This document shows positions 1-64,000 of a stretch of DNA of 64,000 nt, one piece after another. Both the position numbers and the translations under genes were made by a program. The notes beneath the pieces were generated by a model that ran no database searches, had not been told where the DNA came from, and saw nothing but the letters and a program-made list of their open reading frames with translations. Location: the IMG/VR virus record IMGVR_UViG_3300017917_002434, positions 124,001-188,000 of that record. One strand, given 5' to 3'. Positions within the stretch are counted from its first letter, which is position 1. The number at the start of each line of letters is the position of its first letter.

Positions 1-1783
1 TATCTTCCTGATAGTATCTAGTTGTTGCTATACGACACAGTGTATTCTCTTCGTACTCGTCTGGCGGACAAATTTGTGTCACAATAGCTATTATCTCTGG
101 ATCAGTAAGTGGTTGTTCTGCTTGTGTACCTTGACCGCTATTAGTATTTTTTGTAATATCAAGTGTCAACGGTATGCTTCGGGTTCTTACTAAATTTGTA
201 ACATATTTTTTAGATGTAGCTTCTTTTAATTGATCGGGGTCATTAACAGAAAGATAGGTATAACCTTCTTGCGTCTGATCAGGAGCACCTTCTCCCGAAG
301 TGGCAATTCCCTGTAACTTAGGACTGCCGACGAACTCAACATCACCTAATGGTTCAAAAACTAAATTATTCGGATTAGCGGGGTCTCCATCTACATATGG
401 TGTATTACGACCATTGTTAGAAATCCTATTGTCGTCGATAGTTATGTTGTCTGCTGTTAACGCTGTCTGCGATCCAAAACTTATCAGGCCCGGAGCGGCT
501 GTAACTGCTGAAGATAATTCAATTGTCGTACCATTGTTTCTTAAAACTTCAACGCCGCCAATCTTGTAAGCACGGCTAGCAGGAATATCAATGTTCTCGC
601 TGAAGTCCCAATCTTGCTCATCGGCTACTGCTGTCTCTGCTGCGTTCCATATGATAAAATGATCTGTGGTTCCTTTTAATACGATACCACCGCCATAGGC
701 CTGAGCGTCTGTAAGGTTTGTATTGTCGGATTTTTTTCCTAGTTCTATATTTTTATCTTCTACTCTTAGTGTAGAAACATCGACACTGACCATGTTACCT
801 AAGACTGTCAAATCTCCTGTGATTTCAACACTGCCGCCAATAGTGGTTAGGCTTAATGGATTCGACGGTGCTATCTCTATCGTATCATTACCGCTGCTGT
901 TAGGTGTTATAACAAAATAATTTAATAGGTTACCAGATCTAGTCGCTCTAAAAGTAATTTTTCCGTCTTCGGAAGTATTTCTTAAAGTTACATCTCTAAA
1001 GTTTTCAACTGCTAATTGACCTTGAGGACCTGTTCCGAAAAATAAACCTTCATTATTCTGGATGGTTAAAGCTGCTGTTAGAACGTTAGCTAGATCCTTT
1101 CTTACGTATGAAGCTGAATCAACATCTCCTAATCTATCAGCATTATAAGTTGTTCCCTGCCATTTAAATGACGGATCTGCTGGATTAAATCCTATCTTAA
1201 TTAATGTATTAGGAATTGCTTCGCCGTTTTGATTAACAGTGTTATAATCAGATATAGGATTTCTTAAAGTAAATTCTTGAGCACTAAAATATCCCATCAA
1301 TCTTCCGGCATTATAAACACCAGAAATAATTTTATTTCGTCTATCTGAATCTTCTACGGTTTCAATTCTGAATCCGCTGATATTCTGAGATGAACTGTAG
1401 ATAGGAGCAACTAATACATCTTGATTGCCGTCAAAGAAAAATAACTGTGCTGTGGATGTATTGAACCAAAAATCTCCTGTGCTTATATCTAAAGGTCTGG
1501 CTATCGATAACGCAGCAGTACCTACAGATTTCCACTCATTGCCAGAATAAACTTTTATTCTATTTTCAGTAGTATCAAACCATAACTGGCCTAATAACGG
1601 TTGGCTAGGTTCTGCCTGGCCTGCGAAATTTTCTAATAAATGTACAAAATTTTCGTTAAGGTAATCTCCGAAGCCGCTAAAATTTTTACCTATTAAGGTT
1701 AAGTCAGTCGACCCTTGATCTATCTGACCGTCAGCTACGGTAGCAACTATCGATCCGTCTGTTTTGTTTACTGTATAGGCCAT
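1..1783 (-). CDS. Tail fibre / baseplate-associated virion protein, partial (runs off the left edge); missing from the ORF track
   Basis: ATG at 1783. Reads MAYTVNKTDGSIVATVADGQIDQGSTDLTLIGKNFSGFGDYLNENFVHLLENFAGQAEPSQPLLGQLWFD, and the frame is still open at base 1. The N-terminus is paralogous to the 731-aa neighbour (ENFxHLLENFA...GQLWF). Confidence 0.8.
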   Translation of the reverse strand, partial: MAYTVNKTDGSIVATVADGQIDQGSTDLTLIGKNFSGFGDYLNENFVHLLENFAGQAEPSQPLLGQLWFDTTENRIKVYSGNEWKSVGTAALSIARPLDISTGDFWFNTSTAQLFFFDGNQDVLVAPIYSSSQNISGFRIETVEDSDRRNKIISGVYNAGRLMGYFSAQEFTLRNPISDYNTVNQNGEAIPNTLIKIGFNPADPSFKWQGTTYNADRLGDVDSASYVRKDLANVLTAALTIQNNEGLFFGTGPQGQLAVENFRDVTLRNTSEDGKITFRATRSGNLLNYFVITPNSSGNDTIEIAPSNPLSLTTIGGSVEITGDLTVLGNMVSVDVSTLRVEDKNIELGKKSDNTNLTDAQAYGGGIVLKGTTDHFIIWNAAETAVADEQDWDFSENIDIPASRAYKIGGVEVLRNNGTTIELSSAVTAAPGLISFGSQTALTADNITIDDNRISNNGRNTPYVDGDPANPNNLVFEPLGDVEFVGSPKLQGIATSGEGAPDQTQEGYTYLSVNDPDQLKEATSKKYVTNLVRTRSIPLTLDITKNTNSGQGTQAEQPLTDPEIIAIVTQICPPDEYEENTLCRIATTRYYQED

Positions 1784-1795
1784 TAAATCGCTCCA

Positions 1796-3991
1796 TTAAT
1801 CATTTGTAGGTCTACCGCTTCTAATAATATAATTCAATGTAATAAAAGGATTCATTACAGTGAAAGGTTTTCCTGTTTGTGAATCGGCAAAACCTGGTCT
1901 TCTCTTGTTCTCATCACTTACTTTTACTAGACCCGATGATGCCATTGCCTGTGCTCCGTTGGCAACAGTACCGCCCTCTATTCTTATATTAGAGATAGCA
2001 CCCCCCGGTTGATAATCTAAGTTGCCGGTTGGTGTTTCTGTGATAGCATAATATTGAGTAGCTCTAGAGTTAGCACTAGATCTACCATACATATCGTGTT
2101 CGTGATCCGGAACGTTTGCTGTCTGTAATGTGTATTGATCAGCACCGCCTGCTCTACCTAGACTGTTAGCAGCCGAAGTATCTGCTACTCTGTTACCACC
2201 TACTTCTGATAGTGGAGTTTCAGCCGGAGGACTATTATTACCGCCAGGATACGGAACAGTCGTATCTGCGTTCATGTCCTGTTTACCTAAAACAAATCTA
2301 CCTCTTAGATCAGGCACACGGAAAGTAGCACCCTTATCTGATCCTTTGAGGTCTAGGTTAACTGTTCTTCCTAAGTTTTTGTAATTTACATTAGCACCGA
2401 TAACATCAAATAAATCTCTAAATCGATATGCTTCGTATTCCGATCCATCACAGAGTAGATAACCAGTAGGTGCTATAGTTCCAGCATAAGGCAATACTGC
2501 TCCTATCGGAACTCCGGCATCGTCTATAAAGGTCTCTCTGGTCATTTTACGTAGACCCAACGTACTTCTATAAACTAATAACTCGTCAGTGTCTCTGACG
2601 TTACCTAACGCAGTTTTAGTAGAAATAATGTCTGAAGTTAAAGTAGTAACGAACGTTTTCGTTAAGTTACCAGTTCCATTAAACACAACAACGTTACTTG
2701 AAATGTCACCTTCTAATTTAAAATTAGTAGCTGATTGAAGTGATGTTGCTGTTTGAGCATTACCAGCAAGATTACCGCTCAGGTTACCTTTAATAATTGA
2801 CGCATCGATCGTATTAGCATACACTGTACTATATCTGTTAGCAGCGTCACCGATAGTTTCCGATGTAGTAAGAGGCTTAATAGATTTAGAAAATATGTTA
2901 CCGTTTAATACAGAAAGGTCGCCACCGACATTAAGGTTTTTTGCCACCGCCATACCGCCAGCAGTTTGAATAGCACCGTTGCTCAGATTAGACGACTGCT
3001 GTTCGGAAGTATTAATTAATTCTCCAGCTACCTTAACATTACCGCCAACATCCAATGGTTGTTGAGGGTTTGTATTATTAATACCGACCCTATCTTCAAC
3101 TATTTTAACTACAGTAGTTGGAAGACCGGCTGCTCCAGTTCTTGTAGTTTGTAGATCGATAGCAGCACCCGGAGTCGAGTTATAAAGAGTACCATTAGAC
3201 GATCTCACTGACAAATTGATATTGCCGTTAGTACCTACAAATAAACCAGCATCATCTCTAACTGCTAACGTAGCCTGTATAGTCGCAGGCTCATCGCTTC
3301 TAATAAATCTTGATGAAGGAATCTCATCATCGCCCACTAGAAGGTTCTGTGCCGATCTAGAAATACCAACTAATCTCGGTAGTACTATCTCTTCAGAAAT
3401 ATCTGTTCTAGCAGTTACATTTATACCAGCACCGATTTCAGGAAACCCTTGAATAACTACCTTAGGAATAAAATCATCTTTACTAATTATAGATACTGGA
3501 ATATCTCTGGTATAGAATACAATAACTGTACGTTCGATGTTGTCAATATCAAGAATCGTTTCAACTAATGGTCCCGATTTAGTACCTTCACTGAATTGAG
3601 GACCGATCAGAACCCAGTTAGTTCCCGACCATAGGTATAATTGTTGTGTACTCGAGTTAACCCAGAGATCGCCTAAGCTAGCTCCAGTAGGCTCATTAAC
3701 ACCAGTACTAATGTTACTGGTTGTCTTATATTCTATTCCATCATAAACATAAAGTTTATTTTCATCGCTGTTAAACCAAAGTTGTCCTATAACTGATTTA
3801 GACGATTCTGGTGCTACGCTGCTGGCAAAATTTTCTAAAAGATGAATAAAATTTTCAGCGATGATTTTTCCATAACCTGTTTGATTTCGACCAGGAATAG
3901 ATAAGCTAGTCGAAGTGTTTGGAAAATTATCCGGAACTTCTAATGGCTCTGGATGTAATGTGCTGTCGGTAAAAAATACTTTATAGGCCAT
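1796..3991 (-). CDS. Tail fibre protein with phage tail-collar domain (short-fibre, gp12-like C-terminus)
   Basis: GVPIGAVLPYAGTIAPTGYLLCDGSEY...FRVPDLRGRF is the tail-collar motif, and the C-terminus NPFITLNYII is typical of collar-containing fibres. Confidence 0.8.
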   Translation of the reverse strand: MAYKVFFTDSTLHPEPLEVPDNFPNTSTSLSIPGRNQTGYGKIIAENFIHLLENFASSVAPESSKSVIGQLWFNSDENKLYVYDGIEYKTTSNISTGVNEPTGASLGDLWVNSSTQQLYLWSGTNWVLIGPQFSEGTKSGPLVETILDIDNIERTVIVFYTRDIPVSIISKDDFIPKVVIQGFPEIGAGINVTARTDISEEIVLPRLVGISRSAQNLLVGDDEIPSSRFIRSDEPATIQATLAVRDDAGLFVGTNGNINLSVRSSNGTLYNSTPGAAIDLQTTRTGAAGLPTTVVKIVEDRVGINNTNPQQPLDVGGNVKVAGELINTSEQQSSNLSNGAIQTAGGMAVAKNLNVGGDLSVLNGNIFSKSIKPLTTSETIGDAANRYSTVYANTIDASIIKGNLSGNLAGNAQTATSLQSATNFKLEGDISSNVVVFNGTGNLTKTFVTTLTSDIISTKTALGNVRDTDELLVYRSTLGLRKMTRETFIDDAGVPIGAVLPYAGTIAPTGYLLCDGSEYEAYRFRDLFDVIGANVNYKNLGRTVNLDLKGSDKGATFRVPDLRGRFVLGKQDMNADTTVPYPGGNNSPPAETPLSEVGGNRVADTSAANSLGRAGGADQYTLQTANVPDHEHDMYGRSSANSRATQYYAITETPTGNLDYQPGGAISNIRIEGGTVANGAQAMASSGLVKVSDENKRRPGFADSQTGKPFTVMNPFITLNYIIRSGRPTND

Positions 3992-4653
3992 TATTGTACC
4001 TCAGTAAAGCCAGTTAGGCTCTGTATTCTAATGGTATAATCTATCTGTATCAATCGATTTAACGACTTTTGTACAGGATGAAAAATAACATGTGTCAACA
4101 ACTTTCCTGTTCCAGCGGCTCTAAGCCCGAGCTCGTCAAAAACAAAATCTCCGGCCATATCGACAGAGTTATCAAATGCTTCTTGATTTTCTGGCTCGCC
4201 ATAATCTAGTAAACACGACACAACTATATCAGAATATGTAGCACCTGTAACATGTCTAACTTCCATTTTATTTCTAATCGGGTCGTTATTAGTAGCAGAA
4301 TTTTGATCTACAACTTTGCTATATGTTTGTGAATAAAGACTAGAATTAGTTCCGTTGGTGTTAGGAGTTAGGTATGTAATTAATCCGGTTGGATCAACTA
4401 CAGTCCCGCCATTACCAAAAACCATCTCTGAAATCCACCCATTTAGTTGATTAGATAATGATTGTGCCATAGCTACGCTCATATTTTCATAATGGATAGC
4501 GTTTCTTTTATCGATAAACACTTCTCCGTTTTCCGGATCAAATATTTTTATATGCCCTTCTAGATGAAAACCGCCGTTTTCGTCCGGCTTTCTATCCTGA
4601 GGCTGCTGTTGTGTTGGTTGTTCTAACATAGTTTTTGACTCGTCTTTATTCAT
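3991..4653 (-). CDS. Conserved virion / baseplate-associated protein (220 aa)
   Basis: Lies in the baseplate operon with its own TAAATA promoter and a TAATG overlap with the next gene. FGNGG and FDELGL motifs resemble fibre-attachment proteins (inference). Confidence 0.55.
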   Translation of the reverse strand: MNKDESKTMLEQPTQQQPQDRKPDENGGFHLEGHIKIFDPENGEVFIDKRNAIHYENMSVAMAQSLSNQLNGWISEMVFGNGGTVVDPTGLITYLTPNTNGTNSSLYSQTYSKVVDQNSATNNDPIRNKMEVRHVTGATYSDIVVSCLLDYGEPENQEAFDNSVDMAGDFVFDELGLRAAGTGKLLTHVIFHPVQKSLNRLIQIDYTIRIQSLTGFTEVQ

Positions 4654-4659
4654 ATCATG

Positions 4660-4665
4660 TATTTA
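4660..4665 (-). promoter_or_regulatory. T4-like late promoter TAAATA
   Basis: The minus strand reads AATAAATA 7 nt upstream of the ATG at 4653, overlapping the stop codon of the giant gene. Confidence 0.6.
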
Positions 4666-7600
4666 TTATGGTAATTTTGTACTGCTATTTTGTAAGAACT
4701 TTGCTATAGCGGTCTTACTATAGCTGAGGCCCTGACCGGTTGTAGCTGTATCAATTCCTCTATCGTACCATAGTCTGCCCTGTCTACGGATAACAGTAAT
4801 ACGTGTTCCCGCAGGAACCGGAACAGTTAGTCGAATATTTTCACCAATTCCGTCCACTGAAAATTCTGCTTCTACTTCAACGTCTCCTGCTGGACTATAA
4901 GCACCCACAGTAGGATCATAGATCTTAGTACTATCTTTTCTTAATCTGCGTCCTCCTACAAACACTTCTATGTTATCACATCTTCCAAAATTACTTGGAA
5001 TGGTTGCTCTAAACCAATTAGTAATGTCTGTTTTTTCTGGTACAAAAGTCAATGGTCCTACAAATAAAGAAGTACCATCGGAAACAAAATCTTCTTTTGT
5101 CTGTGACTCTTGATAAGGAACATATTCTAAGTATCCTGTATCAACTACTATTGTATTTTTTGGGTATGATTCTTTGATAGCGGTACCGAACATTCCTCTC
5201 TTGATGTTACGCAGAGTATTTCCTGATTTTTCAAAGTATTGAATCTTTTCCCCTTGGATAGTAATTATTCCAGGCTGATCTTTAGATGGGTTAGGCAAAG
5301 TACTAGCATCTACCATCTTAATTTCGTCATCATAATAATTCAATACAGAATCAAGTTTCAGATCAGTTATTCTAAATCTGTTATAATGATTTCTATTCAA
5401 CACATCTTTGAACAGCTCGAAAGATAATGGTTCTTTGTACAACAGATCTCCGAAACTGATAGTTTCAATAATATCAGTTTCATCAGTGTCTTGCCTTAGA
5501 TATACTGTTCTAGGTAATTCAACGTAGAAATCGATGTCAGGAGTTAATCTAATACCATTCTTATAAACCCAAACATATGAAATACCCGGTAATTCCCGCT
5601 GTAGAGAAAAACTTGTTTTTCCTCCAACAAACTCGTCCTTAAGTATATCTAATTCTGTATATCGTTCAAACCAAGTTATACTTAGAGTGTCACCAGTAGA
5701 GAATGGAGTAAATTGCTCTAGTACAATATTAGTATCATTTATAAAATATTGCCTTCCGGAAGAATCTTCGATTCTAATAGTAGATCCCATTGCTATGGGT
5801 TTTATAAACGTAACTGTATTATTTTCTGATGTAAATGTAAAATCTATACCGAATGTTTTTAATTGATCGTCAACAAATACTTTTAAGTCAGTGAAAATAA
5901 CTGAACCCGGTGCTCTAGGAGTATCAACACCAATTTGAACACTGTTGTTTCCGTCATAGATTTTGTAAGTTGTTTCCACAGTACGTAATAGTTGACCGTT
6001 TAACTCAACTATCATATCCCCAGCAGGATCTAAATCTAATCCACTGAAAGTAGGTATAGCATATTCTCGTATCGAATCATCTAATGTGAGTTCTACGTGA
6101 TTAATTTTAACTAGAGGACGATCAGCAGTCGATAATGCTATTAAGATAATTTTAGTACCTAAAGCAGGTGCTACTCCAAATTCTACTAGAGTTTTGTTTT
6201 CAGTGTCAGTCAATTGGTCGCTATTAATGAAACCCACATCAACTGGTTGATTATTGACACTAGCAAACACTGTTACTGTTTCGTCGAAATCAGCTCCGGT
6301 TATAAAATATCGATCATTACCTGTTCCAACAAATTCTCTGTAATCTAAGATTCCTCGACCGCCGGGTCCCATTGTGAAAATTTCTATTACAGAATTAATT
6401 GCCGGTGCTGTGCCAATAAATCTTATAGAATTAGTTTCTGGTAAAATAACAAATTCAGTATCTATAGATTTTTTAAATTTGTCTACATATACTATAACAT
6501 TTGTTTTTTCTATAATTCTCTGACCTACATCAAAAAGGACCGTGGTTCCATCACCTATATAAATTTTAGATTTGATCGGTGAAGATCCGCTTCTAGAAGA
6601 ATGGAACACTTTGATGCTTAAAGATTCAAGAACTTGGCCTGGAATATTTTCTTCAGGTGCCGGCACTTGTTCTGGACTGATTAATCTATCCCCGTCTAAA
6701 ACTATTTCTGCTGCGGTGGTTCCTGTAGCTGTAGCATACGCTGACATTCCTGATAGACTGCCACCAGATATATAAGCATCGATGCTGTTACGTCCACCAA
6801 TAACTAGGCTACCGTCGCTAGTCGACGGTCTGAATATTAATAAATCTCCAGCTTCTAAGTTTGCTGTCTGAGGAATTATTACAGATGCTGTAGAACCATC
6901 ACCGATAAACGTATTCATTATCGCAGTCGCAGGAGGAATTTCTCCAGTGTAAGAACTGTCTCCTAATTGATATTCATCATAGGTTTCAAAATCTAATCTT
7001 ACAGTTTTTCCTGTTAACACTCTCTTAACGTAGACGTTAATGTTTATATTTTGCTTAGGAACTTCTGGCAATGTTACTGAAGTAGTGCTGCCGTCAACTA
7101 GGAAATAGAAATCAGTTTCGTTAACTTCAGAACTATCCCACCCTTCAGTGAACCAAGGCAACGCATCCCACCCTGCTCCTACATCAAATGTAGCACCCTG
7201 TACTATAGTTCCGCCATAATCGATGCCTGTAATTAACTGAGAATAATCAGAAACTACTTCGCTGGTTTCTGATTCATCTACTCTAGTTTTTTCTACTCCA
7301 GCTTGACCAGGTAATGGTTTGTAATACTTGTCTATTCTGTTTAGACTATCCAATATCTCATCATTCTTCTGATATTTGATTATTACTATGCTATTAGCTT
7401 CCGGAGCACTATTAAGGATTAATCGTCCAATTAATTCAGTTTTAGAATTAATAACCTCTTCAGTTACAGTAATAGAATATTGACTAGATAATAATCTAGA
7501 TCCGTTTAAAGTTACTGTAATCGTAGATCTATCAACCGACAGAGGGTACTTTAATCTATAAGTGGTTTGTTTAGCAGAAGCAGTAAATGTTTCTGTTTCT

Positions 7601-10600
7601 TCAAATTTTTCTTTGAAACTATATGATTTAAATTTTGGTTCTTTAGAAATTCTATCGAATTTCATTTTCATATCGAAAGTTCTAACTTTCGAATCACCGA
7701 TGATCGCTACAGCACGAGCAGCATTTTGTAATTCACTACCCACACCACCTACTATCATGACCGTTGGAGCAGAAGTATATCCTCGACCTGGATCGGTGAC
7801 TATAATTTTAGAAATCTTACCTGTTGAAATATAAGCCTGAGCTTGAGCTCCAGTGCCGCCACCGCCTTCGAAAACTATCTTCGGAACTGAAGTATAATTC
7901 TTTCCTGGATTAACTATTTTAATATCAATAACAGAATAATGATTATTATCAACCCACAGCTTCCATGGATATTGTAATAGTTGATTAGAATTAGGAGTTA
8001 TAACATTTATAGAATTAGTTTCTGAATTCCACACCGGAGGCAAATCAAAATCTGTGGTTAATTGATTAGCCGATTCTAAATTAAAATATTTGCTTACAAA
8101 ATTTCTAATTTTAGTTCTATATGGTTTTACTTCTTCTATGTAAGACTGGTAGCTAGAAAGATTGTCATTTTTGTAATTTATTTTTTGTTCGAGATTACCA
8201 ACATTATGAACAGCATTTACAAAACTAGTTTTAAACGCCCAGTCAACATATAATTGTTCTGAAAATACGTATCTTAAACTTACGAAGAAAAGTTTATTCC
8301 ATTCAACAGCCAAATCTTCTTTAAAGATATCTTCTTTGATCGCTGTTAGGATGTTTCTAAACTCTGTGGATGCTGATGTATCATATTTGTTACTATCAAA
8401 TGCTTGGCTGAGATCGTAACCGGTTGATTCGACATCGGTGTTATAAAATCCGTTGATGATTTCGATAGTTCCTAATTTTCTTCCTACTAGTTTATATTTT
8501 CCAGCAATATCAGCTTCTGTGCTATCTACTCTTTCAAGAACTGCCCATCCGCCTACGCCGTAGTTTTCTAGTCGTAGTAAATCTCCTATTGATAAATCTA
8601 CGCCAGCTTCTTCGTACAAACCGGCTATAGTTTTTTTCACCTTAGATTTTTCGTTAAACGGTGGTAACCACCAGTCGACTTTTTTCCAGAATTTTTTAGT
8701 ATCATATGCCTGTGTAGCGGACCTATAAAATTCTTTATTTTTTTCATCTAAAGAATAGATACTCCAGAAATTATTGACTGTAGAATCTGTTTCGACTAAG
8801 ACAGCAAACGGTCTTACGATCAAGCTAGCGGTTAGATATTTTTTACCTTGATTAATAACATCAACTCGAGAAATAGTTCCTCGATTATCTAGAACTGGCT
8901 GTAACTTCGCACCTGTGCCTGATCCTACAATTTTAATGTCAGGTGGTGATTTGTAACCGTACCCGCCATCTAAAACATCTACAGTGTTTATATGACCGTT
9001 AACTATATTTGCTTTCAGCCTAGCTGTTTTAATCTTAGAAGTTGCTATAAATCTTAATTCTTTTTCAGATACTAGAGTTTGATCATATAATTTACTAAAA
9101 GTTGATGGCATTTCATCTTTTAGATTTAGATTTCTGTAATCAATTATTTCAGCAAACGGTTTTTTCTTTAAAACACTATTGATATAATCGATAACTAGAT
9201 TTACGGCTTTGTTTCTATTAATAAACATACTCTGTCTAGGTCTAGATGAGATGCCGTATCTTAGTTTTTCTGGTAATTTTCTATCTGGGACAGATTGTCC
9301 AGCGATGTCTTCACCTATTAAACTATCGATCCATTTGTTTTCTAATTCTTTATTAGGTAAATCTAACGTACCTTCAGCTAATAATTGATATTCGTTATGA
9401 ACTAAATTGATTTCTTTTTCTTCATTATAAAACTGTATATTAACTAAAAATTCATCATCGTCTATAACACTGCTAGTATTAACTAAACTAAATGTATTTT
9501 TCGAAGTTAATACAGCATACGGAATACCAGCAGATGTTGGATTTGAAATATAATTTGCTATTTCATTTACACTTAACAATCTATCTGATGTTTCTGGTAT
9601 TGTAGTTTTATTTTTTACCCAATAATAATATGTTCTACCGATAGGCGAACCAGTGTTTACATCTAAAATAGTTCTTATACTGTAATTTGTGTTGTTACCG
9701 TACAACGCAGTTCCAGAAATTCCTTGTGCGAATGCTTCTGAAGTTCCTGTAATTGAATTCCATTCGCTAGGTGTTAGAGGACTTTCGACCCATTCATAAA
9801 CATCTACACTGCTACCTACGGCCGCTGTTCCCCAATTACCATTTCTAAATGCTAGAGTATTCTGTTCGTACAATGTCCATTTAACTGACGATAGGTCCCA
9901 CCATGTTGTACCAACTTTATCTGATTGCCACGATTGACCCGCATCTGTGGCTGAATTTTCATCGCCGACAGAGTAAATGGCAGGATCAAAAGATGTTTTA
10001 TAATCTATGTATTGATCGGCTACAGATAGTATTTTTCCTTTGTAAGGGTCGATAATATCAATGTCTGCGATTTTAACATTGTTAAATTTATCATAGAAAG
10101 AAAAATTCTTAAGCAGATCAATATTAACTTGATCGTCTTGTTGTTTGATCGTAAACCAAGGTTTAGCACCGGGTATCTTGTCAAACTTCTGTAGTCTACC
10201 AATTCTAATAGCTTCAAAGGCAGGGTCCTCAGATACAAATGATGGAGAACCTACTATTATAGAATTATTAGATACTGATAAACCCCTACCGAAATCTTCA
10301 TCAGTATTCAATCCCTGATCTAAAATTTCCGACAGTACAAAAGATCCAGTGTAATTTGTGTATACATATACCTTGCCTGTTTTTCCTTGACTGTCTCTAA
10401 ATCTTGTTAGGAATCTGTCATAGGCAGTATCTCCACTATCAAATATAGTTGTTTTGTAACTTGCCGCTCCTTCTGCTGAAATCGCTAACGTAATTCCGTC
10501 AGGGGATATAGATAGATTAGAACCAAATCTTTCGCCGGGTTCCATAATTATCCCGTTGAGTTTTTGCTTGAGTACAAAACCGATAGGTGTTTTATCAAAA

Positions 10601-13600
10601 ACAAATACACTGCCTTGATCCTTACCTAGGTAATCAAAATTTGGAGCAGAGACAAATAATCTTGTTCCGTCCTCACTTAATACTACTCTTTGACCGAACT
10701 CGTCCCCTGCTTCTAATTCAACTTGGTCTGCGTCAATAGTCTGTATTAAATTAAATGTTTCATTATCGGTTTTCTCATAGATGAAAACCGCTCCTGTCTT
10801 GCCTAGAGTCGAATCTGTATTTTCCTGCCATACAGAAGGTGTAAATTCTGGAATAGAATTAATATTATTAGCTAGGCAGTTATAATAGAAGGATCCTCTT
10901 CTTACTGTATCGCCTACAACATAGTTGATAGTGTTTTTCCATACACCTTTAAAATTTTCAAAATCTGCGGTATCGTTTTTAGGTGCCGATACAACAAGAA
11001 TTGATCCGTCTTTAGTAAAACTAGAAGAAGTACCGTATGCACTGCCGATATTTAAAAATTCAACATCGCCTTCAGCACCTTGTTGTATAGAAGAACCGTC
11101 ATCAGCATAGGCTAGTGCTGCTGGAAGTATACTGTTTGTTACTTCTGCTACTTCTTCCCAAGCACCGACGCCTGGTTGATTGTTAGGAATAGCAGGAATA
11201 TTTGACAGTGCTTGCCAATACGCAGAGCTGTACCAAACTTTGGCTCCGGCAGGATAATTTCTAGTTGAGGAATATATTCCTAAGAAATTAGGATCATCTA
11301 AGTGTTTCCAGCCTACTCCGTCAAATTTGTAAAGATAAGATCTTCCAGCGTCGTCTCTAGAACCCGGAGCTCCAACAACCATATAATAGGCTTCTTCAAC
11401 TCCGCCTAAAGTACTGCCGAGAATTCTAATCTGATCTCCAACATTGTATCTAGTGCCTGCTACATTGACAATAGCGGTATATCTCCCGCCTTCTCTTATA
11501 ATATCAAAGATAGCACCTTGACCTGGATCACTGACGTCTTCGCCTTGTAAATCGTTAAACTGTCTTTCTCCAGGAGTCGCAACTCCTGACCATGTTATAC
11601 CAGACGATGCTGTTCCTCTGAAGGAGAAATTATCAATAGCAGTCTGTGATGTAACGGCATTAACTCGAATAGTAACATCGTGTTCACCGTCTACTCCACC
11701 AAGTTCACTTCCTGGAATGACTATGATCGATCCAGCAACATATCTAATTTTATTTCCTACTAGATCCAAATCTGCCCATTCGACTGCGGCTTCGGCAAAT
11801 ACTGCACCCGTAACCTGTTCCCAATATTCTTGATCGGTTGGAAATATCGGCAAAGCAACTTCCCAGGTCGATGTCTCGGTAGGAAGAACTCCTGTATTCA
11901 ATCCAAGAGCCTTATAATAAGAAGTAGAGTTAGCAGGATATTTTACGATGTCGCCGGGCTGATAGGTTCGACTAGGATTCCATATTCCTAGGTCTACTCT
12001 AGTATCTTTGATACAGGCATACAATCTACCCGAATATCTAACTATACTTCTAGAAGAATAACCAAGGCCAGCATTAGTCCTTGTTACAGCATATCGCGAA
12101 CCCGACTTAGTAACTCTAAATGTAGCTTCCTCTATTGGCAGAATAGAATTAATACCTTTAATATTATTGTAAGTCGCCGAACCTACTATCTCGCCAGTTC
12201 CAGTAACAGCGGTTACAGTTATGATTAAATCATTAAATGGTGTAAGTCCTAATAAATTGCTACCGGTAATTTTTATTCTATCCCCAACAGCATATCTAGT
12301 TCCGCCAGTTCTTACTAACACATTGTAAGTATTATTTGTTTTTAATACATCAAATGTAGCATTAGATCCTGGCAAACTAATATCAACACCGCTTACGTTT
12401 GAGAATCTAGCATCTTCTAAACCGCTTTCTCCTTGTGCTGACACTTCTAATATTCCGCCTACACTATCTATTGCTGCGATTGTTAACGTAACGTCCCCAC
12501 TGGTTCCTTCAATGCCTTCTCTCTTAGATAGACTAATTATAGAAGCAAATTTTTCACCGTGGGCAGGTCTAGGACTTATAATCGTATGTCTAAGTTGATA
12601 TTGACTAAAAATTTGATCGTATTCAAATATTTCTAGAGCACCTTGTTGTCTATATCCTTGATTGACATCGAACAGTCCGATGCCTAATGGATTAGCTAGA
12701 TGTTCTGTAGCCGGTTTCCAGTTTTCGCTGTCAAGATTTATTGACGACCCGTCTCCAATAATTGTATTCTGTGCTTGCCATAATTTACCGGCATACAATA
12801 CTGTATCTCCCGGATTGTATGTAGCAGTAGGGCTGAATATCTCTCTGTAATTACTTGGAATATAAGAAACGTTAGGCGATCCTACCATCAGCCATCGACC
12901 ATCTTGGCTTGTAGCTAATACTTCTCCATAAGTTCCTAAAAATATAGGTCTTAGATTTGAATTAGGATTTAATACTTGTAAAGGTATTAAACCTTCTTCG
13001 CTTTGTCCGTATACTACTACAGCAGATTCTCTGATAACCTCACCGGCAGGTACAACTTGGCCCGGGTTAGACGAAATAATTTGATTTCTAGCTTCAACAA
13101 ATAAAACATCTTTACCAGATCCAGTTGGGAACGCAACTCCGTAATTAGCAACATCAATAGCCTTGTAGATGCGTCTCTTTTCTAAAACTTCCCATCTATC
13201 TTGACCATTGTTATCTAACCAAACTTTTGTTCCTTCTCTATAAGCAGCGAATCTGTCTGAAATTAAATCACTGTACTGCCCAACTCGTAGAGTTTCAAAT
13301 ATAGAAATTGTAGCGAAAGAACTTTCGTCGATTACTGGCTCCTCATCGAACCCTGCTATTTCTATGATAATAGTATTTGGATCTACAGCTTTAATTCTCC
13401 AAAAACCTTCTAAAAATTTTACATTATTAATTCCGATAATATCATCTACTTTTAATCCGTGTGGTTTGTTACATTCTAGAGTAACAGATGTAGTATCAAC
13501 AACTGCCACAGCACCTATAATAACATCGGTTATTGTATATCTTAAGACGGTCCATCCTACATTGTCAAAAGTTACCCATACTCGAGACCCGTCTTTCAGT

Positions 13601-16600
13601 TGGTTTATATCTAGAGCGTATAGATTATTTCGAGTTTTTACAATAAAATCTACATCTCCAGAATAAACATAACCAGCAGAAGATTCAGCTACAGAATAAG
13701 ACTTAGTAGGATAAGAATAATCAGGACCACCGATAGTAAAATCATTTGCTCCTGTTAAAATATAGTTCTGATAATTTGTTTTCGATAACCCACGACTATC
13801 TATAATAACAGGTTGTGGGTTTAATCTTATATCTTTCTGGTTTAAAGATATTTCCAATTCTTTAAATTGTGCTGATCCTCCGAACGATGACATCAAGAAT
13901 GCCCATTCTTCTTTCATTTCTACAGCGTCTTGATCTAGAGAACTTAGCTTATCAAATATTTTTGTGATAGAATTTTTTGTACCTTTCTCTTTTATAAAAC
14001 CTTGATAGATTCTAAACTGAGTAACTTCATCCTGTGCTAGGTCTTCTAAATATTCACGTTTCTGATATCCTATACTGTGTCTAGCTAATTCTTTTTCGGT
14101 ATCGTCAATACCTTGATATCCAAGTTCATAATAATCCTCGATTTGATTTATTTTGTAATCAAGATTAGCTAACAAGGAAGGCGTTGGAAATGAATCTAAT
14201 CTTTCCCAACTATTAAAATTAAAATCTTTAGATCCGGTTTGTGTGATTTTAGAAACATAATAATATTCTCTAAACTGTACAATATCGCCTAACTTATAAT
14301 CCTTAAAAGATTCCCAAAAATCAATATCTGCGGTATCAAAAATAAAACCCGGACTTGTATAATCGCCGTCCCAGTCGGTAGTTCTAAATCCTATTAACTT
14401 TATTCTATCTTGTCTATATCCAGGAGCTTTATCAAATATTACATCACCGAACATAGTTTTATCATTAAACACAGTCACGTGTTCTTTTTGTACAAAATTA
14501 ATTTTAGCGAAATAAATTCCGATTGCCTGTGCGTCTAAAGGCGATAATATAAATTCATTATAGCCGCGATAAATTTGTATGTCGCTCGCAGGTATCTTAG
14601 TACCGTCATTACTAAAAATATTATAATCGTAAAAACTATCTAACACATTATCTGCTACACTGCCTACGTTCGCGATCTTTAACAATGTGGCACCTGGACT
14701 TAATGTTATTAATGCTCCTACTGCCCAATTATGCGAAGTCCAGAACATGAATTCTCTAGCAGATAATACCCAGTCGTTAGGCTCTGATAATTCTTTATTA
14801 AATTCTTCAAATACTAATCCCTGATCTTTCAGCCATTCACTATAGCCTAATATTACATCTACAACTTGTTGGACTGTTGAAAAAATACTGTTATACGGAA
14901 CACGTTTCACTACAAGTTTATTAAATGTAGTTCTATTGATAGCAGTTACGTCATTGACGATCGGTAACGCAGGCAATGCTGTGAAGTTTTCATTTTGAAA
15001 AATATTAGCAGACACATGATTAGCTGTACAGCGATAAAATTGTCCTTGATATCTTACCAAAGAACCTTTTCCGTAATATTGTTCAGCGTCCCAATCTACA
15101 TATTTTTCACTAACTCCGCCTACTGATATAACAGGATCATCAACTCGTGTATATGGTTCATATGTATTAAAAAATGAATTTAATTTGTCATAGCCAAATA
15201 ATTTAAATCCCCCGTCTACCTTTTCAACTATCATACCAGAATAACTGATAGATTTAACTACAGAACTGGTGTTGAAAATAATTTGATAATCTTCCGGAGG
15301 AATAAACACCGCTGGAGATTTAGATGTAGGATTTTTACTGTCTAAAATATACTTCTGTCGTTGTTTTTCAACAAATCCGCCGACTCTGTGAGATATTTTT
15401 ACATTCATATTATCTATAATATTAGACAATACTGAAGTATTAACAGCGTTAAATTTAAGATAGTTTTGTATGTAAGTTAATAAACCAGAAGGCTGAGTCG
15501 TTGAACTCGAAAGGATAGTTTCTTTATCGATGAACTTTCCTGTATTTTTATCTATAGGTTGACCTAAAATATTCTTGTCGATTACATTTCGATCAAAATT
15601 CATCGATATAAATTCGAAAGGTGTCAATAACGAGGCTGCGGTAACTATAGAGAACGGATATAAGGAACTTCTACGCCACGAATTTTCTACAGGACCGTAA
15701 TCGCCAAATTGAAAATCTTCATTTATTCTGTTTAAAGAATAGTCTATAATAGCCGAAGCATCTTGAGGTGAAACTAGACCTCCGTGCTCATCTACGGGAA
15801 TATAATCTAAAAGACCTGGTCTTATAAATCTAGGATTTACTCCGCTGTTAGGGCCTTGACGAATTATACCTTGCTCTAAATCTTCCCACAATAATAGATT
15901 CCCTTTAGTGTAAGGAGCAGGACCATATTCGTCTTCCCACCATAAAGGTTTCTCACTAAACCCTAACATTTCCCAAGGATTTGTATGAGGTCTATCAGTA
16001 TCATATAAAAATTTATAGATACCCCTCCAGAATTGAGGAAGTTTTACTGTTTTGTTTCTATCTGTTGCTCTATAATAGGTATATGAAAAAGGATTTTCGG
16101 CCTGATATATTTCATTTTTATAAATGTCTATACCTAGATTATTTGCCCATTTTAAAAAATCAGTTTCTATTACAGTATCTACTACATCTACTCCATAAGT
16201 TGCCTGTCCATGATAACCTTTAAACAGTTTATCTACATCAAAAAAAGCAGGATCATATTTGATCTTAATGTTATTGTAAATTCTTTTTTCTAATTCTAAA
16301 ATTGCGTCGTCCCTGAGATCTCCAAAAGCTATTGTAATGCTTCCGTCGTGTCCCTGGATTACATCTACCGGATTTAATAACGTAGTATCTAAATACAGCC
16401 TCGGAGTAAATTTTTTATACAGGCCTAACTTAGTTGGTGTTTCAGGAATAAAGTTATATGCTGTACTTAAATATTCTCTAATTTCAATCTTATCATTTTC
16501 ATTTAGGTCTATTAATAATTTTACGAAACCAAAAGTAGAGTCGAAAATATAATCGAAACCGTGGAGTAACTGATTGTCGTTTACATACACATAAACCGCA

Positions 16601-19338
16601 CGAGACGAATTTGTATCTAAATCAAATTTTTCATTTAAGGCAAAAGTCTTTATTCCTTCATCTTCAACAACATAATTAATAGTTCTGTAAGCACCACTTC
16701 CTATCATATCCGAAGTAGCGTAAGGAAAGTCGATAACATTAGATTTTGACATTGTATCTAAAATTTTATCAACGAATTCGACAATACTTCTCTGATCGTA
16801 ATCTAATTCGCTTGCTAGAGAAATAAAATTATTTTTAAATTTTTCATATTCATTAGCGGCGTGTCTAATTGATTTAACAATGTTAATGTCTTTATCGCAC
16901 AGCAGCGGAAATGCTAAAATTCCCAAGCTGGCTCTCTTCATAAATCTTGAACCGTTCTGTCTATAATTAGATATGTCTCTAATATTGCTAGCACCAGGAA
17001 AATCACCTTGAAAGTCTGTGTCTACTTCGATCATAGTTCTTAAATGATCGTTAGCCTGACCTAGCGTAAATTGTTCTATGTTTTCGTTAAGAGGATTTTT
17101 TTCTAATGAGTTAGGAATTTCATAATATCCTAAATTAGGTTCATCAGTAGTAAAAATTTTTAACGTCAGTGTGTCGCCTGCTCGAAAAGTCTGATTAAAA
17201 ACAAAAGTTCTAGTTTCTACTTCAAAAACGCTAGTAAAGTCAGTAGTAATTTTTTTACCGTTAATATAAAACAAAATATGTTCAGTGGCGTTTCCTGACC
17301 ATAGGCAGGCAGACGACGTTACGGTATTTGTATCATTCTCTATAACGAATGTTTCGAGGATAGGCTGTCTAAGATTAGGATTAGTTTTTATCCAGCCGTT
17401 AAAATATTCTTCAGATTCGTAATTTCTATAAAATCCCGACGATGATGATTTTTTTATCGTTTGACCTGTTTGTTGATATAAAAAAGATTCTTTTTCAAAA
17501 TCAAATTCAAAAAGAATATCGCCGGAATTATTAATATTCAGATAAGACAACGGAAATCCTAACTCGTTGTCTACACGACCGTTTCCTTTTTTATAACTGA
17601 TTAATTCACTTCCGATAAATGTTGATGTTTCATATTTTTGATTGTCTGAAAAAGAAACGCCGTCGTTGTCAAATAAATCAAATAAAGGAGATTGATTAAT
17701 CGCTGTTTTTGTTTGGCTTCGGACCCATCTTTCTCCATCATAGTGAAACATTCTGCCTTTGTTAGATATACTGCCTTTGGCTACAATTACCGTTTCACCT
17801 AAGCTGGGGGCTGAATCATCAGTTTCTACCAAGCTAATTTGAATTCTATTTAAAGTATTGGTACTTGTCTGAACTGTTATAAATTTAACTTGGAAAATTT
17901 TATCTTTTACGAAAGGATCAGAATCATTAACAAATAAAACTCTATCGCCGTCTTGTACTGATTGCCCGTCGATATTATAACCAGCAGATCCTTCTATCGT
18001 AGAAAATACATCCTTAGTAAAATCATCGATTAAATCTACAGTCTTTTTAGGTTTAGATCCATGATTATAAAGTTGAATATTCGGAAGGAATTCTATAATA
18101 GGTCGTTTAGCTCTATCATTTTCTGACAGCGATGGAGGTACTCCGTTAATGCTGGCAGCATATTGAATAACATCTCTATGGAACCATCTGTTGTAACGTG
18201 TCCATGGATTTTTATCTCTGCTACTTCTGTTAATTGTTATGTAATCTTTCTGGGTAGGATATGTAGAAGCATCGTCAAATGGCTGAGTATCAAATCCCCC
18301 ATCGTCAAATGTAATTTCTATGTCAGTTACTGCGATAGGAGGAATTTCTAATTCAGCAAAATTAACTAGACGAATAGATTCTCCCACTCCCTCAACTAAC
18401 CAAAGAGAATCTTTGTATATTGCCGGTTCTACTCTTCCTATAAACTGAACTTTTAAACCATTCGTGAAAACTATATTATTTGAGCTTGTGTAGTTAAGTT
18501 TACCAAGGATTTCTTTTTCAACATCAATAAAAGTATTTTCTGTCACTGACGCTATGACAAAACTTCCCACACGATTTATATTATTTTCGCTTTGATAATA
18601 AAGCATGTCGGGAGCATCTAGAGGAACTTCGAAAGTTATTGTTCCAACTTCTATTCCGTTATTAGTCACACCCTTGTTGTAGTTTTCTTGATTACCTTTT
18701 AAATTTCCAGATCTGATAAGGAACGGATCACCGGGACTGTTGACATCGAAAATATATGTCTGACCTCTGTATAGAGTTATCTGAGGATTTCTTTTTAATC
18801 CGTCAGGATAAAACAACCATTCATTCTGTCCATCGGATCTAACTCGATATTTAGAAATTACTTCTTCTGATTGTCCGGCTACGGAAACTGTCTCCGGACC
18901 GACTGGTAGCCAATAATATTCTCTGTAGTTTATAAACTTATCCCAATCGATAGGAGGATTCCAACTATATTGTTCTTGATATGTCGCTAGATCATCTCTT
19001 TCAGATTGATTGTTAAAAAACTTTAGTTGATTTTTTAGATCGATATAGTCATAAATTTTATTAACTTTTTGATTACTTTCTATCACCACAGCTGGTTCTA
19101 GTTGATACGACGATCTTAATGATTTTTCTACATCGAGATAAATGTCAGTACTGTTATAAGTTTTTCCGTAACGTCTTCCGACAAATCCGCTGAGTCTTTC
19201 TAACGCACCAGGTTGTACTAAAGCATCTAATGTACTAGATAAAAATTTATCATTAGTATTAGTTTTAAAAATTTCAGGAAGAAGTTCAACAGTTCTTCTT
19301 ACTGGTAATTCGCTTTTCTTAAAAATTTTGTTTGACAT
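4666..19338 (-). CDS. Giant (4890 aa) virion / baseplate wedge-associated structural protein with FG-GAP-like propeller blades and CBM5/12-like repeats
   Basis: Uninterrupted 14.7-kb ORF translationally coupled to the gp6-like gene (TAATG). Contains repeated FGxxxxxSxDGxxLxVxAP blades, repeated W/YxxxxxYxxGDxVxYxGxxYxA/C modules, and GxGY(T/K)SxP repeats. Confidence 0.75.
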   Translation of the reverse strand: MSNKIFKKSELPVRRTVELLPEIFKTNTNDKFLSSTLDALVQPGALERLSGFVGRRYGKTYNSTDIYLDVEKSLRSSYQLEPAVVIESNQKVNKIYDYIDLKNQLKFFNNQSERDDLATYQEQYSWNPPIDWDKFINYREYYWLPVGPETVSVAGQSEEVISKYRVRSDGQNEWLFYPDGLKRNPQITLYRGQTYIFDVNSPGDPFLIRSGNLKGNQENYNKGVTNNGIEVGTITFEVPLDAPDMLYYQSENNINRVGSFVIASVTENTFIDVEKEILGKLNYTSSNNIVFTNGLKVQFIGRVEPAIYKDSLWLVEGVGESIRLVNFAELEIPPIAVTDIEITFDDGGFDTQPFDDASTYPTQKDYITINRSSRDKNPWTRYNRWFHRDVIQYAASINGVPPSLSENDRAKRPIIEFLPNIQLYNHGSKPKKTVDLIDDFTKDVFSTIEGSAGYNIDGQSVQDGDRVLFVNDSDPFVKDKIFQVKFITVQTSTNTLNRIQISLVETDDSAPSLGETVIVAKGSISNKGRMFHYDGERWVRSQTKTAINQSPLFDLFDNDGVSFSDNQKYETSTFIGSELISYKKGNGRVDNELGFPLSYLNINNSGDILFEFDFEKESFLYQQTGQTIKKSSSSGFYRNYESEEYFNGWIKTNPNLRQPILETFVIENDTNTVTSSACLWSGNATEHILFYINGKKITTDFTSVFEVETRTFVFNQTFRAGDTLTLKIFTTDEPNLGYYEIPNSLEKNPLNENIEQFTLGQANDHLRTMIEVDTDFQGDFPGASNIRDISNYRQNGSRFMKRASLGILAFPLLCDKDINIVKSIRHAANEYEKFKNNFISLASELDYDQRSIVEFVDKILDTMSKSNVIDFPYATSDMIGSGAYRTINYVVEDEGIKTFALNEKFDLDTNSSRAVYVYVNDNQLLHGFDYIFDSTFGFVKLLIDLNENDKIEIREYLSTAYNFIPETPTKLGLYKKFTPRLYLDTTLLNPVDVIQGHDGSITIAFGDLRDDAILELEKRIYNNIKIKYDPAFFDVDKLFKGYHGQATYGVDVVDTVIETDFLKWANNLGIDIYKNEIYQAENPFSYTYYRATDRNKTVKLPQFWRGIYKFLYDTDRPHTNPWEMLGFSEKPLWWEDEYGPAPYTKGNLLLWEDLEQGIIRQGPNSGVNPRFIRPGLLDYIPVDEHGGLVSPQDASAIIDYSLNRINEDFQFGDYGPVENSWRRSSLYPFSIVTAASLLTPFEFISMNFDRNVIDKNILGQPIDKNTGKFIDKETILSSSTTQPSGLLTYIQNYLKFNAVNTSVLSNIIDNMNVKISHRVGGFVEKQRQKYILDSKNPTSKSPAVFIPPEDYQIIFNTSSVVKSISYSGMIVEKVDGGFKLFGYDKLNSFFNTYEPYTRVDDPVISVGGVSEKYVDWDAEQYYGKGSLVRYQGQFYRCTANHVSANIFQNENFTALPALPIVNDVTAINRTTFNKLVVKRVPYNSIFSTVQQVVDVILGYSEWLKDQGLVFEEFNKELSEPNDWVLSAREFMFWTSHNWAVGALITLSPGATLLKIANVGSVADNVLDSFYDYNIFSNDGTKIPASDIQIYRGYNEFILSPLDAQAIGIYFAKINFVQKEHVTVFNDKTMFGDVIFDKAPGYRQDRIKLIGFRTTDWDGDYTSPGFIFDTADIDFWESFKDYKLGDIVQFREYYYVSKITQTGSKDFNFNSWERLDSFPTPSLLANLDYKINQIEDYYELGYQGIDDTEKELARHSIGYQKREYLEDLAQDEVTQFRIYQGFIKEKGTKNSITKIFDKLSSLDQDAVEMKEEWAFLMSSFGGSAQFKELEISLNQKDIRLNPQPVIIDSRGLSKTNYQNYILTGANDFTIGGPDYSYPTKSYSVAESSAGYVYSGDVDFIVKTRNNLYALDINQLKDGSRVWVTFDNVGWTVLRYTITDVIIGAVAVVDTTSVTLECNKPHGLKVDDIIGINNVKFLEGFWRIKAVDPNTIIIEIAGFDEEPVIDESSFATISIFETLRVGQYSDLISDRFAAYREGTKVWLDNNGQDRWEVLEKRRIYKAIDVANYGVAFPTGSGKDVLFVEARNQIISSNPGQVVPAGEVIRESAVVVYGQSEEGLIPLQVLNPNSNLRPIFLGTYGEVLATSQDGRWLMVGSPNVSYIPSNYREIFSPTATYNPGDTVLYAGKLWQAQNTIIGDGSSINLDSENWKPATEHLANPLGIGLFDVNQGYRQQGALEIFEYDQIFSQYQLRHTIISPRPAHGEKFASIISLSKREGIEGTSGDVTLTIAAIDSVGGILEVSAQGESGLEDARFSNVSGVDISLPGSNATFDVLKTNNTYNVLVRTGGTRYAVGDRIKITGSNLLGLTPFNDLIITVTAVTGTGEIVGSATYNNIKGINSILPIEEATFRVTKSGSRYAVTRTNAGLGYSSRSIVRYSGRLYACIKDTRVDLGIWNPSRTYQPGDIVKYPANSTSYYKALGLNTGVLPTETSTWEVALPIFPTDQEYWEQVTGAVFAEAAVEWADLDLVGNKIRYVAGSIIVIPGSELGGVDGEHDVTIRVNAVTSQTAIDNFSFRGTASSGITWSGVATPGERQFNDLQGEDVSDPGQGAIFDIIREGGRYTAIVNVAGTRYNVGDQIRILGSTLGGVEEAYYMVVGAPGSRDDAGRSYLYKFDGVGWKHLDDPNFLGIYSSTRNYPAGAKVWYSSAYWQALSNIPAIPNNQPGVGAWEEVAEVTNSILPAALAYADDGSSIQQGAEGDVEFLNIGSAYGTSSSFTKDGSILVVSAPKNDTADFENFKGVWKNTINYVVGDTVRRGSFYYNCLANNINSIPEFTPSVWQENTDSTLGKTGAVFIYEKTDNETFNLIQTIDADQVELEAGDEFGQRVVLSEDGTRLFVSAPNFDYLGKDQGSVFVFDKTPIGFVLKQKLNGIIMEPGERFGSNLSISPDGITLAISAEGAASYKTTIFDSGDTAYDRFLTRFRDSQGKTGKVYVYTNYTGSFVLSEILDQGLNTDEDFGRGLSVSNNSIIVGSPSFVSEDPAFEAIRIGRLQKFDKIPGAKPWFTIKQQDDQVNIDLLKNFSFYDKFNNVKIADIDIIDPYKGKILSVADQYIDYKTSFDPAIYSVGDENSATDAGQSWQSDKVGTTWWDLSSVKWTLYEQNTLAFRNGNWGTAAVGSSVDVYEWVESPLTPSEWNSITGTSEAFAQGISGTALYGNNTNYSIRTILDVNTGSPIGRTYYYWVKNKTTIPETSDRLLSVNEIANYISNPTSAGIPYAVLTSKNTFSLVNTSSVIDDDEFLVNIQFYNEEKEINLVHNEYQLLAEGTLDLPNKELENKWIDSLIGEDIAGQSVPDRKLPEKLRYGISSRPRQSMFINRNKAVNLVIDYINSVLKKKPFAEIIDYRNLNLKDEMPSTFSKLYDQTLVSEKELRFIATSKIKTARLKANIVNGHINTVDVLDGGYGYKSPPDIKIVGSGTGAKLQPVLDNRGTISRVDVINQGKKYLTASLIVRPFAVLVETDSTVNNFWSIYSLDEKNKEFYRSATQAYDTKKFWKKVDWWLPPFNEKSKVKKTIAGLYEEAGVDLSIGDLLRLENYGVGGWAVLERVDSTEADIAGKYKLVGRKLGTIEIINGFYNTDVESTGYDLSQAFDSNKYDTSASTEFRNILTAIKEDIFKEDLAVEWNKLFFVSLRYVFSEQLYVDWAFKTSFVNAVHNVGNLEQKINYKNDNLSSYQSYIEEVKPYRTKIRNFVSKYFNLESANQLTTDFDLPPVWNSETNSINVITPNSNQLLQYPWKLWVDNNHYSVIDIKIVNPGKNYTSVPKIVFEGGGGTGAQAQAYISTGKISKIIVTDPGRGYTSAPTVMIVGGVGSELQNAARAVAIIGDSKVRTFDMKMKFDRISKEPKFKSYSFKEKFEETETFTASAKQTTYRLKYPLSVDRSTITVTLNGSRLLSSQYSITVTEEVINSKTELIGRLILNSAPEANSIVIIKYQKNDEILDSLNRIDKYYKPLPGQAGVEKTRVDESETSEVVSDYSQLITGIDYGGTIVQGATFDVGAGWDALPWFTEGWDSSEVNETDFYFLVDGSTTSVTLPEVPKQNININVYVKRVLTGKTVRLDFETYDEYQLGDSSYTGEIPPATAIMNTFIGDGSTASVIIPQTANLEAGDLLIFRPSTSDGSLVIGGRNSIDAYISGGSLSGMSAYATATGTTAAEIVLDGDRLISPEQVPAPEENIPGQVLESLSIKVFHSSRSGSSPIKSKIYIGDGTTVLFDVGQRIIEKTNVIVYVDKFKKSIDTEFVILPETNSIRFIGTAPAINSVIEIFTMGPGGRGILDYREFVGTGNDRYFITGADFDETVTVFASVNNQPVDVGFINSDQLTDTENKTLVEFGVAPALGTKIILIALSTADRPLVKINHVELTLDDSIREYAIPTFSGLDLDPAGDMIVELNGQLLRTVETTYKIYDGNNSVQIGVDTPRAPGSVIFTDLKVFVDDQLKTFGIDFTFTSENNTVTFIKPIAMGSTIRIEDSSGRQYFINDTNIVLEQFTPFSTGDTLSITWFERYTELDILKDEFVGGKTSFSLQRELPGISYVWVYKNGIRLTPDIDFYVELPRTVYLRQDTDETDIIETISFGDLLYKEPLSFELFKDVLNRNHYNRFRITDLKLDSVLNYYDDEIKMVDASTLPNPSKDQPGIITIQGEKIQYFEKSGNTLRNIKRGMFGTAIKESYPKNTIVVDTGYLEYVPYQESQTKEDFVSDGTSLFVGPLTFVPEKTDITNWFRATIPSNFGRCDNIEVFVGGRRLRKDSTKIYDPTVGAYSPAGDVEVEAEFSVDGIGENIRLTVPVPAGTRITVIRRQGRLWYDRGIDTATTGQGLSYSKTAIAKFLQNSSTKLP

Positions 19339-22300
19339 TATTGTCCCGTCCTAGTTACTACCTGGCTATTCAAAAGATTTAATTCTGTGGCTGTAATATT
19401 GTACAAAATTTCAATATTATCAACTGTGGCCGCACTGACTAAAATCTCATCTGGTTGTGCTCTAATCTCTGAAAGACTTCCATAGGCTTGATTTTCTTGT
19501 TTTGGTACTAGAGCAATATTACTAATATTAGGAGAGTTCGCTGAGACGATGTAAGTAATCAGTTCACTGGCAAAAAATCTATCGCCGAAATCCCAGTTAC
19601 CAACATCAAAAAATTCGTTGATGCTATTAATTATTCTCACTTTTAAATCGTTATCATTAAGAACTCTATTAGGATTTTTTACAACTTTAAATATCGCTTG
19701 GAATTCGCTGCTGGCTTTATCGCCGAACAATGGAAAATATTTCACAGGATGATAAACGATTTCGTCACTGATAGATTTAATTGGACTCAGAGCAGTTCCA
19801 AACTGGATACTTAGAGACTCTGATGTTGGTTCTATTGGTTTTGTCGGTAAGCCACCTGTTAACCATGTACGATAATTTTGATCATACGATCTAGTCAAAA
19901 GATATATGTCAATAATATTACTCACACTAGGATCAATTCTCCTATTCTCGCTGGCATTATGAATGTATTGAAATTTCAAATTATCCCGTCCAACATAGGC
20001 GACATAAGTAGGATCTAGAACAAAAGATCTAGTAATTAAATCTACACGCTTAACTAAGTTTTCTGAACGATCGTAAAAATATATTAATTGATTATGATCG
20101 TAATCGTTGACGTTAGCATTAACTTCCTTGTCTATGATAATAAACTTATTATTAACGTTGGGAATATAATTTAAAATGTCAAATCCGTTTTCATCCTGTA
20201 CTTGCTGGAAAAATATATATTTTCTAGTGTTATCAGTTCCTACTATTTCATCAAATGAATCTGGATTGTCTATGACTCCATCATTGTCGCTGTCGTAAAA
20301 AGTAATCTTTATAGACTCAGAGCTTTTATATCCGTCCTGAAATCTTACAGAATCTGCTATTTCAAAAGACACATTGTCTTTAAGTGTTTGCTGCCTATCT
20401 ACTATAGCTAATACATCGGCAGCACTAAACAAAGGATTAGATTGTCTGAGACTCACGATAGCAGATGCTATTTCTGTATTACTTAAAATAGAACTAGAAG
20501 GTGCTGTGTTAATACCTAAAATTTTGACTTGATCTTTAATCACAGTTCTAGCACGGCTGTCATAGACTTTTTCACCTTTATCAAAATAAAATCTATTCTG
20601 ATTAACACTAGAAAAAATGTATTCAGTTCCTCTAACACGCACTCTATATTCGTCGCCGTCGTAGACGAAGGCTATGATCCAAGATGTGTCGACGTTTTCA
20701 TTAGAACTATTACCGGCTTGTCCGAGATTAAAATCGTTTTCTAAATCTATATTAGTAGAGCTAATAACCTTCCATTCTCCGGCTAATACATCGTACCTTA
20801 ATCCAAAAGTTTCTGAACTGAACGTAAGATTTAATATTTCATTTTCGATATCTGTAGGTAAAGAAGTAATAAACTTAGATACAACTTGACTAGGTAGGGA
20901 TCCCGTTGGAATGTTTTCGCTGAAGGTAATGGGGCCTTTTCCAGAATTTAAATTACCTTTACCGGCATTAGTACCATCGCCTACTAATTTTACAACCTTA
21001 GTCCATAACACTTTTTTATGTTCTGGATTTGAAGGATCGTAATTAACAATTTCACTGTTATAGAATGCTTTATCTGCTGTAGGCGGTATAAACTTAACTA
21101 GGCTCCCTAGTTCTATGTATTTTAAATTGCTGCTAGTGTATGGCCCAATTTTAATCGGGAAGGCATCGAACACATTGCCGAAATACCCTGTAGAAGCATT
21201 TTCTTCTGTGGTAGATTTAATCCATTTTACGTTTACATCTGCTGTAAAAATCTTGTCGAAATTAGTAAGATAAAAATTATAAGTTTGAAATGAACTCAGA
21301 GCAGGTTGTACGATACTTCTAATAAAATTAAGAACATTATTTGCGTTTGTATATTTGAATGAGAAATATCTTTCTTCGTCTTTTCGATAGATTATTCCGT
21401 CGTCGGCAAAGGTATTAATCTTTGAATATTTCCCCGAAGCATCTATGATGTCAAAATTTCTGCTGATTCCGCTGCTGGTCCTGTTGATCGCTTTAACTTT
21501 AATAACTTCTTGTGAACTAGATAACGGTGCTAAATTATAATCCTCACCGGTAATCATTCTATTTTGTGTATAGTATACAGCAGGTGCTTTCGATCTTATA
21601 GATTCGGTAGATTCTGACGGTGAAGCATTATCAACAGTATATTCAAGACTTAGAGTAATAGTTAATGAATGCTGTATTCCTCTTTTATTAAGATACGGAA
21701 TTGATATACTGATGCCTTTCATTTCAGCCGGCGATATAGTATATGCCTGCCCATTGCTTACTCTATAAAATAATCTAAATTTTCCTTGTGGTATTCTTCC
21801 GTATGTTCCGTCAGCGAATTGTAGATCAATAGAATCGTTAGCTTGTGTGATAACAGAATATACATTTCTATTGTTATTTGTTAAACTATTATAAACAATG
21901 TTGTTACCTACTATAGAAGATATCTGTGTCCATATTGCTATGATATCATCTTCGGAATTAATAGAATACAGCCATATATCATCATTGTTTATATTTTGTG
22001 TAGTTATAGAGACTATTTCGTTTGGTGTCGGTTGTGTAATTACGAAATCGGAACTTTCCAAAGTTCCCTGTTTGAATAACATAAAAAATCCGGTATTGTT
22101 GCTGGCTGTTCCTTTTCCGTCTTGCCTATAAACAAATCCTACTTGTCGTCCCGGAACAGGTGCTTCTTCAAATATAAAATCTTTGTTTTCTCCTATACCT
22201 GTACTAACCAATTCATATGTGATTGACCTACCGGCAGTTATCTTGCTGTAAGAAAAAATCGGAATGCTGGGGTTAATACTGTTAACCCTATACTGCTCTG

Positions 22301-22850
22301 TTCGTATTCCATCGATAACTTTATTAGATTGTTCTTTACCAAATTCAACGTTAGGTATCATGGCCGCATTGATTACAGCTAAAAACTGTTCATACCAATT
22401 CGAGTTTGCTGGGTCGTTCCATGAAATAATCTGATTGGCTAAATTAGTACCGTTACTGTCTACTAGATCTTCTGTAGTGCTGACTGATTCAAATTTTAAT
22501 AATCCAGATGCTGCTTTATTTCGACTAGCATTATAAGACAGCATCCTAGCTAATCTTAACACACTCTCTCTGCGGTCTGCTAATTCAATAAAGTTTTCTC
22601 TGCTGTTGAGATCAATTCTAAAAGCAAGACTTTGACCTAAAAATGCTATAAGATCTATAAGGGCAACATATTCTGAACTTTCGATAAAATCGTTAAAATC
22701 TTCCGGATAATTTTCTTTGATGTAATTGATCATTACCCTACGAAGGTTTTCAAAGTCGTAGGATTTAAAATCAGCATTCTTAAATGTCTGATAGATTCTA
22801 GTCCAATCTTCGGCTAGAATTAAATTATTTTGTCTTGTAGTTGTTGTCAT
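19338..22850 (-). CDS. gp6: Baseplate wedge subunit, T4 gp6-like (enlarged, 1170 aa)
   Basis: N-terminal DFKSYDFENLRRVMINYIKENYPEDFNDFIESSEYVALIDLIAF, plus ESTESIRSKAPAVYYTQNRMITGEDY, the baseplate J/gp6 motif. Sits next to a gp25-like gene. Confidence 0.85.
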   Translation of the reverse strand: MTTTTRQNNLILAEDWTRIYQTFKNADFKSYDFENLRRVMINYIKENYPEDFNDFIESSEYVALIDLIAFLGQSLAFRIDLNSRENFIELADRRESVLRLARMLSYNASRNKAASGLLKFESVSTTEDLVDSNGTNLANQIISWNDPANSNWYEQFLAVINAAMIPNVEFGKEQSNKVIDGIRTEQYRVNSINPSIPIFSYSKITAGRSITYELVSTGIGENKDFIFEEAPVPGRQVGFVYRQDGKGTASNNTGFFMLFKQGTLESSDFVITQPTPNEIVSITTQNINNDDIWLYSINSEDDIIAIWTQISSIVGNNIVYNSLTNNNRNVYSVITQANDSIDLQFADGTYGRIPQGKFRLFYRVSNGQAYTISPAEMKGISISIPYLNKRGIQHSLTITLSLEYTVDNASPSESTESIRSKAPAVYYTQNRMITGEDYNLAPLSSSQEVIKVKAINRTSSGISRNFDIIDASGKYSKINTFADDGIIYRKDEERYFSFKYTNANNVLNFIRSIVQPALSSFQTYNFYLTNFDKIFTADVNVKWIKSTTEENASTGYFGNVFDAFPIKIGPYTSSNLKYIELGSLVKFIPPTADKAFYNSEIVNYDPSNPEHKKVLWTKVVKLVGDGTNAGKGNLNSGKGPITFSENIPTGSLPSQVVSKFITSLPTDIENEILNLTFSSETFGLRYDVLAGEWKVISSTNIDLENDFNLGQAGNSSNENVDTSWIIAFVYDGDEYRVRVRGTEYIFSSVNQNRFYFDKGEKVYDSRARTVIKDQVKILGINTAPSSSILSNTEIASAIVSLRQSNPLFSAADVLAIVDRQQTLKDNVSFEIADSVRFQDGYKSSESIKITFYDSDNDGVIDNPDSFDEIVGTDNTRKYIFFQQVQDENGFDILNYIPNVNNKFIIIDKEVNANVNDYDHNQLIYFYDRSENLVKRVDLITRSFVLDPTYVAYVGRDNLKFQYIHNASENRRIDPSVSNIIDIYLLTRSYDQNYRTWLTGGLPTKPIEPTSESLSIQFGTALSPIKSISDEIVYHPVKYFPLFGDKASSEFQAIFKVVKNPNRVLNDNDLKVRIINSINEFFDVGNWDFGDRFFASELITYIVSANSPNISNIALVPKQENQAYGSLSEIRAQPDEILVSAATVDNIEILYNITATELNLLNSQVVTRTGQ

Positions 22851-22868
22851 CTAAGCAGTCCTGTACAG

Positions 22869-22874
22869 TATTTA
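22869..22874 (-). promoter_or_regulatory. T4-like late promoter TAAATA
   Basis: AAATAAATAC on the minus strand, about 19 nt upstream of the gp6-like start. Confidence 0.6.
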
Positions 22875-22901
22875 TTTTTTTTAAAATGTACGCATATTAT
22901 A

Positions 22902-23345
22902 TTACGACGTTGGAATATTTTTTCTATCAAAATTTATTAACATTTGGTCTGCTAGATCAAACTCTAAATATTTTAAACCTACCTCTACCCGCAGTCCTTG
23001 TTCTGTAGGAATTACTGCTACGCTGTTTACAGCTATTCTAGGATCAGACCTTAATATTCTAATTACATCATCTTCTATTTTACGAATATTAGCATCATCC
23101 ATTGGTTCATAAATCATTTCCCAAATAATAGTGCCGAATAGAGGATTTTCTAATTTTTCTCCCTGTTTAATATAAAAATGATTGAGAAGATCTTGTTTTA
23201 CTAGATCCAAGTCGTAAGATTTAAACCGCTGTTTAATCGCTCTACTATTAAATCCTCTATAAGCTATACCACCAGTTATTTTATCATTACCAGTAGATGC
23301 TTTAATCGATTCTACAGTTTTTGTATTATAAATTTTATTGGCCAT
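22902..23345 (-). CDS. gp25: Baseplate wedge subunit, gp25-like
   Basis: DLDLVKQDLLNHFYIKQGEKLENPLFGTIIWEMIYEP...DPRI is a GPW/gp25 signature, and the size (147 aa) and position fit. Confidence 0.85.
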   Translation of the reverse strand: MANKIYNTKTVESIKASTGNDKITGGIAYRGFNSRAIKQRFKSYDLDLVKQDLLNHFYIKQGEKLENPLFGTIIWEMIYEPMDDANIRKIEDDVIRILRSDPRIAVNSVAVIPTEQGLRVEVGLKYLEFDLADQMLINFDRKNIPTS

Positions 23346-23347
23346 AA

Positions 23348-24979
23348 TTATTCTCCCGGAATATCCCTGTCAGTTTTTTCGAATGAAAATTTTAAAGGAT
23401 CTACATTTTCATGCTGATACCAGGGTTCATGCATAGGCATGCGTTTCATTACACTTTTTAATTGTTCAGTTGATTGATATCTCGTCCCAACATATTTCTG
23501 AGAAGCATCAACAACGTCAATGTTGTTAAGTGTAATTCTTTCTTGCTTCTGTGCCGATATTGCCTGTGTCGGAGGTTGGGCAGGTGTAGCCGGATCACAT
23601 TTTATTTCGATACGTTCGGCGTACTCGACATGTTTACTACCACTGAGAAAATGACTGTCAGTGCCGGCTGTAGAAAATATACTTGTTCCCGCTGTGAGAT
23701 GACTGTTGGCAGCAACTTTAATTTTTTGATCGGCACCTACGGTCAATTCAAAATTACCGCCTATTTTTTCTATTAATTTTCCATCTAAAATATTTTGCAT
23801 GTCTCCTTGAACATAGGTTTTAACATCGCCGTTAATAAAAGATGAAAAATCTTTTTCTATATCTTGTCTATATTCTCCTTCGGCTCTTATATTAATATTT
23901 CGACCAGCTTCAAGATTTATATCTCTATCGGCTCTAAAGTTAAAATCACCTTGTGTATGAATACTAACTGAATCAGCAGCATAGATATCTATTTTTCCGT
24001 TACTGGTCATTTCTATCCACGATGTTCCTCTGCTATTTCCTATATAGATAAGATCTTCTGAGTTATGAAGCAGTATCTGGTGGCCTGTCCTAGTTCTAAC
24101 TCTAAAATATTCGCTAATCGGAATCCTAACGTCACCTGTCTCGTTTTTTGAAACATCGGCATATTCTGGCGGACCTTCTGATGCTGGGGTTTTTCTTACA
24201 AACCTATCATCACCGTCATCCATTACCAACTGAGTTCCCCCTACTCTGCTAACTGGTAATTTTTGCCTATCGTCACTGACGCCGATGGGCATTCTTTTCG
24301 CCCCTGGGCGTTTGTCGAGAGGTCCAGGTGTCGATATACCAAATACAGACGGTGTCTGATTTCTGCGAATAGTAGACGAAGTTCTTCCTCTAATATCGTC
24401 TTCTAGCAGTCCCTGTTCTAACATAAATCCTGCTATAGGATGGACTGGTTTTTTAATCTCGTCGGCACCTTTAGACTCTGTCCTCTTACCAGCTGCGACG
24501 CGGTTATATTCTGCTACAGGAAGAGGGATATTACCATAGTCTTCTTTCTGCTGAGGCGATATATCTACCGCAGTCGACGCAGCAATAGCTGGCACCATGT
24601 GATTCATAAATTGATCTGGTACACAGCCTATCCAGTATCCTTCGCCTGTCTGTTCTTCAAATATTACCAATACTGTTACGCCCACGTCCGGCGGAATAAA
24701 ACTCATTCCGTAGGATTTCTGGGTATCATTGTAGGCGTTATCATTGCCCGTATTAGAACCGTTAAACGCAAAGTTTGTAGATCCAAAAAATGGAGGGCAG
24801 TATTTTACAGAAATAACTTTGCTGGCTAATCCCGGTTGATCCGAGTCTGTTGTTATTAGAGATACTTTTAATCCGCCCATATAGTCAATATCTTCATGAC
24901 CCACTACCTTAGCCAGTCGAGGACCGAGTACTCTATTCTCAAGATGTATGTCGTTGTTTAACCTATGAAAATTTCCCAT
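23348..24979 (-). CDS. gp5: Baseplate central spike, gp5/VgrG-like, without a recognisable lysozyme domain
   Basis: OB-fold-like N-terminus (PPDVGVTVLVIF...GYWIGCVP), RTRTGHQILLHNSEDLIYI...SWIEMTSNGKIDIYA, and 8-residue beta-helix repeats (SFINGDVK/TYVQGDMQ/NILDGKLI/EKIGGNFE). Confidence 0.8.
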   Translation of the reverse strand: MGNFHRLNNDIHLENRVLGPRLAKVVGHEDIDYMGGLKVSLITTDSDQPGLASKVISVKYCPPFFGSTNFAFNGSNTGNDNAYNDTQKSYGMSFIPPDVGVTVLVIFEEQTGEGYWIGCVPDQFMNHMVPAIAASTAVDISPQQKEDYGNIPLPVAEYNRVAAGKRTESKGADEIKKPVHPIAGFMLEQGLLEDDIRGRTSSTIRRNQTPSVFGISTPGPLDKRPGAKRMPIGVSDDRQKLPVSRVGGTQLVMDDGDDRFVRKTPASEGPPEYADVSKNETGDVRIPISEYFRVRTRTGHQILLHNSEDLIYIGNSRGTSWIEMTSNGKIDIYAADSVSIHTQGDFNFRADRDINLEAGRNINIRAEGEYRQDIEKDFSSFINGDVKTYVQGDMQNILDGKLIEKIGGNFELTVGADQKIKVAANSHLTAGTSIFSTAGTDSHFLSGSKHVEYAERIEIKCDPATPAQPPTQAISAQKQERITLNNIDVVDASQKYVGTRYQSTEQLKSVMKRMPMHEPWYQHENVDPLKFSFEKTDRDIPGE

Positions 24980-24988
24980 CTAGTTTCC

Positions 24989-27376
24989 TTAAAATCCTTT
25001 GCCGCGAACCCAATCTTCAAACTGAGCATCAGTCATTCCTTCCGGAACAGGAATCTTTTGACCATTAGAGTCTGTTTTATTAAAAGGTCCGGCAGGAGGA
25101 AGCGTCCTAGATTGAACTCCGCCCGACGTTTCTATTACCGGAGTTGGCACTGCCTCGGTGGTCCCAACGTTGACATTGGCATCAACTGTAGACGATTCTA
25201 ATCCTTCTCTCCTTGCCGAATCACTTAATCTCTGAACGTTACTAGCATTAGATCCTCCCGGCGATTGATTGCCGTTACCGCTAATATTAGGAGCTGTAAC
25301 TGGCAAAGCATAAGAAGAAGTAGTACTTACTGCAGAAACATTAGGGTCAGGTGCCGGAGCTAGGCCGATCTGTTGTAGGAACGGATCTTGTCTGCGGTTT
25401 CTTAATTCTTCTGTTTGCTGTCCTCTATCTCTAAATAGATTTAATTCTTGTGTAAAAACACCGTCATTAAATTTACTCTTAACTGTCCTTACTCGATAAA
25501 GACCGCTGTACGGGCTATCAGTAAAACCGGCTGCGGGGAACTCGTAAAATGATCGTCCCATGAGCGGTCCGTCGATGGGGCTTTTAAAACTTAGATATAT
25601 CCGAATTTCAATATCTTCGCTGGCCATGGTTCCGTCTGTGTTTATCTGAGACTCTGCCGAAGTAGGGGCAACTTTATCTATAAACACTCCAGATTTACTA
25701 AGATAATAAGGATCTCCTAATATTGTTAGATCTAAAGTAATCATCTCTGTATCTAACAACATCGACTGTTCGAAAGCTCTAGCTACGCGGATAGCTACAT
25801 CGTCGACGGTGCCTCCTCCCATAGGTTTTCTATAAGATTCGTGCGATGCTATTAATCTTCCGGCAGGTGTTAATTGCGATAGTCCTATAGTGTTAGTTCC
25901 TGGCCGATTACCGCCAATCTCTTCCGGTGTAATCGTTTTACCCGACGGATCTATCGCACCTCGTTGATTACTGTAACCTTGAGCCGACATTGCCGTATAA
26001 AAAGTGTTGTCAAATTTTAATTCCCATCTGATAATATCGTCATTCTGACCTGTATATAGGTATTGATATTTTTTCTTTATGGTAGACGGTATATCTTCTG
26101 GTTGAAAACCTTTAGAAACTTCCGAGCTTATTTTAAAATTAGAATGATGTACTAGATAAGGTTTGATATAATACGTGATATTATATGCAGGTCTATTTTG
26201 TATAGTATCTAATTCAAACTTGTTACCTTTGTATTCAAGTTTAGCTGTAATCCTATACCATTTTACATATCCTTTCTTAGTGATATTTTCAGGCTTAGTG
26301 GCATTAGTACAATATTCTGAAGATTTCAAAACTTCTTCGATAACATCAACTATTCTAATACCGCGTTCTTGTTTGGCAAAATTAAATGCTCGGGTGCCTG
26401 GAGCAGGTGTCGCTCTCTTTACCGCTGTTTCATTTTGTGTATTCTGAGTTTTTGATCCGCTAGGAGAAGGTTGTTGACCGATATTGGCAAATAAAGCATT
26501 TCTGATTTTATCAGCTTCTTTTCCTGCGAATTCAAATCTATAAGAATCGGGAATTGCGATCAGTCCATCATCCTTTTTTGCTTTCTGATCTTTGTTTAAA
26601 ACAAAATCTAGAGCAGTTATAACCTCTCCAACATTGGCTCCTTCTATGTTTATCGAACTGTAAAACGCACCGTAAATATTGTTAAAGGCTTCAAGATTAA
26701 AATCTAAACATTTTACAATATATTTGCTACCGCCTTCGTTCGCTGTAAAGGATATCTGTTGAAGCTTAATAGGATAATCCCTCGATGTTCCGGATATTTC
26801 AACTTGCCTTCCTCCTCCGTCTGTGCCAAAAAATTGTAATTTTAATAACCAAGGGCATTCTACATAATTGGTATAGTTTAATTTTAATGCTGCGGCTTGA
26901 AGACTCTGCATGAACATACCGAGGCTATAAGGTTCTATTACATCGAAATTAATAGTTAAATTCCCTGACAGTCCCGAAAGCCTAGTAGGCGTTGCGAAGG
27001 AATAGATTTCTACGTTATTAATAAAATATTCTGGCTGGTTTAATCCCGGACTGCCTACATATATAGATACTCTCTGTTTGTCAAATCGTCCGCCGGAAGA
27101 TAAAACTACGTTAGTTAATTCTTTAGGTAACGAACCGTCCGACGATAGAGCATTAAGGTCGTTTGGCGATATCGGTACCAAAGTCCAGGCATAGGTAACA
27201 TTACTATAACCTTTGAGAGGATTTTCTTCTATACTAGCAAATTGTTGAGCCGGAATCTGTTGATTAGAACTTTCTAATTGTTTCCTTAGATCAATAACAG
27301 CCCTATCGGGAGTTATACCTCCTGGCTTAGCTGATCCATCTGATTGTGATGCCGATGATGCTGTAGAGTCGGCCAT
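24989..27376 (-). CDS. Baseplate hub protein (gp27 / Mu gp44-like position), with a low-complexity C-terminal tail
   Basis: Located between the LysM/gp53-like and gp5-like genes. LDLTILGDPYY and YSGLYRVRTVKSKFNDGVFTQELNLFR motifs are typical of contractile-tail hub proteins. Confidence 0.6.
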   Translation of the reverse strand: MADSTASSASQSDGSAKPGGITPDRAVIDLRKQLESSNQQIPAQQFASIEENPLKGYSNVTYAWTLVPISPNDLNALSSDGSLPKELTNVVLSSGGRFDKQRVSIYVGSPGLNQPEYFINNVEIYSFATPTRLSGLSGNLTINFDVIEPYSLGMFMQSLQAAALKLNYTNYVECPWLLKLQFFGTDGGGRQVEISGTSRDYPIKLQQISFTANEGGSKYIVKCLDFNLEAFNNIYGAFYSSINIEGANVGEVITALDFVLNKDQKAKKDDGLIAIPDSYRFEFAGKEADKIRNALFANIGQQPSPSGSKTQNTQNETAVKRATPAPGTRAFNFAKQERGIRIVDVIEEVLKSSEYCTNATKPENITKKGYVKWYRITAKLEYKGNKFELDTIQNRPAYNITYYIKPYLVHHSNFKISSEVSKGFQPEDIPSTIKKKYQYLYTGQNDDIIRWELKFDNTFYTAMSAQGYSNQRGAIDPSGKTITPEEIGGNRPGTNTIGLSQLTPAGRLIASHESYRKPMGGGTVDDVAIRVARAFEQSMLLDTEMITLDLTILGDPYYLSKSGVFIDKVAPTSAESQINTDGTMASEDIEIRIYLSFKSPIDGPLMGRSFYEFPAAGFTDSPYSGLYRVRTVKSKFNDGVFTQELNLFRDRGQQTEELRNRRQDPFLQQIGLAPAPDPNVSAVSTTSSYALPVTAPNISGNGNQSPGGSNASNVQRLSDSARREGLESSTVDANVNVGTTEAVPTPVIETSGGVQSRTLPPAGPFNKTDSNGQKIPVPEGMTDAQFEDWVRGKGF

Positions 27377-27377
27377 G

Positions 27378-27677
27378 TTATACTCCCAGATATGCCATCA
27401 ACTGATTTTTTAAAGGTACTTGAATTGATAACCCTGGTTCAAAATCATATACCGGGTCTTTGATTAGTGACATATTACGTTGTATGAAAACCCACCACAG
27501 TTTAGGAGTTCCATAAAGGTCGTAGGCTAGTAAGTCGGGTCTGTGTTTATATCTGCTTTCGATAATATAGGTATAATCTGTAGCCGTAGCAGGAACTGGT
27601 CTGATTCTTAAAATATCTAAGTACAGTGAATTTTGTGGTGTTCGAAACCAAGGTGATGTTTTTACATATTCGGCCAT
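27378..27677 (-). CDS. gp53: Baseplate wedge LysM-like protein, gp53-like
   Basis: YKHRPDLLAYDLYGTPKLWWVFIQRN...DPVYDFEPGLSIQVP is the gp53 / tail X LysM-like signature. Confidence 0.8.
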   Translation of the reverse strand: MAEYVKTSPWFRTPQNSLYLDILRIRPVPATATDYTYIIESRYKHRPDLLAYDLYGTPKLWWVFIQRNMSLIKDPVYDFEPGLSIQVPLKNQLMAYLGV

Positions 27678-27679
27678 TA

Positions 27680-28690
27680 TCAGAATCCTTTAAGTTCACC
27701 TCTAGCATATTTGACTAGATCAAATTGCTGTCTAGCCTGTTGTCTGTTGTATATCGGGCTGACTATCACTGTCATTGTACACTGTACTGGCACACTCTGG
27801 CTCGTACCTATGCCCTCTGCTGTAAGAGAAGGTATTGTCAAATATTGAACATTATCTTTTAGATCTAGTTGATAAGATTTAATTACCACAGGTAAATTAG
27901 GTAATATTTCTGTACCGTAACCACTCAACTGGCATACTATAGGGGGAAATCCCGCCGGAACAGATTGTCCGTAAAACATCTTCGTAGCTGTACGAAAAAA
28001 GTGCATAGCTGCTAACCAGTAATGCCCTTCAAGTTCATTCTGTACCGTAAACTCTCCTTGTATAGTTATATCTTCGATCTGACTAGATTTGTAGGCTTGG
28101 AAAGGAAAATTAGAATGTACTATTCCTTCTGTAGCGGTATAATTAGCCTTATGCGTGATACTTATCGTAGGAGTATAAGGAAATACCACTCCCTGGGTTT
28201 TTTTTAGCAGATCAAAATATTTGTTGTCACCGAATATAGAAAAATCTGCGTTAATCTTTACTCTACGATCACCAGTAACTGACAGTCGACCGCCGGCACC
28301 TATTGGATCACCGGAATCGTTTGTACTAAACATATTTAGATCTGGCATTTGGGCGTTGCCTAACACATTTCTTTTAAGAAGACTGGCGTCAAAAGTCAGA
28401 CTTTTTAGATTCTGATAGATAGATTTTCCAGCTTCATATAAAGCAGTTGCAGTGCCTAATATACCTAACGCTTTGTCCAAGCCACTGAAATTCGGAATCT
28501 TTCTTCCTCGCGGACGATTATTATAACTACTACTACCCCCCGGGGCAGCATAGGCACTTACTGACAAATCAGCTGCGTTAGCAGGAGTATCGGACGGTCC
28601 TCTATTAGGTCCAGAGGCTTTTTCCGGAACAGATTTAACAACAACCGCCACTCCGCCGATGGTAGTTTCAGTGTTTAATGGTAATGGCAT
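27680..28690 (-). CDS. Baseplate-tail tube initiator / cap, gp48/gp54-like
   Basis: GVVFPYTPTISITHKANY...HSNFPFQAYKSSQIEDITIQGEF...PPIVCQLSGYG, a tube-fold protein at the head of the baseplate operon. Confidence 0.65.
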   Translation of the reverse strand: MPLPLNTETTIGGVAVVVKSVPEKASGPNRGPSDTPANAADLSVSAYAAPGGSSSYNNRPRGRKIPNFSGLDKALGILGTATALYEAGKSIYQNLKSLTFDASLLKRNVLGNAQMPDLNMFSTNDSGDPIGAGGRLSVTGDRRVKINADFSIFGDNKYFDLLKKTQGVVFPYTPTISITHKANYTATEGIVHSNFPFQAYKSSQIEDITIQGEFTVQNELEGHYWLAAMHFFRTATKMFYGQSVPAGFPPIVCQLSGYGTEILPNLPVVIKSYQLDLKDNVQYLTIPSLTAEGIGTSQSVPVQCTMTVIVSPIYNRQQARQQFDLVKYARGELKGF

Positions 28691-28709
28691 AAATTGGTAT
28701 CCTTTAGAC

Positions 28710-28715
28710 TATTTA
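28710..28715 (-). promoter_or_regulatory. T4-like late promoter TAAATA for the baseplate operon
   Basis: AAATAAATAG on the minus strand, 20 nt upstream of the ATG at 28690. Confidence 0.6.
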
Positions 28716-28729
28716 TTTTCTTAAAAATG

Positions 28730-28738
28730 TGCTATTAT
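28730..28738 (+). promoter_or_regulatory. Possible extended -10 (host sigma70-type) promoter for gp55
   Basis: TGcTATTAT lies 22 nt upstream of the gp55-like ATG. No good -35 box. Confidence 0.35.
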
Positions 28739-28760
28739 TATATTTCAGAGGAATCAATAA

Positions 28761-29615
28761 ATGACATTAACGCAACCACCAAAAATCAAATACCTTACTA
28801 ATAAGGACTTGTTAGCAGAAATACACAGAAGTAAAAATACATTTTGTTCTTATACTAAACCAGAATATTCGGATTACGATTTAATATTACCTAATCTCGC
28901 CAAGTTAAATGTAAGAACTATAGCAGAAGCCAAAAGAAATAGGGCTGCTAAAGAAAGCAAAAAAGCACACGAAATAGCACAGCAGACAAATAAAAAAGCA
29001 TCTGCTAAAGATTCAGAAATTGACTACAAAAAGATCAACAAACAAGATCTAGTTTTTAGAATCATGACCTTTGATCATGTTCCCTTAGCACCGGGCCGTA
29101 AGAAGACTGTTAAATCTCGTGCCGATAGTCATGAAAAAGTAAACTTTCCTCCGTTCCAACATTGGAAGTTTGACGCCAACGATAACTTGATTTGCGTAGG
29201 TAAAAGTCACTGGAAAGGGGACCTAGAGACCGGCGAGTTCTCTAAGGATCATGGTCAGATGACCAACGACCTAGCACGTATGTTTATCAAGCTCTGTGAG
29301 CGATATGCTACTAGAGGCAACGTCAGAGGCTATACCTACAATGATGAGATGAAAGGACAGGCCATTCTTCAACTAACTCAAATAGGGCTACAATTCGATG
29401 AGAGTAAATCTAATAATCCTTTTGCTTACTATACTGCTGCTGTTACTAATTCATTCGTTAGAATTATCAACATTGAAAAGCGTAATCAAAACATTAGGGA
29501 TGACATACTAGAAATGAATGGTATGAATCCGAGCTGGACAAGGCAGAACAGCGGAGGGAGCGGTGCTATCACTACACCGGGCCCTGTTACAGACGGTGGT
29601 AGCGATTGGGATTGA
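28761..29615 (+). CDS. gp55: Late-transcription sigma factor, gp55-like
   Basis: N-terminal YLTNKDLLAEI and C-terminal LARMFIKLCERYATRGNVRGYTYNDEMKGQAILQLTQIGLQFDESKSNNPFAYYT. Lies directly upstream of gp47/gp46. Confidence 0.8.
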   Translation: MTLTQPPKIKYLTNKDLLAEIHRSKNTFCSYTKPEYSDYDLILPNLAKLNVRTIAEAKRNRAAKESKKAHEIAQQTNKKASAKDSEIDYKKINKQDLVFRIMTFDHVPLAPGRKKTVKSRADSHEKVNFPPFQHWKFDANDNLICVGKSHWKGDLETGEFSKDHGQMTNDLARMFIKLCERYATRGNVRGYTYNDEMKGQAILQLTQIGLQFDESKSNNPFAYYTAAVTNSFVRIINIEKRNQNIRDDILEMNGMNPSWTRQNSGGSGAITTPGPVTDGGSDWD

Positions 29616-29640
29616 TCTTTTACAACAAAAATAGTATAAT
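29612..29640 (+). promoter_or_regulatory. Sigma70-type early promoter for gp47-gp46
   Basis: TTGATC (29612-29617), exactly 17 nt, then TATAAT (29635-29640), 6 nt before the ATG at 29647. Confidence 0.7.
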
Positions 29641-29646
29641 AACACT

Positions 29647-30657
29647 ATGAATCTATTCAAAAAAGCAGCGTGTTTTACCGATATACATTTTGGTCTAAAG
29701 TCGGGCAGTAGAACCCATAATACCGATTGCGAGGATTTCGTTAAATGGTTTTGTGAGACTGCTCGAAACGAAGGTTGCGAAACTGCTATATTTCTAGGCG
29801 ACTGGCACCACAATCGTGCTACCACTGATGTTAGCACTATGAATTATACTGTTTCAAATTTAGAACGACTCAGCAAGAATTTTGAACGTGTATTTTTTAT
29901 ACTAGGTAATCATGATCTATTCTATAAAGATAAGAGAGAAATTAATTCTATAGAATTTATGAGATTGTTTCCTAACGTGGTGCCCATCCGTGATCCGTTT
30001 ACAGATGGCGATGTTACTATTCTGCCTTGGTTAGTCGGGGACGAATGGAAAGATGTTCCTAAAATTAAAAGTCGTTATGTGTTCGGTCATCTTGAATTAC
30101 CGAACTTTTACATGAATGCTATGGTACAGATGCCCGATCACGGCCAGTTACAAAGCACTCATTTTGTAAATCAAGAATATGTATTCAGCGGTCACTTTCA
30201 TAAACGACAGAATCATAGAAATATTACCTACATCGGTAATGCGTTTCCCCACAACTACGCCGATGCCGGAGACGATGATCGCGGAATGATGATCTTAGAG
30301 TGGGGCAAAGCTCCTGAATATAAAACTTGGCCGGGACAGCCTTTGTACAGAGTTTATAAACTTAGTCAGATTATCGACAATCCAGATACCCTGCTAAAAG
30401 AAAAAATGCACTGTAGGGTCACTATCGATCTGCCTATTACTTTTGAAGAAGCAAACTTTATCAAAGAACAGTTTATTCCTCAGTATAATCTCAGAGAGCT
30501 TATGCTGATCCCTGAAAAAGTAGAAGTAGAAAGCAATTCGGTTCCCATAGATATCAATTTTGAAAGTGTTGATACTATTGTTATGAACCAGATTGATGCT
30601 ATTGAAAGCGATTCCTACGACAAACGATTATTGCTGGACATCTATAGAGACTTATGA
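29647..30657 (+). CDS. gp47: Recombination endonuclease subunit (Mre11/SbcD-like)
   Basis: Metallophosphoesterase motifs TDIHFG, LGDWHH, GNHD, GHLE and GHFH. ATGA overlap with the ATPase gene. Confidence 0.92.
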   Translation: MNLFKKAACFTDIHFGLKSGSRTHNTDCEDFVKWFCETARNEGCETAIFLGDWHHNRATTDVSTMNYTVSNLERLSKNFERVFFILGNHDLFYKDKREINSIEFMRLFPNVVPIRDPFTDGDVTILPWLVGDEWKDVPKIKSRYVFGHLELPNFYMNAMVQMPDHGQLQSTHFVNQEYVFSGHFHKRQNHRNITYIGNAFPHNYADAGDDDRGMMILEWGKAPEYKTWPGQPLYRVYKLSQIIDNPDTLLKEKMHCRVTIDLPITFEEANFIKEQFIPQYNLRELMLIPEKVEVESNSVPIDINFESVDTIVMNQIDAIESDSYDKRLLLDIYRDL

Positions 30658-32432
30658 TCAAAATAAAAAATCTCACTGTAAAGAATTTTATGAGCGTGGG
30701 CAATCAAACCCAGGCGATAGACTTTGACCGTGGACAGTTAACCTTAGTACTTGGTGAAAATCTAGATCTAGGAGGTGATGACTCTGGTGCTCGCAATGGT
30801 ACAGGCAAAACTACAATCATTAACGGATTGAGCTACGCTATCTATGGTCAGGCACTGACTAACATTAAGCGTGATAATCTTATAAACAAGATTAATGGCA
30901 AAGGCATGTTAGTTACTGTTACTTTTGATAAAGACGGCACCGAGTACCACATTGAGCGTGGTCGTAAGCCTAATTTGCTGAAGTTTAGTGTCAACGGTCA
31001 GGAACAAGAACTTGACGATCTGGATGAAAGCCAGGGCGATTCAAGAGAAACACAAAAAGCCATCGAAGATATGTTTGGCCTAAGTCACGACATGTTTAAA
31101 CATATCGTAGCATTAAACACTTACACTGAGCCGTTTTTATCGATGAAGTCGGGTGATCAGAGATCTATCATCGAGCAGTTGCTTGGTATTACATTACTAT
31201 CTGAAAAAGCAGAAAATCTCAAAGAACAGATTAAGATAACCAAAGATTCGATTGCTACCGAAAACACTAGGATAGAAACGATCAAAGTTTCTAACGAAAA
31301 AATACAGCAAAGCATCGAAAGTCTAGAACGTAAATTAAAATTATGGGAAGATCAAAAAGAAAAAGCCTTAGAGAATTTAAGGAAAAGCATTGATGTTCTC
31401 AGTACCATCGATATCGATCAAGAAATAATCAACCAACGTGCCCTTGTCGAGTGGAATAAAAATAAGAAAGAACATGATAATCTAACTGCGATGATCGCTA
31501 AACAAATTACTGCGTTAGAAAAAGAACAAAAGACTCTAGACAAGCTAGAAAAAGAACTAATTTTATTAGCCGACCACAAATGCCATAGCTGCGGTCAGGA
31601 TCTACACGACGAGAAACATGAATCTATGGTCTCTGCTAAGTCTAAGCAGGTCGAAGACAGTGCGTCTGCTGTAGCTGAGCACCAGAAAGAGCTGGCTACT
31701 TTGAAAGAGGCATTAGCGTTACTGGGAGAATTAAATGCCTGTCCCCAGGTTACCTACGATAGTTTAGAAGAAGCACTGAATCATAAAAACACTCTTTCAG
31801 GTTTAGAAAAAGATATTACTATCAAAGAAGCAGAGACTAATCCTTATGCTGAACAAATTGAAGAACTAAAAAATACTGCCGTACAGGAAATCGACTGGGA
31901 GGCAGTCAATGAATTAACAAAACTTAAGGATCATCAAGAATTCCTTTACAAATTGTTAACAAATAAAGACAGTTTTGTACGCAAACGTATTATAGATCAG
32001 AACCTAGCGTTCTTAAATCAGCGGCTGACTTACTATCTCGACAAGATCGGTTTACCGCACATCGTAGAATTTCAAAATGATCTCACTGTGATCATTACAC
32101 AGCTCGGACAAGACCTAGATTTTGACAACTTATCAAGAGGTGAACGTAATAGACTTATACTTTCACTGTCATGGGCATTTCGAGATGTATGGGAAAATCT
32201 ATATCAACCTATTAATCTGCTGTTTATCGACGAGTTAGTAGATTCGGGCATGGATGCTAGTGGTGTTGAAAGTTCAATTGCTGTGTTAAAACGTATGACC
32301 AGAGAACGCAACAAAAATGTATTCTTGATTTCTCATAGAGATGATCTAACAAGTCGTGTAAATCATGTGTTAAAAGTTATCAAAGAGAATGGATTTACCA
32401 GCTACAGCAACGATGTGGAGATCGTAGCTTGA
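30654..32432 (+). CDS. gp46: Recombination ATPase subunit (Rad50/SbcC-like)
   Basis: Walker A GARNGTGKTT, coiled coil with CHSC zinc hook, signature LSRGE, Walker B LLFIDE, H-loop ISHR. Confidence 0.93.
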   Translation: MIKIKNLTVKNFMSVGNQTQAIDFDRGQLTLVLGENLDLGGDDSGARNGTGKTTIINGLSYAIYGQALTNIKRDNLINKINGKGMLVTVTFDKDGTEYHIERGRKPNLLKFSVNGQEQELDDLDESQGDSRETQKAIEDMFGLSHDMFKHIVALNTYTEPFLSMKSGDQRSIIEQLLGITLLSEKAENLKEQIKITKDSIATENTRIETIKVSNEKIQQSIESLERKLKLWEDQKEKALENLRKSIDVLSTIDIDQEIINQRALVEWNKNKKEHDNLTAMIAKQITALEKEQKTLDKLEKELILLADHKCHSCGQDLHDEKHESMVSAKSKQVEDSASAVAEHQKELATLKEALALLGELNACPQVTYDSLEEALNHKNTLSGLEKDITIKEAETNPYAEQIEELKNTAVQEIDWEAVNELTKLKDHQEFLYKLLTNKDSFVRKRIIDQNLAFLNQRLTYYLDKIGLPHIVEFQNDLTVIITQLGQDLDFDNLSRGERNRLILSLSWAFRDVWENLYQPINLLFIDELVDSGMDASGVESSIAVLKRMTRERNKNVFLISHRDDLTSRVNHVLKVIKENGFTSYSNDVEIVA

Positions 32433-32659
32433 CTACAGAAGCACACGATCGAATGATCAAAGCATTCCAAGAATATTTTAAATGGCAGGACCGCTTTGAA
32501 TACAAAGGATCCGACGAGGCAGGAATTAAGGCACGCTATTGGCTATCAGAAATACGCAACGAGGCAAGTTTAAGGCGAGTAGAAATACAAGAAAAAAGGC
32601 AACAACGGAAGCAAGCCAGAAAAGGCATGTTAGGCAGACCACCTAAAATAACTAAGTGA
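32429..32659 (+). CDS. Small basic protein, possibly histone H1-like (Hc1-type) DNA-binding
   Basis: 76 aa with a TTG start overlapping the gp46 stop. GSDEAGIKARYWLSEIRNEASLRRVEIQEKR and a K/R-rich tail resemble GxKAAxxRARKxL-type small phage proteins. Confidence 0.5.
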   Translation: MTTEAHDRMIKAFQEYFKWQDRFEYKGSDEAGIKARYWLSEIRNEASLRRVEIQEKRQQRKQARKGMLGRPPKITK

Positions 32660-33094
32660 GTGCTGTGGACATATCAAAATCAAATCATAGAAGAAATACC
32701 AGAAGGCTATATTGGCTTTGTTTATCTCATCACCAATCTTAAAACCGGACAGAAGTACATAGGCAAGAAACTAGCACAATTCAAACGTACTAAACCACCA
32801 CTCAAAGGCAAGAAACTTAAAAGAAGATCTGTAGTAGAAAGCGATTGGCGTGACTACTGGGGATCATCTGATAGGCTCAACGCAGACGTCCAAGCATTAG
32901 GTCCGGAAAACTTCACCAGAGAAATACTTTATCTTTGTAAATCCAAGGCAGAAATGTCATATCTAGAGGCTAGAGAGCAGTTTGAACGCAGAGTTTTAGA
33001 AACAGATGACTATTATAATGGTATTATAAACGTCAGAGTAGGCGGATCAAACATACTTAGACAGCGTCTAGAAGAACATAAAAAGGCAAAATAA
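32660..33094 (+). CDS. Minimal GIY-YIG nuclease-like protein
   Basis: GFVYLITNLKTGQKYIGKK fits GIY-x(10-11)-YIG, with conserved downstream YWGSS, REIL and YLEAREQF. GTG start immediately after the upstream TGA. Confidence 0.75.
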   Translation: MLWTYQNQIIEEIPEGYIGFVYLITNLKTGQKYIGKKLAQFKRTKPPLKGKKLKRRSVVESDWRDYWGSSDRLNADVQALGPENFTREILYLCKSKAEMSYLEAREQFERRVLETDDYYNGIINVRVGGSNILRQRLEEHKKAK

Positions 33095-33538
33095 TCGCCA
33101 AAAAAGCCCGCACCGGCGACTGTTATGGTGCCCAAAATCCGCGGTGATGTCACGCGGTAAGGATCCTAAATTGGCGAAGGATAATTACAGTACTATCCTT
33201 AACAGGACGATGATCGGATATGCCTTTAACCGGTTTACTGTACGAAAAATACATTTTTATAGGCTAAATGAGGGTTAATAACCCACGGTTAAAATAAGCG
33301 ATAGCAGGTTTATTTTAATCCGCCGTCAGGATAAGACGGAGCTCGAGGTACCGGCTGACCGCCTCTGTAATGCTCTACTGCTGTGTGACATGTTCGACTC
33401 GGATAATGTTCAAACTTTTGCCCGACCTGGGCAAAGTGTGACTGAACGATCTGGATAATAGTTAAAACTGCTTCGCAGTTAACTTTAAAAAAATGTGTCT
33501 GAGCGGTAGCGATAGACACGAGTGAGCTTTGCTCACTC
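33095..33538 (+). ncRNA. Candidate large structured non-coding element (RNA or ssDNA), family not recognised
   Basis: 444 nt with no convincing ORF and at least 10 stems, including long-range closing helices, G-U-containing stems and a possible pseudoknot. Starts at the base after the GIY-YIG stop. Confidence 0.6.
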
Positions 33539-33545
33539 CTAAATA

Positions 33546-33553
33546 TATAAATA
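33546..33553 (+). promoter_or_regulatory. T4 consensus late promoter TATAAATA
   Basis: Exact consensus 30 nt upstream of the ATG at 33583. A second TAAATA lies at 33540-33545. Confidence 0.75.
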
Positions 33554-33582
33554 ACTAGTATAAGTTCTTAGGAAACTTCTAA

Positions 33583-34725
33583 ATGAAAATCACTGATATA
33601 TTATCTCAAAAACAGCAGGTCGATGAAGCACCTGTTGGTATGTTGAAAAGAGCAGGTCTAGGTATTGCTTCTAAATTGGGCAGTACAAAAGCTAGTGGTG
33701 CTCTTGATATGGCCAAATATGCTAATGGTCTTAGAAAACAATTTGACTTTTATCTAGGACAAACAGATCAAAAGCCTAATTCTGATGCGTTAATAGCATT
33801 CTTAAAGACCAATGGGTTTCCTACAGCTGGTGCTGAAGCTGCGATCAAACAAGCAGGAGTTGAGGCGGGCATGGCAGGCACAGGCGAAATTGCTAAGTCG
33901 CTTGGAGCGGACAGAGTCGAACCAAATATGGATGAGCCTGGCAGCGACACCAATGCCGCTACCGGCAATCCAGAAACTCCTGCTGCTCCTGAAGCTGGTG
34001 CCGATCAGGCTGCTGATGAAAAACCAGCTGCTGGCGGTGCTTCACAGACACAACCTAATTTCAAACAAGGTAATTATCAAGAACCTACATACAGTATGTC
34101 AACAGGGTTTGACAAAGATACGATGAAGAATACTGATGAGCCATTAGCTCCTGGTGCTGTACAACAGAAACAGAAAAAGAAAAAAGAGAGTATTGGTGAG
34201 TTATCTCGTATTGCTGAATTAGCGGGTGTAAAATACACCCCTGTTCAAGAAGTAATGATCGACGAAGTAGAACTTAAGAACGCAACTGTAGATAAAATCA
34301 TCAAAGCCGCAGTTACAGATATTCTCAAATCAAACATGGGACAAAAACTTGATGCTGTCATCGGCGGTCAAGGTGCTTCAGCACAGTCAATCAGCCAAGC
34401 AGGTGGAGATGCTGGAGATGATCAAGGCGGTGGCGGAATTGGTTCTGCTTTTATGGGCGGCATTAAACGCGGTCTAGCAGGCGGTGATGCTGGTGCCGAA
34501 GGTGGAAAAGTCAAAGGTAATCTTAATTACGGTAAGTTATCTGAATTATTACCTGGTGTGGACCCTAACCAATTAAGAAAATCAATTACTAACTATATGA
34601 GTGGTAATTCTCTGACTAGAGAGCAGATGAGTGTGATGGCTACTGCCTTTGGTGAAATAGTTAAGATGGATCCAGCACAGACTACCAAAGCACTTCAGTT
34701 GTTGAAAGCTGTTCGTGCTGGTTAG
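33583..34725 (+). CDS. Late hypothetical protein, candidate internal head protein (380 aa, A/G/P-rich linkers)
   Basis: Has a late promoter, an N-terminus MKITDILSQKQQVDEAP, and an internal ELSRIAELAGV resembling the scaffold C-terminus IRKLAGL. Confidence 0.55.
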   Translation: MKITDILSQKQQVDEAPVGMLKRAGLGIASKLGSTKASGALDMAKYANGLRKQFDFYLGQTDQKPNSDALIAFLKTNGFPTAGAEAAIKQAGVEAGMAGTGEIAKSLGADRVEPNMDEPGSDTNAATGNPETPAAPEAGADQAADEKPAAGGASQTQPNFKQGNYQEPTYSMSTGFDKDTMKNTDEPLAPGAVQQKQKKKKESIGELSRIAELAGVKYTPVQEVMIDEVELKNATVDKIIKAAVTDILKSNMGQKLDAVIGGQGASAQSISQAGGDAGDDQGGGGIGSAFMGGIKRGLAGGDAGAEGGKVKGNLNYGKLSELLPGVDPNQLRKSITNYMSGNSLTREQMSVMATAFGEIVKMDPAQTTKALQLLKAVRAG

Positions 34726-34958
34726 AAGAACGGTAATCCAGAACTTTTAGTAATATCCATATTGTCCTTAACGATCTCAAGGACAAGTTCTCTTTCATCC
34801 CAACTAAGATTCATAGCTTCAGCGAACGATAATCCGCCCCGCATATACCAAACTGAACGCATAGCTTCTAGTTTGATCTGCCTTGCCTGATTATCAAGGG
34901 CTTTCGACTCGGCTAATACCTCGGGGATACTTAACGTCGAAAGCCGTTGCCGAAAAAA
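34722..34958 (-). CDS. -1 frame extension of the gp26-like tail chaperone (gp51-like / lambda gpT-like segment)
   Basis: Open -1 frame RQRLSTLSIPEVLAESKALDNQARQIKLEAMRSVWYMRGGLSFAEAMNLSWDERELV...GLPFF, entered at slippery T TTT TTC. The conserved LSxxEAxxLxxxER pattern of tail-chaperone extensions is present. Confidence 0.7.
   Translation of the reverse strand, partial: FFRQRLSTLSIPEVLAESKALDNQARQIKLEAMRSVWYMRGGLSFAEAMNLSWDERELVLEIVKDNMDITKSSGLPFF
34899..34958 (-). promoter_or_regulatory. Programmed -1 ribosomal frameshift signal
   Basis: Minus strand: T TTT TTC (34958-34952), a 6-nt spacer, then a perfect 10-bp stem GGCTTTCGAC (34945-34936) / GTCGAAAGCC (34908-34899). Confidence 0.75.
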
Positions 34959-35827
34959 TCCGATTGATCCATTGTCAGTTCTACATCCCATTCGTGCTCG
35001 CACTTTTGGCATTTAGTATGAAAACTGCTTAGATTACCGGTTTCTCTGGTTTTGCTCACTGCGATATTAATCTGTTCGAATACAGATTTTTCAGTTTTTT
35101 GTAAAAATTCTTTAATAAATGCTGGGTCTTCAGTCATACCCGCTGAACTTTCAATCCTAGTGATACAGTTAACAGCAGTGTCAATTGTTAGATCGGTAAG
35201 TTTGATAAAACTCTCTTGAAAGAGCCTTAATTTTTCTTGTTCGTTGATCGTATCATCATTGATAACTTGAAATATACGCTGATGTTCAAATGCCTTTAAG
35301 GCTGTTTTCGTGATTTCCTCGTAAGTCATAGGTCTGAGATATACTATCATCTCTGAACCGATTTCTACTTTAGTATCGAATTTAATCTGATTTAATCTGT
35401 CTAATACTGTGCGAAGATCTACCACAGCGTCATTGACATTTTCACATTTGGGACATCTAACAGAAACTTCCATCTCCTCACCATACGTAGCAATACGAAT
35501 CGCTGACAGCACGGCATCGACATCTAAGCTGGGAATTTTCCATGGATCTAAGATGTTTGGAATACAACTATTGATAACTTCTTTAGTTGCTACTCCGTTC
35601 ATCAATGCGTCGGGAGTCTTGAATAACAATTCATCTCTGGCCGTCATGGCGAACACAGGATATTCATTGTTAGGAGTTTTTTTCAATGCCCCTTCTGGAT
35701 AAAATTCACCTTTTGACGGCAGAGAAACATAGATCTTTGGTTGTCTAAAAAATGCCGACAGCGGATTAGTAGCTGCCGCAGGAGCATTTTGTTGAGACTG
35801 AAACTTGTTTGGATCAAAATCTGGCAT
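34931..35827 (-). CDS. gp26: Baseplate hub / tail assembly chaperone, gp26-like (298 aa; start corrected to MPDFDP at 35827)
   Basis: NPLSAFFRQPKIYVSLPSKG...MTARDELLFKTPDALMNG...DVDAVLSAIRIATYG, two CxxC pairs (CPKC, CQKC), ends DFF. RBS GGTGGA precedes 35827. The ORF-track start at 35911 lies upstream of the late promoter. Confidence 0.75.
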   Translation of the reverse strand: MPDFDPNKFQSQQNAPAAATNPLSAFFRQPKIYVSLPSKGEFYPEGALKKTPNNEYPVFAMTARDELLFKTPDALMNGVATKEVINSCIPNILDPWKIPSLDVDAVLSAIRIATYGEEMEVSVRCPKCENVNDAVVDLRTVLDRLNQIKFDTKVEIGSEMIVYLRPMTYEEITKTALKAFEHQRIFQVINDDTINEQEKLRLFQESFIKLTDLTIDTAVNCITRIESSAGMTEDPAFIKEFLQKTEKSVFEQINIAVSKTRETGNLSSFHTKCQKCEHEWDVELTMDQSDFFGNGFRR

Positions 35828-35838
35828 GTTTTTCCACC

Positions 35839-35846
35839 TATAAATA
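35839..35846 (+). promoter_or_regulatory. T4 consensus late promoter TATAAATA (tape-measure operon)
   Basis: Exact consensus, 58 nt upstream of the ATG at 35905. Confidence 0.7.
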
Positions 35847-35858
35847 AATGTAGCAAGA

Positions 35859-35866
35859 TATTTATA
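35859..35866 (-). promoter_or_regulatory. T4 consensus late promoter TATAAATA (gp26-like gene)
   Basis: The plus strand TATTTATA is an exact consensus on the minus strand, 31 nt upstream of the ATG at 35827. Confidence 0.7.
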
Positions 35867-35904
35867 TACGCAGATTTTCTGGTATTTTAATTCCGGACAC
35901 TTAA

Positions 35905-38514
35905 ATGGCAAAAACCACAGTAGAAATCCTCGGAGGAGAGTTAGACGGCACAGTCTTAAACAACATAGCTAGCGAAGCTACTATGCGTGAATTGCTGGCC
36001 GCAGTTAAAGCACAATCCAAATCTGGACCCGGTAGTGGAGTTGGTGGGGGCGGAGCTAGAGGTGGTAGCTCAAAAAATCCTGGCAAAAAGCTCGATGTAA
36101 TGAGTAAGTTAGCTGACGGTCTAGGTAATCAGATAGGTAATGTAATCGGTGCTGTCGGTAGTATGGGTGCTATGTTACTCACTGGTAATACGAGAATGAG
36201 CTCTTACACTAAAACATTAAACGATCAAGTTATCGCTAGATTGCCTGTAGTAGGAGGGCTGTTAGGAGGTCTAGGCGGGATTATCAGTGACAGTATCGAA
36301 GTATTAGAAGATTGGAATGACAGTCTAAGAACTGGTACACAGACAGGTGCTACATTTGGAAATAGTATTTTAAGAGCATCAAAAGCTGCGACATCTGCTG
36401 CTATGGATCTCGATTCATTTATGAGAATGATCAGCAGTAATTCGTCTGTGATGTTGAATCTAGCCGGTACAGTAACTGAGGGTGCTGAAAGATTTAGTAA
36501 GATATCTAGATTGTTAAACAGAGACGGTGGCAAAGCAACCCAGACTCTTAGACAGATGGGTATGAAAGCCAAAGATATCAATGAAGGATTGATCAATTAC
36601 ATTGATATCATGGGCGGAGGAATGTTCCAAGACAAACGCACCAATGAAGAAATAGCAGACGGCTATGAAAAGTTCCAACTTGGAATGATGAGATTAACAT
36701 CTCTCACTGGCAAGAGTGTTAAAAAATTAGAAGAAGAAATGGCTGTAGCATCTAAAGACATCGTATTTAGGATGCAGTTATCGAGATTAGAACCTAAAGA
36801 AAGAACTAAGATGTTAGAAACATTGGCCAACTATACAGCGATGTATGGTCAGGCTGGTGCTGAATTATTCAAATCATTATATCTACAGATGCCCCCAGGA
36901 GACGAACAGGCTAGAAACCTAGCAGTGCTCCAACCGATGCTGGTAAGATCTATGAAAGATTCTATTAACACAGCATTAGATACTAATGTTACTATAGCCC
37001 GTATGTCTACGCAGATTGAAGATGATATCATCAAGGCTATGCTAAAATCTGCTAAGACATCATCTGGTCTAGAAGGATTATTAGCTGCCGCTAGTGCATC
37101 GTTAGGCGATGCTAAAGGCCTTACGGCTGCTTTAAACCCTATAATGAATCAGCTGTTAAAGTACGGCGATATTTCAAAAATCACTGAAAAAGATCTCAGA
37201 GAGATGTTTAAGAAAGCTAGAGATGAACAGAAAGCTCGCGATGCTTTAACGAAATTTATCAACGATTTTGAAATGGCTATGCAGGATCTTAAATTTCAGT
37301 TAATGGAATTTTTATATCCTATGTTAGATGATCTAGGAAGATATCTAGAAAGACAGGACATAGCAGGCAAGGTAAAAATATTTGGAACATGGCTTAAAGA
37401 AAATGTAGACAAATATCTACCTGACGTTATAACATTTTTTAGATATCTAGGTGACGAGGAAGGCAGAGAATTTATTTGGAACGAAGTAACATATTTCTTT
37501 GAACGTATGGGTATCCATATGTTGTACCATGCTAAATCTATGTTTAATCCAGACAAAGTCGGTGATTACGGAAATATCAGAGATGAAGCATTAGAAAGAG
37601 CTATGCAAGACCACGAAGCCAAACAAAATGTACTTCGAAGAAATATGCCAGCACCGTATACGAGGCCAGGAGAACAACCATCAGGTACTGCCGATCGTAG
37701 ACAGCCAGGTCAAGTAAAAGAAACCGGAAGATCAGATCCGAGGGTAACCAGTGCCTCAGAAAAAATCGTCACAGATTTATCAAAGAGAGGATTTGGTATG
37801 GCAAATCCTCTCGGAAAAGGTGCGGCTATACAATCAAATAGTGAGTTCGGAAAAATACGACAATACTATGATAAGGATGGTAAGCTGATCGAAGAAAAAG
37901 CACACATGGGCGAGGATATTAGAGCAAATTTAGCAAAAGTATATGCTGCTATTCCTGGCGAAGTAGTTTATGGTATGCGGGGCGGATATGGATTTGCTGC
38001 CACTATTACAGGTAAAGATGGTGATTACAAAGGTATAGAATTAATTTACGGACACTTGCATAGAAAGGAGTCTGAGCAGATTCGAGCCCGAAGGGACAAA
38101 ACGGATGTCAAGATAGGCGACGAGTTAGGCGTCACAGGAGGAGGACTAGGCGATCCTGGAGCAGGCACATCGACTGGACGTCACCTCCATTTTGAAGCTA
38201 GAAAAGACGGTGTGCCGTTCAACCCCATGTCTCTAATTAAACCAGGAATGAACACCGGAACGCTAGGAGTGTACGGAACATTGTTCAAAGATTTTGGTTC
38301 AGCAACAGATGTTGTATTAGATGGAAATAAGGCTGTTATGACTCCAGAACAGATGAATAATGTAATGGCCGGTGCCGGAACTATAGCTACGAGAGAGTTG
38401 TTAGATTCAATAGACGCAAATTTTGCTAGATTAGAATCTTTGATGAGAGAACGTACTAACTTGTCAAGATCACAACTTACCCATATAGAAAATAATCGAG
38501 TGACAATAGCATAA
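35905..38514 (+). CDS. Tape-measure-like protein 1 with M23-family peptidase domain
   Basis: Long A/G/M/L-rich helical body. HMGED (HxxxD, near 37903) and HLHFE (HxH, near 38182) with LIYGHL and VKIGDELGVTG are M23 motifs. Confidence 0.7.
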   Translation: MAKTTVEILGGELDGTVLNNIASEATMRELLAAVKAQSKSGPGSGVGGGGARGGSSKNPGKKLDVMSKLADGLGNQIGNVIGAVGSMGAMLLTGNTRMSSYTKTLNDQVIARLPVVGGLLGGLGGIISDSIEVLEDWNDSLRTGTQTGATFGNSILRASKAATSAAMDLDSFMRMISSNSSVMLNLAGTVTEGAERFSKISRLLNRDGGKATQTLRQMGMKAKDINEGLINYIDIMGGGMFQDKRTNEEIADGYEKFQLGMMRLTSLTGKSVKKLEEEMAVASKDIVFRMQLSRLEPKERTKMLETLANYTAMYGQAGAELFKSLYLQMPPGDEQARNLAVLQPMLVRSMKDSINTALDTNVTIARMSTQIEDDIIKAMLKSAKTSSGLEGLLAAASASLGDAKGLTAALNPIMNQLLKYGDISKITEKDLREMFKKARDEQKARDALTKFINDFEMAMQDLKFQLMEFLYPMLDDLGRYLERQDIAGKVKIFGTWLKENVDKYLPDVITFFRYLGDEEGREFIWNEVTYFFERMGIHMLYHAKSMFNPDKVGDYGNIRDEALERAMQDHEAKQNVLRRNMPAPYTRPGEQPSGTADRRQPGQVKETGRSDPRVTSASEKIVTDLSKRGFGMANPLGKGAAIQSNSEFGKIRQYYDKDGKLIEEKAHMGEDIRANLAKVYAAIPGEVVYGMRGGYGFAATITGKDGDYKGIELIYGHLHRKESEQIRARRDKTDVKIGDELGVTGGGLGDPGAGTSTGRHLHFEARKDGVPFNPMSLIKPGMNTGTLGVYGTLFKDFGSATDVVLDGNKAVMTPEQMNNVMAGAGTIATRELLDSIDANFARLESLMRERTNLSRSQLTHIENNRVTIA

Positions 38515-41006
38515 TGCCAAGAAATACTGTAGAATATTATAGTTCAAAATTAGGCAGCGGAGTTATCAACAACGCTGCTTCTGAAGCTACTCTCCAAGAA
38601 ATTCTTAGAGCTTATAAGGATTCTGCTAGTAGCAGAGATGATGCTAATGATATAGCTGATGAAGCATCAGCTGCTTCAGCATCTCTTAAATTATTGAAAA
38701 AAGGTTTTTCTTCGTTAGGAGCCGGCATAGGAAACACCGTTAGTGCCGGTAGAAATTTTATAACGATGATAGCCAAAGGTGAAGATAAACTCAGTGCCTA
38801 CGGAAGATTCATACAAGAAGATCTAATTAAAAAAATTCCTGTAGTAGGTGATACCTTAGGAAGTTTTACTGGTATAATAGTAGAAACTATGGCAGTACTA
38901 GAATCTTGGAATGACGGATTACAACAGGCAAATAAACACGGAGCCACTTTTAATCATAGTATTTTTAAATTTAAAGAAACTGCTCTAGACATGGGATTAT
39001 CAACCGATGAGCTAGTATCATTGGTTAGTAGTAACAGCGACAAACTAATGTCTATGGGCGGCGGCACGATAACATCTGGTATAGAAAATGTCAGAAAATT
39101 ATCCGCAGCATTGTTTATGGATGGTGATCGAGTTTCATCAATATTAGATAGATGGGGATATACAACTTATCAGCAAAATGAATTATTAATAGATTTTTGG
39201 TCTAGTACTATGCGAGGCAAAGCTGTTACAGAAAAAAATATTAACAGTACTACTAATCATTTTTTAGCCTATGCTTCACAGATTGATACCTATCAGAAGA
39301 TCACAGGTATGAATAAAGATCAGCGGATGGAAGCCGCAGCCGCAGCTAACCAAGATATAACTTATAGAATGAAAGTTAGCAAACTCGGAGGTCCGCAGCA
39401 GGCAAGGATGGAAATGGCATTAAACAGCTATGCTATGGTATTTGGATCTCAAGCAGCAGAGTTATTCAAGTCTAGAGAATTAAATGTACAGACTATCAAT
39501 GAAACTGCCCTAGCTTTACAGTATGCCCTAGGACCTAGTTTTGAAAAATCTATGGATAGCATTATCAAGATGGCCAAAGAAGATAATGTTGATCCTAAAG
39601 TATTTGAAAGATATGTAAATGAAACTATCGGCAGACAATTAGCTAATTCCAAAGAAGCTATGAAACAACTAGATACACTGATCAAAGGATCAGTATCTGG
39701 CAATGAACAGAGTAAACGAATAGTTAAAGCTCTTACTCCTGCTATGGAATTTATGGTCAAGCAAGGCGGTATGAGCAAAGATATGCAGAATCAATTTACA
39801 CGAATGGTAGAAGCAGCCAAAGCAGAACAAGACAGAACAGATGCTTTTACTAATGTACTAAGAAATTTTCAAAGAGCAGTTTTAAGAGTGTATCGTGCTT
39901 TGGTAAAATCATTTTTTCCAGTAATGAAAGATCTAGCTAGAGAATTTAATCTGGCAATGATACCAGAAAAAATGAAAGAGTTTAACAAATATCTTATACA
40001 GTTGGCTCAAGATGCGTGGCCATACGTGAAAAACTTCTTTAGTAACCTTACAGACGATGAAACATTAAGATATATGGGTGATATGTTCGATGCTATGTTC
40101 GAAGCACTTACATTACATTTCAGAGTATTCATGCGACAAATGATCTATGATGCGTTTGGTATAGCAGGTCTAACAGAGTTTCTAGCAAAAAAATTAGGTA
40201 TCGGACCTGATCTCGATCTTATGACTGCTAGGGCCGACGCACTAGTTAATTACTCTAAAGAAGTAGCAAAACAACTAATTCTACCACAGGATCAACGTCA
40301 ATTTCCAGTAAGACCAGAAGATCAAAAATTTGTAGTAGGCGACAAAACCTATTATGTTAGAGATCTCATGAGAGGTTCTAGCGGATTTTACAAATATTAC
40401 AGCAGCCAATATGAAGGAGGACCTGGTTCTGATATAGAACCTTATAATCTTAATCTTATATCTAGGATACGGAGTTTTAGAGAACGAGAAGCTGAACAAG
40501 GTAAAATATTAGAAGACGATAGAGCACAATTTGGTGGTTTGAATCGCCTACAGAGAGAAGCATTAACTGATTTTGTTACTAAGGACATTCTTGGAACGAG
40601 AAATTCCAATAGATACCTAGCTCCGATTTTAAATGACCCAGCTCAATGGGCCGAAGCATCGCAGGGTGATAAGAATAGAATTATGAGTTTTCTAAACGAG
40701 AAAGAAGTACAACAGTTAATCGACAAGTATCGCAAAGCCTATCCAAATACATATAAAGGTTACCGTACAGGTACTTTAGGAACTTTAGGCAGATTGTTTG
40801 GCAATTTCAAAGGCGGTACACTGGCTCAGTTACACGGAAAAGAGGCTGTAGTAACACCATCTCAACTCCAGACAGTGATCGATACCAGTGCTCAGATTTC
40901 GACGAGAGATGTAATAAATCGTTTAAATAGTAGTATTAATCGCATGATCGATGTAGCAAAACAAGATGTTATTTTGGAACGTTCTAAACTGTTAGCTATG
41001 ACCTAA
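38514..41006 (+). CDS. Tape-measure-like protein 2 (paralog of the upstream gene, no M23)
   Basis: Shares NNxASEATxxExLxA, LExWNDxL...GATF and the C-terminal TGTLG...LF..F...T...LxGxxAVxTPxQ with protein 1. TAATG coupling. Confidence 0.65.
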   Translation: MPRNTVEYYSSKLGSGVINNAASEATLQEILRAYKDSASSRDDANDIADEASAASASLKLLKKGFSSLGAGIGNTVSAGRNFITMIAKGEDKLSAYGRFIQEDLIKKIPVVGDTLGSFTGIIVETMAVLESWNDGLQQANKHGATFNHSIFKFKETALDMGLSTDELVSLVSSNSDKLMSMGGGTITSGIENVRKLSAALFMDGDRVSSILDRWGYTTYQQNELLIDFWSSTMRGKAVTEKNINSTTNHFLAYASQIDTYQKITGMNKDQRMEAAAAANQDITYRMKVSKLGGPQQARMEMALNSYAMVFGSQAAELFKSRELNVQTINETALALQYALGPSFEKSMDSIIKMAKEDNVDPKVFERYVNETIGRQLANSKEAMKQLDTLIKGSVSGNEQSKRIVKALTPAMEFMVKQGGMSKDMQNQFTRMVEAAKAEQDRTDAFTNVLRNFQRAVLRVYRALVKSFFPVMKDLAREFNLAMIPEKMKEFNKYLIQLAQDAWPYVKNFFSNLTDDETLRYMGDMFDAMFEALTLHFRVFMRQMIYDAFGIAGLTEFLAKKLGIGPDLDLMTARADALVNYSKEVAKQLILPQDQRQFPVRPEDQKFVVGDKTYYVRDLMRGSSGFYKYYSSQYEGGPGSDIEPYNLNLISRIRSFREREAEQGKILEDDRAQFGGLNRLQREALTDFVTKDILGTRNSNRYLAPILNDPAQWAEASQGDKNRIMSFLNEKEVQQLIDKYRKAYPNTYKGYRTGTLGTLGRLFGNFKGGTLAQLHGKEAVVTPSQLQTVIDTSAQISTRDVINRLNSSINRMIDVAKQDVILERSKLLAMT

Positions 41007-41027
41007 GGTCAAGCACTGGAGAATAAA

Positions 41028-42746
41028 TTGAGTTGGAAAAAATATTTTACGCCTGTACCTGTAGGTAAACAATCGGGAGTGATGAGTCCGTTAGGAAACG
41101 GAAGTCGCCCAGGTCCGGCACGCTCAAATTATTCTAGTTTTTTACCAGATGTCTATGCCGGTACACCAAATCGTGTAGAACGTTATATGCAATATGAAAC
41201 TATGGATATGGACAGCGAAGTCAATGCTGCTCTAGATATCCTCGCAGAGTTCTGCACTCAAACCAACAGAGAAAATAACACCGCATTCCAGATATTGTTC
41301 AAAGGACAACCTACAGCTACAGAAGTAAAGATCCTCAAAGACGGACTACAAAAATGGGCTAAGTTCCAACAATTTGAAACAAGGATGTTCCGTATAGTTC
41401 GAAATGTTTTCAAATACGGCGATGCTTTTTTTATTAAAGATCCTGAAACACTGAAATGGTTCTATGTCGATCCAGCCAAACTAGTAAAAATTATCGTTAA
41501 TGAATCAGAAGGTAAGAAGCCAGAACAATATGTGCTTCGAGACATGAATTTTAATTTTAAACATCTGGTAGCAACTTCGATATTAGCTAATACCAATAAG
41601 ACACCCGCAGGCACAGCCAGCTATGTCAGCGGTGGCTCATTTGGTCGAGGTATGGTAGGAACAGCACCTACGCAAACTGGAACTAGATTTAGTGTAAATC
41701 AAGATGAACTCGCAGTAGATGCTAAACACATCGTACACCTAAGCCTGTCAGAAGGACTGGATAACAACTATCCTTTTGGTAATTCACTGTTAGAATCAGT
41801 TTTCAAAGTCTACAAGCAGAAAGAACTGCTTGAAGATGCTATCATTATCTATCGTGTACAACGTGCTCCTGAACGCAGAGTGTTTTACATCGACGTAGGT
41901 AATATGCCTGCTCACATGGCCATGAGTTTTGTTGAACGAGTTAAAAACGAAATCAATCAACGACGCATTCCTAGCCAGACAGGCGGCGGTCAGAATATGA
42001 TCGATGCTAGCTATAATCCCTTGAGTATCTCAGAAGACTATTTCTTCCCACAGACAGCAGAAGGCCGCGGCTCTAAAGTTGACACACTACCAGGCGGTAC
42101 TAATCTAGGTGAGATCGACGATCTACGCTATTTTACTAATAAGCTATTCCGTGCCCTACGCATACCTAGCAGCTACTTACCAACCATGCCCGACGACAGT
42201 CAAGCAGCATTTACGGATGGAAAAGTAGGAACTGCTTACATACAAGAACTGCGTTTTAACGAATATTGTAAACGACTACAGACTAATCTAGTTGAAGAAT
42301 TTGATCTGGAATTTAAAACTTGGCTGATCGATACAGGTATTAATATTGATAATTCATTATTTGAATTAAAATTTAATCCTCCTCAAAACTTCGCAGCCTA
42401 TCGTCAGAGCGAACTAGATAACTCTCGTGTACAGACATTTGCCGCACTACAAGAAGTACCTTTTATGAGCAAACGTTTTGCTTTAAAACGATTCTTAGGT
42501 CTAAGCCAAGAAGAAATCACAGAAAACGAACGTCTGTGGAAAGAAGAGAATGGTACTCTAGTATCGGCAGCTATGAATGCTGCTACAGAGATGAGATCCG
42601 TGGGTGTAACTCCTGGTGGGATATCAGCAGATATGGACGCACAGAGCCAAGAAGCACCCGACGATCTAGCAGCACAAACTGAAAATCCTGCTCCAGAAGG
42701 CGGAGATACAGCGGCAGCAGCACCGACAACTCCGACAGCAATCTAA
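41028..42746 (+). CDS. gp20: Portal protein
   Basis: LLEDAIIIYRVQRAPERRVFYIDVGNMP and EDYFFPQTAEGRGSKVDTLPGG are T4 gp20 motifs. TTG start after a GGAG RBS. Confidence 0.95.
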   Translation: MSWKKYFTPVPVGKQSGVMSPLGNGSRPGPARSNYSSFLPDVYAGTPNRVERYMQYETMDMDSEVNAALDILAEFCTQTNRENNTAFQILFKGQPTATEVKILKDGLQKWAKFQQFETRMFRIVRNVFKYGDAFFIKDPETLKWFYVDPAKLVKIIVNESEGKKPEQYVLRDMNFNFKHLVATSILANTNKTPAGTASYVSGGSFGRGMVGTAPTQTGTRFSVNQDELAVDAKHIVHLSLSEGLDNNYPFGNSLLESVFKVYKQKELLEDAIIIYRVQRAPERRVFYIDVGNMPAHMAMSFVERVKNEINQRRIPSQTGGGQNMIDASYNPLSISEDYFFPQTAEGRGSKVDTLPGGTNLGEIDDLRYFTNKLFRALRIPSSYLPTMPDDSQAAFTDGKVGTAYIQELRFNEYCKRLQTNLVEEFDLEFKTWLIDTGINIDNSLFELKFNPPQNFAAYRQSELDNSRVQTFAALQEVPFMSKRFALKRFLGLSQEEITENERLWKEENGTLVSAAMNAATEMRSVGVTPGGISADMDAQSQEAPDDLAAQTENPAPEGGDTAAAAPTTPTAI

Positions 42747-42752
42747 TAAATA
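42747..42752 (+). promoter_or_regulatory. Late promoter TAAATA
   Basis: AATAAATA overlaps the portal stop, 5 nt before the ATG at 42758. Confidence 0.55.
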
Positions 42753-42757
42753 TTAGA

Positions 42758-43006
42758 ATGAAGCTTCTAGAATTTTTTTATTTTAACGATAAACAAGCTG
42801 AGTACGTAGACGACAAACGCTACGAAAATCAGCGTGACACCTCTGTCCTCAAAAAAGGCGACACGAGAAAAATGTCTTTGACATTAAAGCAGATTAATCA
42901 GTTAAGAAAACAAAGTGAAGCACATCAGTTTGAGCAGGCTGCGGAACTAGAATTTATACAGCAGATGTATGGACAGCCACCAAACGCAGAAGAACAACCA
43001 GCCTAA
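42758..43006 (+). CDS. Small head-operon protein (82 aa), gp67/gp68 position
   Basis: Lies between portal and protease. MKLLEF N-terminus resembles T4 capsid-targeting starts, and there is an LTLKQINQLRK helix. Confidence 0.55.
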   Translation: MKLLEFFYFNDKQAEYVDDKRYENQRDTSVLKKGDTRKMSLTLKQINQLRKQSEAHQFEQAAELEFIQQMYGQPPNAEEQPA

Positions 43007-43601
43007 ACGTGTCGCATTTGTACTAGGTAACGGCCGTAGTAGGCTGCGACTCAACCTCCCAGAACTAAAAAAATACGGAAAAATCTACGGCTGTAATGCC
43101 TTATATAGAGAATACGAACCTGATTTTTTAGTAGCTGTTGACGAAAAAATGGTCAGAGAAATAGCCAATGCCCGCTGGCAATTTGGCAAACAAGTATGGA
43201 CTAATCCTAATAAAAATGTATTAAAGTTAGAAGGGTTTCAGTTCTTTAATCCTCATAAAGGTTGGAGTTCTGGGCCTACAGCACTATGGTTAGCCAGTTC
43301 GCATGGCTATGACGAGATCTATATATGCGGCTTTGATTTCCAAGGATCAGAAGGAAAATTAAACAATGTGTATGCTGATACGCCTAACTATAGACGCAGC
43401 TATGAACCAGCAACTTATTTCGGAAATTGGGTAAATCAGACCGAAAAAGTAATAAAAGAGTTCAGAAAAATTAAATACTTTCGTGTAGTACAGGACAAAA
43501 AAGATTTCGTACCTCCTTTGTTAGCAGGCATCACAGAAAATCTCAGTCACGTAACTTATGATGAATTGAAGCAAGATCTACACAAAGCGATATTTAAATG
43601 A
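42969..43601 (+). CDS. Glycosyltransferase-like protein (GT29 / Maf-DUF115-like Rossmann fold)
   Basis: AFVLGNGRSR...YGCNALYRE...PDFLVAVD...WSSGPTALWLA...IYICGFDF pattern. The start is uncertain (38-nt overlap with the upstream gene). Confidence 0.55.
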   Translation: MDSHQTQKNNQPKRVAFVLGNGRSRLRLNLPELKKYGKIYGCNALYREYEPDFLVAVDEKMVREIANARWQFGKQVWTNPNKNVLKLEGFQFFNPHKGWSSGPTALWLASSHGYDEIYICGFDFQGSEGKLNNVYADTPNYRRSYEPATYFGNWVNQTEKVIKEFRKIKYFRVVQDKKDFVPPLLAGITENLSHVTYDELKQDLHKAIFK

Positions 43602-43652
43602 TCAGAATTCATCAAAAAAGTACCATTTAATCCCGATCTTTATATTAATAGT

Positions 43653-43658
43653 TAAATA
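43653..43658 (+). promoter_or_regulatory. Late promoter TAAATA
   Basis: GTTAAATATA, 35 nt upstream of the ATG at 43694, followed by a GGAGG RBS. Confidence 0.55.
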
Positions 43659-43693
43659 TAACTTGACAGCCTAACCATTTTGGAGGAAAAATC

Positions 43694-44572
43694 ATGGCAG
43701 ATAAAAATCAAATCGCAGCAGTGCTAGAGCACCTGCTAAACAATGAACAGCAAAAAGCTGAAGAATTATTCCACGAGTACGTAGTTGGAAAATCTCGTGA
43801 AATCTATGAAAATCTAATCGATTCAGAAATCGAAGAAGAAGTTAAAGACGAAGATCTAGAAGAAACCAACGAAGACGATCTAGACGAAGCAAATGAAGAC
43901 GATCTAGATGAGTCAAACGAAGACGATCTAGACGAAGATTTTGAAGAAATTACAGCAGAAGGCGACGACGAAGTTGACGACCTCATAGGCGACATCAAAC
44001 CCAAAACTAGTGGCGACGGTGAAGAAGGTGAAGAAGGCGAAGAAGCTGGTGAAGAAGGTGAAGAAGAAGACGACGACCAGCCAGCAACCAAAGGCGATCT
44101 AAAAGATATCGTTGACGAATTAGAAGCAGCATTCGCAAAATATGCTGGCGGCGAGTCAGATGCTGGCGAACTAGGCGGTGATGATACACCTCCTGGAATG
44201 ATGGGAATGATGAAAGATGATCTAGGAGATCTAGAAACAGTACGTGAATATGTTGAGAAAGTTCCAGCAGGTCACGGTGCTGAAAAGAAAGGATCTGCTG
44301 AAAAAGCTGACAATACTAAGTCTATTGTAGCTAGCGAGAACAACATGGGCGGTACAACCGCAAACATCGCTAAGGGCGGTGAAGGTGGCGGTAAAGAAAG
44401 CGGTTTGACAAACAACAAACCACAAGATATGAAAACCGGCAATGTTAACGTAGTTGGAGGCACCAATGCTAAGTCATTCTATAGTAAGAATGGCAAAGGC
44501 CATGGAGCTGAGAAGAAAGGTACCGCTGAAACTGGTGTAGATGCTACATCAATCATTCGCGGTAGCAGATAA
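43694..44572 (+). CDS. Acidic prohead core protein (gp67-like role)
   Basis: Very D/E-rich 292-aa protein directly upstream of the protease, with tandem EDDLDE repeats and a duplicated GHGAEKKG(S/T)AE motif. Confidence 0.6.
   Translation: MADKNQIAAVLEHLLNNEQQKAEELFHEYVVGKSREIYENLIDSEIEEEVKDEDLEETNEDDLDEANEDDLDESNEDDLDEDFEEITAEGDDEVDDLIGDIKPKTSGDGEEGEEGEEAGEEGEEEDDDQPATKGDLKDIVDELEAAFAKYAGGESDAGELGGDDTPPGMMGMMKDDLGDLETVREYVEKVPAGHGAEKKGSAEKADNTKSIVASENNMGGTTANIAKGGEGGGKESGLTNNKPQDMKTGNVNVVGGTNAKSFYSKNGKGHGAEKKGTAETGVDATSIIRGSR
43847..43938 (+). repeat. About 4 tandem 24-nt repeats (GAAGACGATCTAGACGAAnnnAAY) encoding EDDLDExN
   Basis: Directly visible: gacgaagatctagaagaaaccaac / gaagacgatctagacgaagcaaat / gaagacgatctagatgagtcaaac / gaagacgatctagacgaagat. 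Confidence 0.85.
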
Positions 44573-44586
44573 TCGGAACGATCTAG

Positions 44587-45216
44587 GTGAAAAACTATCT
44601 TAGAGAAAACCTGAGTTTCGACCAAGCACAGTTGGTCCTTGAAAGTACCGAAGATGATAAGGGCGGTAAAACTCTACACCTGAATGGTATCTGTATCCAA
44701 GGCGATATTAGAAACCAAAATCAGAGAGTTTACCCCTCCTCTGAAATCGCTAGGGCTGTCAAAACTGTCAATGATCAAATCGCAGGCGGATACTCGGTTC
44801 TCGGGGAAGTAGATCACCCTGAAGATTTACGTATCAACCTAGACCGTGTCAGCCACATGATTACAAAAATGTGGATGGACGGTCCTAACGGTTATGGAAA
44901 GTTAAAACTCTTACCTACTCCTATGGGACAATTAATTCAAACCATGTTGGAGAGCGGAGTAAAATTAGGCGTAAGTTCAAGGGGTTCCGGTGATGTTGAC
45001 GGGGACGGGCGTGTCAAAGGTTTTGAAATTATTACCGTTGACGTAGTCGCCCAACCATCAGCACCTGGTGCTTATCCAACACCAGTTTATGAACATCTGA
45101 TGAATCAAGCAGGTGGTTACAAGGCATTTAGAATAGCAAAGGAAGTACAAGGCGATCCAAAGGCACAGCAATACATAGCAGAGAGCCTGAAAAAGATTAT
45201 TTCAGGACTCAAATAA
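44587..45216 (+). CDS. gp21: Prohead protease
   Basis: NQNQRVYP, LGEVDHP (catalytic His) and LGVSSRGSG (catalytic Ser). GTG start. Confidence 0.93.
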   Translation: MKNYLRENLSFDQAQLVLESTEDDKGGKTLHLNGICIQGDIRNQNQRVYPSSEIARAVKTVNDQIAGGYSVLGEVDHPEDLRINLDRVSHMITKMWMDGPNGYGKLKLLPTPMGQLIQTMLESGVKLGVSSRGSGDVDGDGRVKGFEIITVDVVAQPSAPGAYPTPVYEHLMNQAGGYKAFRIAKEVQGDPKAQQYIAESLKKIISGLK

Positions 45217-45231
45217 CAGTAGGAGAATCAC

Positions 45232-46323
45232 ATGCTAGACATCGTTAAGCAATTATTTGAAAACAATGTGATTTCCGAAGAAATCAAATCGGAAATTGAA
45301 TCCGCTTGGTCAAGCAAAATTCAAGAAACCCGTGATCAAATGACAGCAGAACTTCGTGAAGAGTTCGCACAAAAATACGAACACGATAAAACTGCGATGG
45401 TAGAAGCAGTAGACAAGATGGTCGGTGATCGTCTCCAGGCTGAGCTTGCTGAGCTTGCTGAAGATCGCAATCAACTTATCGAAGCTAAAACCAAATATGC
45501 TAAAAAGATGAAAGACGATTCCGAGAAAATGAAGGAATTCGTTCTACGTCAATTGGCCGCAGAACTTAAAGAACTACACGAAGATCGTAAATCTGTATCT
45601 GAGAATGTTTCTAAACTAGAGAGTTTCATCGTAAATGCTCTAGCTAAAGAAATCGCCGAGTTCCACACAGACAAGAAAGACCTTGTTGATACCAAGGTTA
45701 AGCTCGTCCGTGAGAGCAAAGAGAAATTCGATGCTGTAAAAGCAGAGTTTATCTCTAAAGCTTCTAAGTTAGTCGAAAACGTTGTTATCACTAAGCTAAC
45801 AGCAGAAATGACACAACTTAAGGAAGATATCGAGGCTGCTCGTAAAAACGACTTTGGTCGCAGAATTTTTGAAAGCTTCGCTAGCGAATACGCTTCTAGC
45901 TATCTCAATGAGAAAAGCGAAACTGCTAAACTATTAAGAGTAGTTCAGCAGAAGGAAGCACAACTTGAAGAAGCCTCTAAAGCTATTCAAGAAAAAGAAC
46001 AAATCTTAGAATCTAAGGATCGTGAAATCCGCGTCGTACAAGACATGGCTAAGCGTGAAAAGATCATGAGCGAATTGTTAAATCCGTTAACTGGAGATAA
46101 GAAAACAGTTATGAGTCAACTTCTTGAGTCTGTACAGACTGAAAAGTTGAATACGGCATTTGACAAATATCTCCCAGCCGTTATGGCCGGCGAGGCTCCT
46201 AAAAAGAAGGCACTAACAGAAGGCAAGGAAGTGACAGGCAATAAAGAGGCTACTCAAATCAGCGGTCAGGACAATACTGCTGATATTATACATATCCGCA
46301 AGCTCGCGGGACTTAAAGTTTAA
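45232..46323 (+). CDS. gp22: Prohead core scaffold protein
   Basis: Coiled-coil, E/K-rich protein between protease and capsid gene, with GRRIFESFASEY and C-terminal IRKLAGLKV. Confidence 0.8.
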   Translation: MLDIVKQLFENNVISEEIKSEIESAWSSKIQETRDQMTAELREEFAQKYEHDKTAMVEAVDKMVGDRLQAELAELAEDRNQLIEAKTKYAKKMKDDSEKMKEFVLRQLAAELKELHEDRKSVSENVSKLESFIVNALAKEIAEFHTDKKDLVDTKVKLVRESKEKFDAVKAEFISKASKLVENVVITKLTAEMTQLKEDIEAARKNDFGRRIFESFASEYASSYLNEKSETAKLLRVVQQKEAQLEEASKAIQEKEQILESKDREIRVVQDMAKREKIMSELLNPLTGDKKTVMSQLLESVQTEKLNTAFDKYLPAVMAGEAPKKKALTEGKEVTGNKEATQISGQDNTADIIHIRKLAGLKV

Positions 46324-46334
46324 GGAGAACTAAT

Positions 46335-47519
46335 ATGTCAGAACTACTCGAGTCACGCTGGCAGGAAACCAAAGAGGCACTTCTAGAAGGCCTACAAGGA
46401 ACTCGTCGTTCAGTAATGGCCACTACTCTTGAAAATACCCGCAAGTATTTGTCGGAGAGTGCCACTGCTGGTGCTACTTCTGCCGGTAACGTTGCAACCC
46501 TAAATCGTGTGATCCTACCTGTGATCAGACGTGTTATGCCAACAGTCATTGCTAATGAACTAGTTGGTGTACAACCAATGACAGGCCCAGTTGGTCAAAT
46601 CCATACTCTACGTGTTCGTTACAGCGACGCAGTAGGTACAGATGTTACAGCTGGTGATGAGGCTCTAAGCCCATTCAAGATTGCTACTGCTTATTCTAGC
46701 AATCCTTCTGGTACATCACTAGACGGAGTAGCTGCTTCAACAGCAGCGATGGAAGGCGTAGCTGGTCGTAAGATGAGCATCCAAATCCTCAAGCAAACAG
46801 TTGAAGCTAAGACACGTAAATTGTCTGCTCGCTGGACATTTGAGGCTGCTCAAGATGCACAAGCCCAACAAGGCATTGACATCGAAGCAGAAATCATGGC
46901 TGCTTTAGCACAAGAAATCACAGCTGAAATCGACCAAGAGGTTCTAAGCTCACTACGTACCCTAGCTGGTACAGCAGTTGAGACTTATAATCAAGCTGCT
47001 GTATCAGGTACAGCTACATTCGTTGGTGACGAGCATGCCGCATTGGCAGTTCAAATCAACCGTGTTGCTAACTTGATCGCTCAGCGTACACGTCGTGGTG
47101 CTGGTAACTACGCAGTTGTTAGCCCATTCGCACTTACAATTCTTCAATCTGCTACAACTTCTGCGTTCGCAAGAACAACAGAAGGTACTTTTGAAGCTCC
47201 AACAAACACCAAGTTCGTTGGTACATTGAACAGTGCTATGAAAGTGTATGTTGATGCCTACGCAACTGACAGCACAGACGTGCTTATCGGTTACAAAGGT
47301 TCTAGCGAATCTGACGCACCAGCATTCTACTGCCCATACATTCCATTGATGAGCAGCGGTGTTGTGTTAGATCCAGCAACTTTCGAACCAGTCGTAAGCT
47401 TCATGACACGTTATGGTTATGTTGAGTTGACAAATACAGCTTCTTCTCTAGGTAACGCAGCTGACTACCTAGGTAAAGTTGATATTTCTACCAACTACGC
47501 TAACGTTAAGTTTAGCTAA
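46335..47519 (+). CDS. gp23: Major capsid protein
   Basis: VILPVIRRVMPTVIANELVGVQPMTGPVGQIHTLRVRY, VEAKTRKLSARWTFEAAQD, FYCPYIPL and FMTRYG are gp23 motifs. Confidence 0.96.
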   Translation: MSELLESRWQETKEALLEGLQGTRRSVMATTLENTRKYLSESATAGATSAGNVATLNRVILPVIRRVMPTVIANELVGVQPMTGPVGQIHTLRVRYSDAVGTDVTAGDEALSPFKIATAYSSNPSGTSLDGVAASTAAMEGVAGRKMSIQILKQTVEAKTRKLSARWTFEAAQDAQAQQGIDIEAEIMAALAQEITAEIDQEVLSSLRTLAGTAVETYNQAAVSGTATFVGDEHAALAVQINRVANLIAQRTRRGAGNYAVVSPFALTILQSATTSAFARTTEGTFEAPTNTKFVGTLNSAMKVYVDAYATDSTDVLIGYKGSSESDAPAFYCPYIPLMSSGVVLDPATFEPVVSFMTRYGYVELTNTASSLGNAADYLGKVDISTNYANVKFS

Positions 47520-47545
47520 TCTAGCAAAAACATTTTTAATGTTTC

Positions 47546-47569
47546 AAAAAGGCTCTTCGGAGCCTTTTT
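47546..47569 (+). terminator. Rho-independent terminator after the capsid gene
   Basis: AAAAAGGCTC-TTCG-GAGCCTTTTT: GC stem, C(UUCG)G tetraloop and U tract. The flanking A and T tracts could make it bidirectional. Confidence 0.9.
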
Positions 47570-47588
47570 GTTTGGCTTAAATATCGGT

Positions 47589-47858
47589 ATGCGTGTTGAA
47601 TCAGAAAATGACTTTCCAGAACTCAGGCGACAGATATCTGTATGGCGTCGAAAGTTTTCAATGTTCACCCACGACGTAAATCATATAGAGCATACTATAG
47701 AAAATCATATACAAAATTTTTCAGTTGCTGGTGTACACTACAGACAAACGAAAAGTAAAAAATATCTAGAAATCGCACAGAAAGAACTAGACGAAATCAA
47801 CAGAATAGTAGCCATAGCTGAAAAGATGGAACTGATGTCCTTACTCAGCCGCGGATAA
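47589..47858 (+). CDS. Hypothetical protein (89 aa; start corrected to ATG 47589)
   Basis: TAAATA at 47578-47583 precedes this ATG. The ORF-track TTG at 47568 falls in the terminator U tract. Confidence 0.55.
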   Translation: MRVESENDFPELRRQISVWRRKFSMFTHDVNHIEHTIENHIQNFSVAGVHYRQTKSKKYLEIAQKELDEINRIVAIAEKMELMSLLSRG

Positions 47859-47861
47859 ATA
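47856..47861 (+). promoter_or_regulatory. Late promoter TAAATA
   Basis: GATAAATAAAG overlaps the upstream stop and opens an 82-nt leader. Confidence 0.6.
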
Positions 47862-47866
47862 AAGTA

Positions 47867-47920
47867 TCTAGAGCGTACTCACAGAGTAACTTATGCGGTA
47901 ACCCACCGCGTAGACCTAGA
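47867..47920 (+). promoter_or_regulatory. Structured 5' leader (three-way junction candidate)
   Basis: P1 TCTAG/CTAGA encloses TACTC-aca-GAGTA and TATGCGGT-aaccc-ACCGCGTA. Confidence 0.5.
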
Positions 47921-47943
47921 ACGTCAAATTAAGGAGAAAACAA

Positions 47944-48351
47944 ATGGGACGTCCATTAAGAAAAGATGTACTTGGTACTGACGCTATCGGTACTCCAGCG
48001 ACAAGCAGCACAGGTGTTAGAGTTGAAGCCTACGCAGGAGGAACAGCATACACTGATGCTACTTACAATGCTTCAACAAATTACGCATACATTTACAAAC
48101 AACGCGGTGCTAAAACTTTTGTTCTAAAAAATCAAGCTGGAACAATTCTAGGACCATGCGTACTTCAATCTGCCATTCCAGACGGAAACGGAGAAATGAG
48201 ATTGAACGGTTATGTTGGCGGAAACGCTTCTGCTCCAACACCCATTGCTAAAATCACAAAGCGTGTAGCTACTGATTTTAATAACAATCGTTATACTTGG
48301 GTTCTAGTCAACGACTCTACCAGCGATTACATTCAACTAACCGCTATCTAA
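47944..48351 (+). CDS. Virion structural protein (135 aa; possible capsid decoration)
   Basis: Late promoter, strong AAGGAG RBS, MGRPL start and beta-rich composition, just downstream of the capsid gene. Confidence 0.55.
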   Translation: MGRPLRKDVLGTDAIGTPATSSTGVRVEAYAGGTAYTDATYNASTNYAYIYKQRGAKTFVLKNQAGTILGPCVLQSAIPDGNGEMRLNGYVGGNASAPTPIAKITKRVATDFNNNRYTWVLVNDSTSDYIQLTAI

Positions 48352-48365
48352 TCTAGGACAGAGTC

Positions 48366-49904
48366 ATGGCACAAGTTTTACAGACTAATTGCGATTATAA
48401 GATAAAAACGCAAGTTGGCGGTCGTATCACTCTAGATACGAACGAAGTATTAGTCACGGGCAACTTACGTGTTGAAGGCGATTATGTTACTGTAAACGTA
48501 ACCAACTTAGATGTAGAAGATAACATCATCACTGTAAACAATGGCGAGACAGGAGACGGTGTTACTGAAGGTTATGCGGGCATTCAAGTAGATAGAGGCT
48601 TTAGCAACGACTCTACTAGAAACGCATTTCCAACATTTTGGTATGATGAATCTGCCGGTACTTGGGAAATCGTAACCACTGCCGGCGGATTAATTTCCTA
48701 TGTAGATAGTAATTTAAAACTAAGAAAACTATTAACTAATCCATTTATCGATAACGGAGATTTAACTGTTATCGGGTCTGGATTAGGTGTTATCTCTGTC
48801 GCAGGCACAACTAATTACGAAAATCAAGTTACACAAGATGACGACATTCCTAACAAAAGATATGTTGATGTAGCTATTCGAAATAGACAACCTGACAACG
48901 AAATTAAAAGAGACGATACCTATGTTGTTGTACAAGACGTAGACGGCGGTGCTAGTGCTATATCACTGATGTCAATTCAGTTAGCACAGGTAACCGTTCC
49001 GGGTGCTAATTATTCGGTCAATGATGAATTATTATTAGTTGGCGGTACTACACGTCGAGATGGAAAAATTAGAGTAGATTCTGTAGACCTTAGCGGTGCT
49101 ATATTGACATTTACAGTTATCGATGGTGGATTATTTTCAGCTATACCCCCTTCAATTTATAACGTTTCAACAACTACTAATGGTCTAGGTTTTGGTGCCA
49201 AGTTTGATGTTATATGGGGAGTTGAGGAAGTTGAAATTATTAATCCTGGTAACGATTACGAAACTGTTACAGTAAACTTTCAACCAGGCACAGACCTTGG
49301 TGCGGGAATACTTACCGCAGCAGCCCTAGCGACAGTTAATTTAGATGTATTTTCAATTGATTATCGAACAGTTACATCGATCACAGTAAATTCACCAGGC
49401 GAATATGATTATGTTCCATTAATAACATTCAGTGCCGGAGCAAATCCGTCATTAACTGAAAGCCAAGTTCGTGTTGTTGTGGATGGAATATTATCTTCGA
49501 CATTCTATGAAGATAGAGTAAAAATACAAGATTTCGAAATAGAAGACAATGAAATAACAAACACCGTTACTAATTCAAACATCAAATTAACAACTTTAGG
49601 AACTGGTAAAGTAGAAGTTAATAGAGGTATCCAGTTTGAAGCACAGGCTACACCTAGTGCTGCTTTAAATTATGTAGCAGGCTCAACAGTGTTATTTGGA
49701 AACCCAAATGATGATGTATTAGTAAGACCAACACCAGGAGGTACTGGTTTATATTTTAATAACCTCAAACAAAGTTTAAGTTGGGATCAATGGGTAATCA
49801 ATAACCCTGTATCACAAAATACTCCTGCGAATCTTTTAACCTATCCGGTTAAAAACGAATTAATAAGTAAACAAAAAGCACTTGTAATGAGTATGCTTTT
49901 TTGA
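48366..49904 (+). CDS. Virion structural / fibre-like protein (512 aa)
   Basis: LDVEDNIITVNNGETGDGVT...AGIQVDRG, PNKRYVD and PGxxY repeats also seen in the other fibre-like genes. Confidence 0.6.
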   Translation: MAQVLQTNCDYKIKTQVGGRITLDTNEVLVTGNLRVEGDYVTVNVTNLDVEDNIITVNNGETGDGVTEGYAGIQVDRGFSNDSTRNAFPTFWYDESAGTWEIVTTAGGLISYVDSNLKLRKLLTNPFIDNGDLTVIGSGLGVISVAGTTNYENQVTQDDDIPNKRYVDVAIRNRQPDNEIKRDDTYVVVQDVDGGASAISLMSIQLAQVTVPGANYSVNDELLLVGGTTRRDGKIRVDSVDLSGAILTFTVIDGGLFSAIPPSIYNVSTTTNGLGFGAKFDVIWGVEEVEIINPGNDYETVTVNFQPGTDLGAGILTAAALATVNLDVFSIDYRTVTSITVNSPGEYDYVPLITFSAGANPSLTESQVRVVVDGILSSTFYEDRVKIQDFEIEDNEITNTVTNSNIKLTTLGTGKVEVNRGIQFEAQATPSAALNYVAGSTVLFGNPNDDVLVRPTPGGTGLYFNNLKQSLSWDQWVINNPVSQNTPANLLTYPVKNELISKQKALVMSMLF

Positions 49905-49913
49905 GGATCAAAA

Positions 49914-50285
49914 ATGATAGAAAATAAATTATTAACAGTCGATATAGAAACAGTTTTTACAGCACCAGGGACGCCAGGAGATTTAAATTCTCAAAGTGCT
50001 GTGACTACAATGATATTCTGTAACGTTGCTGATCCCGATGATTCAACCCTTGCTTTAACTACAGGTGCTGCCGGAGGCGATACTAATATTGATGTTTATC
50101 TCGTAAAAGCAGGTGCCGCTGCCGATCCTTTAGTTAATGCTATAATTAAATCATTGAGAATACCAGCAGGCGAAACTGTATTTTTTGACACAGAAAGAGT
50201 AGTATTAGGAGCAGGAGATAGTATACGTGCCCGTGCTTCAGAAAATAGTAAAATCGTTGTTACTGTGAGTGTACTGCCAGTATGA
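49914..50285 (+). CDS. Small virion protein (123 aa), paralog of 63351-63680
   Basis: Beta-sandwich-like pattern AVTTMIFCN...IIKSLRIPAGETVFF...VVLGAGDSI. Confidence 0.55.
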   Translation: MIENKLLTVDIETVFTAPGTPGDLNSQSAVTTMIFCNVADPDDSTLALTTGAAGGDTNIDVYLVKAGAAADPLVNAIIKSLRIPAGETVFFDTERVVLGAGDSIRARASENSKIVVTVSVLPV

Positions 50286-51130
50286 AATATCTTAAAAGTC
50301 AAAATCTTTCAAAGTATACTCCTAATGATAAAACTTTTATCATTCAGTATCCGACTAATCAAGTTAATATCGAATCTAAAAGCGGTATTAAATTGCCTAC
50401 CGGAGAACAAATATTTAGACCGTATTATCCCACCGAAGGTATGTTACGCTACAATGTTGATCCCAACAGCGGACACGAAATAGCAGATACGGCAGTATAT
50501 TGGGATCCTACGAGACCAGTAGGTTTCGAAATATATTATGAAGGCCAGTGGTATCCTTTAAGAGCACAAGGACCTGCTCGTGTCCGAAAAGAAAATCTAG
50601 GTGTAGGTAATTGGGACGCAGTTACGCAACCTAATGAAGATATCAGTAAATGGTTTCCTATAAGCGGAAATCCTTTGCCGTATGTTCCAGGATTAGAACA
50701 AGGCCACGATCCTTTAGATTATGTTGATAACATGATCGTTATCGTAGAAAACGTATTCCAGGTATCTGGAACAAACTTTACACTAGAAGAATCAGACGGC
50801 ATTGTTGTAGGAGTAGAAGTAGTCACTGGCGGTACAGGGTTGGCTCCTAGTAGCACTACTATACCCGTAACATTTAGTGCTCCTGATATCGCAGGAGTAA
50901 CTGCTACAGGACTAGGAACTACAGACGGAGCCGGAGTAATTACAGAAATTAATATTACTAACCCTGGTAGTGGATACACAGGAGCAACTACTCCTACTGT
51001 TACAGTAACAGGCGAAACTGGTCCTAGCACATACAATGTAAAAATTGCCAAGCCAGGCTGGCACATTAAATTTTTATCAGCTGTACCTGATACAAAACCA
51101 GTAATTGTTTATTTCGGGTACGATCAATAA
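50282..51130 (+). CDS. Virion structural protein (282 aa)
   Basis: IKLPTG...RP...EGMLRYN motif shared with the C-termini of the two giant fibres, plus an ITNPGSGYT module. Confidence 0.6.
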   Translation: MKYLKSQNLSKYTPNDKTFIIQYPTNQVNIESKSGIKLPTGEQIFRPYYPTEGMLRYNVDPNSGHEIADTAVYWDPTRPVGFEIYYEGQWYPLRAQGPARVRKENLGVGNWDAVTQPNEDISKWFPISGNPLPYVPGLEQGHDPLDYVDNMIVIVENVFQVSGTNFTLEESDGIVVGVEVVTGGTGLAPSSTTIPVTFSAPDIAGVTATGLGTTDGAGVITEINITNPGSGYTGATTPTVTVTGETGPSTYNVKIAKPGWHIKFLSAVPDTKPVIVYFGYDQ

Positions 51131-51147
51131 TCACAACATCGCTCCGA

Positions 51148-51153
51148 TAAATA
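51148..51153 (+). promoter_or_regulatory. Late promoter TAAATA
   Basis: GATAAATATC, 18 nt upstream of the TTG at 51172. Confidence 0.6.
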
Positions 51154-51171
51154 TCAAATAAGGGGCGTATT

Positions 51172-54100
51172 TTGGCAGATCTAGGTAGAATTTCCGGTCC
51201 AATGCTTAAGGCCAACCTTGAAAGGTTGGGCGTTGATCTCGTCTTCGAAAATCAGTTCGGAGATAATAATCTTTATCTTGATGTAAATTCTAGAAAGATT
51301 GGTATCAACACCAATGCCATGCCTCGAGAGTTAACTGTAGACGGCACATTAGGTACAATCGGTCTCATCGTCGACAACGACGCACAACTAACTAATCTAT
51401 ATCTTGATGGCGACACTGGAACTATAACTAGCTACACAGGCGATGTTACTATTCAGGCCACTGGCACCCTGTTTGCTGATATCTTAGAAACTCCTAGTTT
51501 AATTTTTAATGATAATTATATCCAAGGTGTTATTAGTAATGAAAACATAGAACTAGTACCGCACGGTACAGGTAAAGTATTGCTAGATGGCAATGCTGTT
51601 ATCTCCGGTAACGTACAAGGCGATTCAAATTTGATTATCAAAGGTGATATAACTTTTGGTAACGATATAAACACCGATACCGTAAACATCACAACAGAAA
51701 TAGCAGGAAATTTAGATCCTAAAATCAATGAAGTTTACAATATAGGTAGACCAGATAAAAAATGGGACGAGCTACACAGTGAACTAGTTAACGGTGAATT
51801 TTTAATCACTGAAGATCTAACAGCAGTAGCTAATGTTAATTCTAATGCTGCGAAACGTCCAGGTAATTCTTATTTTGTCAGTACTTTAGGTGTTGACAGC
51901 GGTATCTGGAATGACGGTACACACCAGCTTGGCGGATTTAGAACTATCAAACATGCGTTAAGTTTTGCCACTGCCGGCGATACTGTGACAATATATCCCG
52001 GAGTCTACCAAGAAACATTTCCTTTAGAAGTACCGGAAGGAGTCACAGTCAACGGTACAAATATTCGAACAGTCATTATTGAACCAGATTCAAGCAGCGA
52101 ATTTAAAGATTGTTTCCTATTAAATGCTGGATCTACCGTCTCTAATCTCACAGTAAGAGATTTCTTTTATAATAGTTCAACTGATGAAGGTTATGGATTT
52201 AGATTCGCTCCGAACTACGATGCTACTGAACGTTCACCATACGTACAAAATATAACAGTTATTACTAAAGAAATTCCTAACACATTATTGCCTGGAGCGA
52301 TATATGTTGATCCGGAAGGTCTTGGTCTTTCATTTGACACATACGGAGTAACCGTAAGTAAGTCTGGTCACAGCGAAGCATTAGTACAAAGCTGGGTTGG
52401 AAAAACGATGGCAACTTATTTCGGTCCATCATTTCCTGTTACATTTTATACTATTACAGGATACGAACCATCAGTCCAAGATCCGACTCAGTTGTGGAAT
52501 CTTATTCTAGCTGAACCGTTTAATCCTTTACAGCAGGGATTTTCTTTCTCAATATATCCAAGCGGGACAACATTTATACTTCCTCCTAATGATTATGATA
52601 TGACAGGAGCTTCGATTGGAGAACCTTGGGTAGCTTATTTCAAAACTAATTTACCACTAGATTTTAATACCGTGGTCGGTCAAGGTTGGTCTATTAATAA
52701 CAATGGAGTTGTTTATGTTATAGATTATGTGATCCAAGATCCTATTAACACTAACATGTGGAGAATATATGTAACAACTTCGTTAGTTCCAGCATCAGGG
52801 ATTCCTATATTTTCATCTCCGTCTGGGTCTGCCGGAGCACCGGCAGGACGAGGTGCTCTAGTCGACGGCAGTAATGCCGTACCTCAGTCTATCACGGCTA
52901 GTATGCTGTTCCATTCTGTGACATTTATAGTTCCTAATTCTGTCGGGTTATACATGACCAACGGTGTTAGGGTAGAGTGGCTGAATTCATTTACGTATTT
53001 TGCTTCTAAAGGTCTGTATGCTACTAACGGTAGTACCGGAAGATTGAGCCCGGACGGGTCTACTATGCTGTATGGAGCTGAACTTCGAAGTATAGGATCG
53101 GCTAACGTCTACGGTTTAGTCGGTGCTGAAGGTGACGGCAGCAGTGTATTGATGTATCTTATCAATCATAACTTTGCCTATATCGGAACAGGTACTAGTT
53201 CAATAAATGATGACACGGCTGTAGTTCAAGCTGACGAAACAGTGACAATTAACGGTGCTAGAATTTATTGGCAAAGCGACGATCATAAAGGAAATTTTCG
53301 AGTAGGCGAAGCATTTTTCGTAAATCAAGAAACAGGATTTGTAACATTTAACGGTATAGGTCAAAGTGTCAGCGGTATAAATGAAATAATTTTTTCAGCA
53401 GGCGACGATATCACGATTCTAAATGCTGAACGTATCGAAACTGGTGATGTTGTATTCCAAGGAAATCTTCTATCGACCGCTACAGGCGATCTAAATATCA
53501 AATCCGCCCTAGCACCGCAGACTTTACAGACAAGTAATATCGCAGGTAACCTAGATGTTACCGGCAATATTAGTATAGATGGAACTATCAATATCGGTAA
53601 TGCCGGTGCTATAGATACTGTAACATTCGCCAGCGAAGTCGACAGTGATATTATTCCTAAATTTCCTAACAGTTCGTCTTTAGGTATTACAGCGTTAGCA
53701 TGGAATTCTATCTGGTTAGGGCAAGCAGACTTCAACGATATTGTTATAAACGATAATAAGATTTACACAACAACGTCAAACAGCAATTTAGAATTATATG
53801 CTGCCGGAACAGGAAAAGTAGTATTCAATGCGTTACAAGTAGAAACAGGTTTTGATGCTGTTAATATTGTAAATCTAGATGACATAAACATCATAGGAAC
53901 ATTTTCGCAGACAGGAAATCAAACTCGTACTGGCAACACAACAATAACAGGCGATTATCAATTATCTAATACTCTAACATTGTCAGTGCCTAGTTTAAGT
54001 TTTGGAGATATTTCTGTAGATAGCAATGTAATATCAACAGTACAATCAAACGCTGATCTACAATTATTAGCCAGCGGTACTGGTAATATCTATGTTCCAA

Positions 54101-56871
54101 TAAATGATGTACAAGTCGATAACGACCTAATATACAATGTTGTTAATTCGAACAATATTCAAACAATTCTAGCGACATCGGACATATTTGATGCTGGCGT
54201 AAAAATATCAGGAAATGTGATAGAAACTCCTACCCCAGATTTGATAATAAATGCGGCGGGCACCGGAAAAGTAAAAACTGATTCAGTATTGATAGATCAA
54301 GATCTCACAGTTATAGGAACGACAACTCTTAAGTCAACTACTGTAGATTCGATAGTGTCGACAGCTCAAATAACATTAACTGGAAATTCACAGATTATAG
54401 GAGATGTGTCTGTAACAAATAATCTGTCTGTAAATTATTCAGTGTTTAAAGACGTTTCGATACAGGGCAACGTAATAACAACTACGATCGGTAATAATGA
54501 TTTATTATTAAGAGCTGCCGGTAGCGGTAATGTAGTATTCCAAGAAAATGTTTTAGTAGATAATAATACTATTGTACAAAATAATACTTCAGCGAACGCT
54601 GCTACAATAGCTACCGAAGTATCATCTTCGCAGATGATTCTAGACGGTGTAACAATCACCGGCAACGTGATAGAATCAAATGATCTAAACAACGATTTAG
54701 TTTTAGATCCTAACGGCATTTTACAAATTACTGGAACAGATGTCGCATTTAATACTGCCTTAACAGTTGCTGGTTCAACAACGTTATCCGATTTGTCTAT
54801 CACAGGACTTGTTACACACACCAACAATTTAATAAGAACCGGTGATGTTGAAATTACAGGATCAACTTCGATACAGCAATCATTAGCAGTTTCTGGATAC
54901 GCACAATTTCAAAATTTAAGAATAGACGGAAATAGAATTTCGTCTAGTGCTAATATCGAATTATCGGCACAGCCGAGTAGGATTGTTATTTTTAATGATA
55001 ATTTAGTAATAGATAATAATCTTGATATCGGAGCAGATTTATTTTCCGACGATTTGACTGTGAGAACCCAAGCCACAGGATTATCGATTTTTGCCGACGA
55101 TATTTTAGTACAAGAAAATTTTATAACTACCACAGCATCTAATGCTGATTTAGAACTTCGGGCTAATGGTACCGGCAGTGTCAATATAACCGATAATTTT
55201 AAAATAATAAATGCTGCCACTATATCAGGCACAACTACTTTATCAAACACAGACATAACCGATCTAGTATTAATCGGTCAGCTTAATCAAACCGGCAACA
55301 TTAATCAGCTCGGTAATGTATCAATAATCGGTGACATTTCGTCTGACGTTTTTACTAACGGTGATATTCTTATAACTGGAAATACTATCGCAACAACAAG
55401 CTCAGATTCAGATATTGAATTATTAGCATCGGGCGGTATAGGAAATATCGTAGTACCAAATTCTAACGTAGTTATAGAGAACGATCTTACAGTAAATGAT
55501 GCTTACATAGCAGTACAAAATATAACATTTCCTAATGATGTCACTAGCGATGTTTACGAAAGTGATCAGGTAAGAATACAAAATAATTACATAGAAACAT
55601 ACACATCAAACACCGATTTAGAACTAGCTGCTCACGGGACTGGTCGAGTTACTGTACAACCTACTCTAGAAATTCCTACAGGACAATTTAATCTAACAGG
55701 AAATTCAACTTTCCCAGCGACCGATATTGTAGGAACGTTTGGATTAACTGGAACAAAACAACACACCGGAACATTTAATCTTTCAGGAGAATATAATCTA
55801 ACAGGTAATCTTATTACTAACGGACAAGCATTATTTGAAGATTATAATTTTATCGATTTTAGGATAGCAACTACTACTTCTAACAGTAATGTAGATCTAA
55901 GAGCAGCAGGTTCAGGAAAAGTAATATTTAACGACTCGGTTTTATTGAGTCAAGATCTTACAGTATTTGGTGATATATTATCGAGGAATATTACAGGTAC
56001 AACCATAGTTACAGATACGATTTCAGACGGCGACATTCGCATCAAAGATAATTTTATAGAGACTACGTTATCAAATAGTAATTTACATCTGTTAGGTTCT
56101 GGAACAGGCAGCGTGATTTTAGAAAAAACTAGAATTACAAACAATATTATCTCTACTGTAGATACTAATTCTAATTTAAACGTAACACCATTAGTAGGGC
56201 AGCTTGTAGATTTTGATAAAACCAATGCTATTAAATTACCTGCTGGAACTAGCCTTAATAAATTAACCGGAGTCACAGGCGAACTAAGATTTAATACTTC
56301 TGTGTCTAGATTTGAAGGGTGGACAAATAATGGATCTATAACATATGGGGGTATATTTTCTAGAAATCGTGCTACTTCTGTGAGAGCACTGGATACTGAT
56401 GTTTTAGACTTTAGAATTAATAATGTTTCTAGGATGAGTATCAACAGCACCACAGTTAACCTTACAGCATTATTAACAGGATCATTAATATTCAGCGGAA
56501 ATACTATTTCTAGCACCAGCAATAGTAATATTAATTTAGACCCTAATGGAACAGGTGAAGTTGTAATGGGTGATATACTGTTTACAGGTACCACTCTTAC
56601 AAATACAGATCCTACAGAAAACATGGTTTTACAAAATACTGGATCCGGTTATGTAAAATTTAATACAACTACAGCATTAGTAATTCCTACCGGCGACACA
56701 TCTAGCAGACCACTAACTCCTGAAGTCGGAGATATTCGTTTTAACACTGATCTCAGTGCCCCTGAAGTGTTTAATGGTATAGCATATTCAACTTTAGCGG
56801 GTAATTCAACAAACGCCACGCTAGCAGAAATCCAAGAGCTAAACGAGATCTACGCCATCCTACTTGGTTAA
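51172..56871 (+). CDS. Long fibre-like virion protein A (1899 aa) with beta-helix-like domain and repeat shaft
   Basis: YFVSTLGVD...FRTIKHALSFATAGDTVTIYPGVYQE (pectin-lyase-like start motif) and about 15 copies of IxTxxSNxxLxLxAxGTGxV. TTG start. Confidence 0.7.
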   Translation: MADLGRISGPMLKANLERLGVDLVFENQFGDNNLYLDVNSRKIGINTNAMPRELTVDGTLGTIGLIVDNDAQLTNLYLDGDTGTITSYTGDVTIQATGTLFADILETPSLIFNDNYIQGVISNENIELVPHGTGKVLLDGNAVISGNVQGDSNLIIKGDITFGNDINTDTVNITTEIAGNLDPKINEVYNIGRPDKKWDELHSELVNGEFLITEDLTAVANVNSNAAKRPGNSYFVSTLGVDSGIWNDGTHQLGGFRTIKHALSFATAGDTVTIYPGVYQETFPLEVPEGVTVNGTNIRTVIIEPDSSSEFKDCFLLNAGSTVSNLTVRDFFYNSSTDEGYGFRFAPNYDATERSPYVQNITVITKEIPNTLLPGAIYVDPEGLGLSFDTYGVTVSKSGHSEALVQSWVGKTMATYFGPSFPVTFYTITGYEPSVQDPTQLWNLILAEPFNPLQQGFSFSIYPSGTTFILPPNDYDMTGASIGEPWVAYFKTNLPLDFNTVVGQGWSINNNGVVYVIDYVIQDPINTNMWRIYVTTSLVPASGIPIFSSPSGSAGAPAGRGALVDGSNAVPQSITASMLFHSVTFIVPNSVGLYMTNGVRVEWLNSFTYFASKGLYATNGSTGRLSPDGSTMLYGAELRSIGSANVYGLVGAEGDGSSVLMYLINHNFAYIGTGTSSINDDTAVVQADETVTINGARIYWQSDDHKGNFRVGEAFFVNQETGFVTFNGIGQSVSGINEIIFSAGDDITILNAERIETGDVVFQGNLLSTATGDLNIKSALAPQTLQTSNIAGNLDVTGNISIDGTINIGNAGAIDTVTFASEVDSDIIPKFPNSSSLGITALAWNSIWLGQADFNDIVINDNKIYTTTSNSNLELYAAGTGKVVFNALQVETGFDAVNIVNLDDINIIGTFSQTGNQTRTGNTTITGDYQLSNTLTLSVPSLSFGDISVDSNVISTVQSNADLQLLASGTGNIYVPINDVQVDNDLIYNVVNSNNIQTILATSDIFDAGVKISGNVIETPTPDLIINAAGTGKVKTDSVLIDQDLTVIGTTTLKSTTVDSIVSTAQITLTGNSQIIGDVSVTNNLSVNYSVFKDVSIQGNVITTTIGNNDLLLRAAGSGNVVFQENVLVDNNTIVQNNTSANAATIATEVSSSQMILDGVTITGNVIESNDLNNDLVLDPNGILQITGTDVAFNTALTVAGSTTLSDLSITGLVTHTNNLIRTGDVEITGSTSIQQSLAVSGYAQFQNLRIDGNRISSSANIELSAQPSRIVIFNDNLVIDNNLDIGADLFSDDLTVRTQATGLSIFADDILVQENFITTTASNADLELRANGTGSVNITDNFKIINAATISGTTTLSNTDITDLVLIGQLNQTGNINQLGNVSIIGDISSDVFTNGDILITGNTIATTSSDSDIELLASGGIGNIVVPNSNVVIENDLTVNDAYIAVQNITFPNDVTSDVYESDQVRIQNNYIETYTSNTDLELAAHGTGRVTVQPTLEIPTGQFNLTGNSTFPATDIVGTFGLTGTKQHTGTFNLSGEYNLTGNLITNGQALFEDYNFIDFRIATTTSNSNVDLRAAGSGKVIFNDSVLLSQDLTVFGDILSRNITGTTIVTDTISDGDIRIKDNFIETTLSNSNLHLLGSGTGSVILEKTRITNNIISTVDTNSNLNVTPLVGQLVDFDKTNAIKLPAGTSLNKLTGVTGELRFNTSVSRFEGWTNNGSITYGGIFSRNRATSVRALDTDVLDFRINNVSRMSINSTTVNLTALLTGSLIFSGNTISSTSNSNINLDPNGTGEVVMGDILFTGTTLTNTDPTENMVLQNTGSGYVKFNTTTALVIPTGDTSSRPLTPEVGDIRFNTDLSAPEVFNGIAYSTLAGNSTNATLAEIQELNEIYAILLG

Positions 56872-56884
56872 ACTACCCAAACGA

Positions 56885-56890
56885 TAAATA
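56885..56890 (+). promoter_or_regulatory. Late promoter TAAATA
   Basis: GATAAATAC opens a 116-nt leader. Confidence 0.6.
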
Positions 56891-57006
56891 CTATTGATTA
56901 CAAGGACGACCAATCCTTGTATGGTTAAACTGTGGTAAACCAGCAAAGAGCCCGCAAGGGATGAGAATTCGGTTAACCGTGAAACACGGGGTGAAAAGGA
57001 GAGCGA
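56891..57006 (+). promoter_or_regulatory. Structured 5' leader, candidate cis-regulatory RNA
   Basis: Hairpins TACAAGGA/TCCTTGTA, TGGTT/AACCA, CCC-GCAA-GGG and CCGTG-AAA-CACGG lie just before the AGGAG RBS. Confidence 0.55.
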
Positions 57007-60000
57007 ATGAGCCAGCTTGGTCGTATTAGCGGTCCGCTCTTAAAGGCAAACCTTCTACGCCAAGGTGTAGATCTAGCCTTTGAGACCGACCTACTTTATC
57101 TTGATGTTGTTAACAGGCGAATCGGCATAAAGACTGCTACTCCTAGTCACGAACTCCAAGTAAACGGTACGACCCGCACAACAAATCTAGAAGTCACGGG
57201 ATCTACAGCACAGATAGGCGACTTCTTATTTTCACCGAATACAATAACATATGACGGCGATTTAACTTTTAATCTGCCAGAAGGTTCTGCCCTAAGAACC
57301 AGCAAGTTCTCCATAGATTCAATCGATATTTTTAACAATATCATAGCAACCAACGAATCAAATGCTAATTTAGAAATTCGTCCTAGCGGTACTGGAATCG
57401 TTGACATCAAATCCGGAGTACAAGTAGCAGGAGATTTACAAGTTGACGGTGCAATCACTGCCGACGGTAACATAATTTTAGGTGATGCTACTACTGATAC
57501 CCTTACCTTCAATGCTGAAATAAACAGCGACTTAATTCCTGACGCAAATGAAACATATAGATTAGGATCAAATCCTTCCACCGGAGGAAAACGCTGGTAT
57601 GATACATGGACACGCAATCTATATGCTGATATTATTACTTCACAGAATCTAATCATAGATGGAGTAAACATTTCAGCATTGCCTGGAAACATGCTATACG
57701 TATCTGCGGTAAATGGAGATGATACAAGACAAGGCGAACACCCTAACGATACATTAAAAACACTGAAACAAGCTCTAAATCTTGCTACAGCAGGAACTAC
57801 GATATATCTATATCCAGGAGTTTACGTAGAGGAGTTTCCTTTAGAAGTTCCCGTAGGTGTTACAGTTAAAGGTACAGGAATACGTTCAGTACGCATAGTA
57901 CCTACAACACAAACCGAATATAACGATGCTTTTTTACTCAACGGTGAAACTACTGTCGAAGATTTAACAGTTGCTGATTTTTATAGTGGCGGCAATTATT
58001 TTACAGTTACGTCTGCTTCGGCAGGTACCACAACAGTTAATGTAGGCACATCGCCTTTCGCTCATACCTATGTTAGCGGCGGAACTATTGAATTTATCGA
58101 CAGTAGTAGCGGAAATGTTACCGGTGCTACTTACACTCACACTACTGGTACTTTAGTATTAACACATACCGGTGGTACTGCTAGCCCAGGCGACAGAGTA
58201 TTTCTATCAAATCTAACATTCAGCTGTAACGGCGGAAATAGAGTATTTCCGGATAACGGTTACGCATTTAGGTTTGCTACAGATTTTGAAGTTACGACTA
58301 GATCACCGTACGTTAGAAACGTCACTGTACTAACCAAAGGTACTATTGTAGGTCCGGGCGATCCATTAGGATTTGGTTCAGGCGATGCTGGTAAAGGTGC
58401 GTATGTAGATGGTGCGTATGCTACTGCGATTTCTAAAGAAGCCAGTATGCTGTTCCACTCCGTGACATTTATTACACCGGGCGTAGATGGCTTGTCAGCT
58501 ACGAACGGTGCTAGGGTAGAGTGGTTAAATTCATTTACTTATTATGCTAACAAAGGTATGAATTTGTTCAGCAGCAACGACGGTTTTAATAGCGACGGCA
58601 AAACAAGAATAAAGATTTCTAATAGAACAGGAACATTTAATGTAGGTAACACACTGAGCTATTACGACACTGACGGAACTACTGTTTTAGCTTCCGGAAC
58701 AATTCAAAGTATAGACGGTGATTTTTTCAACATAGACGGCAAGAATGCCGGATGGGTTACCTTAGAAGATAGAATAGGAAAAACAGTTACAGTTAGCGGT
58801 GATGCTAAACTGTCAACTGCTCAGAAAAAATTTGGTTCAGCAAGTCTTGTATTAGACGGCACCGGCGATTTTATTAATATAGCGAGTCAGCCTGATTTTG
58901 GATACGGAACAGGCGATTTTACTATAGAATTTTTCTGGAGACCCACAGCATTAGGTACTCAACAAGTTTTATTAGATTGTAGAACTGCTGCAACTGATAC
59001 AGCACTTTATTTAGAAATGAATGCTGCTGGTAATATTAGACTATTTGTCAGTGGAGCATATCGTATTACTTCCAGTGTGGCATGTACCGCGGGAACATTT
59101 AATCACATAGCTCTTTTTAGAGTCGGCGGAGTTACAAAATTAGCAGTTAACGGAACGATTACACCAACTACTTACACAGATGCTAACAATTATCCAGCAA
59201 GACCTTTTAGATTAGGAGCTACTTGGACAGGAACAACAGCCTCTAACGGTTATTTTGATGAAGTTAGAGTAGTAAAAGGCATAGCGAAATATACATCGTC
59301 AGTTACAGTGCCTACCGCGGCATTCACGAGCGACTCGTCTACTGTACTGTTACTGCACTTTAATGGTACAAATAATTCAACTATAATAGTAGATGACGGC
59401 GTAACAACACAAGACATTAGAACTTCGGCCGGCGGAACCGCCACAGTAATTGATCTAGCAGATTACTCAGATTTTGGTGCCGAACTAAGAAGTATTGGCT
59501 CTGCTTGTGTGTATGGAAACTATGGTGCTTACGGCGATGGCGATGGCGTCATAGCATATCTCATCGGACAAAATTTAGCTTATATAGGTAACGGCGGAGA
59601 TTCGAATAATGATCCGACTACAGTTATTCAGGCTAACGAAATTGTAGAATTAAATCGTGCTAAGATTTTCTATACTTCGGTTGATCACAAAGGTGATTTC
59701 CGTGTAGGTGATCAATTTTATATTAATCAAGACACTGGTGAAGTTGTCTTTAGTAATTCTAACGTAGCAGTTACAGGTAGTTTACTATTCAACGATGGCG
59801 TAAATCAGACCTACATTGATGCTACAAAGATCGAAACAGGCGATTTCCGTATATCAAACAACACCGTAGAAACACTTAGCCAAGTAATGAATATAAATTC
59901 ATTCACCGGCGAAGTAAATTTCTTAAACAATGTTAATATCGCCGGCGATCTCGATGTTACAGGAAATGTAACGATCGGCGGTAACATTACGATAGGCGAT

Positions 60001-63000
60001 CAAACTACAGATTCTGTTAATATTGAAGCGAGAATTAACAGCGATATCATTCCTAAATTAAACGATACTTATGATCTAGGAACTACAGTCGAACGCTGGA
60101 GACAGATATTTGTTAATAAATTAACTGCTGACAATATAGAAATCGTAGACAATAAGATTTCTACGTTAGATTCAAACAGCGACCTCGAGTTATCAGCAGC
60201 CGGAACAGGTAAAGTTCTTATTCCTAACAATGACCTACAAGTAAACAGTACTTTCACAGTCATAGGAACTACTAATCTACAAAATACTAATGTCGTAGGT
60301 AATTTAAACCTTACAGGTAACTCTACTATAACAGGCGATGTAGTACAAAACGGAGACCTTAGCGTTACCGGATCGTTCTTTTCAGCTTCCTTAGATCTTG
60401 AAAATATCGAGATAGTTGAAAACAATATTAGAACCAAAAACAGTAATCAAGACCTACAACTAGAAGCAGCGGGTACTGGTAGGATTTATATTCCATCCAA
60501 CGACGTTCAGATGGATCAAGACCTTACAGTTTTAGGCACGATTACTGGTCCTGTGATCAATAACACTGGAACAATTACATCTAGTACATTTACTAACAAT
60601 AACATTGTCATAAGCACCAATACTATTGCTGCGACAACATCGAATTCGGATCTAGAACTTAGATCAAATGGTACAGGAAAAGTATATGTTTCCAACAGTG
60701 ACGTACAGATCGACGAAGATCTAGAAGTCATCGGCGATACTAACTTAGCAGTTACAAATATCACAGGTACACTGACAGTTAATGGAAACATAGTACAGAC
60801 TGGCAATTATACACAAACTGGCGATCTAACCATAACAGGAAATCTTTCAGTTGGCGACGCAGCTCAATTTGAAAATATTCTTGTTGACGATAATTTTATC
60901 ACAACTACTGTATCAAACAGCGACTTAGAATTAAGAGCGGCAGGCACAGGTAGTGTAATTATTGACGGAACTGATTTAGAAGTACTAGGAAATCTTAACG
61001 TAGTTAATACATTAACTGCTAATTCTCTAAACATAGCTACAGACATTACTGCTGACAGATATACTAACGGTAATATTCTCATCGAAAATAATGTAATATC
61101 AACGACATTATCAAACAGCGATTTAGAACTTAGAGCTAACGGTGTAGGAATTGTACAGGTTACTAGTGATGCTAATATAGATCAAAGTCTAACTGTGTCT
61201 GGAATAACTACGCTGTTAGGATCTACAAATGATGTTACTGGGGTAATAAATCATGTAGGCGATCTTAATCAAACAGGTACAACTACTCATACCGGAGATT
61301 ACTCTTTAACCGGTAATCTCACAGTTGATACTTACGCTCAGTTCGAGAATATACGCATTGACGGCAACCAACTGTACACTACAGAATCAAATAGCAATCT
61401 TGAACTAGCAGCCAGCGGCGTAGGAATAATTTCTATACCTAATAACGACGTAGTAGCAGGACAGAATCTCACTGTCAACGGAACACTGACCGTCGAAAAC
61501 ATTTCTTTAACTATTCTTGAAACAGAAATAGTACAGACTAGCGACATTCGCATACAAAATAATTTTATTACCACTACTCTGTCAAACAGCAATCTCGAAT
61601 TACGTGCCAACGGCACAGGAGAAGTCGTAGTTCCTAACGCAGATGTTGTAGTACAGAACGATTTTACAGTACAGGGCAACACAAATTTACAGAATACAGG
61701 TATAACCGGAACACTAACACAAGTTGGCAATACAACACATACCGGAAATACTACACAAACCGGAGATTACACATTAAACGGTAATTTAGATGTCAGCGGC
61801 CTAGCAGAGATTGCGGATATACAGATTAACGGTAATCAAATTTCATCCATTAACGGATTGAATCTAGTCCTAGATGCTCCCGGATCTGGTATAGTCTACA
61901 TACCAGAAAATGATGTATTAATAGAAAACGACTTATTTGTTAACGGTACACTGTACGCTAACAACGTCATAGGTACTTTTGGATCATTACAATCTAATGA
62001 GATAGATACCGGCGATATTGTAGTACGCGGTAATAGAATTACTACAACACTTTCAAACAGCGACCTTGAATTACGTGCTAACGGCACGGGGTCTGTAATA
62101 ATTGACAACACAGATTTAATCGTAAACGGTGACCTAATAGTTACTACAGATGTACAATTAAACAACACACAGATTACCGGAACACTGACTCACAATGGTA
62201 CTGCTAATCATACAGGAACTGTAAATCAAACTGGAGCATATAATTTAACCGGAAATATGAATATCACCGGTACTGCTCAATACAGCAATATTCGTGTAGA
62301 AGGCAACGTTATTAGAACTACAGTACCAGGCAGCGATCTAACTTTCCAGGCCACGGGTGCCGGCATAATCACTGCTCCTTTCAATGACGTTGAGATAACA
62401 CAGAATTTAACTGTATCGGGGGATGTAACTACTACTGATATAGTAGCTTCAAACTCAGTTACAGCACCGATTATCAACTTAGGTTCTATAACTATCAGCG
62501 GTAACCTTATTACCACAAACACATCTAATACCAATTTAGAACTTAGAGCTAACGGCACCGGCGGAATAGAATTAGAGTCTATCATAGTCAATCAAAATCA
62601 GATTACTACTCAAAATAACACAGATATTGTTATCGCTCCAAACGGCACAGGTATCGTTGATTTCCAGGGTACACAGGCCGTAAGATTGCCGAGAGGGACA
62701 GTGGCAGAACGTCCAGTTGGTCAAGCTGGTCAATTGAGATATAACACTACCAGCAATTATTACGAAGGTTTCGACGGAACAAATTGGCGTAGATTAGACG
62801 GTGTTTATGACCTAGATGAAAATACCTACATAACTCCAGAGACTACTCCCGGAGCCAATGATAACGTTATTAGTTTTTACATTAATGGTCTGAATCGTGC
62901 TACCTTAAACGCTACAGGATTTTCTACAAGTAACGTAGATATAGGCAATATAAATATCACGGGTAATACGATTTCTACTACCAATACTGACGGGAACTTA

Positions 63001-63342
63001 ATATTGGCTCCGAACGGTACTGGTAGTACTGTTATTGGCGTTTTTGCCTTACGTAATAATACTATTACAAACACACAGAATGACGCTGTAACTTCTTTTA
63101 ACCAAACAGGTACCGGATACTTTAAAATTTCCGGAACCAACGGCTTCGTCCTTCCAAGAGGATCAGACGCAGAAAGAGGAGTGATTTTTGAAACAGGTAT
63201 GATGAGATACAATACCACAGATCAGCGTGTAGAAGTGTATGATGGCATAACTTGGGTTTCGGCAGCAGGTAGCACAGGAACTGGTATTACTTATAGCGAA
63301 GCAGAAGGATTAGCTATTACAACAGCATTAATTTTTGGATGA
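57007..63342 (+). CDS. Long fibre-like virion protein B (2111 aa), paralog of A, with LamG/ConA-like insertion
   Basis: N-terminus MSQLGRISGPLLKANL matches MADLGRISGPMLKANL of A, with the same beta-helix and repeat shaft. AKLSTAQKKFGSASLVLDGTGDF...GTGDFTIEFFW...FNHIALFR...GYFDEVRVVKG is LamG-like. Confidence 0.75.
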   Translation: MSQLGRISGPLLKANLLRQGVDLAFETDLLYLDVVNRRIGIKTATPSHELQVNGTTRTTNLEVTGSTAQIGDFLFSPNTITYDGDLTFNLPEGSALRTSKFSIDSIDIFNNIIATNESNANLEIRPSGTGIVDIKSGVQVAGDLQVDGAITADGNIILGDATTDTLTFNAEINSDLIPDANETYRLGSNPSTGGKRWYDTWTRNLYADIITSQNLIIDGVNISALPGNMLYVSAVNGDDTRQGEHPNDTLKTLKQALNLATAGTTIYLYPGVYVEEFPLEVPVGVTVKGTGIRSVRIVPTTQTEYNDAFLLNGETTVEDLTVADFYSGGNYFTVTSASAGTTTVNVGTSPFAHTYVSGGTIEFIDSSSGNVTGATYTHTTGTLVLTHTGGTASPGDRVFLSNLTFSCNGGNRVFPDNGYAFRFATDFEVTTRSPYVRNVTVLTKGTIVGPGDPLGFGSGDAGKGAYVDGAYATAISKEASMLFHSVTFITPGVDGLSATNGARVEWLNSFTYYANKGMNLFSSNDGFNSDGKTRIKISNRTGTFNVGNTLSYYDTDGTTVLASGTIQSIDGDFFNIDGKNAGWVTLEDRIGKTVTVSGDAKLSTAQKKFGSASLVLDGTGDFINIASQPDFGYGTGDFTIEFFWRPTALGTQQVLLDCRTAATDTALYLEMNAAGNIRLFVSGAYRITSSVACTAGTFNHIALFRVGGVTKLAVNGTITPTTYTDANNYPARPFRLGATWTGTTASNGYFDEVRVVKGIAKYTSSVTVPTAAFTSDSSTVLLLHFNGTNNSTIIVDDGVTTQDIRTSAGGTATVIDLADYSDFGAELRSIGSACVYGNYGAYGDGDGVIAYLIGQNLAYIGNGGDSNNDPTTVIQANEIVELNRAKIFYTSVDHKGDFRVGDQFYINQDTGEVVFSNSNVAVTGSLLFNDGVNQTYIDATKIETGDFRISNNTVETLSQVMNINSFTGEVNFLNNVNIAGDLDVTGNVTIGGNITIGDQTTDSVNIEARINSDIIPKLNDTYDLGTTVERWRQIFVNKLTADNIEIVDNKISTLDSNSDLELSAAGTGKVLIPNNDLQVNSTFTVIGTTNLQNTNVVGNLNLTGNSTITGDVVQNGDLSVTGSFFSASLDLENIEIVENNIRTKNSNQDLQLEAAGTGRIYIPSNDVQMDQDLTVLGTITGPVINNTGTITSSTFTNNNIVISTNTIAATTSNSDLELRSNGTGKVYVSNSDVQIDEDLEVIGDTNLAVTNITGTLTVNGNIVQTGNYTQTGDLTITGNLSVGDAAQFENILVDDNFITTTVSNSDLELRAAGTGSVIIDGTDLEVLGNLNVVNTLTANSLNIATDITADRYTNGNILIENNVISTTLSNSDLELRANGVGIVQVTSDANIDQSLTVSGITTLLGSTNDVTGVINHVGDLNQTGTTTHTGDYSLTGNLTVDTYAQFENIRIDGNQLYTTESNSNLELAASGVGIISIPNNDVVAGQNLTVNGTLTVENISLTILETEIVQTSDIRIQNNFITTTLSNSNLELRANGTGEVVVPNADVVVQNDFTVQGNTNLQNTGITGTLTQVGNTTHTGNTTQTGDYTLNGNLDVSGLAEIADIQINGNQISSINGLNLVLDAPGSGIVYIPENDVLIENDLFVNGTLYANNVIGTFGSLQSNEIDTGDIVVRGNRITTTLSNSDLELRANGTGSVIIDNTDLIVNGDLIVTTDVQLNNTQITGTLTHNGTANHTGTVNQTGAYNLTGNMNITGTAQYSNIRVEGNVIRTTVPGSDLTFQATGAGIITAPFNDVEITQNLTVSGDVTTTDIVASNSVTAPIINLGSITISGNLITTNTSNTNLELRANGTGGIELESIIVNQNQITTQNNTDIVIAPNGTGIVDFQGTQAVRLPRGTVAERPVGQAGQLRYNTTSNYYEGFDGTNWRRLDGVYDLDENTYITPETTPGANDNVISFYINGLNRATLNATGFSTSNVDIGNINITGNTISTTNTDGNLILAPNGTGSTVIGVFALRNNTITNTQNDAVTSFNQTGTGYFKISGTNGFVLPRGSDAERGVIFETGMMRYNTTDQRVEVYDGITWVSAAGSTGTGITYSEAEGLAITTALIFG

Positions 63343-63350
63343 TAGATTAG

Positions 63351-63680
63351 ATGGCAACATTTTTTAGAAACAAAGTAGTTAAAGACCTAGGAATGATGTC
63401 TACCCATATGGTAGAAACTACTGCCGCCAGCCGAGTTACAGTTATCGGTCTAAGTATGACCAATCTAACAACAGCAGTCATCAAAGTCAGCATAACATTA
63501 ACAGACAATACTTCTACTACAGGTTATTTTATCAAAGATGTTACTATACCACCAAATCAAAGTTTACGAGTTATTAATGGTGGAGAGAAGTTAGTCATGG
63601 CAGAAAATAATTTATTAGCAGCTTTTGCCGATAGAGAAAATGCTGCCGATGTAATTGTAAGCTACGTCGAAATTATATAA
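63351..63680 (+). CDS. Small virion protein (109 aa), paralog of 49914-50285
   Basis: MATFFRNKV...VIGLSMTN...FIKDVTIPPNQSLRVINGGEKLVM. Confidence 0.6.
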   Translation: MATFFRNKVVKDLGMMSTHMVETTAASRVTVIGLSMTNLTTAVIKVSITLTDNTSTTGYFIKDVTIPPNQSLRVINGGEKLVMAENNLLAAFADRENAADVIVSYVEII

Positions 63681-63689
63681 GGAATTGAT

Positions 63690-64000
63690 ATGACATATTA
63701 CATAGGTGATTTTAACGTAGAAGGTATTTTAGGTGTTGGAGTTCCTAGATATTTTTATGGATTAAGAAGAACAGCTGACGGAGAACTTTATTTGGGTAGA
63801 CTTGATCAGCTTGATCCAGAAGGTGTGTTAGAAATTAACCAGCCCGGAATACCAGAAGACAATTACAATGACTTTGAAGTCGGAACAGATTTTTTTGAAG
63901 GTATTGATGTTAACCACGATACCGTGTATAAAAACTTAAATTATCAGCAATATCGTTGGGATAACAGAAATTTATATTATTATATCGATGAAGACGGACA
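63690..64000 (+). CDS. Virion-associated hypothetical protein, partial (runs off the right edge); missing from the ORF track
   Basis: ATG 63690 after AAGGA. Reads MTYYIGDFNVEGILGVGVPRYFYGLRRTADGELYL...YQQYRWDNRNLYYYIDEDG and is open to the window end. Confidence 0.7.
   Translation, partial: MTYYIGDFNVEGILGVGVPRYFYGLRRTADGELYLGRLDQLDPEGVLEINQPGIPEDNYNDFEVGTDFFEGIDVNHDTVYKNLNYQQYRWDNRNLYYYIDEDG

What the first reader, a model, noticed from the sequence alone, without database searches (positions are those of the whole stretch)
32660..33538. Minimal GIY-YIG protein immediately followed by a large structured element: candidate nuclease-RNA system
Seen: the 144-aa protein is essentially the catalytic GIY-YIG domain, with no obvious DNA-recognition tail. 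The first helix of the structured element (TCGCCAA) starts at the base right after its TAA, with no terminator or promoter between. Established: compact nucleases with an adjacent structured RNA include IscB/HEARO and TnpB (omega RNAs) and intron-encoded GIY-YIG enzymes such as I-TevI. Inference: the RNA may be a scaffold, guide or substrate of this protein, an undescribed RNP pairing. Small GIY-YIG-like genes are common near gp46 in T4-like phages, so the linkage could be incidental.
Basis: partly seen in the sequence, partly recalled or inferred. Interest (0 to 1): 0.65.

Follow-up and report, generated by a model that had tools for sequence, protein, structure and literature searches.

The report
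Large phage RNA beside swappable nuclease gene
The structure after this small GIY-YIG nuclease gene is real: it is the known Polynucleobacter-1 RNA motif, here shown to be the front part of a roughly 450-base, multi-pseudoknot RNA of T4-like phages, but the evidence says the RNA is its own gene and not a partner of the nuclease.

Summary
ORF 32660-33094 is a 144-aa GIY-YIG domain-only protein (Pfam SegE_GIY-YIG, E 4e-36). A conserved, covarying RNA starts at the base after its TAA and runs to 33538.

The RNA is not new as a kind. Positions 33105-33242 match Rfam RF01718 (Polynucleobacter-1, 64 bits against a cut-off of 37). Its link to this gene family (GOS11034/PSSM2_218) was already noted in 2010.

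What I add:
- The motif is only the 5' domain of a roughly 450-nt RNA with at least three pseudoknots, a hairpin that is a terminator in most relatives, then a T4-type late promoter.
- Sister phages carry other 5' domains on the same 3' module.

- In 86 RNA loci found by an RNA-only pattern, 83% have the GIY gene directly upstream. In 5 a PD-(D/E)XK nuclease sits upstream instead, and 4 have unrelated neighbours.
- Polynucleobacter chromosomes carry free-standing copies; the one examined has its own promoter-like site and terminator.
- 80 of 80 cyanophage homologues of the protein have no RNA.

Best reading: an autonomous structured RNA gene, co-transcribed at the 3' end of the gp47-gp46-nuclease operon. 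Its function is unknown.

The parts
29647..32432 (+). gp47-like (29647-30657) and gp46-like (30654-32432) recombination nuclease genes; start of the operon
   Evidence: Overlapping ORFs. gp46-like protein matches AAA_23 and SMC_N. gp46 detected upstream in the related loci that reach far enough.
32429..32659 (+). 76-aa ORF of unknown function; its start overlaps the gp46 stop and its stop abuts the GIY start
   Evidence: No Pfam or PHROG family. Conserved in most relatives.
32660..33094 (+). 144-aa GIY-YIG domain-only nuclease (PSSM2_218 / phrog_447 family)
   Evidence: PF19835 E 3.8e-36. phrog_447 E 3e-39. 42% identical to PSSM2_218, E 4e-25. Invariant G19 F20 Y22 Y33 G35 R87 E88 E103 N120. 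Model pLDDT 88.9; best PDB fold match is the I-TevI catalytic domain.
33095..33101 (+). 5' strand of pseudoknot PK1; pairs with 33171-33177
   Evidence: Perfect 7-bp complement in the window. Covaries across relatives (visible in alignment A1). In some relatives (e.g. L015, L063) this strand appears to lie inside the last codons of the upstream ORF, from a noisy complement search.
33105..33242 (+). Polynucleobacter-1 domain (Rfam RF01718). Helices 33110-14/33127-31, 33139-43/33152-56, 33163-67/33178-82, 33186-91/33237-42, 33196-99/33204-07, 33212-17/33230-35
   Evidence: 64.3 bits against a gathering score of 37, E 9e-13. Same hit 10-15 nt after the stop in 14 of 20 relatives. Covariation.
33262..33392 (+). 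Central pseudoknotted domain. Hairpins 33272-74/33282-84 and 33287-99/33308-20. PK2: loop 33301-07 with 33378-84. PK3: 33325-29 with 33355-59. Helices 33338-42/33372-76 and 33345-48/33362-65. Invariant GGUACCGG...ACCGCC.
   Evidence: MI/APC analysis of 88 non-redundant RNAs. 33306/33379: GC 60, AU 26. 33327/33357: UA 53, CG 35. 33339/33375: GC 40, CG 25, UA 11. 33346/33364: AU 72, UA 16. All 94-100% canonical. Not covered by any Rfam model.
33396..33459 (+). Twin-motif module: GACUCGGAUAAU (33396-33407), hairpin 33417-23/33429-35, invariant GUGUGACUGAAC (33436-47), GAUCUGGAUAAU (33448-59)
   Evidence: The two motifs vary between phages but always to the same letters in both copies. nhmmer detects the module in four of six class B loci, plus L017 and L036.
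33466..33480 (+). Hairpin with near-invariant GCUUCGC apex
   Evidence: Stem covaries at about 33467-69/33477-79. Nearly invariant CUUC.
33495..33519 (+). Hairpin with conserved loop GAGCG-NNN-GCGA
   Evidence: Stem covaries (33500/33514: UA 56, CG 27). nhmmer profile d3 (33483-33545, covering this hairpin and the final hairpin) also hits class B, L206 and bacterial copies.
33520..33538 (+). Final hairpin; followed by a U run in most relatives, so a likely intrinsic terminator (weak in this window)
   Evidence: Six of its eight pairs covary at 99-100% canonical (33521-26/33532-37). U runs after it in relatives. The matching hairpin in the bacterial copy scores as a terminator.
33546..33553 (+). 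TATAAATA, T4-type late-promoter motif ahead of the next gene (ATG 33583)
   Evidence: Read in the sequence. AUAAAUA is conserved at this place across relatives. Its meaning as a late promoter rests on established T4 knowledge.

Best explanation
The element is a single-copy gene for a large (about 450 nt, 33095-33538) highly structured non-coding RNA. It belongs to an extended Polynucleobacter-1 superfamily carried by T4-like freshwater and marine phages and by islands in Polynucleobacter chromosomes. In this phage it has no room for a promoter of its own. It is made as the 3' end of the gp47-gp46-orf76-GIY-YIG transcript, its first helix touches the stop codon, and the transcript ends at the final hairpin. 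A late promoter then starts the next gene. The RNA folds into a Polynucleobacter-1 5' domain, a central domain locked by pseudoknots, and a conserved 3' module. It most likely acts in trans as a stable RNA that binds a partner through its invariant loops and its two identical 12-nt motifs. The GIY-YIG protein is an ordinary domain-only phage nuclease. It is the RNA's usual neighbour by descent and shared transcription, not its obligate partner. Shown: the structure, the conservation, the anatomy, the neighbours and their exceptions. Inferred: co-transcription, the 3' end, and action in trans. Unknown: the biochemical function.
For: - RNA identity and structure: RF01718 hit. RNAalifold on 85 RNAs gives 47 pairs, 32 with compensatory double changes. 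MI analysis recovers stacked Watson-Crick covariation for all hairpins and three pseudoknots. Many G-U alternates (e.g. 33296/33311: AU 36, GU 26) show that the + strand RNA is the folded molecule.
- Autonomy, bacteria: 7-8 of 61 Polynucleobacter species genomes hold RF01718. No GIY or PDDEXK gene lies within about 1.5 kb in the four chromosomal loci, and a divergent DUF6641 gene sits upstream. The one copy scanned (L219) has a sigma70-like promoter and a terminator-like hairpin.
- Autonomy, phages: in relatives whose gp46 identity lies inside or near the range seen in GIY-bearing phages (54-69% against 59-93%), a PDDEXK_15 nuclease occupies the GIY slot in front of the same RNA.
- Independence of modules: a GIY protein 93% identical to this one (L024) is followed by an extra ORF and a class B RNA, while 50-60% identical GIY proteins are followed by class A RNA.
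- Operon anatomy: overlapping or abutting start and stop codons from gp47 to GIY. No promoter or terminator before the RNA.
- RNA libraries: metatranscriptome contigs of relatives lie on the GIY ORF and on parts of the RNA, and run from the ORF end into a relative's RNA. None lies on the next gene.
Against: The GIY gene stays directly upstream in 83% of independently sampled RNA loci, even where 0.2-5 kb of other genes separate it from gp46. The usual replacement is again a small nuclease. This is more persistent than simple synteny need be, and a functional tie is not excluded. Transcript ends, stability and any partner are not shown: the RNA-library evidence is contigs only and cannot exclude DNA carry-over. 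The window's own final hairpin lacks a U run.
Confidence: 0.55

Rival explanations
1. Nuclease-RNA particle. The RNA binds the GIY-YIG protein as scaffold, guide, regulator or substrate mimic, which would supply the missing nucleic-acid recognition.
For: The protein has no recognition domain. The RNA starts at its stop codon. GIY is adjacent in 71 of 86 RNA loci, at 50-92% protein identity. In 5 further loci the upstream gene is another small nuclease. Two identical 12-nt motifs could fit a dimeric binder.
Against: The same RNA class follows two unrelated nuclease folds, without a distinct RNA variant for either. Bacterial copies have no nuclease gene within about 1.5 kb. 0 of 80 cyanophage-branch homologues, plus P-SSM2, Melnitz, L208 and L212, have no RNA. 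RNA 5' domains swap independently of protein divergence. No terminal variable guide-like segment was seen, and the twin motif has no further copy or complement in the 269.7-kb genome. Domain-only GIY-YIG enzymes that work without RNA are known (T4 endonuclease II, from my own knowledge).
Confidence: 0.12
2. Cis-acting 3'-UTR device. The structure controls stability, termination or translation of the upstream, potentially toxic, nuclease mRNA. Pseudoknot PK1 would be melted and re-formed by the terminating ribosome.
For: PK1 abuts the stop codon, and in some relatives appears to lie inside the last codons. In phages the RNA directly follows a + strand ORF in 75 of 86 loci, and that ORF is a nuclease in all 75.
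Against: The bacterial copies follow no ORF, and the one examined has its own promoter-like site. About 450 nt with three pseudoknots and invariant loops is far more than known 3' stabilisers need. The RNA also follows non-nuclease ORFs.
Confidence: 0.15
3. Homing target. The GIY-YIG and PDDEXK genes are free-standing homing-type nucleases that settled beside a highly conserved RNA gene, as T4 segB does among tRNA genes. The RNA gene would be their cleavage target, and repair would explain the mosaic 5' domains.
For: Two nuclease families alternate in one slot next to a very conserved sequence. The RNA 5' domain nearest the nuclease gene is the mosaic part. PHROG relatives of the protein are annotated as homing endonucleases.
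Against: The protein lacks the DNA-binding half of Seg and I-TevI enzymes. It is present in about 90% of RNA loci and diverges over a range like that of gp46, which suggests vertical inheritance. Extra ORFs found between GIY and RNA have no Pfam match at all, so no nuclease domain is recognised. The family is near-universal in cyanophage records without any RNA.
Confidence: 0.1
4. DNA-level element (origin, packaging or recombination site), not an RNA.
For: Two direct repeats lie 52 bp apart and evolve in concert. The region lies between an early or middle operon and a late gene.
Against: There is dense compensatory covariation with G-U alternates on one strand only. An Rfam covariance model hits on the + strand. 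Contigs of the region are found in RNA libraries.
Confidence: 0.03

Closest known systems
Polynucleobacter-1 RNA motif (Rfam RF01718; Weinberg et al. 2010, PMC2864571)
   Same: 33105-33242 matches the model end to end above the gathering score. It lies downstream of the GOS11034/PSSM2_218-like gene, as reported. The habitat is fresh water and the bacterial copies are in Polynucleobacter.
   Different: The Rfam model is 141 positions and typed as an sRNA. Here it is the 5' third of a roughly 450-nt RNA (about 580 nt in the bacterium). That larger RNA has a leader pseudoknot, a central pseudoknotted domain, a twin-motif module and a final terminator-type hairpin. The 2010 alignment file marks a 'tail' with a pseudoknot but does not describe it. 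In 2010 the motif was not found in any purified phage; it now sits in hundreds of T4-like viral contigs. The upstream gene was not then recognised as GIY-YIG.
Domain-only and Seg-type GIY-YIG nucleases of T4-like phages (T4 endonuclease II / DenA, SegA-G, I-TevI)
   Same: GIY...YIG motif, and conserved Arg, Glu and Asn. Best fold match is the I-TevI catalytic domain. The size is like T4 EndoII (136 aa, my knowledge). In Melnitz the homologue sits just after nrdB, which matches the T4 denA position (my knowledge).
   Different: There is no DNA-binding tail as in Seg and I-TevI. No sequence-level match to any solved structure. Activity and substrate are untested. GenBank records widely misname it 'NAD synthetase'.
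IscB/HEARO and TnpB omega-RNA systems
   Same: A compact nuclease gene with a large structured RNA abutting or overlapping the ORF end.
   Different: The nuclease fold is different (GIY-YIG, not RuvC/HNH). There are no recognisable transposon ends and no terminal guide segment. RNA and protein occur without each other. No Rfam HEARO hit.
Large ornate phage-associated RNAs (GOLLD, ROOL)
   Same: Several hundred nucleotides, many pseudoknots, carried by phages and prophage-like islands, function unknown.
   Different: No similarity to their Rfam models. Not next to tRNA genes. Smaller. Whether it multimerises is unknown.

Membership tests
Rfam RF01718 Polynucleobacter-1 RNA | Covariance-model score at or above the curated gathering score (37 bits) over the full model | tested here: met
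   64.3 bits, model positions 1-141 of 141, E 9e-13
Rfam RF01718 Polynucleobacter-1 RNA | Helices of the model kept by compensatory changes in relatives | tested here: met
   E.g. 33189-91/33236-38 and 33215-17/33229-31 covary. 14 of 20 relatives score 58-119 bits.
Rfam RF01718 Polynucleobacter-1 RNA | Position downstream of a GOS11034 / PSSM2_218-like gene (reported for most members) | tested here: met
   The upstream protein is 42% identical to PSSM2_218, E 4e-25
GIY-YIG nuclease superfamily (Pfam PF19835 SegE_GIY-YIG) | Profile match above the curated cut-off, and the GIY...YIG motif | tested here: met
   124.5 bits against 25. G19-F20-V21-Y22 and Y33-I34-G35 invariant or near invariant in 36 homologues.
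GIY-YIG nuclease superfamily (Pfam PF19835 SegE_GIY-YIG) | Catalytic Arg, Glu and Asn, and the GIY-YIG alpha/beta fold | tested here: inconclusive
   R87, E88, E103 and N120 are invariant, but I did not map them onto I-TevI R27/E75/N90. The I-TevI catalytic domain is the top fold hit, but weakly (E 0.2-0.9, TM 0.51-0.58 by target).
Seg / I-TevI type homing endonucleases | C-terminal DNA-binding module joined to the GIY-YIG domain | tested here: not met
   The profile covers residues 3-123 of 144. Only a 21-residue tail remains, modelled as one helix of low confidence.
RNA-guided nuclease systems (IscB/TnpB omega RNA type) | Obligate co-occurrence of nuclease gene and RNA | tested here: not met
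   RNA without GIY: 9 of 86 phage loci and the four Polynucleobacter chromosomal loci examined. GIY without RNA: 80 of 80 cyanophage-branch loci.
RNA-guided nuclease systems (IscB/TnpB omega RNA type) | A variable guide segment at one end of a conserved scaffold | tested here: inconclusive
   Variable stretches are internal spacers or insert hairpins. The only co-varying unpaired motif is duplicated and has no match elsewhere in the genome. Host targets could not be searched.
Group I intron carrying a GIY-YIG gene | Group I core (Rfam Intron_gpI) and a split host gene | tested here: not met
   No Rfam hit at E up to 1. The flanking genes are complete and differ between relatives.
tRNA / tmRNA | Detected by ARAGORN or by the Rfam tmRNA models | tested here: not met
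   0 genes in the window. No Rfam tmRNA hit.

The most novel reading that the evidence does not exclude
The extended Polynucleobacter-1 RNA is a new class of large, modular, multi-pseudoknot RNA of phages and mobile islands whose job is tied to small structure-specific DNA nucleases. It would, for example, bind and restrain or direct whichever dimeric nuclease (GIY-YIG or PD-(D/E)XK) is encoded just upstream, through its two identical 12-nt motifs. That would be a nuclease-RNA partnership without precedent for either fold.
Probability: 0.12. Interest if true: 0.85.

Novelty: new variant of a known kind. Interest (0 to 1): 0.5.

Why it matters
Rfam has listed Polynucleobacter-1 as a 141-nt orphan sRNA since 2010. 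Showing that it is the head of a 450-580-nt, heavily pseudoknotted RNA changes what has to be explained. This RNA is carried by hundreds of T4-like phage contigs and by its likely host genus, has interchangeable 5' domains, and shows a curious pair of concertedly evolving motifs. That puts it beside GOLLD, ROOL and HEARO as a large RNA of unknown function. The result also gives a cultured organism to start from (Polynucleobacter asymbioticus-type strains with the chromosomal copy). It corrects a widespread misannotation of the neighbouring protein ('NAD synthetase' in place of GIY-YIG nuclease). And it shows that the attractive RNA-guided-nuclease reading should not be assumed.

Tried and rejected
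- Group I intron, tmRNA, tRNA, RNase P or another Rfam family for 33243-33540: nothing at E up to 1. Class B and the marine variant also have no Rfam family.
- Guide-like targets: the twin motif and the other invariant motifs occur once in the 269.7-kb genome.
- Second copies or paralogues: none for the RNA, GIY or PDDEXK in the genome.
- A cultured phage carrying the RNA: blastn of class A and class B RNAs against 50,697 isolate genomes found nothing. A covariance-model search of those genomes was not run.
- The GIY-RNA junction as a hot spot for homing-endonuclease insertion: the extra ORFs found there (257-296 aa, and 92 aa in L024) have no Pfam match.
- Sequence search of solved structures with the protein: no hit.
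- A naive search for the PK1 5' strand by perfect complement is too noisy with 5-mers. I used it only for L015 and L063.
- RNAalifold on the whole 819-column alignment misses several helices because of MAFFT shifts. Mutual information served better.
- No covariance model was built and no R-scape-type significance test was run.
- Complex prediction was not used: it handles proteins only and no protein-protein claim is made.

Full report
**What is there**

The window is part of a 269,730-base IMG/VR virus record. It has T4-like genes, and the nearest isolate is Methylophilales phage Melnitz. Four ORFs run head to tail on the + strand with overlapping or abutting start and stop codons:
- gp47-like, 29647-30657
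- gp46-like, 30654-32432
- a 76-aa ORF, 32429-32659
- the 144-aa ORF, 32660-33094

The 144-aa protein matches Pfam SegE_GIY-YIG over the whole profile (E 3.8e-36) and PHROG 447. In 36 homologues the GFVY...YIG motif and R87, E88, E103 and N120 are invariant. A confident model (pLDDT 88.9) has the I-TevI catalytic domain as its best, though weak, fold match. There is no DNA-binding tail. From 33095 to 33582 there is no conserved ORF. The next gene starts at 33583, preceded by TATAAATA at 33546-33553.

**The RNA is real and partly known**

Rfam RF01718 (Polynucleobacter-1) hits 33105-33242 on the + strand with 64.3 bits against a gathering score of 37. It is single copy in the genome. The paper that described the motif says most examples lie downstream of gene family GOS11034, possibly related to PSSM2_218 of cyanophage P-SSM2, and that none was seen in a purified phage (PMC2864571). 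PSSM2_218 is 42% identical to the protein here (E 4e-25).

**The RNA is much larger than the Rfam model**

- Eighty IMG/VR loci that encode a protein at least 79% identical are syntenic wherever the locus reaches far enough. Wherever enough DNA follows, the whole stretch down to the late-promoter motif is conserved.
- A 17-base pattern from the central domain, chosen without reference to the protein, pulled 120 further loci. Profile searches confirmed the RNA in 90 of them.
- On 88 non-redundant RNAs, mutual information recovers stacked Watson-Crick covariation for every hairpin and for three pseudoknots:
- PK1, 33095-33101 with 33171-33177.
  - PK2, loop 33301-33307 with 33378-33384.
  - PK3, 33325-33329 with 33355-33359, interleaved with 33345-48/33362-65.
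- RNAalifold on 85 RNAs gives 47 pairs, 32 with double compensatory changes. Frequent G-U alternates fix the + strand as the folded one.
- The 3' module holds two 12-nt motifs flanking a hairpin, a hairpin with a near-invariant GCUUCGC apex, a hairpin with a GAGCG...GCGA loop, and a final hairpin. In most relatives the final hairpin is followed by a U run.

**Variants**

- Six close relatives, plus L024 (protein 93% identical), carry a different roughly 350-nt 5' part (class B). Most of them share the twin-motif module and all share the GAGCG-loop hairpin.
- L036 and L017 have other 5' versions.
- A Red Sea contig (L206, protein 66% identical) has class B. A Mediterranean contig (L205, 74%) has a third version.
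- None of these variants has an Rfam family.

**Is the nuclease its partner?**

For:
- Of 86 informative RNA loci sampled by the RNA pattern, 71 have a GIY homologue (50-92% identical) directly upstream. Six more have it within 1.6 kb behind an extra ORF. This holds although the distance to gp46 varies from 0.2 to 5 kb.

Against:
- In five loci a PDDEXK_15 protein (PF24608; PHROG 244, annotated as a Holliday-junction resolvase) takes the slot upstream of the RNA, once followed by RNase H. The RNA is not of a distinct type in these loci. Their gp46 is 54-69% identical to the window's, inside or just below the 59-93% range of GIY-bearing relatives.
- Four loci have unrelated neighbours.
- Seven to eight of 61 Polynucleobacter species genomes, several apparently single-contig assemblies, hold RF01718. 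No GIY or PDDEXK gene lies within about 1.5 kb in the four chromosomal loci. The RNA lies beside a divergent DUF6641 gene, and once near a phage integrase.
- In the one bacterial copy scanned (L219) it is a free-standing gene of about 580 nt with a sigma70-like promoter and a terminator-like hairpin.
- The protein family is widespread without the RNA: 785 isolate phage records encode it and none has a blastn-detectable RNA.
- In 80 cyanophage-branch loci no RNA module is found, and the next ORF starts at a median of -4 nt.
- Melnitz (64% identical), L208 (60%) and L212 (42%) also lack the RNA.
- The RNA 5' domains change independently of protein divergence.

**Expression**

Sixteen DNA metagenome runs from fresh water, ponds and aquaculture hold the stretch. 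Four metatranscriptome runs from three studies hold small parts. Laid on the window, their contigs (from relatives) cover the GIY ORF and parts of the RNA. Examples are a 189-nt contig over 33360-33543, and contigs that run from the ORF end into a relative's RNA 5' end. None covers the next gene. This fits co-transcription with the nuclease gene and a separate late transcript downstream. But contigs cannot show ends, strand or level, and DNA carry-over is not excluded.

**Conclusion**

The best reading is an autonomous, large structured RNA gene, an extended Polynucleobacter-1 RNA, placed at the 3' end of the recombination-nuclease operon. The nuclease is its usual neighbour, not its partner (confidence about 0.55). 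A cis role on the nuclease mRNA (0.15), a true nuclease-RNA particle (0.12) and a homing-target relation (0.10) remain possible.

The concerted, identical variation of the two 12-nt motifs is unexplained. It is the best lead to a partner.

Two Polynucleobacter MAG contigs carry the same gene-RNA pair, which points to Polynucleobacter as a host.

Noticed in passing
window 47875-47946 (+): A second Rfam motif, RF02980 freshwater-2 RNA (60 bits against a gathering score of 49.9), lies in the same window.
   Followed up: no
window 33396-33407 and 33448-33459: Two 12-nt motifs 52 nt apart vary between phages but always to identical letters in both copies (e.g. GG 75 / CC 11 / AA 1 at 33402/33454). 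This is not base-pair covariation. It suggests a two-fold symmetric loop or a dimeric partner.
   Followed up: partly
L071, L072, L076, L077, L079, L081, L024; L206/L207 (Red Sea); L205: Sister phages carry a different, Rfam-unknown 5' RNA domain (starting GGUUGGCGGGCCAGUUUG) after the same GIY gene, joined to the same GAGCG-loop hairpin and mostly the same twin-motif module. Marine versions exist.
   Followed up: partly
L129:3963-4481, L198:8819-9382, L120, L157, L108: In some relatives a PDDEXK_15 nuclease (PF24608, PHROG 244 'RusA-like Holliday junction resolvase') takes the GIY-YIG gene's place upstream of the RNA. This looks like non-orthologous replacement of one small nuclease by another.
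   Followed up: partly
L219:1372-1990 (G038 chromosome), L216, L217, L220: Polynucleobacter chromosomes (7-8 of 61 species) hold a free-standing copy of the RNA (about 580 nt in L219, which has its own promoter-like site and terminator-like hairpin). It lies beside a divergent DUF6641 / phrog_31551 gene, and in L220 near a phage-type integrase, so probably on mobile islands.
   Followed up: partly
GenBank phage records under hits H9-H44; P-SSM2 PSSM2_218: The GIY-YIG domain-only family (phrog_447) is widely annotated 'NAD synthetase' in phage genomes. That looks like a propagated misnomer.
   Followed up: partly
window 33583-34725 (+): The next gene encodes a 380-aa Ala/Gly/Gln-rich protein with no Pfam or PHROG family. 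It diverges very fast between relatives (only N-terminal similarity) and is preceded by a conserved late-promoter motif.
   Followed up: no
L204 and L209 (MAG contigs labelled Polynucleobacter): Phage-like contigs with the gp46-GIY-RNA arrangement are binned into Polynucleobacter MAGs. This hints at the host, or at mis-binning of phage DNA.
   Followed up: no

What the first reader, a model, noticed from the sequence alone, without database searches (positions are those of the whole stretch)
33095..33460. Unrecognised multi-domain structured RNA candidate (about 370-445 nt) with possible pseudoknot
Seen: TCGCCAA (33095-33101)/TTGGCGA (33171-33177) closes a domain containing GCACC/GGTGC and CCGCG-GTG-atgt-CAC-GCGG. 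AAGGATA/TATCCTT (33177-33200) has a loop ATTACAGTAC complementary over 7 nt to both TACTGTA (33236-33242) and CTGTAAT (33365-33371), suggesting a pseudoknot or switch. Further stems: GGGTT/AACCC, TTAAAATAA/TTATTTTAA (33289-33318), CCGTC/GACGG, nested GAGC..GAGG..CGG-ctga-CCG..CCTC..GCTC (33339-33375), and GTTCA..ACTTTTGCCC/GGGCAAAGT..TGAAC (33408-33447). It is the only long non-coding stretch in 64 kb and is more GC-rich than its flanks. I could not match it to tRNA, tmRNA, RNase P or group I/II intron cores.
Basis: partly seen in the sequence, partly recalled or inferred. Interest (0 to 1): 0.8.

Follow-up and report, generated by a model that had tools for sequence, protein, structure and literature searches.

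The report
Long-form Polynucleobacter-1 RNA in phage
The gap after a phage nuclease gene encodes a real, intricately folded RNA of about 445 bases; its first third is the catalogued but function-less Polynucleobacter-1 RNA, and its better-conserved remainder is missing from the databases.

Summary
Window 33084/33095-33538 (+) is a ~445-nt structured RNA. It is not unrecognised, though. Rfam's Polynucleobacter-1 model (RF01718) matches 33105-33242 at 64 bits (cut-off 37).

The remaining ~300 nt have no Rfam model. They are conserved in more than 150 viral and metagenome contigs and covary strongly (middle domain: 24 of 32 pairs compensatory, 0/500 shuffles).

Weinberg et al. (2010) already drew part of the extension, a 'tail' with one pseudoknot, in supplementary files. 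The 3' domain was not modelled there. It has 17-25-nt invariant stretches, a T-loop-like motif and a terminator-like hairpin.

The RNA always follows, within 0-35 nt, a GIY-YIG-domain-only nuclease gene (128/128 loci) in T4-like phages, and it ends just before a T4-type late promoter. The same nuclease family occurs without the RNA in cultured phages, and nuclease alleles and RNA types are reshuffled. An obligate RNA-nuclease complex is therefore unlikely.

Best reading: a stand-alone, trans-acting folded RNA transcribed at the tail of an early/middle operon. Its biochemical role is unknown.

The parts
32660..33094 (+). Gene for a 144-aa nuclease made of a GIY-YIG domain only (SegE-type). It is always directly upstream of the RNA.
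   Evidence: Pfam PF19835 at 3.8e-36 and PHROG 447. The predicted fold is closest to the I-TevI catalytic domain. GIY, YIG, R87, E103/E106 and N120 are invariant. The gene is present upstream in 128/128 loci.
33084..33087 (+). Conserved AGGC box 7-11 nt before the first helix. Its role is unknown (possible 5' boundary or processing signal).
   Evidence: It is kept whether it lies inside the ORF or in the spacer after the stop codon.
33095..33243 (+). Domain 1: the Rfam Polynucleobacter-1 RNA (33105-33242) plus a 5' strand that Rfam does not model.
   Evidence: RF01718 scores 64.3 bits against a gathering score of 37. The same model scores 60-116 bits in 15 relatives.
33095..33182 (+). Pseudoknot 0. 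P1 (33095-33101 with 33171-33177) is interleaved with the hairpin 33163-67/33178-82, whose loop holds the P1 3' strand.
   Evidence: Four of five P1 pairs show double changes, e.g. GC15/UA9/AU8/CG4. Covariation of the hairpin is seen and in the Rfam structure.
33256..33393 (+). Domain 2: a three-way junction (GGC 33262-64 / GCC 33322-24), the GGG/CCC hairpin, the long variable hairpin and a double-pseudoknot core.
   Evidence: Covariance model R1 finds one hit per RNA-bearing locus and 125.6 bits here. 98.2% of cells are paired, 24/32 pairs are compensatory, and 0/500 shuffles reach this.
33301..33384 (+). Pseudoknot 1: the loop of the long hairpin (33301-07) pairs with 33378-84.
   Evidence: 98.7% paired, 78 cells with both sides changed, 0/500 shuffles, slid controls 20-46%. 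It corresponds to the 7-bp SS_cons_1 helix in Weinberg's alignment.
33325..33359 (+). Pseudoknot 2: GUCAG 33325-29 pairs with CUGAC 33355-59. It crosses helices 33338-42/33372-76 and 33345-48/33362-65.
   Evidence: 95.8% paired, 71 cells with both sides changed, 0/500 shuffles, slid controls 14-35%. The divergent relative L087 has GUUGAC/GUCAAC.
33385..33465 (+). Domain 3 core. It holds the T-loop-like GUUCGACUC (33392-33400), two GGAUAAU boxes (33401-07 and 33453-59), a predicted invariant helix UCGGAU 33399-404 / AUCUGG 33449-54, and a GC-rich hairpin at 33416-36.
   Evidence: The 17-mer and 19-mer are exact in 84 and 76 IMG/VR contigs, and the gapped pattern is in 67 metagenome contigs. The hairpin stem variants are UUUGCCC, UUAGCCC and UUCGCCC. 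The invariant helix is predicted only.
33466..33480 (+). Variable hairpin with a C(UUC)G loop.
   Evidence: GC21/AU15/CG12 at one pair and CG28/UA19 at the next.
33495..33519 (+). Hairpin with a conserved GAGC-GNNA-GCGA top (tandem G.A pairs and a GNNA loop) and a freely covarying stem.
   Evidence: At least 8 different stems across relatives.
33520..33538 (+). Terminal hairpin, terminator-like; probable 3' end of the RNA.
   Evidence: 7-8 bp in nearly all relatives with at least 9 different stems, often followed by U-rich sequence. Not called by the strict terminator scan.
33546..33553 (+). TATAAATA, a T4-type late promoter for the downstream gene. It marks the end of the RNA unit.
   Evidence: An ATAAATA box follows the terminal hairpin in nearly all relatives. 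That it is a late promoter rests on established T4 knowledge.
33583..34725 (+). Downstream 380-aa gene of unknown function. It is not part of the element, and this slot is variable between phages.
   Evidence: No Pfam or PHROG family. Different gene clusters occupy this position in relatives.

Best explanation
Window 33084/33095-33538 (+) is a full-length copy, about 445 nt, of the Polynucleobacter-1 RNA family. It is carried by a T4-like freshwater phage (IMG/VR contig of 269.7 kb).

Shown:
- It is a conserved RNA fold of three domains with three pseudoknots.
- Its most conserved part is the double-pseudoknot core of domain 2 plus domain 3, not the part that Rfam models.
- It sits 0-35 nt behind a GIY-YIG-only nuclease gene on the same strand.
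- It ends in a terminator-like hairpin a few bases before a late promoter.

Inferred:
- It is made as the last part of the early/middle transcript that runs gp47-gp46-small ORF-nuclease, with no separate promoter seen. It is then used as a folded RNA in its own right, acting in trans.
- The invariant junction nucleotides form either a binding surface for a conserved protein or RNA partner or a catalytic core.
- The adjacency to the nuclease gene reflects one transcription unit rather than an obligate complex.
For: Family identity: RF01718 at 64.3 bits.

Extent: the whole 440-450 nt is alignable in more than 150 loci, and the domain 2 core motif is found in 152/152.

Structure. Strand.

The 5' domain is the least conserved part. 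L087 keeps domains 2 and 3 but fails the RF01718 threshold.

One transcription unit: the stop-to-P1 distance is 0-35 nt. No sigma-70-like site lies on the + strand between 32457 and 33800. Genes vary on both sides of the nuclease+RNA pair but never between them.

End: terminal hairpin, then the ATAAATA box.

Independence from the nuclease:
- Melnitz (64% identical protein), C48C1, S-RIM2, ACP17, a Variovorax phage and phiM12 have the gene but no RNA.
- Nuclease identity and RNA identity are decoupled, e.g. L052 at 98% against 66%.
- A divergent long copy lies in the Polynucleobacter chromosome, with no gene end marked upstream.

Relatives' sequences occur in metatranscriptome assemblies.
Against: No direct evidence for transcription, ends or stability. 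The RNA-library contigs are few, of low depth and could be DNA carry-over.

No biochemical role can be named.

The 128/128 linkage to the nuclease gene is stronger than operon membership alone would demand.

Confidence: 0.55

Rival explanations
1. The RNA is the partner of the GIY-YIG nuclease. The enzyme lacks the DNA-binding domain of Seg-type homing endonucleases, and the RNA either targets it, scaffolds it, or holds it inactive (antitoxin-like).
For: Invariant adjacency in 128/128 loci. The protein is 141-163 aa, catalytic domain only, with an intact active site. Weinberg et al. also noted the upstream gene family.
Against: The same protein family, down to 64% identity, works in other phages without any such RNA and in other genome positions. 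Nuclease alleles and RNA 5'-domain types occur in all combinations. There is no unstructured variable segment that could serve as a guide. The invariant 17- and 20-mers have no complementary site in the window or, as exact matches, elsewhere in viral contigs. There are no tandem repeats as in type III antitoxins.
Confidence: 0.15
2. It is a cis-acting element. Either it is a 3' UTR that stabilises or insulates the upstream early/middle mRNA and terminates it before the late genes, or it is a leader that regulates the downstream gene.
For: Its position at the early/late boundary, ending in a terminator-like hairpin. Rfam's authors listed it as possibly cis-regulatory.
Against: About 445 nt with three pseudoknots and 17-25-nt invariant stretches is far more than a terminator or stabiliser needs. 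The downstream gene differs between phages and has its own late promoter after the hairpin. The other phages' nuclease genes need no such UTR.
Confidence: 0.15
3. It is part of a selfish cassette. Either the nuclease is a free-standing homing endonuclease whose target or cargo is the invariant RNA gene (as T4 SegB and the tRNA region), or the RNA is a relic of an intron.
For: Within the closer clade the nuclease is more conserved than gp46 (98% against 73% in L052), and alleles are swapped between otherwise similar phages (L008: gp46 83%, nuclease 62%). Invariant RNA sequence would make a good cleavage site. In S-RIM2 a tRNA gene follows the homologue.
Against: No RNA-bearing locus lacks the nuclease gene, so no empty target is seen. 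The protein lacks a DNA-binding domain and is a widely fixed gene in many T4-like phages. There is no group I or II signal at E up to 10, and no split host gene.
Confidence: 0.08
4. It is a chance set of stems in a spacer, or a short protein-coding gene that was missed.
For: Both strands fold equally well by energy. Small ORFs exist at 33144-33278 (+) and 33310-33519 (-).
Against: Hundreds of compensatory changes, 0/500 shuffles and poor slid controls. An Rfam hit 27 bits above threshold. Substitutions follow helices, not codons.
Confidence: 0.01

Closest known systems
Polynucleobacter-1 RNA (Rfam RF01718; Weinberg et al. 2010, PMC2864571)
   Same: The 5' 138 nt match the model end to end. The hairpins and the multistem junction are the same. 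It lies downstream of the same kind of small ORF, and it comes from freshwater. The 2010 raw alignment also holds a 'tail' with the long hairpin and the 7-bp pseudoknot found here.
   Different: The Rfam model covers 141 nt only. Here the unit is about 445 nt. The P1 5' strand, pseudoknot 2 and the whole 3' domain do not appear in the 2010 motif or consensus lines as read. The authors found no copy in a purified phage; here every copy sits in a T4-like phage gene order. No cultured phage has it yet.
cow-rumen-2 RNA (Rfam RF02947)
   Same: Domain 2 aligns over the full 106-position model in the same register in two relatives. The shared features are a hairpin with a UAGC loop, GCCGYCAU, AGC, an inner helix around ACAGGAUGACC, and GUAA.
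   Different: The scores are 19.6 and 22.3 bits against a threshold of 66, so membership fails. This is a lead to a possible superfamily, not a finding. The function of cow-rumen-2 is also unknown.
Large ornate RNAs of phages and bacteria (GOLLD, ROOL, OLE)
   Same: Several hundred nucleotides, many helices and pseudoknots, invariant junctions with freely varying peripheral hairpins, found in phages with sporadic bacterial copies, and function unknown. GOLLD, ROOL and OLE form RNA-only homo-oligomers (abstract of PMC12286853, listed; the phage/bacterial distribution of GOLLD and ROOL is from my own knowledge).
   Different: No sequence or model similarity. It is smaller. Nothing here tests oligomerisation.
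T4 tRNA-region stable RNAs with the SegB homing endonuclease (established T4 knowledge)
   Same: A Seg-type GIY-YIG gene lies next to genes for stable structured RNAs in a T4-like phage. In cyanophage S-RIM2 a tRNA follows the homologue.
   Different: SegB has a DNA-binding part and is sporadic. The protein here is domain-only and fixed. The RNA is not a tRNA.
Nuclease plus scaffold-RNA pairs (TnpB/IscB with omega RNA, e.g. Rfam HEARO)
   Same: A small nuclease gene abutting a long structured RNA on the same strand.
   Different: A different nuclease fold (GIY-YIG, not RuvC), no transposon ends, no variable guide segment, and the protein family exists without the RNA.

Membership tests
Polynucleobacter-1 RNA (RF01718) | The covariance-model score reaches Rfam's gathering score (37 bits) over the full model. 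| tested here: met
   64.3 bits, model positions 1-141, window 33105-33242 +. Relatives score 60-116 bits.
Polynucleobacter-1 RNA (RF01718) | The consensus helices are formed and kept by compensatory changes. | tested here: met
   P2 has AU/GC and AU/CG/UA swaps. The other helices are formed in the cmscan alignment, and their variants are seen.
Polynucleobacter-1 RNA (RF01718) | The 'tail' with the long hairpin and 7-bp pseudoknot, as in the authors' full motif. | tested here: met
   Long hairpin 33287-33320 and pseudoknot 33301-07/33378-84, compared with SS_cons and SS_cons_1.
Polynucleobacter-1 RNA (RF01718) | It lies downstream of a gene of family GOS11034 (possible relative of P-SSM2 PSSM2_218). 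| tested here: inconclusive
   It always follows the GIY-YIG gene, and that family is common in cyanophages. The identity of GOS11034 or PSSM2_218 with it was not checked directly.
cow-rumen-2 RNA (RF02947) | The score reaches the gathering threshold (66 bits). | tested here: not met
   19.6 bits and 22.3 bits.
Group I / group II introns | A match to the intron core models, and interruption of a host gene. | tested here: not met
   No such hit at E up to 10 in 32900-33750. The flanking ORFs are complete, and the downstream ones are unrelated between phages.
tRNA / tmRNA | A cloverleaf or tRNA-like domain with a tag reading frame. | tested here: not met
   ARAGORN finds none in 64 kb, and there is no Rfam hit. 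Only an isolated T-loop-like GUUCGACUC is present.
Type III toxin-antitoxin RNA antitoxin | Tandem repeats of a short RNA unit next to the toxin gene. | tested here: not met
   No tandem repeat in 32900-33700. Direct repeats are only short two-copy matches.
Guide-RNA nucleases (OMEGA/CRISPR-like) | A scaffold RNA plus a variable, unstructured guide, with an RuvC/HNH effector. | tested here: not met
   The effector is GIY-YIG. All variable segments are paired hairpin stems.
GOLLD / ROOL / OLE | A match to their Rfam models. | tested here: not met
   No hit at gathering level or at E up to 10.
GOLLD / ROOL / OLE | Homo-oligomeric RNA-only assembly. | not testable with these tools
   This needs native gels or cryo-EM.

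The most novel reading that the evidence does not exclude
The long form is a new class of large phage RNA with a biochemical activity of its own. It could be a ribozyme or an RNA-only assembly built around the double-pseudoknot and T-loop core. It could instead be the missing nucleic-acid-recognition module of the DNA-binding-domain-less GIY-YIG nuclease, which would make an RNA-dependent GIY-YIG enzyme. In either case it may share an ancient core with cow-rumen-2 RNAs.
Probability: 0.12. Interest if true: 0.85.

Novelty: new member of a known kind. Interest (0 to 1): 0.45.

Why it matters
Polynucleobacter-1 has been an orphan motif since 2010, and no follow-up was found in the held literature.

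This window and its relatives show four things:
- The database model captures only the least conserved third of a ~445-nt RNA.
- The RNA belongs to abundant T4-like phages found in freshwater-type metagenomes.
- It has three pseudoknots and a near-invariant 3' core.
- It is tied to one transcription unit with a small nuclease gene.

That makes the family a concrete candidate for the short list of large structured RNAs of unknown function. It also gives a defined construct (33084-33538) and more than 150 natural variants for structure probing, cryo-EM and activity tests. A full-length model would improve the annotation of phage metagenomes.

Tried and rejected
1. Known RNA classes for the 3' 300 nt. 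An Rfam scan at E up to 10 gave only a weak cow-rumen-2 alignment. ARAGORN found nothing.

2. Cultured phages. blastn at E up to 1 found no copy of the RNA in 50,697 records. Rfam and my domain 2 model found nothing behind the nuclease homologues of Melnitz, C48C1, S-RIM2, ACP17, a Variovorax phage and phiM12.

3. A first degenerate pattern from domain 1 returned four contigs, none of which reached the Rfam or domain 2 model thresholds.

4. A 22-mer copied from the Polynucleobacter-type sequence in Weinberg's alignment found nothing in viral contigs.

5. The genome-collection scan gave one contig from an uncultured-bacterium bin (2.4 kb; whether it is phage DNA was not tested) and one false hit, L098.

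6. Expression. Metatranscriptome contigs of relatives cover both the nuclease gene and the RNA core, at low depth and without ends, so this is not decisive.

7. RNAalifold on whole-domain MAFFT alignments failed for domains 1 and 3 because hairpin lengths vary. I used per-helix counts and per-sequence folds instead. mafft-qinsi is not installed.

8. Antisense-target idea. There is no complementary site for the invariant segments in the window.

9. Recoding (read-through or frameshift) at the nuclease stop codon was rejected by inspection, because the stop codon sits at different distances from P1 in different phages.

10. The PDB sequence search for the nuclease found nothing. The fold search gave only I-TevI at weak E-value but probability 0.9.

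Full report
WHAT IS THERE

The window is part of IMG/VR contig 3300017917_002434 (269.7 kb). Around the finding the + strand carries these genes:
- gp47-like phosphoesterase (29647-30657).
- gp46-like SbcC/AAA protein (30654-32432).
- A 76-aa ORF.
- A 144-aa protein that is nothing but a SegE-type GIY-YIG domain (32660-33094; Pfam 3.8e-36; PHROG 447).

A 488-nt stretch without credible ORFs follows, then a 380-aa gene of unknown function (33583-34725). After that come baseplate and gp5-like genes. This is a T4-like phage. The gap is the longest non-coding stretch of the window once a 69-aa antisense ORF is discounted. Its GC is 45% against 38% overall, although the downstream gene has 44%.

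IT IS A KNOWN FAMILY, IN PART

Rfam's gathering-level scan of the 64 kb gives two hits. One is Polynucleobacter-1 RNA (RF01718) at 33105-33242 on the + strand, at 64.3 bits against a cut-off of 37, matched over the whole 141-position model. Nothing in Rfam reaches threshold on 33243-33582, even at E up to 10.

THE ELEMENT IS MUCH LONGER THAN THE RFAM MODEL

Two relatives were found through the downstream protein, which is only 55% identical. They share the entire intergenic region, with substitutions that keep helices. Two invariant stretches of the 3' part serve as exact search words:
- GTTCGACTCGGATAATG (33392-33408) occurs in 84 IMG/VR contigs.
- GACTGAACGATCTGGATAA (33440-33458) occurs in 76 IMG/VR contigs.
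- A gapped pattern of both occurs in 67 metagenome contigs.

Every locus with enough flank carries the whole unit, from the 5' helix to two terminal hairpins. The domain 2 core motif is present in 152 of 152. After removing near-duplicates, 60 sequences remain at roughly 55-90% identity to the window.

STRUCTURE

The strand is +. In supported helices, G-U pairs outnumber A-C pairs 169 to 37.

Domain 1 (33095-33243) is the Rfam structure plus a 5' strand that Rfam leaves out. TCGCCAA 33095-101 pairs with TTGGCGA 33171-77 and covaries (GC15/UA9/AU8/CG4 at one pair, GC22/CG14 at another). Its 3' strand lies in the loop of the Rfam hairpin 33163-67/33178-82, so this is a pseudoknot.

Domain 2 (33256-33393) contains:
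- A three-way junction closed by GGC 33262-64 / GCC 33322-24.
- A GGG/CCC hairpin.
- A 13-bp hairpin in which every pair covaries.
- The helices GGAGC 33338-42 / GCUCU 33372-76 and GAGG 33345-48 / CCUC 33362-65.

I built a covariance model from 38 sequences. It finds exactly one hit in each of 59 RNA-bearing sources, including the window, and none in control loci. On its alignment, 98.2% of cells are paired against 77.5% in shuffles. 24 of 32 pairs have changes on both sides. The covariation score is 0.58 against 0.17 in shuffles (0/500 reach it) and 0.05-0.10 when partners are slid.

Two further pseudoknots are supported on the same alignment:
- The loop 33301-07 pairs with 33378-84 (98.7% paired, 78 double-change cells, 0/500).
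- GUCAG 33325-29 pairs with CUGAC 33355-59 (95.8% paired, 71 double-change cells, 0/500).

Domain 3 (33385-33538) contains:
- A T-loop-like GUUCGACUC.
- Two GGAUAAU boxes.
- An invariant, hence untestable, predicted helix UCGGAU/AUCUGG.
- A GC-rich hairpin and a C(UUC)G hairpin.
- A hairpin with a GAGC-GNNA-GCGA top.
- A terminal hairpin.

All of these hairpins have many different stems across relatives.

Supported:
- TCGCCAA/TTGGCGA.
- GCACC/GGTGC.
- The CCGCGGTG hairpin.
- The loop pairing with TACTGTA, which is simply a helix of the Rfam structure.
- GGG/CCC.
- The long A/U-rich hairpin.
- GAGC/GCTC.
- GAGG/CCTC.
- The GCCC/GGGC hairpin.

Not supported:
- AAGGATA/TATCCTT.
- The pairing with CTGTAAT 33365-71. 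It is invariant while its proposed partner varies, with 47% of cells paired.
- CCGTC/GACGG, which is replaced by pseudoknot 2.
- GTTCA/TGAAC beyond three invariant pairs.

CGG/CCG never varies and overlaps pseudoknot 2.

WHAT WAS ALREADY KNOWN

The only paper in the held library that treats the motif is Weinberg et al. 2010. Its supplement makes three points:
- The 3' half is not always detected.
- Most copies lie downstream of genes of family GOS11034, possibly related to PSSM2_218 of cyanophage P-SSM2.
- None was found in a purified phage.

The raw alignment shows that the authors' full motif had a 'tail'. It reaches to about my position 33384 and includes the long hairpin and a 7-bp pseudoknot. 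The search motif that became the Rfam model stops after 141 nt.

Three features do not appear in their motif or consensus lines as I read them: the P1 5' strand, pseudoknot 2 and domain 3. Their flanking sequence does show that a Polynucleobacter chromosomal copy (NC_009379.1:2130672-2131206) also has a long, divergent 3' part.

CONTEXT

In all loci the gene order is gp47, gp46, variable small ORFs, the GIY-YIG gene, the RNA, variable genes, baseplate, gp5-like. The nuclease gene is upstream in 128 of 128 loci with enough sequence. Its stop codon lies 0-35 nt before P1. A conserved AGGC box lies 7-11 nt before P1 whether or not it is inside the ORF. After the terminal hairpin nearly all relatives have an ATAAATA box, the T4 late-promoter motif (33546-33553 here). 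The pair nuclease gene + RNA therefore looks like the end of an early/middle transcription unit. No sigma-70-like site lies on the + strand between 32457 and 33800.

IS THE RNA THE NUCLEASE'S PARTNER?

The protein has an intact GIY-YIG active site. Its predicted fold is closest to the I-TevI catalytic domain. It has no DNA-binding domain, which makes an RNA partner tempting. Three observations argue against an obligate pair:

- The family is very large, with at least 7,987 clusters. It is found in Melnitz (64% identity), cyanophages, and Sinorhizobium, Stenotrophomonas, Acidovorax and Variovorax phages. There it sits in other genome positions (for example after nrdB), with no room or no signal for the RNA.
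- Nuclease and RNA histories are decoupled. L052 has a 98% identical nuclease but a 66% identical RNA of another 5'-domain type. L008 has 83% gp46 but a 62% nuclease.
- The RNA has no unstructured variable segment, and its invariant stretches have no complementary target in the window.

EXPRESSION

Metatranscriptome assemblies contain contigs of relatives over the nuclease gene and over the RNA core. Depth is low, ends are not defined and DNA carry-over cannot be excluded. Transcription therefore remains inferred.

VERDICT

This is a genuine, elaborate RNA and a new (phage) member of a known but functionally orphan family. Its conserved core lies outside the current Rfam model.

The most likely role is a stand-alone, trans-acting folded RNA made at the tail of the nuclease transcript (confidence 0.55). 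The alternatives are:
- A partner or regulator of the nuclease (0.15).
- A cis-acting UTR or terminator element (0.15).
- Part of a homing cassette (0.08).

A weak but full-length resemblance of domain 2 to cow-rumen-2 RNA (19.6 and 22.3 bits) is a lead to a wider family, not a result.

Noticed in passing
window 47875-47946 (+); L087 11953-12039 (+): A second Rfam family, freshwater-2 RNA (RF02980; 60 and 72.5 bits). In the window it lies in the gap between a 96-aa ORF that follows the gp23 major capsid gene (46335-47519) and a 135-aa ORF. It recurs in the divergent relative L087, so it may be a conserved leader in this phage group.
   Followed up: partly
window 32660-33094 and phage records: The GIY-YIG-only protein family (PHROG 447) is labelled 'NAD synthetase' in hundreds of phage genome records. 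Pfam, the invariant residues and the predicted fold say GIY-YIG nuclease, so the label looks like a propagated mis-annotation.
   Followed up: partly
window 33288-33387; L002 3705-3810: Domain 2 aligns end to end, below threshold, with Rfam cow-rumen-2 (RF02947), sharing the UAGC-loop hairpin and the ACAGGAUGACC core. This may be a distant relationship between two orphan RNA families.
   Followed up: partly
L087 520-950: The most divergent relative keeps domain 2's core, domain 3, the GA hairpin and the terminator. Its 5' domain is different and does not reach the RF01718 threshold, so the Rfam-modelled part is the least conserved part of the RNA.
   Followed up: partly
window 33401-33407 and 33453-33459: Two invariant GGAUAAU boxes. 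One environmental relative printed in Weinberg's alignment has GGAUGAU in both. The change is coordinated but rests on a single example.
   Followed up: no
window 34902-34918 (+): A 3-mismatch copy of the invariant 17-mer of domain 3, TTTCGACTCGGCTAATA, about 1.5 kb downstream. It is close to the chance expectation (2 of 100 shuffles give two matches).
   Followed up: no
L167 (Synechococcus phage S-RIM2) 3083-3155 and 4587-4681: In this cyanophage the nuclease homologue is followed 160 nt later by a tRNA-Arg gene, and a wcaG RNA motif (RF01761, 56 bits) lies about 1.7 kb downstream.
   Followed up: no
window 56872-57006: The next-largest ORF-free gap with raised GC (135 nt, 44%). There is no Rfam hit at gathering level, and it was not examined further.
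   Followed up: no

Follow-up and report, generated by a model that had tools for sequence, protein, structure and literature searches.

Long-tailed phages typically make two tail assembly chaperones from one gene by a -1 ribosomal frameshift, as in gpG and gpGT of lambda and gpE and E+E' of P2, the latter at T_TTT_TTG (Xu, Hendrix and Duda 2004). The two products share an N-terminal body, and the slip site lies a few codons before the stop of the short form. The long form carries a short C-terminal extension domain, and the gene is associated with the tape-measure gene. In phage T4, gp26 and gp51 are listed as hub assembly chaperones and gp51 is absent from particles (PMC3004832). They are encoded by two separate paralogous genes on opposite strands. 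T4 gp51 residues 1-201 are a full PF12322 domain (E 4e-52), followed by Gp51_C. T4-like cyanophages (Kyanoviridae) have a gp26 gene and a small ORF labeled 'gp51 / baseplate hub assembly catalyst', annotated as two independent genes. We found no paper describing a gp26/gp51 frameshift in full-text searches, which did not cover subscription journals.

A predicted -1 frameshift signal in a gp26-like gene

We analyzed a 64,000-nt stretch (the window) of a 269.7-kb contig. The phage is a jumbo phage with T4-like core genes, and not a T4-like phage in the narrow sense. Megablast of the region against GenBank phages found nothing. The following features were identified:

34931..35827 (-): gp26-like gene, zero frame, 298 aa plus stop (ATG at 35827, TAA at 34933-34931), the short form of the proposed hub/tail assembly chaperone, with two CxxC pairs
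34952..34958 (-): slippery heptamer T_TTT_TTC in X_XXY_YYZ phase
34946..34951 (-): 6-nt spacer (GGCAAC) between the heptamer and the stem
34899..34945 (-): putative stimulatory stem-loop, in which GGCTTTCGAC at 34945-34936 pairs perfectly with GTCGAAAGCC at 34908-34899 (10 bp), with inner helices in the 27-nt loop
34722..34952 (-): -1 frame extension, 76 codons (34952-34725) plus stop (34724-34722), the predicted helical, Gp51_C-like C-terminal domain of the long form
35859..35866 (-): TATAAATA, a T4-type late-promoter core upstream of the gp26-like gene
35905..38514 (+): divergent neighbor, 869 aa with a Peptidase_M23 domain, a probable tape measure protein and the presumed client of the chaperone

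The anatomy described in the initial annotation, which proposed a -1 frameshift joining a gp26-like ORF to a gp51-like ORF, is correct in every detail. The predicted products are 298 aa and 292+76 = 368 aa, and the predicted junction peptide is DQSDFFRQR, with the shift between FF and RQR. The zero-frame protein matches PF12322 T4_baseplate (E 2e-15, 57.5 bits against a gathering threshold of 24.5, profile positions 24-218 of 219) and phrog_150 'baseplate hub' (E 8.5e-22). Its AF2 model has a mean pLDDT of 78. A GGTGG Shine-Dalgarno lies 6 nt before the ATG. The late-promoter core has 4 matches in the window, 3 of them just upstream of late-type genes, and a gp55-like late sigma factor is encoded at 28761-29615.

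The stem is more than chance would give. The 59-nt segment folds at -22 kcal/mol (z = -3.7), and 0 of 200 dinucleotide shuffles fold as well. The window holds only about 8 distinct perfect stems of 10 bp or more with loops of 3-60 nt per strand (10 start positions). Thus, a stem starting 4-9 nt after a given site is roughly a 1-in-1000 event. The stem is conserved in the window's clade with 3 compensatory pairs, although this covariation is modest, as 8 of the 10 outer-stem pairs never vary.

Conservation of the slip site and the extension

T_TTT_TTY is present in the same phase in 139 of 139 related loci (T_TTT_TTT in two of them). In the first sets, the 56 loci share 28-100% protein identity with the window or are distant Pfam-only relatives, and include CBB, XacN1, PBECO4, PA5oct, RaK2, RAS14, Atu_ph07, Phosso and three cyanophages. 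The other 83 loci are from IMG/VR. In these 83 loci the preceding codon is AGT, TCT, GCT, AAT, GAT, CAT or GGT, so the amino acid varies but the third base is always T. XacN1 and RAS14 prefer TTC elsewhere in the gene (12:3 and 8:1), yet use TTT TTT at this site. The heptamer alone is not proof, however, as the FF motif is conserved as protein across the family, including T4 gp26, and two non-frameshifting short paralogs still carry AAT TTT TTC or GAT TTT TTT.

Protein conservation in the -1 frame (R-x-R-L-L...E-I-L) begins at the first codon after the slip. In 26 of 32 lineages there is no start codon in the -1 frame upstream of the slip site, and no Shine-Dalgarno is conserved. In several lineages the first start is at extension position 37-41, and PA5oct has none in the first 44 extension codons.

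Downstream structure starts 4-8 nt after the heptamer in most clades, with 3' arms at non-homologous positions. When the MFE of the 90 nt downstream was compared with same-locus controls, 14 of 31 lineages were in the most stable 5%. The strong 3' stem noted in the initial annotation is real in the window but not universal across lineages. PBECO4, Turkey5, RaK2, RAS14 and cyanophage S-8S29 show nothing beyond background, and P-SSM3 is weak.

A profile search with the extension found 462 relatives, including natural in-frame fusions. About 20 metagenomic clusters (at 50% identity) encode 319-351-aa proteins with the junction F-R-x-K/R-L-I in one frame. In 3 of 3 looked up, a short PF12322 paralog lies immediately upstream, in similar synteny. 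The extension is helical in the AF2 model of a natural long form.

Relationship to T4 gp26/gp51 and to lambda G/GT

The link to gp51 proposed in the initial annotation holds, with a correction. The -1 ORF is not a whole gp51, but appears to correspond only to its C-terminal domain, the rest of gp51 being a paralog of gp26. The predicted long form appears to have the gp51 architecture, a PF12322 domain plus a Gp51_C-like (PF28602) tail, with the same junction motif (F-K/R-L-L...D/E-E-I). Profile-profile comparison of the cyanophage extension with the gp51 C-terminus gave an hhalign probability of 96% and E 2.8e-9, with 0/100 shuffles as high. The jumbo-phage extension matches only weakly (E 1e-4 to 1e-5, with 1/200 shuffles as high), and cyanophage against jumbo extension gave E 3e-4. 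Precomputed Pfam hits to Gp51_C are not recorded on the jumbo small ORF or on the in-frame long forms. Pfam, PHROGs and NCBIfam searches with the 76-78-aa extension gave no hits. BLASTP of the window and cyanophage extensions against T4 gp51 found nothing significant, and hhalign against single T4 sequences was weak or misplaced. For the in-frame long forms, hhalign to the gp51 family aligned only the N-terminal body (E 8e-5). In T4, gene 25 follows gene 26 in the -1 frame, but the extension, having no Pfam hit, does not match GPW_gp25.

T4 gp26 is about 90 aa shorter than the window protein and encodes FF as TTC TTT, which is not slippery. The cyanophages share the arrangement of the window, with T_TTT_TTC 3 nt before the gp26 stop and a -1 ORF of 60-68 aa. 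Their extension lacks about 15 residues, and downstream structure is weak in two of the three cultured examples. In our tree, T4-type gp26 and gp51 are sister clades, and together are sister to the cyanophage frameshift genes. The metagenomic two-gene lineages nest inside the jumbo frameshift clade.

The order sheath-tube-[gp26-like]-[small ORF]-tape measure, the classic G/GT position, is found in three distant myoviruses (immuto, HSE3 and BRock). In the window, however, the gene is divergent from and adjacent to the tape-measure-like gene, with no tube gene beside it, and in T4 it is also divergent from the hub/tape-measure cluster. The neighbor has a Pfam M23 domain (E 3.7e-9). Its nearest language-model clusters are 'phage tail tape measure protein' with M23 (scores 0.89-0.90), which is a lead only. 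The gene at the same position in RaK2 is annotated as similar to a tape measure protein, and the CBB counterpart is an abundant virion protein.

The protein family (PF12322, a zinc-ribbon alpha/beta body) differs from that of lambda G/GT. No Pfam, NCBIfam or PHROG TAC family was hit, a PDB sequence search gave no match, and Foldseek against PDB and AFDB Swiss-Prot gave no meaningful match. BFVD matches are all 'baseplate hub' relatives. The T-rich heptamer resembles that of P2.

We infer with high confidence that the gp26-like late gene makes two proteins from one mRNA. Most ribosomes would read through the heptamer and stop at TAA six codons later, giving the 298-aa form. A fraction would slip back one base on U_UUU_UUC, where both tRNA-Phe can re-pair with UUU, probably helped by the stem-loop 6 nt downstream, and read 76 further codons to give the 368-aa form. 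The two forms are proposed to act as lambda gpG and gpGT do. The shared zinc-ribbon body would hold the tape-measure/hub protein encoded next door, and the extra domain on the rarer long form would dock that complex to another tail or hub component during assembly. T4 and some metagenomic relatives make the same two forms from two paralogous genes instead (gp26 is the short form, gp51 the long form).

Alternative explanations and implications

It is possible, though unlikely, that the downstream ORF is a separate small gene, translated from its own start or by termination-reinitiation at the gp26-like stop. It is annotated as a separate CDS in CBB, XacN1, Turkey5, PBECO4, Phosso and the cyanophages. 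Atu_ph07 and Phosso have an ATGA stop/start overlap, and in these, Turkey5 and a few others an ATG overlaps or just follows the stop, so translational coupling is possible. In HSE3 and BRock the homologous small ORF is in the +1 frame and may start on its own. However, the window has no start codon between the slip site and extension codon 31, and no Shine-Dalgarno. The conserved first 20-30 residues would go untranslated, and gene callers pick starts at profile positions 1 to 37 in different relatives. The in-frame fusions and T4 gp51 show that the domain works attached to a PF12322 body.

Equally unlikely is transcriptional slippage of RNA polymerase, giving mRNAs with one base fewer. The site is a run of 6 T, or 7 T in XacN1 and RAS14, and several lineages lack a convincing downstream RNA structure. 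However, efficient transcriptional slippage usually appears to need runs of about 8-9 or more, and would not require the exact X_XXY_YYZ phase, with the X base conserved regardless of the amino acid. Many clades also have a stem at the canonical 4-8 nt spacing. That the heptamer and open -1 frame are relics or chance is very unlikely, as, although the two short paralogs mentioned above keep the heptamer without a usable -1 frame, the -1 ORF is conserved as protein over lineages sharing about 30% identity or less, is fused in frame in other lineages, and appears to be homologous to a domain of an essential T4 protein.

Somewhat more likely than not, the -1 frameshift is the ancestral way in which the whole T4 superfamily, and possibly most myoviruses carrying a PF12322 gene, makes its tape-measure/hub chaperones. 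On this reading gp26/gp51 are the long-sought G/GT equivalents of T4. The frameshift would have been replaced at least twice, independently, by duplication into a short and a long gene, and would be expressed but unannotated in hundreds of sequenced jumbo phages and in the abundant marine T4-like cyanophages.

The -1 frameshift in tail assembly chaperone genes is one of the most conserved features of long-tailed phages, to which T4-type phages appear to have been the conspicuous exception. If our finding holds, this exception would disappear. A mis-annotation would be corrected in many genomes (a small 'gp51' or hypothetical ORF, or no ORF at all as in RaK2 and PA5oct), including those of therapeutic-candidate jumbo phages and ecologically dominant cyanophages. 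T4 gp26 and gp51, essential hub-assembly factors of unknown mechanism for about 50 years, would gain a concrete and testable role as the short and long forms of a tape-measure/hub chaperone, and the alternation between a frameshift and two genes would become a natural experiment showing that both forms are needed.

The gp26-like gene and its genomic setting

We confirmed the sequence features of the proposed slip site, which lies on the minus strand. The zero-frame ORF ends GAT TTT TTC GGC AAC GGC TTT CGA CGT TAA, and the heptamer T_TTT_TTC is in X_XXY_YYZ phase. The product sizes (298 and 368 aa) and the junction peptide (DQSDFFRQR) predicted in the initial annotation are correct. The features of the region are as follows.

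35827 to 34931, minus strand: 298-aa zero-frame ORF, with its TAA stop at 34933-34931
34958-34952, minus strand: heptamer T_TTT_TTC, followed by a 6-nt spacer
34945-34936 and 34908-34899, minus strand: GGCTTTCGAC and GTCGAAAGCC, which pair perfectly across a 27-nt loop
34724-34722, minus strand: stop codon of the -1 frame, which runs for 76 codons
33583-34725, plus strand: convergent 380-aa ORF
35905-38514, divergent: 869-aa protein with an M23 peptidase domain
28761-29615: gp55-like late sigma factor
33546-33553 (plus), 35839-35846 (plus), 35859-35866 (minus) and 62949-62956 (plus): TATAAATA, the T4 late-promoter core

The 59-nt segment containing the stem folds at -22 kcal/mol (z -3.7, with 0 of 200 shuffles as stable). 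Perfect stems of 10 bp or more with short loops occur only about 8 times per strand in the 64-kb window. The stop codon of the -1 extension overlaps that of the convergent ORF (at 34722-34725), leaving no room for a terminator between them.

The zero-frame protein is a member of Pfam PF12322 T4_baseplate (E 2e-15) and of phrog_150 'baseplate hub', and has two CxxC pairs. The extension alone hits no family in the libraries searched. The window comes from a 269.7-kb IMG/VR contig and carries T4-like core genes, including those for the gp55-like late sigma factor, gp46/47-like SbcCD and a portal. The late-promoter core occurs only 4 times in the window, against 9.6 expected, and three of the copies sit just upstream of late-type genes (ORF 33583-34725, the tape-measure-like gene and the gp26-like gene). 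The ATG of the gp26-like gene is preceded by GGTGG. The nearest language-model clusters of the divergent neighbour are tape-measure proteins, and the gene at the same position in RaK2 is annotated as tape-measure-like.

Conservation of the slip site and of the -1 extension

We identified 44 IMG/VR loci at 39-100% identity, and 97 records from GenBank phages at about 26-35% identity. In all 56 loci of the first sets (the 44 IMG/VR loci plus Atu_ph07, Phosso, CBB, XacN1, Turkey5, PBECO4, PA5oct, RaK2, RAS14 and the cyanophages B3, P-SSM3 and S-8S29), T_TTT_TTY lies in phase 3-33 nt before the zero-frame stop and is followed by a 60-80-codon -1 ORF. Two further scans added 80 cyanophage-type and 3 RaK2-type loci. 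All 83 have T_TTT_TTC, and 79 of them have a complete -1 ORF (the other 4 are cut by contig ends). In those 83 loci the codon before the heptamer is AGT, TCT, GCT, AAT, GAT, CAT or GGT, so that the amino acid varies but the base in the X position never does. This is selection on the nucleotide. XacN1 and RAS14 prefer TTC elsewhere in the gene but use TTT TTT at this site.

In 26 of 32 lineages the -1 frame has no start codon between its upstream stop (often only 0-3 codons away) and the slip site, and no Shine-Dalgarno is conserved. PA5oct has no start codon in the first 44 extension codons, and in several lineages the first start is the Met of the conserved WYMRGG motif, at position 37-41. 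Yet protein conservation (R-x-R-L-L-x-L-x-x-x-E-I-L) begins with the first codon after the slip. Gene callers chose starts at many different profile positions in different relatives. The ORF is not annotated at all in the RefSeq records of PA5oct (2040-2258 in our extracted locus) and RaK2 (2037-2249), and in other records it is a 'hypothetical protein' with varying starts.

The stem is conserved in the window's clade with three compensatory pairs. One of these, A-U to U-A, is in the outer stem and changes an amino acid on each arm, although eight of the ten outer pairs never vary. Other clades have different stems, whose 5' arm starts 4-8 nt after the heptamer and whose 3' arm lies at non-homologous positions. 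In 14 of 31 lineages the downstream 90 nt are in the most stable 5% of same-locus controls, but PBECO4, Turkey5, RaK2, RAS14 and S-8S29 show nothing special and P-SSM3 is weak. Thus, the stimulator is lineage-specific and may be dispensable.

In-frame long forms and the relationship to T4 gp26 and gp51

A profile search with the extension found 462 relatives among 1.84 billion representatives. About 20 clusters are proteins of 319-351 aa in which a gp26-like body is fused in frame to the extension, with a junction (..F-R-x-K/R-L-I..) that is the same as the predicted trans-frame junction minus one Phe. One very long protein (P0129, 2476 aa) matched the profile in 8 separate stretches (E 8e-13), and may represent a repeat or coiled-coil artefact, or a repeated domain. 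All three of the in-frame fusions that we looked up (metagenomic loci L061, L062 and L063) lie in similar synteny (a large protein of about 740-775 aa and portal on one side in L062 and L063, SbcCD on the other in L063), and each has a second, short PF12322 paralog immediately upstream. Short paralogs in these two-gene lineages (L061 411-1295 and L062 3980-4939) still end in NFF or DFF, encoded AAT TTT TTC or GAT TTT TTT, although the -1 frame behind them is closed or unrelated. This is an apparent relic of a former slip site, and also a caution that the heptamer alone is not proof.

T4 gene 26 (208 aa) ends ..KEFFELL, with FF encoded TTC TTT, and is followed by gene 25, whereas gene 51 lies on the other strand at the head of the 51-27-28-29 cluster. 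T4 also makes gp26' from an internal in-frame start within gene 26 (5803-6090 in our extracted T4 locus), and therefore has three nested or related PF12322-derived products (gp26, gp26' and gp51). T4 gp51 residues 1-201 are a full PF12322 domain (E 4e-52). Thus, gp26 and gp51 are paralogs, and gp51 carries an extra C-terminal domain that Pfam now calls Gp51_C. Cyanophage records label the small -1 ORF 'gp51', and profile-profile comparison places the cyanophage extension on the C-terminus of the gp51 family (probability 96%, E 2.8e-9, 0 of 100 column shuffles as high). The jumbo-phage extension aligns to the same stretch more weakly (E 1e-4 to 1e-5, 1 of 200 shuffles as high), and comparison of the cyanophage with the jumbo extension gives E 3e-4. 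All three alignments centre on the same ..NLxPxER.. motif.

A maximum-likelihood tree (midpoint root, and with some long branches) puts T4-type gp26 and gp51 as sister clades that together are sister to the cyanophage frameshift genes, and nests the metagenomic two-gene lineages inside the jumbo frameshift clade. The simplest reading is that the frameshift is ancestral and was replaced by duplication at least twice.

Predicted structure and inferred function

AlphaFold2 models a natural long form with mean pLDDT 89.7 and pTM 0.81. The predicted body is an alpha/beta fold with zinc-ribbon hairpins, and the extension is predicted to form three to four helices. The model of the window's short form has pLDDT 78. 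Foldseek found no solved or Swiss-Prot counterpart, and among viral models found only 'baseplate hub' relatives, spread across many myovirus groups.

T4 gp26 and gp51 are listed as hub assembly chaperones, and gp51 is essential but absent from particles (PMC3004832). In Flavobacterium phage immuto, Bacillus phage HSE3 and Streptomyces phage BRock, the gp26-like gene and a small ORF lie between the tube gene and the tape-measure gene (annotated 'endolysin' in BRock), which is the classic G/GT position. The small ORF of these distant myoviruses is in the +1 frame and there is no T run, which could mean a +1 shift or independent initiation. The HSE3 and BRock small ORFs align to the extension (E 3e-5 and 8e-4, respectively). 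Together with the tape-measure-like neighbour in the window, this supports the G/GT analogy by position and logic, although it is not supported by family membership or by any experiment.

We conclude that the frameshift, which is inferred from sequence and its conservation, is very likely real. We found no publication describing it in full-text searches, which did not cover subscription literature. The equivalence of the two products to T4 gp26 and gp51 is well supported, although the jumbo-phage extension matches the gp51 C-terminus only weakly, and the tape-measure-chaperone mechanism is a reasonable inference, somewhat more likely than not. The G/GT principle is already known, but here it would apply in a different protein family, spanning jumbo phages and marine cyanophages, with T4 as the two-gene derivative.

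Follow-up and report, generated by a model that had tools for sequence, protein, structure and literature searches.

The stretch of DNA analysed here (the window, 64,000 nt) covers positions 124,001 to 188,000 of the IMG/VR record IMGVR_UViG_3300017917_002434, a 269,730-bp virus record estimated to be 76% complete. It belongs to an uncultured freshwater jumbo phage with a T4-like major head protein (phrog_138) and portal protein (phrog_213). The head protein is about 70% identical to those of the jumbo phages PA5oct, GAP32, Sinorhizobium phage Phosso and Vibrio phage 2.275.O, and near-identical DNA occurs in pond, freshwater, lagoon, river and aquaculture metagenomes from 12 studies. Two giant ORFs lie head to tail in the window, fibre A and fibre B, both of which begin with x-x-LGRISGP(L/M)LKANL (fibre B with MSQLGRISGPLLK). 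Both hit PHROG families annotated as baseplate wedge subunit, and fibre B additionally matches Pfam Laminin_G_3, so that "fibre" is a reasonable label, although it has not been proven. A further block of giant virion-like genes on the minus strand, a 4890-aa ORF followed by ORFs of 1170, 795, 731 and 594+ aa on the same strand, was not examined.

An earlier note, made from the sequence alone, had drawn attention to a structured leader of 116 nt with alternative pairings ahead of fibre B, in contrast to a leader of only 18 nt ahead of its paralog fibre A, and had proposed riboswitch- or operator-like control of one receptor-binding paralog. All hairpins listed in the note are present in the sequence where it placed them, and the observation is thus confirmed. 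The two leader lengths are correct if counted from the end of the ATAAATA heptamers, whereas the full intergenic spacers are 135 nt and 41 nt. The coordinates of all features are compiled in the table below.

Features of the fibre B leader and of other loci mentioned in the text (window coordinates)
Feature	Position	Strand	Description
Late-promoter-like heptamer	56884-56890	+	ATAAATA, T4-type -10 element
P1 hairpin	56899-56921	+	stem 56899-56906 with 56914-56921; loop CGACCAA at 56907-56913 (5' strand of PK2)
J1/2	56922-56936	+	includes the octamer
TGGTT/AACCA	56922-56926 with 56938-56942	+	helix proposed in the earlier note
Octamer	56929-56936	+	ACUGUGGU; U31-G32-U33 are strand 1 of PK1, GGU is the loop that crosses P2
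P2 helix	56937-56941 with 56971-56975	+	4 Watson-Crick pairs plus an A.A in this phage; includes AACC (56938-56941) with GGTT (56971-56974)
P2 loop	56942-56970	+	here AGCAAAGAG, P3, AUGAGAAUUC
PK1 strand 2	56943-56945	+	GCA at the 5' side of the P2 loop; pairs 56931-56945, 56932-56944, 56933-56943
Optional insert	56946-56970	+	contains P3
P3 hairpin	56951-56960	+	CCC-GCAA-GGG (GNRA)
P4 hairpin	56977-56989	+	CCGUG-AAA-CACGG
Linker	56990-56996	+	7 nt, variable in sequence and length
Shine-Dalgarno (SD)	56997-57001	+	AGGAG
Start codon of fibre B	57007-57009	+	ATG
PK2 3' strand	57017-57023	+	UUGGUCG, codons 4-6 (Leu-Gly-Arg), +11 to +17
Fibre B	57007-63342	+	2111 aa
Fibre A with its promoter and leader	51147-56871	+	ATAAATA at 51147-51153, unstructured 18-nt leader, TTG start at 51172, 1899 aa
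uORF	56921-56938	+	AUGGUUAAACUGUGGUAA, five codons, overlaps the octamer
Major head protein	46335-47519		phrog_138
Portal protein	41028-42746		phrog_213
freshwater-2 RNA (RF02980)	47875-47946		60 bits; ATAAATA at 47855-47861; 135-aa ORF at 47944-48351
Polynucleobacter-1 RNA (RF01718)	33105-33242		64.3 bits, full length; after ORF 32660-33094
Giant ORF	4666-19338	-	4890 aa

As a single sequence, the 149-nt RNA does not fold better than chance (MFE -32.6 kcal/mol against -29.6 +/- 3.3 for shuffled sequences, z = -0.90). A scan of Rfam 15 (4227 models), one of the checks the note had asked for, gave no match at 56700-57200 at the gathering score or even at E <= 10 with permissive filters. A consensus scan of the spacer (56872-57006) revealed no sigma-70-like promoter, no terminator-like site and no attenuator, and no tRNA or tmRNA was found. 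The only Rfam matches in the window lie elsewhere. A freshwater-2 RNA directly follows an ATAAATA heptamer just downstream of the major head gene and runs into AAGGAG...AUG of a late ORF, so that in this phage the "environmental" motif is a late-gene leader. A Polynucleobacter-1 RNA lies in another spacer, with the nearest ATAAATA downstream at 33547, which gives a phage origin for another orphan Rfam motif.

The ATAAATA heptamer occurs 11 times in the window against 32.6 expected, a three-fold depletion, and most copies are located in or at the edge of spacers within about 60 nt upstream of an ORF on the same strand, including both fibre genes and the freshwater-2 leader. Exceptions are the copies at 42746 and 62950, the latter located inside the end of fibre B about 400 nt before the next ORF, and copies at 35840 (+) and 35859 (-) form a divergent pair. 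The heptamer is conserved in every leader of the family described below. Together with the T4-like core genes, we read the heptamer as a T4-type late promoter (TATAAATA-like -10 element with no -35). The transcript would then probably start about 6-8 nt downstream, which places P1 at the 5' end of the mRNA; the start site is inferred from T4 biology and was not measured, and a gp55-type late sigma factor was not sought, as the rest of the record was not annotated.

To find out whether the leader is conserved among homologues, the absence of which the note had named as a reason to discard the idea, we searched with the first 330 residues of fibre B and obtained 80 viral loci. In those with 47-93% protein identity the upstream spacer is conserved and visibly covaries. 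A pattern scan (TAAATA, a gap, then ACYGTGGTNNNCCNGC) gave at least 120 further viral stretches in IMG/VR contigs, and together these yielded 126 distinct leaders, of which 125 run into an ORF starting with M-x-x-GRISGPLLK. As the scan fixed ACYGUGGU and CCNGC, the invariance of these motifs counts only in the 35 leaders found through the protein alone. A covariance model built from 22 leaders (R1) finds exactly one copy in the 269,730-bp record (117.7 bits) and one in each of 100 loci, with no cross-match to the freshwater-2 RNA. The non-coding leader is 57-90% identical to relatives whose flanking coding DNA is only 53-64% identical. Many contigs carry 2-4 paralogs with the GRISGPLLK-type N-terminus, but only one per contig has the structured leader, and it regularly follows a gene that ends ...LLG*, as fibre A does. 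The other paralogs, including fibre A, have the heptamer and a plain leader of about 18 nt.

No cultured phage was found to carry the leader: a DNA search for a cultured model phage gave no match, the protein search yielded only weak N-terminal matches in cyanomyophages, and S-CAM22 and P-SSM7 have spacers of only 30-41 nt. Screening 596 Gb of genome assemblies for a host gave mostly chance occurrences of the pattern. Only 2 of 80 loci are true copies (78 and 92 bits), located in a 335-kb contig and a 29-kb contig binned as a "Neomarinimicrobiota" MAG and a "Dehalococcoidia" MAG, which are probably misbinned jumbo-phage contigs and not host evidence. Literature searches aimed at the motif found no description of it, and the PA5oct paper reports TATAATA/TTGAC promoters and nothing on this leader.

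Covariation in the homologues, a test the note had proposed, strongly supports P1, P2 and P4. On a 100-sequence alignment 92.3% of cells are paired against 70.1 +/- 0.6 in shuffles, 424 cells have changes on both sides against 125, and sliding the partner by 1-3 columns drops pairing to 28-44%. This alignment was fitted to the model and leans towards it, however plain MAFFT alignments give the same answer for P2 (found by RNAalifold, with 11 double changes) and for P1. All 7 modelled stem pairs of P1 show changes on both sides, with up to 6 pair types per position and 88-95% of cells paired, while the loop GACC is nearly invariant. P2 occurs as AAACC/GGUUA, UAGCC/GGCUA, CAACC/GGUUG, UAUCC/GGGUA, UCGCC/GGCGA and AUACC/GGUAA. 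In P4, four of 5 pairs show double changes, with the compensated variants CGGUG/CACCG, GGGA/UCCC, GGCA/UGCC, GCGA/UCGC and UUGGGU/ACCCAA; the bases flanking P4 (56977-56991 in the window) change together in a non-Watson-Crick way (A...G in most leaders, U...U or G...U in others, e.g. UCCGUG..CACGGU), which hints at a conserved non-canonical pair or a tertiary contact. P3 is real but belongs to an optional insert, as just under half of the leaders replace the whole insert by a 13-nt loop NGCAAUGUAANNN and others carry one or two different hairpins here. More than 50 G.U cells mark the plus strand as RNA. AGGAG is conserved in nearly all leaders, and no conserved complement to the SD exists, which also speaks against an RNA thermometer of the ROSE or fourU type, where the SD is paired in a weak hairpin.

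Comparison further revealed two pseudoknots that the note had not seen. In PK1, three nucleotides of the octamer, which is invariant except for U/C at position 3 in the 35 leaders found through the protein, pair with GCA at the start of the P2 loop, and together with P2 form a classical H-type pseudoknot. The U-A pair (91 of 100 sequences) is C-G in the other 9 with no exception, and the G-C and U.G pairs are invariant, although the C-G variants may stem from very few events. In PK2, the P1 loop pairs with codons 4-6 of the ORF, with 7 perfect pairs and a duplex energy of -9.4 kcal/mol in this phage. Across the family the four core pairs are 98.9% paired. Loop GUCCA co-occurs with a synonymous change of Gly GGU to GGA in two dissimilar leaders (A-U becomes U-A), loop GACCUA occurs with GUA/AUA and loop GACCG with GUC; at that wobble site 96 of 110 cells are paired, against 85.1 +/- 1.9 in permutations. 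In genes with the leader Gly1 is GGU in 119 of 123 and Arg is CGN in 122 of 123, whereas in 58 leaderless paralogs from the same contigs GGU is found in 29 of 58 and AGR in 30 of 58, and the wobble positions of the adjacent Arg and Ile codons vary freely. The codons CUA-GGU-AGA of fibre A cannot pair with a GACC loop. However, 13 leaders whose P1 loop lacks GACC still keep GGU-CGN, so that PK2 is dispensable in some lineages and part of the codon bias may be ancestry. The same holds for one leader lacking P1 (L010, 2925-3003 of its locus), in which the promoter is followed at once by the ACUGUGGU core and the ORF still has UUA-GGU-CGU. Distant mini-variants before MAIGRISGSVLK genes (L074, 2908-2997; L075/L076, 2901-2997) comprise only the core and P4. 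They have no P1, ACUGCUGU in place of ACUGUGGU, P2 as CAGUC/GACUG or CGGCC/GGCCG, the same GGCAAUG..AA loop and a different P4, and R1 detects them at 24 bits; L074 and L075 have UGC/GCA at the place of PK1.

Other pairings were considered and rejected. The TGGTT/AACCA helix of the earlier note is not supported, as its 5' arm is not conserved in relatives. The note's suggestion that the ACCA loop of hairpin 1 has alternative partners is right in spirit, but the partner that covariation supports is neither of the upstream TGGT copies but the site inside the ORF. RNAalifold did propose pairing of the P1 loop with UGGU of J1/2 on a crude alignment (-4.4 kcal/mol), yet it shows only one-sided changes, and the GUCCA-loop variants compensate in the ORF, not in J1/2; it is kept only as a possible decoy. 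Pairing of ACUGUGG with P4 or its loop is not consistent between clades, and a k-turn or C/D-box reading of AGAG/AUGA around P3 does not fit the consensus across variants. The uORF AUG GUU AAA CUG UGG UAA is probably incidental, since its AUG is absent in most relatives.

Evidence from RNA libraries is thin. Short contigs from three metatranscriptome studies cover 56960-57170, but as assembled contigs they cannot prove transcription and show neither a 5' end nor abundance; their ends at about 56960-56973 coincide with the strain-variable insert and with breaks in the DNA contigs. In one pond DNA sample the summed contig depth rises 4- to 9-fold, from about 23 to 90-210, over 56892-57137, which fits many co-occurring relatives sharing this island.

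We conclude that the segment is a conserved, structured, strand-specific 5' leader at a fixed position before one paralog of a fibre-like gene family, and that the interpretation given in the note is partly supported: the architecture is riboswitch- or operator-like, with covarying helices, invariant unpaired nucleotides and two pseudoknots, whereas whether a ligand or a protein acts on it, or whether it switches fibre composition, was not tested. In the explanation we favour, with moderate confidence, the late mRNA of fibre B starts just after the heptamer and folds into the 5'-terminal hairpin P1, the pseudoknot core with or without P3, and P4, followed by the SD and AUG in an unpaired linker. 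PK2 closes the whole leader into a ring and places a 5-7-bp helix inside the stretch which the 30S subunit must hold single-stranded (+8 to +17), with the invariant pseudoknot domain 10-20 nt upstream of the SD. A structured element thus adjoins the initiation region, but as the SD is not paired by any conserved element, classic sequestration is absent and repression would rest on PK2 alone. The analysis itself demonstrates the family-wide conservation, helices P1, P2 and P4, both pseudoknots, the strand specificity and the exclusive linkage to this gene; the transcription start, the repressive role of PK2 and the existence and nature of an effector are our inference. In this view the core would be the docking site of a factor that stabilises or releases the closed form, most likely a protein, either unassembled fibre B (or a partner) in autogenous feedback, which is the most economical version, or a phage or host RNA-binding protein; protein binding was not assayed. 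The phage would then set the amount of fibre B independently of the paralogs with plain leaders.

A riboswitch appears unlikely but is not excluded. The core, comprising ACUGUGGU, P2 with its GCAAUGUAA-type loop and P4, has many invariant unpaired nucleotides inside covarying helices, an H-type pseudoknot and an optional variable insert, as is typical of aptamers, and it persists when P1 and PK2 are lost. A ligand could shift the P1 loop between the decoy in J1/2 and the coding-region site, turning translation on or off according to host state. On the other hand, no Rfam riboswitch matches, the only gene linked to the leader is a virion structural gene, which suggests no ligand (binding of small molecules was not measured), and no conserved mutually exclusive pairing involves the SD. 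PK2 together with the decoy could serve as an expression platform, but with no covariation for the decoy pairing the observations do not decide this point. A slightly more probable but still tentative alternative is an effector-less element acting constitutively, as a 5'-terminal stabiliser against 5'-end-dependent decay and as a fixed brake or timer on initiation, which sets the fibre B to paralog ratio without sensing anything or senses only temperature through melting of PK2. The position of P1 about 8 nt after the heptamer, the shortness of PK2, the free SD and the lineages that dispense with P1 and PK2 agree with this, but the invariance of about 20 unpaired nucleotides across leaders whose genes are below 50% identical, and the retention of the pseudoknot core, exceed what a stabiliser hairpin or a simple brake needs.

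Conservation at the DNA level only, as a recombination linker for swapping fibre modules or a transcription factor binding site with incidental hairpins, is very unlikely. Although the leader and the first 150 nt of the ORF form an island of high identity between diverged phages, and the pond contig depth rises there, this reading is largely refuted by the compensatory double changes in P1, P2, P4, PK1 and PK2 and by the G.U cells and the invariant U.G, which would be A.C mismatches on the other strand or in a DNA cruciform. Just as improbable is a self-cleaving ribozyme or processing signal separating the fibre A and fibre B messages. The compact pseudoknotted fold with invariant junction bases in a phage spacer would allow it, but no ribozyme family matches, the fold lies downstream of its own promoter, its pairing to the ORF points to translation rather than cleavage, and the helices are too short for RNase III.

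The closest working analogues are protein-controlled operators. The phage T4 gene 32 translational operator consists of a 5' pseudoknot plus an unstructured region through which gp32 represses its own synthesis. There, as here, an H-type pseudoknot lies some tens of nt upstream of a free ribosome-binding region in an mRNA leader of a phage with T4-like core genes, and control in T4 is exerted by a protein rather than by SD pairing. However, there is no sequence or model similarity, gene 32 encodes a DNA-binding replication protein and not a late virion protein, and the present leader has additional helices (P1, P3, P4), a long-range pseudoknot into the ORF and an unknown binder. In the E. coli rpsO (ribosomal protein S15) operator, which acts by entrapment, a hairpin loop pairs with nucleotides around or just after the start codon, so that the initiation region sits inside a pseudoknot that a protein can lock; it is unrelated in sequence and much smaller, whereas here the enclosed loop is about 100 nt and contains a separate pseudoknot domain. 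The pseudoknot riboswitches preQ1-I/II, SAM-II/V, fluoride and guanidine-III share a compact H-type pseudoknot with invariant loop bases close to an SD, but in those classes the SD or its flank is part of the pseudoknot and the regulated genes point to the ligand, neither of which holds here. The freshwater-2 RNA, a cis-regulatory motif of unknown function, is a second structured late leader in the same genome, with a different architecture of three simple hairpins and a different downstream gene.

Structured cis-acting mRNA leaders as such are known, but structured regulatory RNAs in front of phage virion genes are hardly known, and control of tail-fibre stoichiometry in many-fibred jumbo phages is an open question. 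The present leader represents a well-supported RNA family absent from Rfam 15, unusual in its target, a late virion gene of jumbo phages, and in its rare, clearly covarying pairing between a 5'-UTR loop and synonymous sites of the ORF. If, as seems unlikely on present evidence, the invariant core is the aptamer of an undescribed riboswitch or sensor class of uncultured jumbo phages which reads a host metabolite or second messenger and acts through competition for the P1 loop, virions made in different host states would carry different fibre sets. With its hundreds of natural variants, the leader gives a concrete, mutable handle on how one receptor-binding paralog is dosed and adds an example of RNA structure constraining codon choice, while the freshwater-2 RNA shows that "environmental" Rfam motifs can be late-gene leaders of this kind of phage. 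Most likely the leader is a translational operator or sensor that controls how much of one fibre paralog is made.
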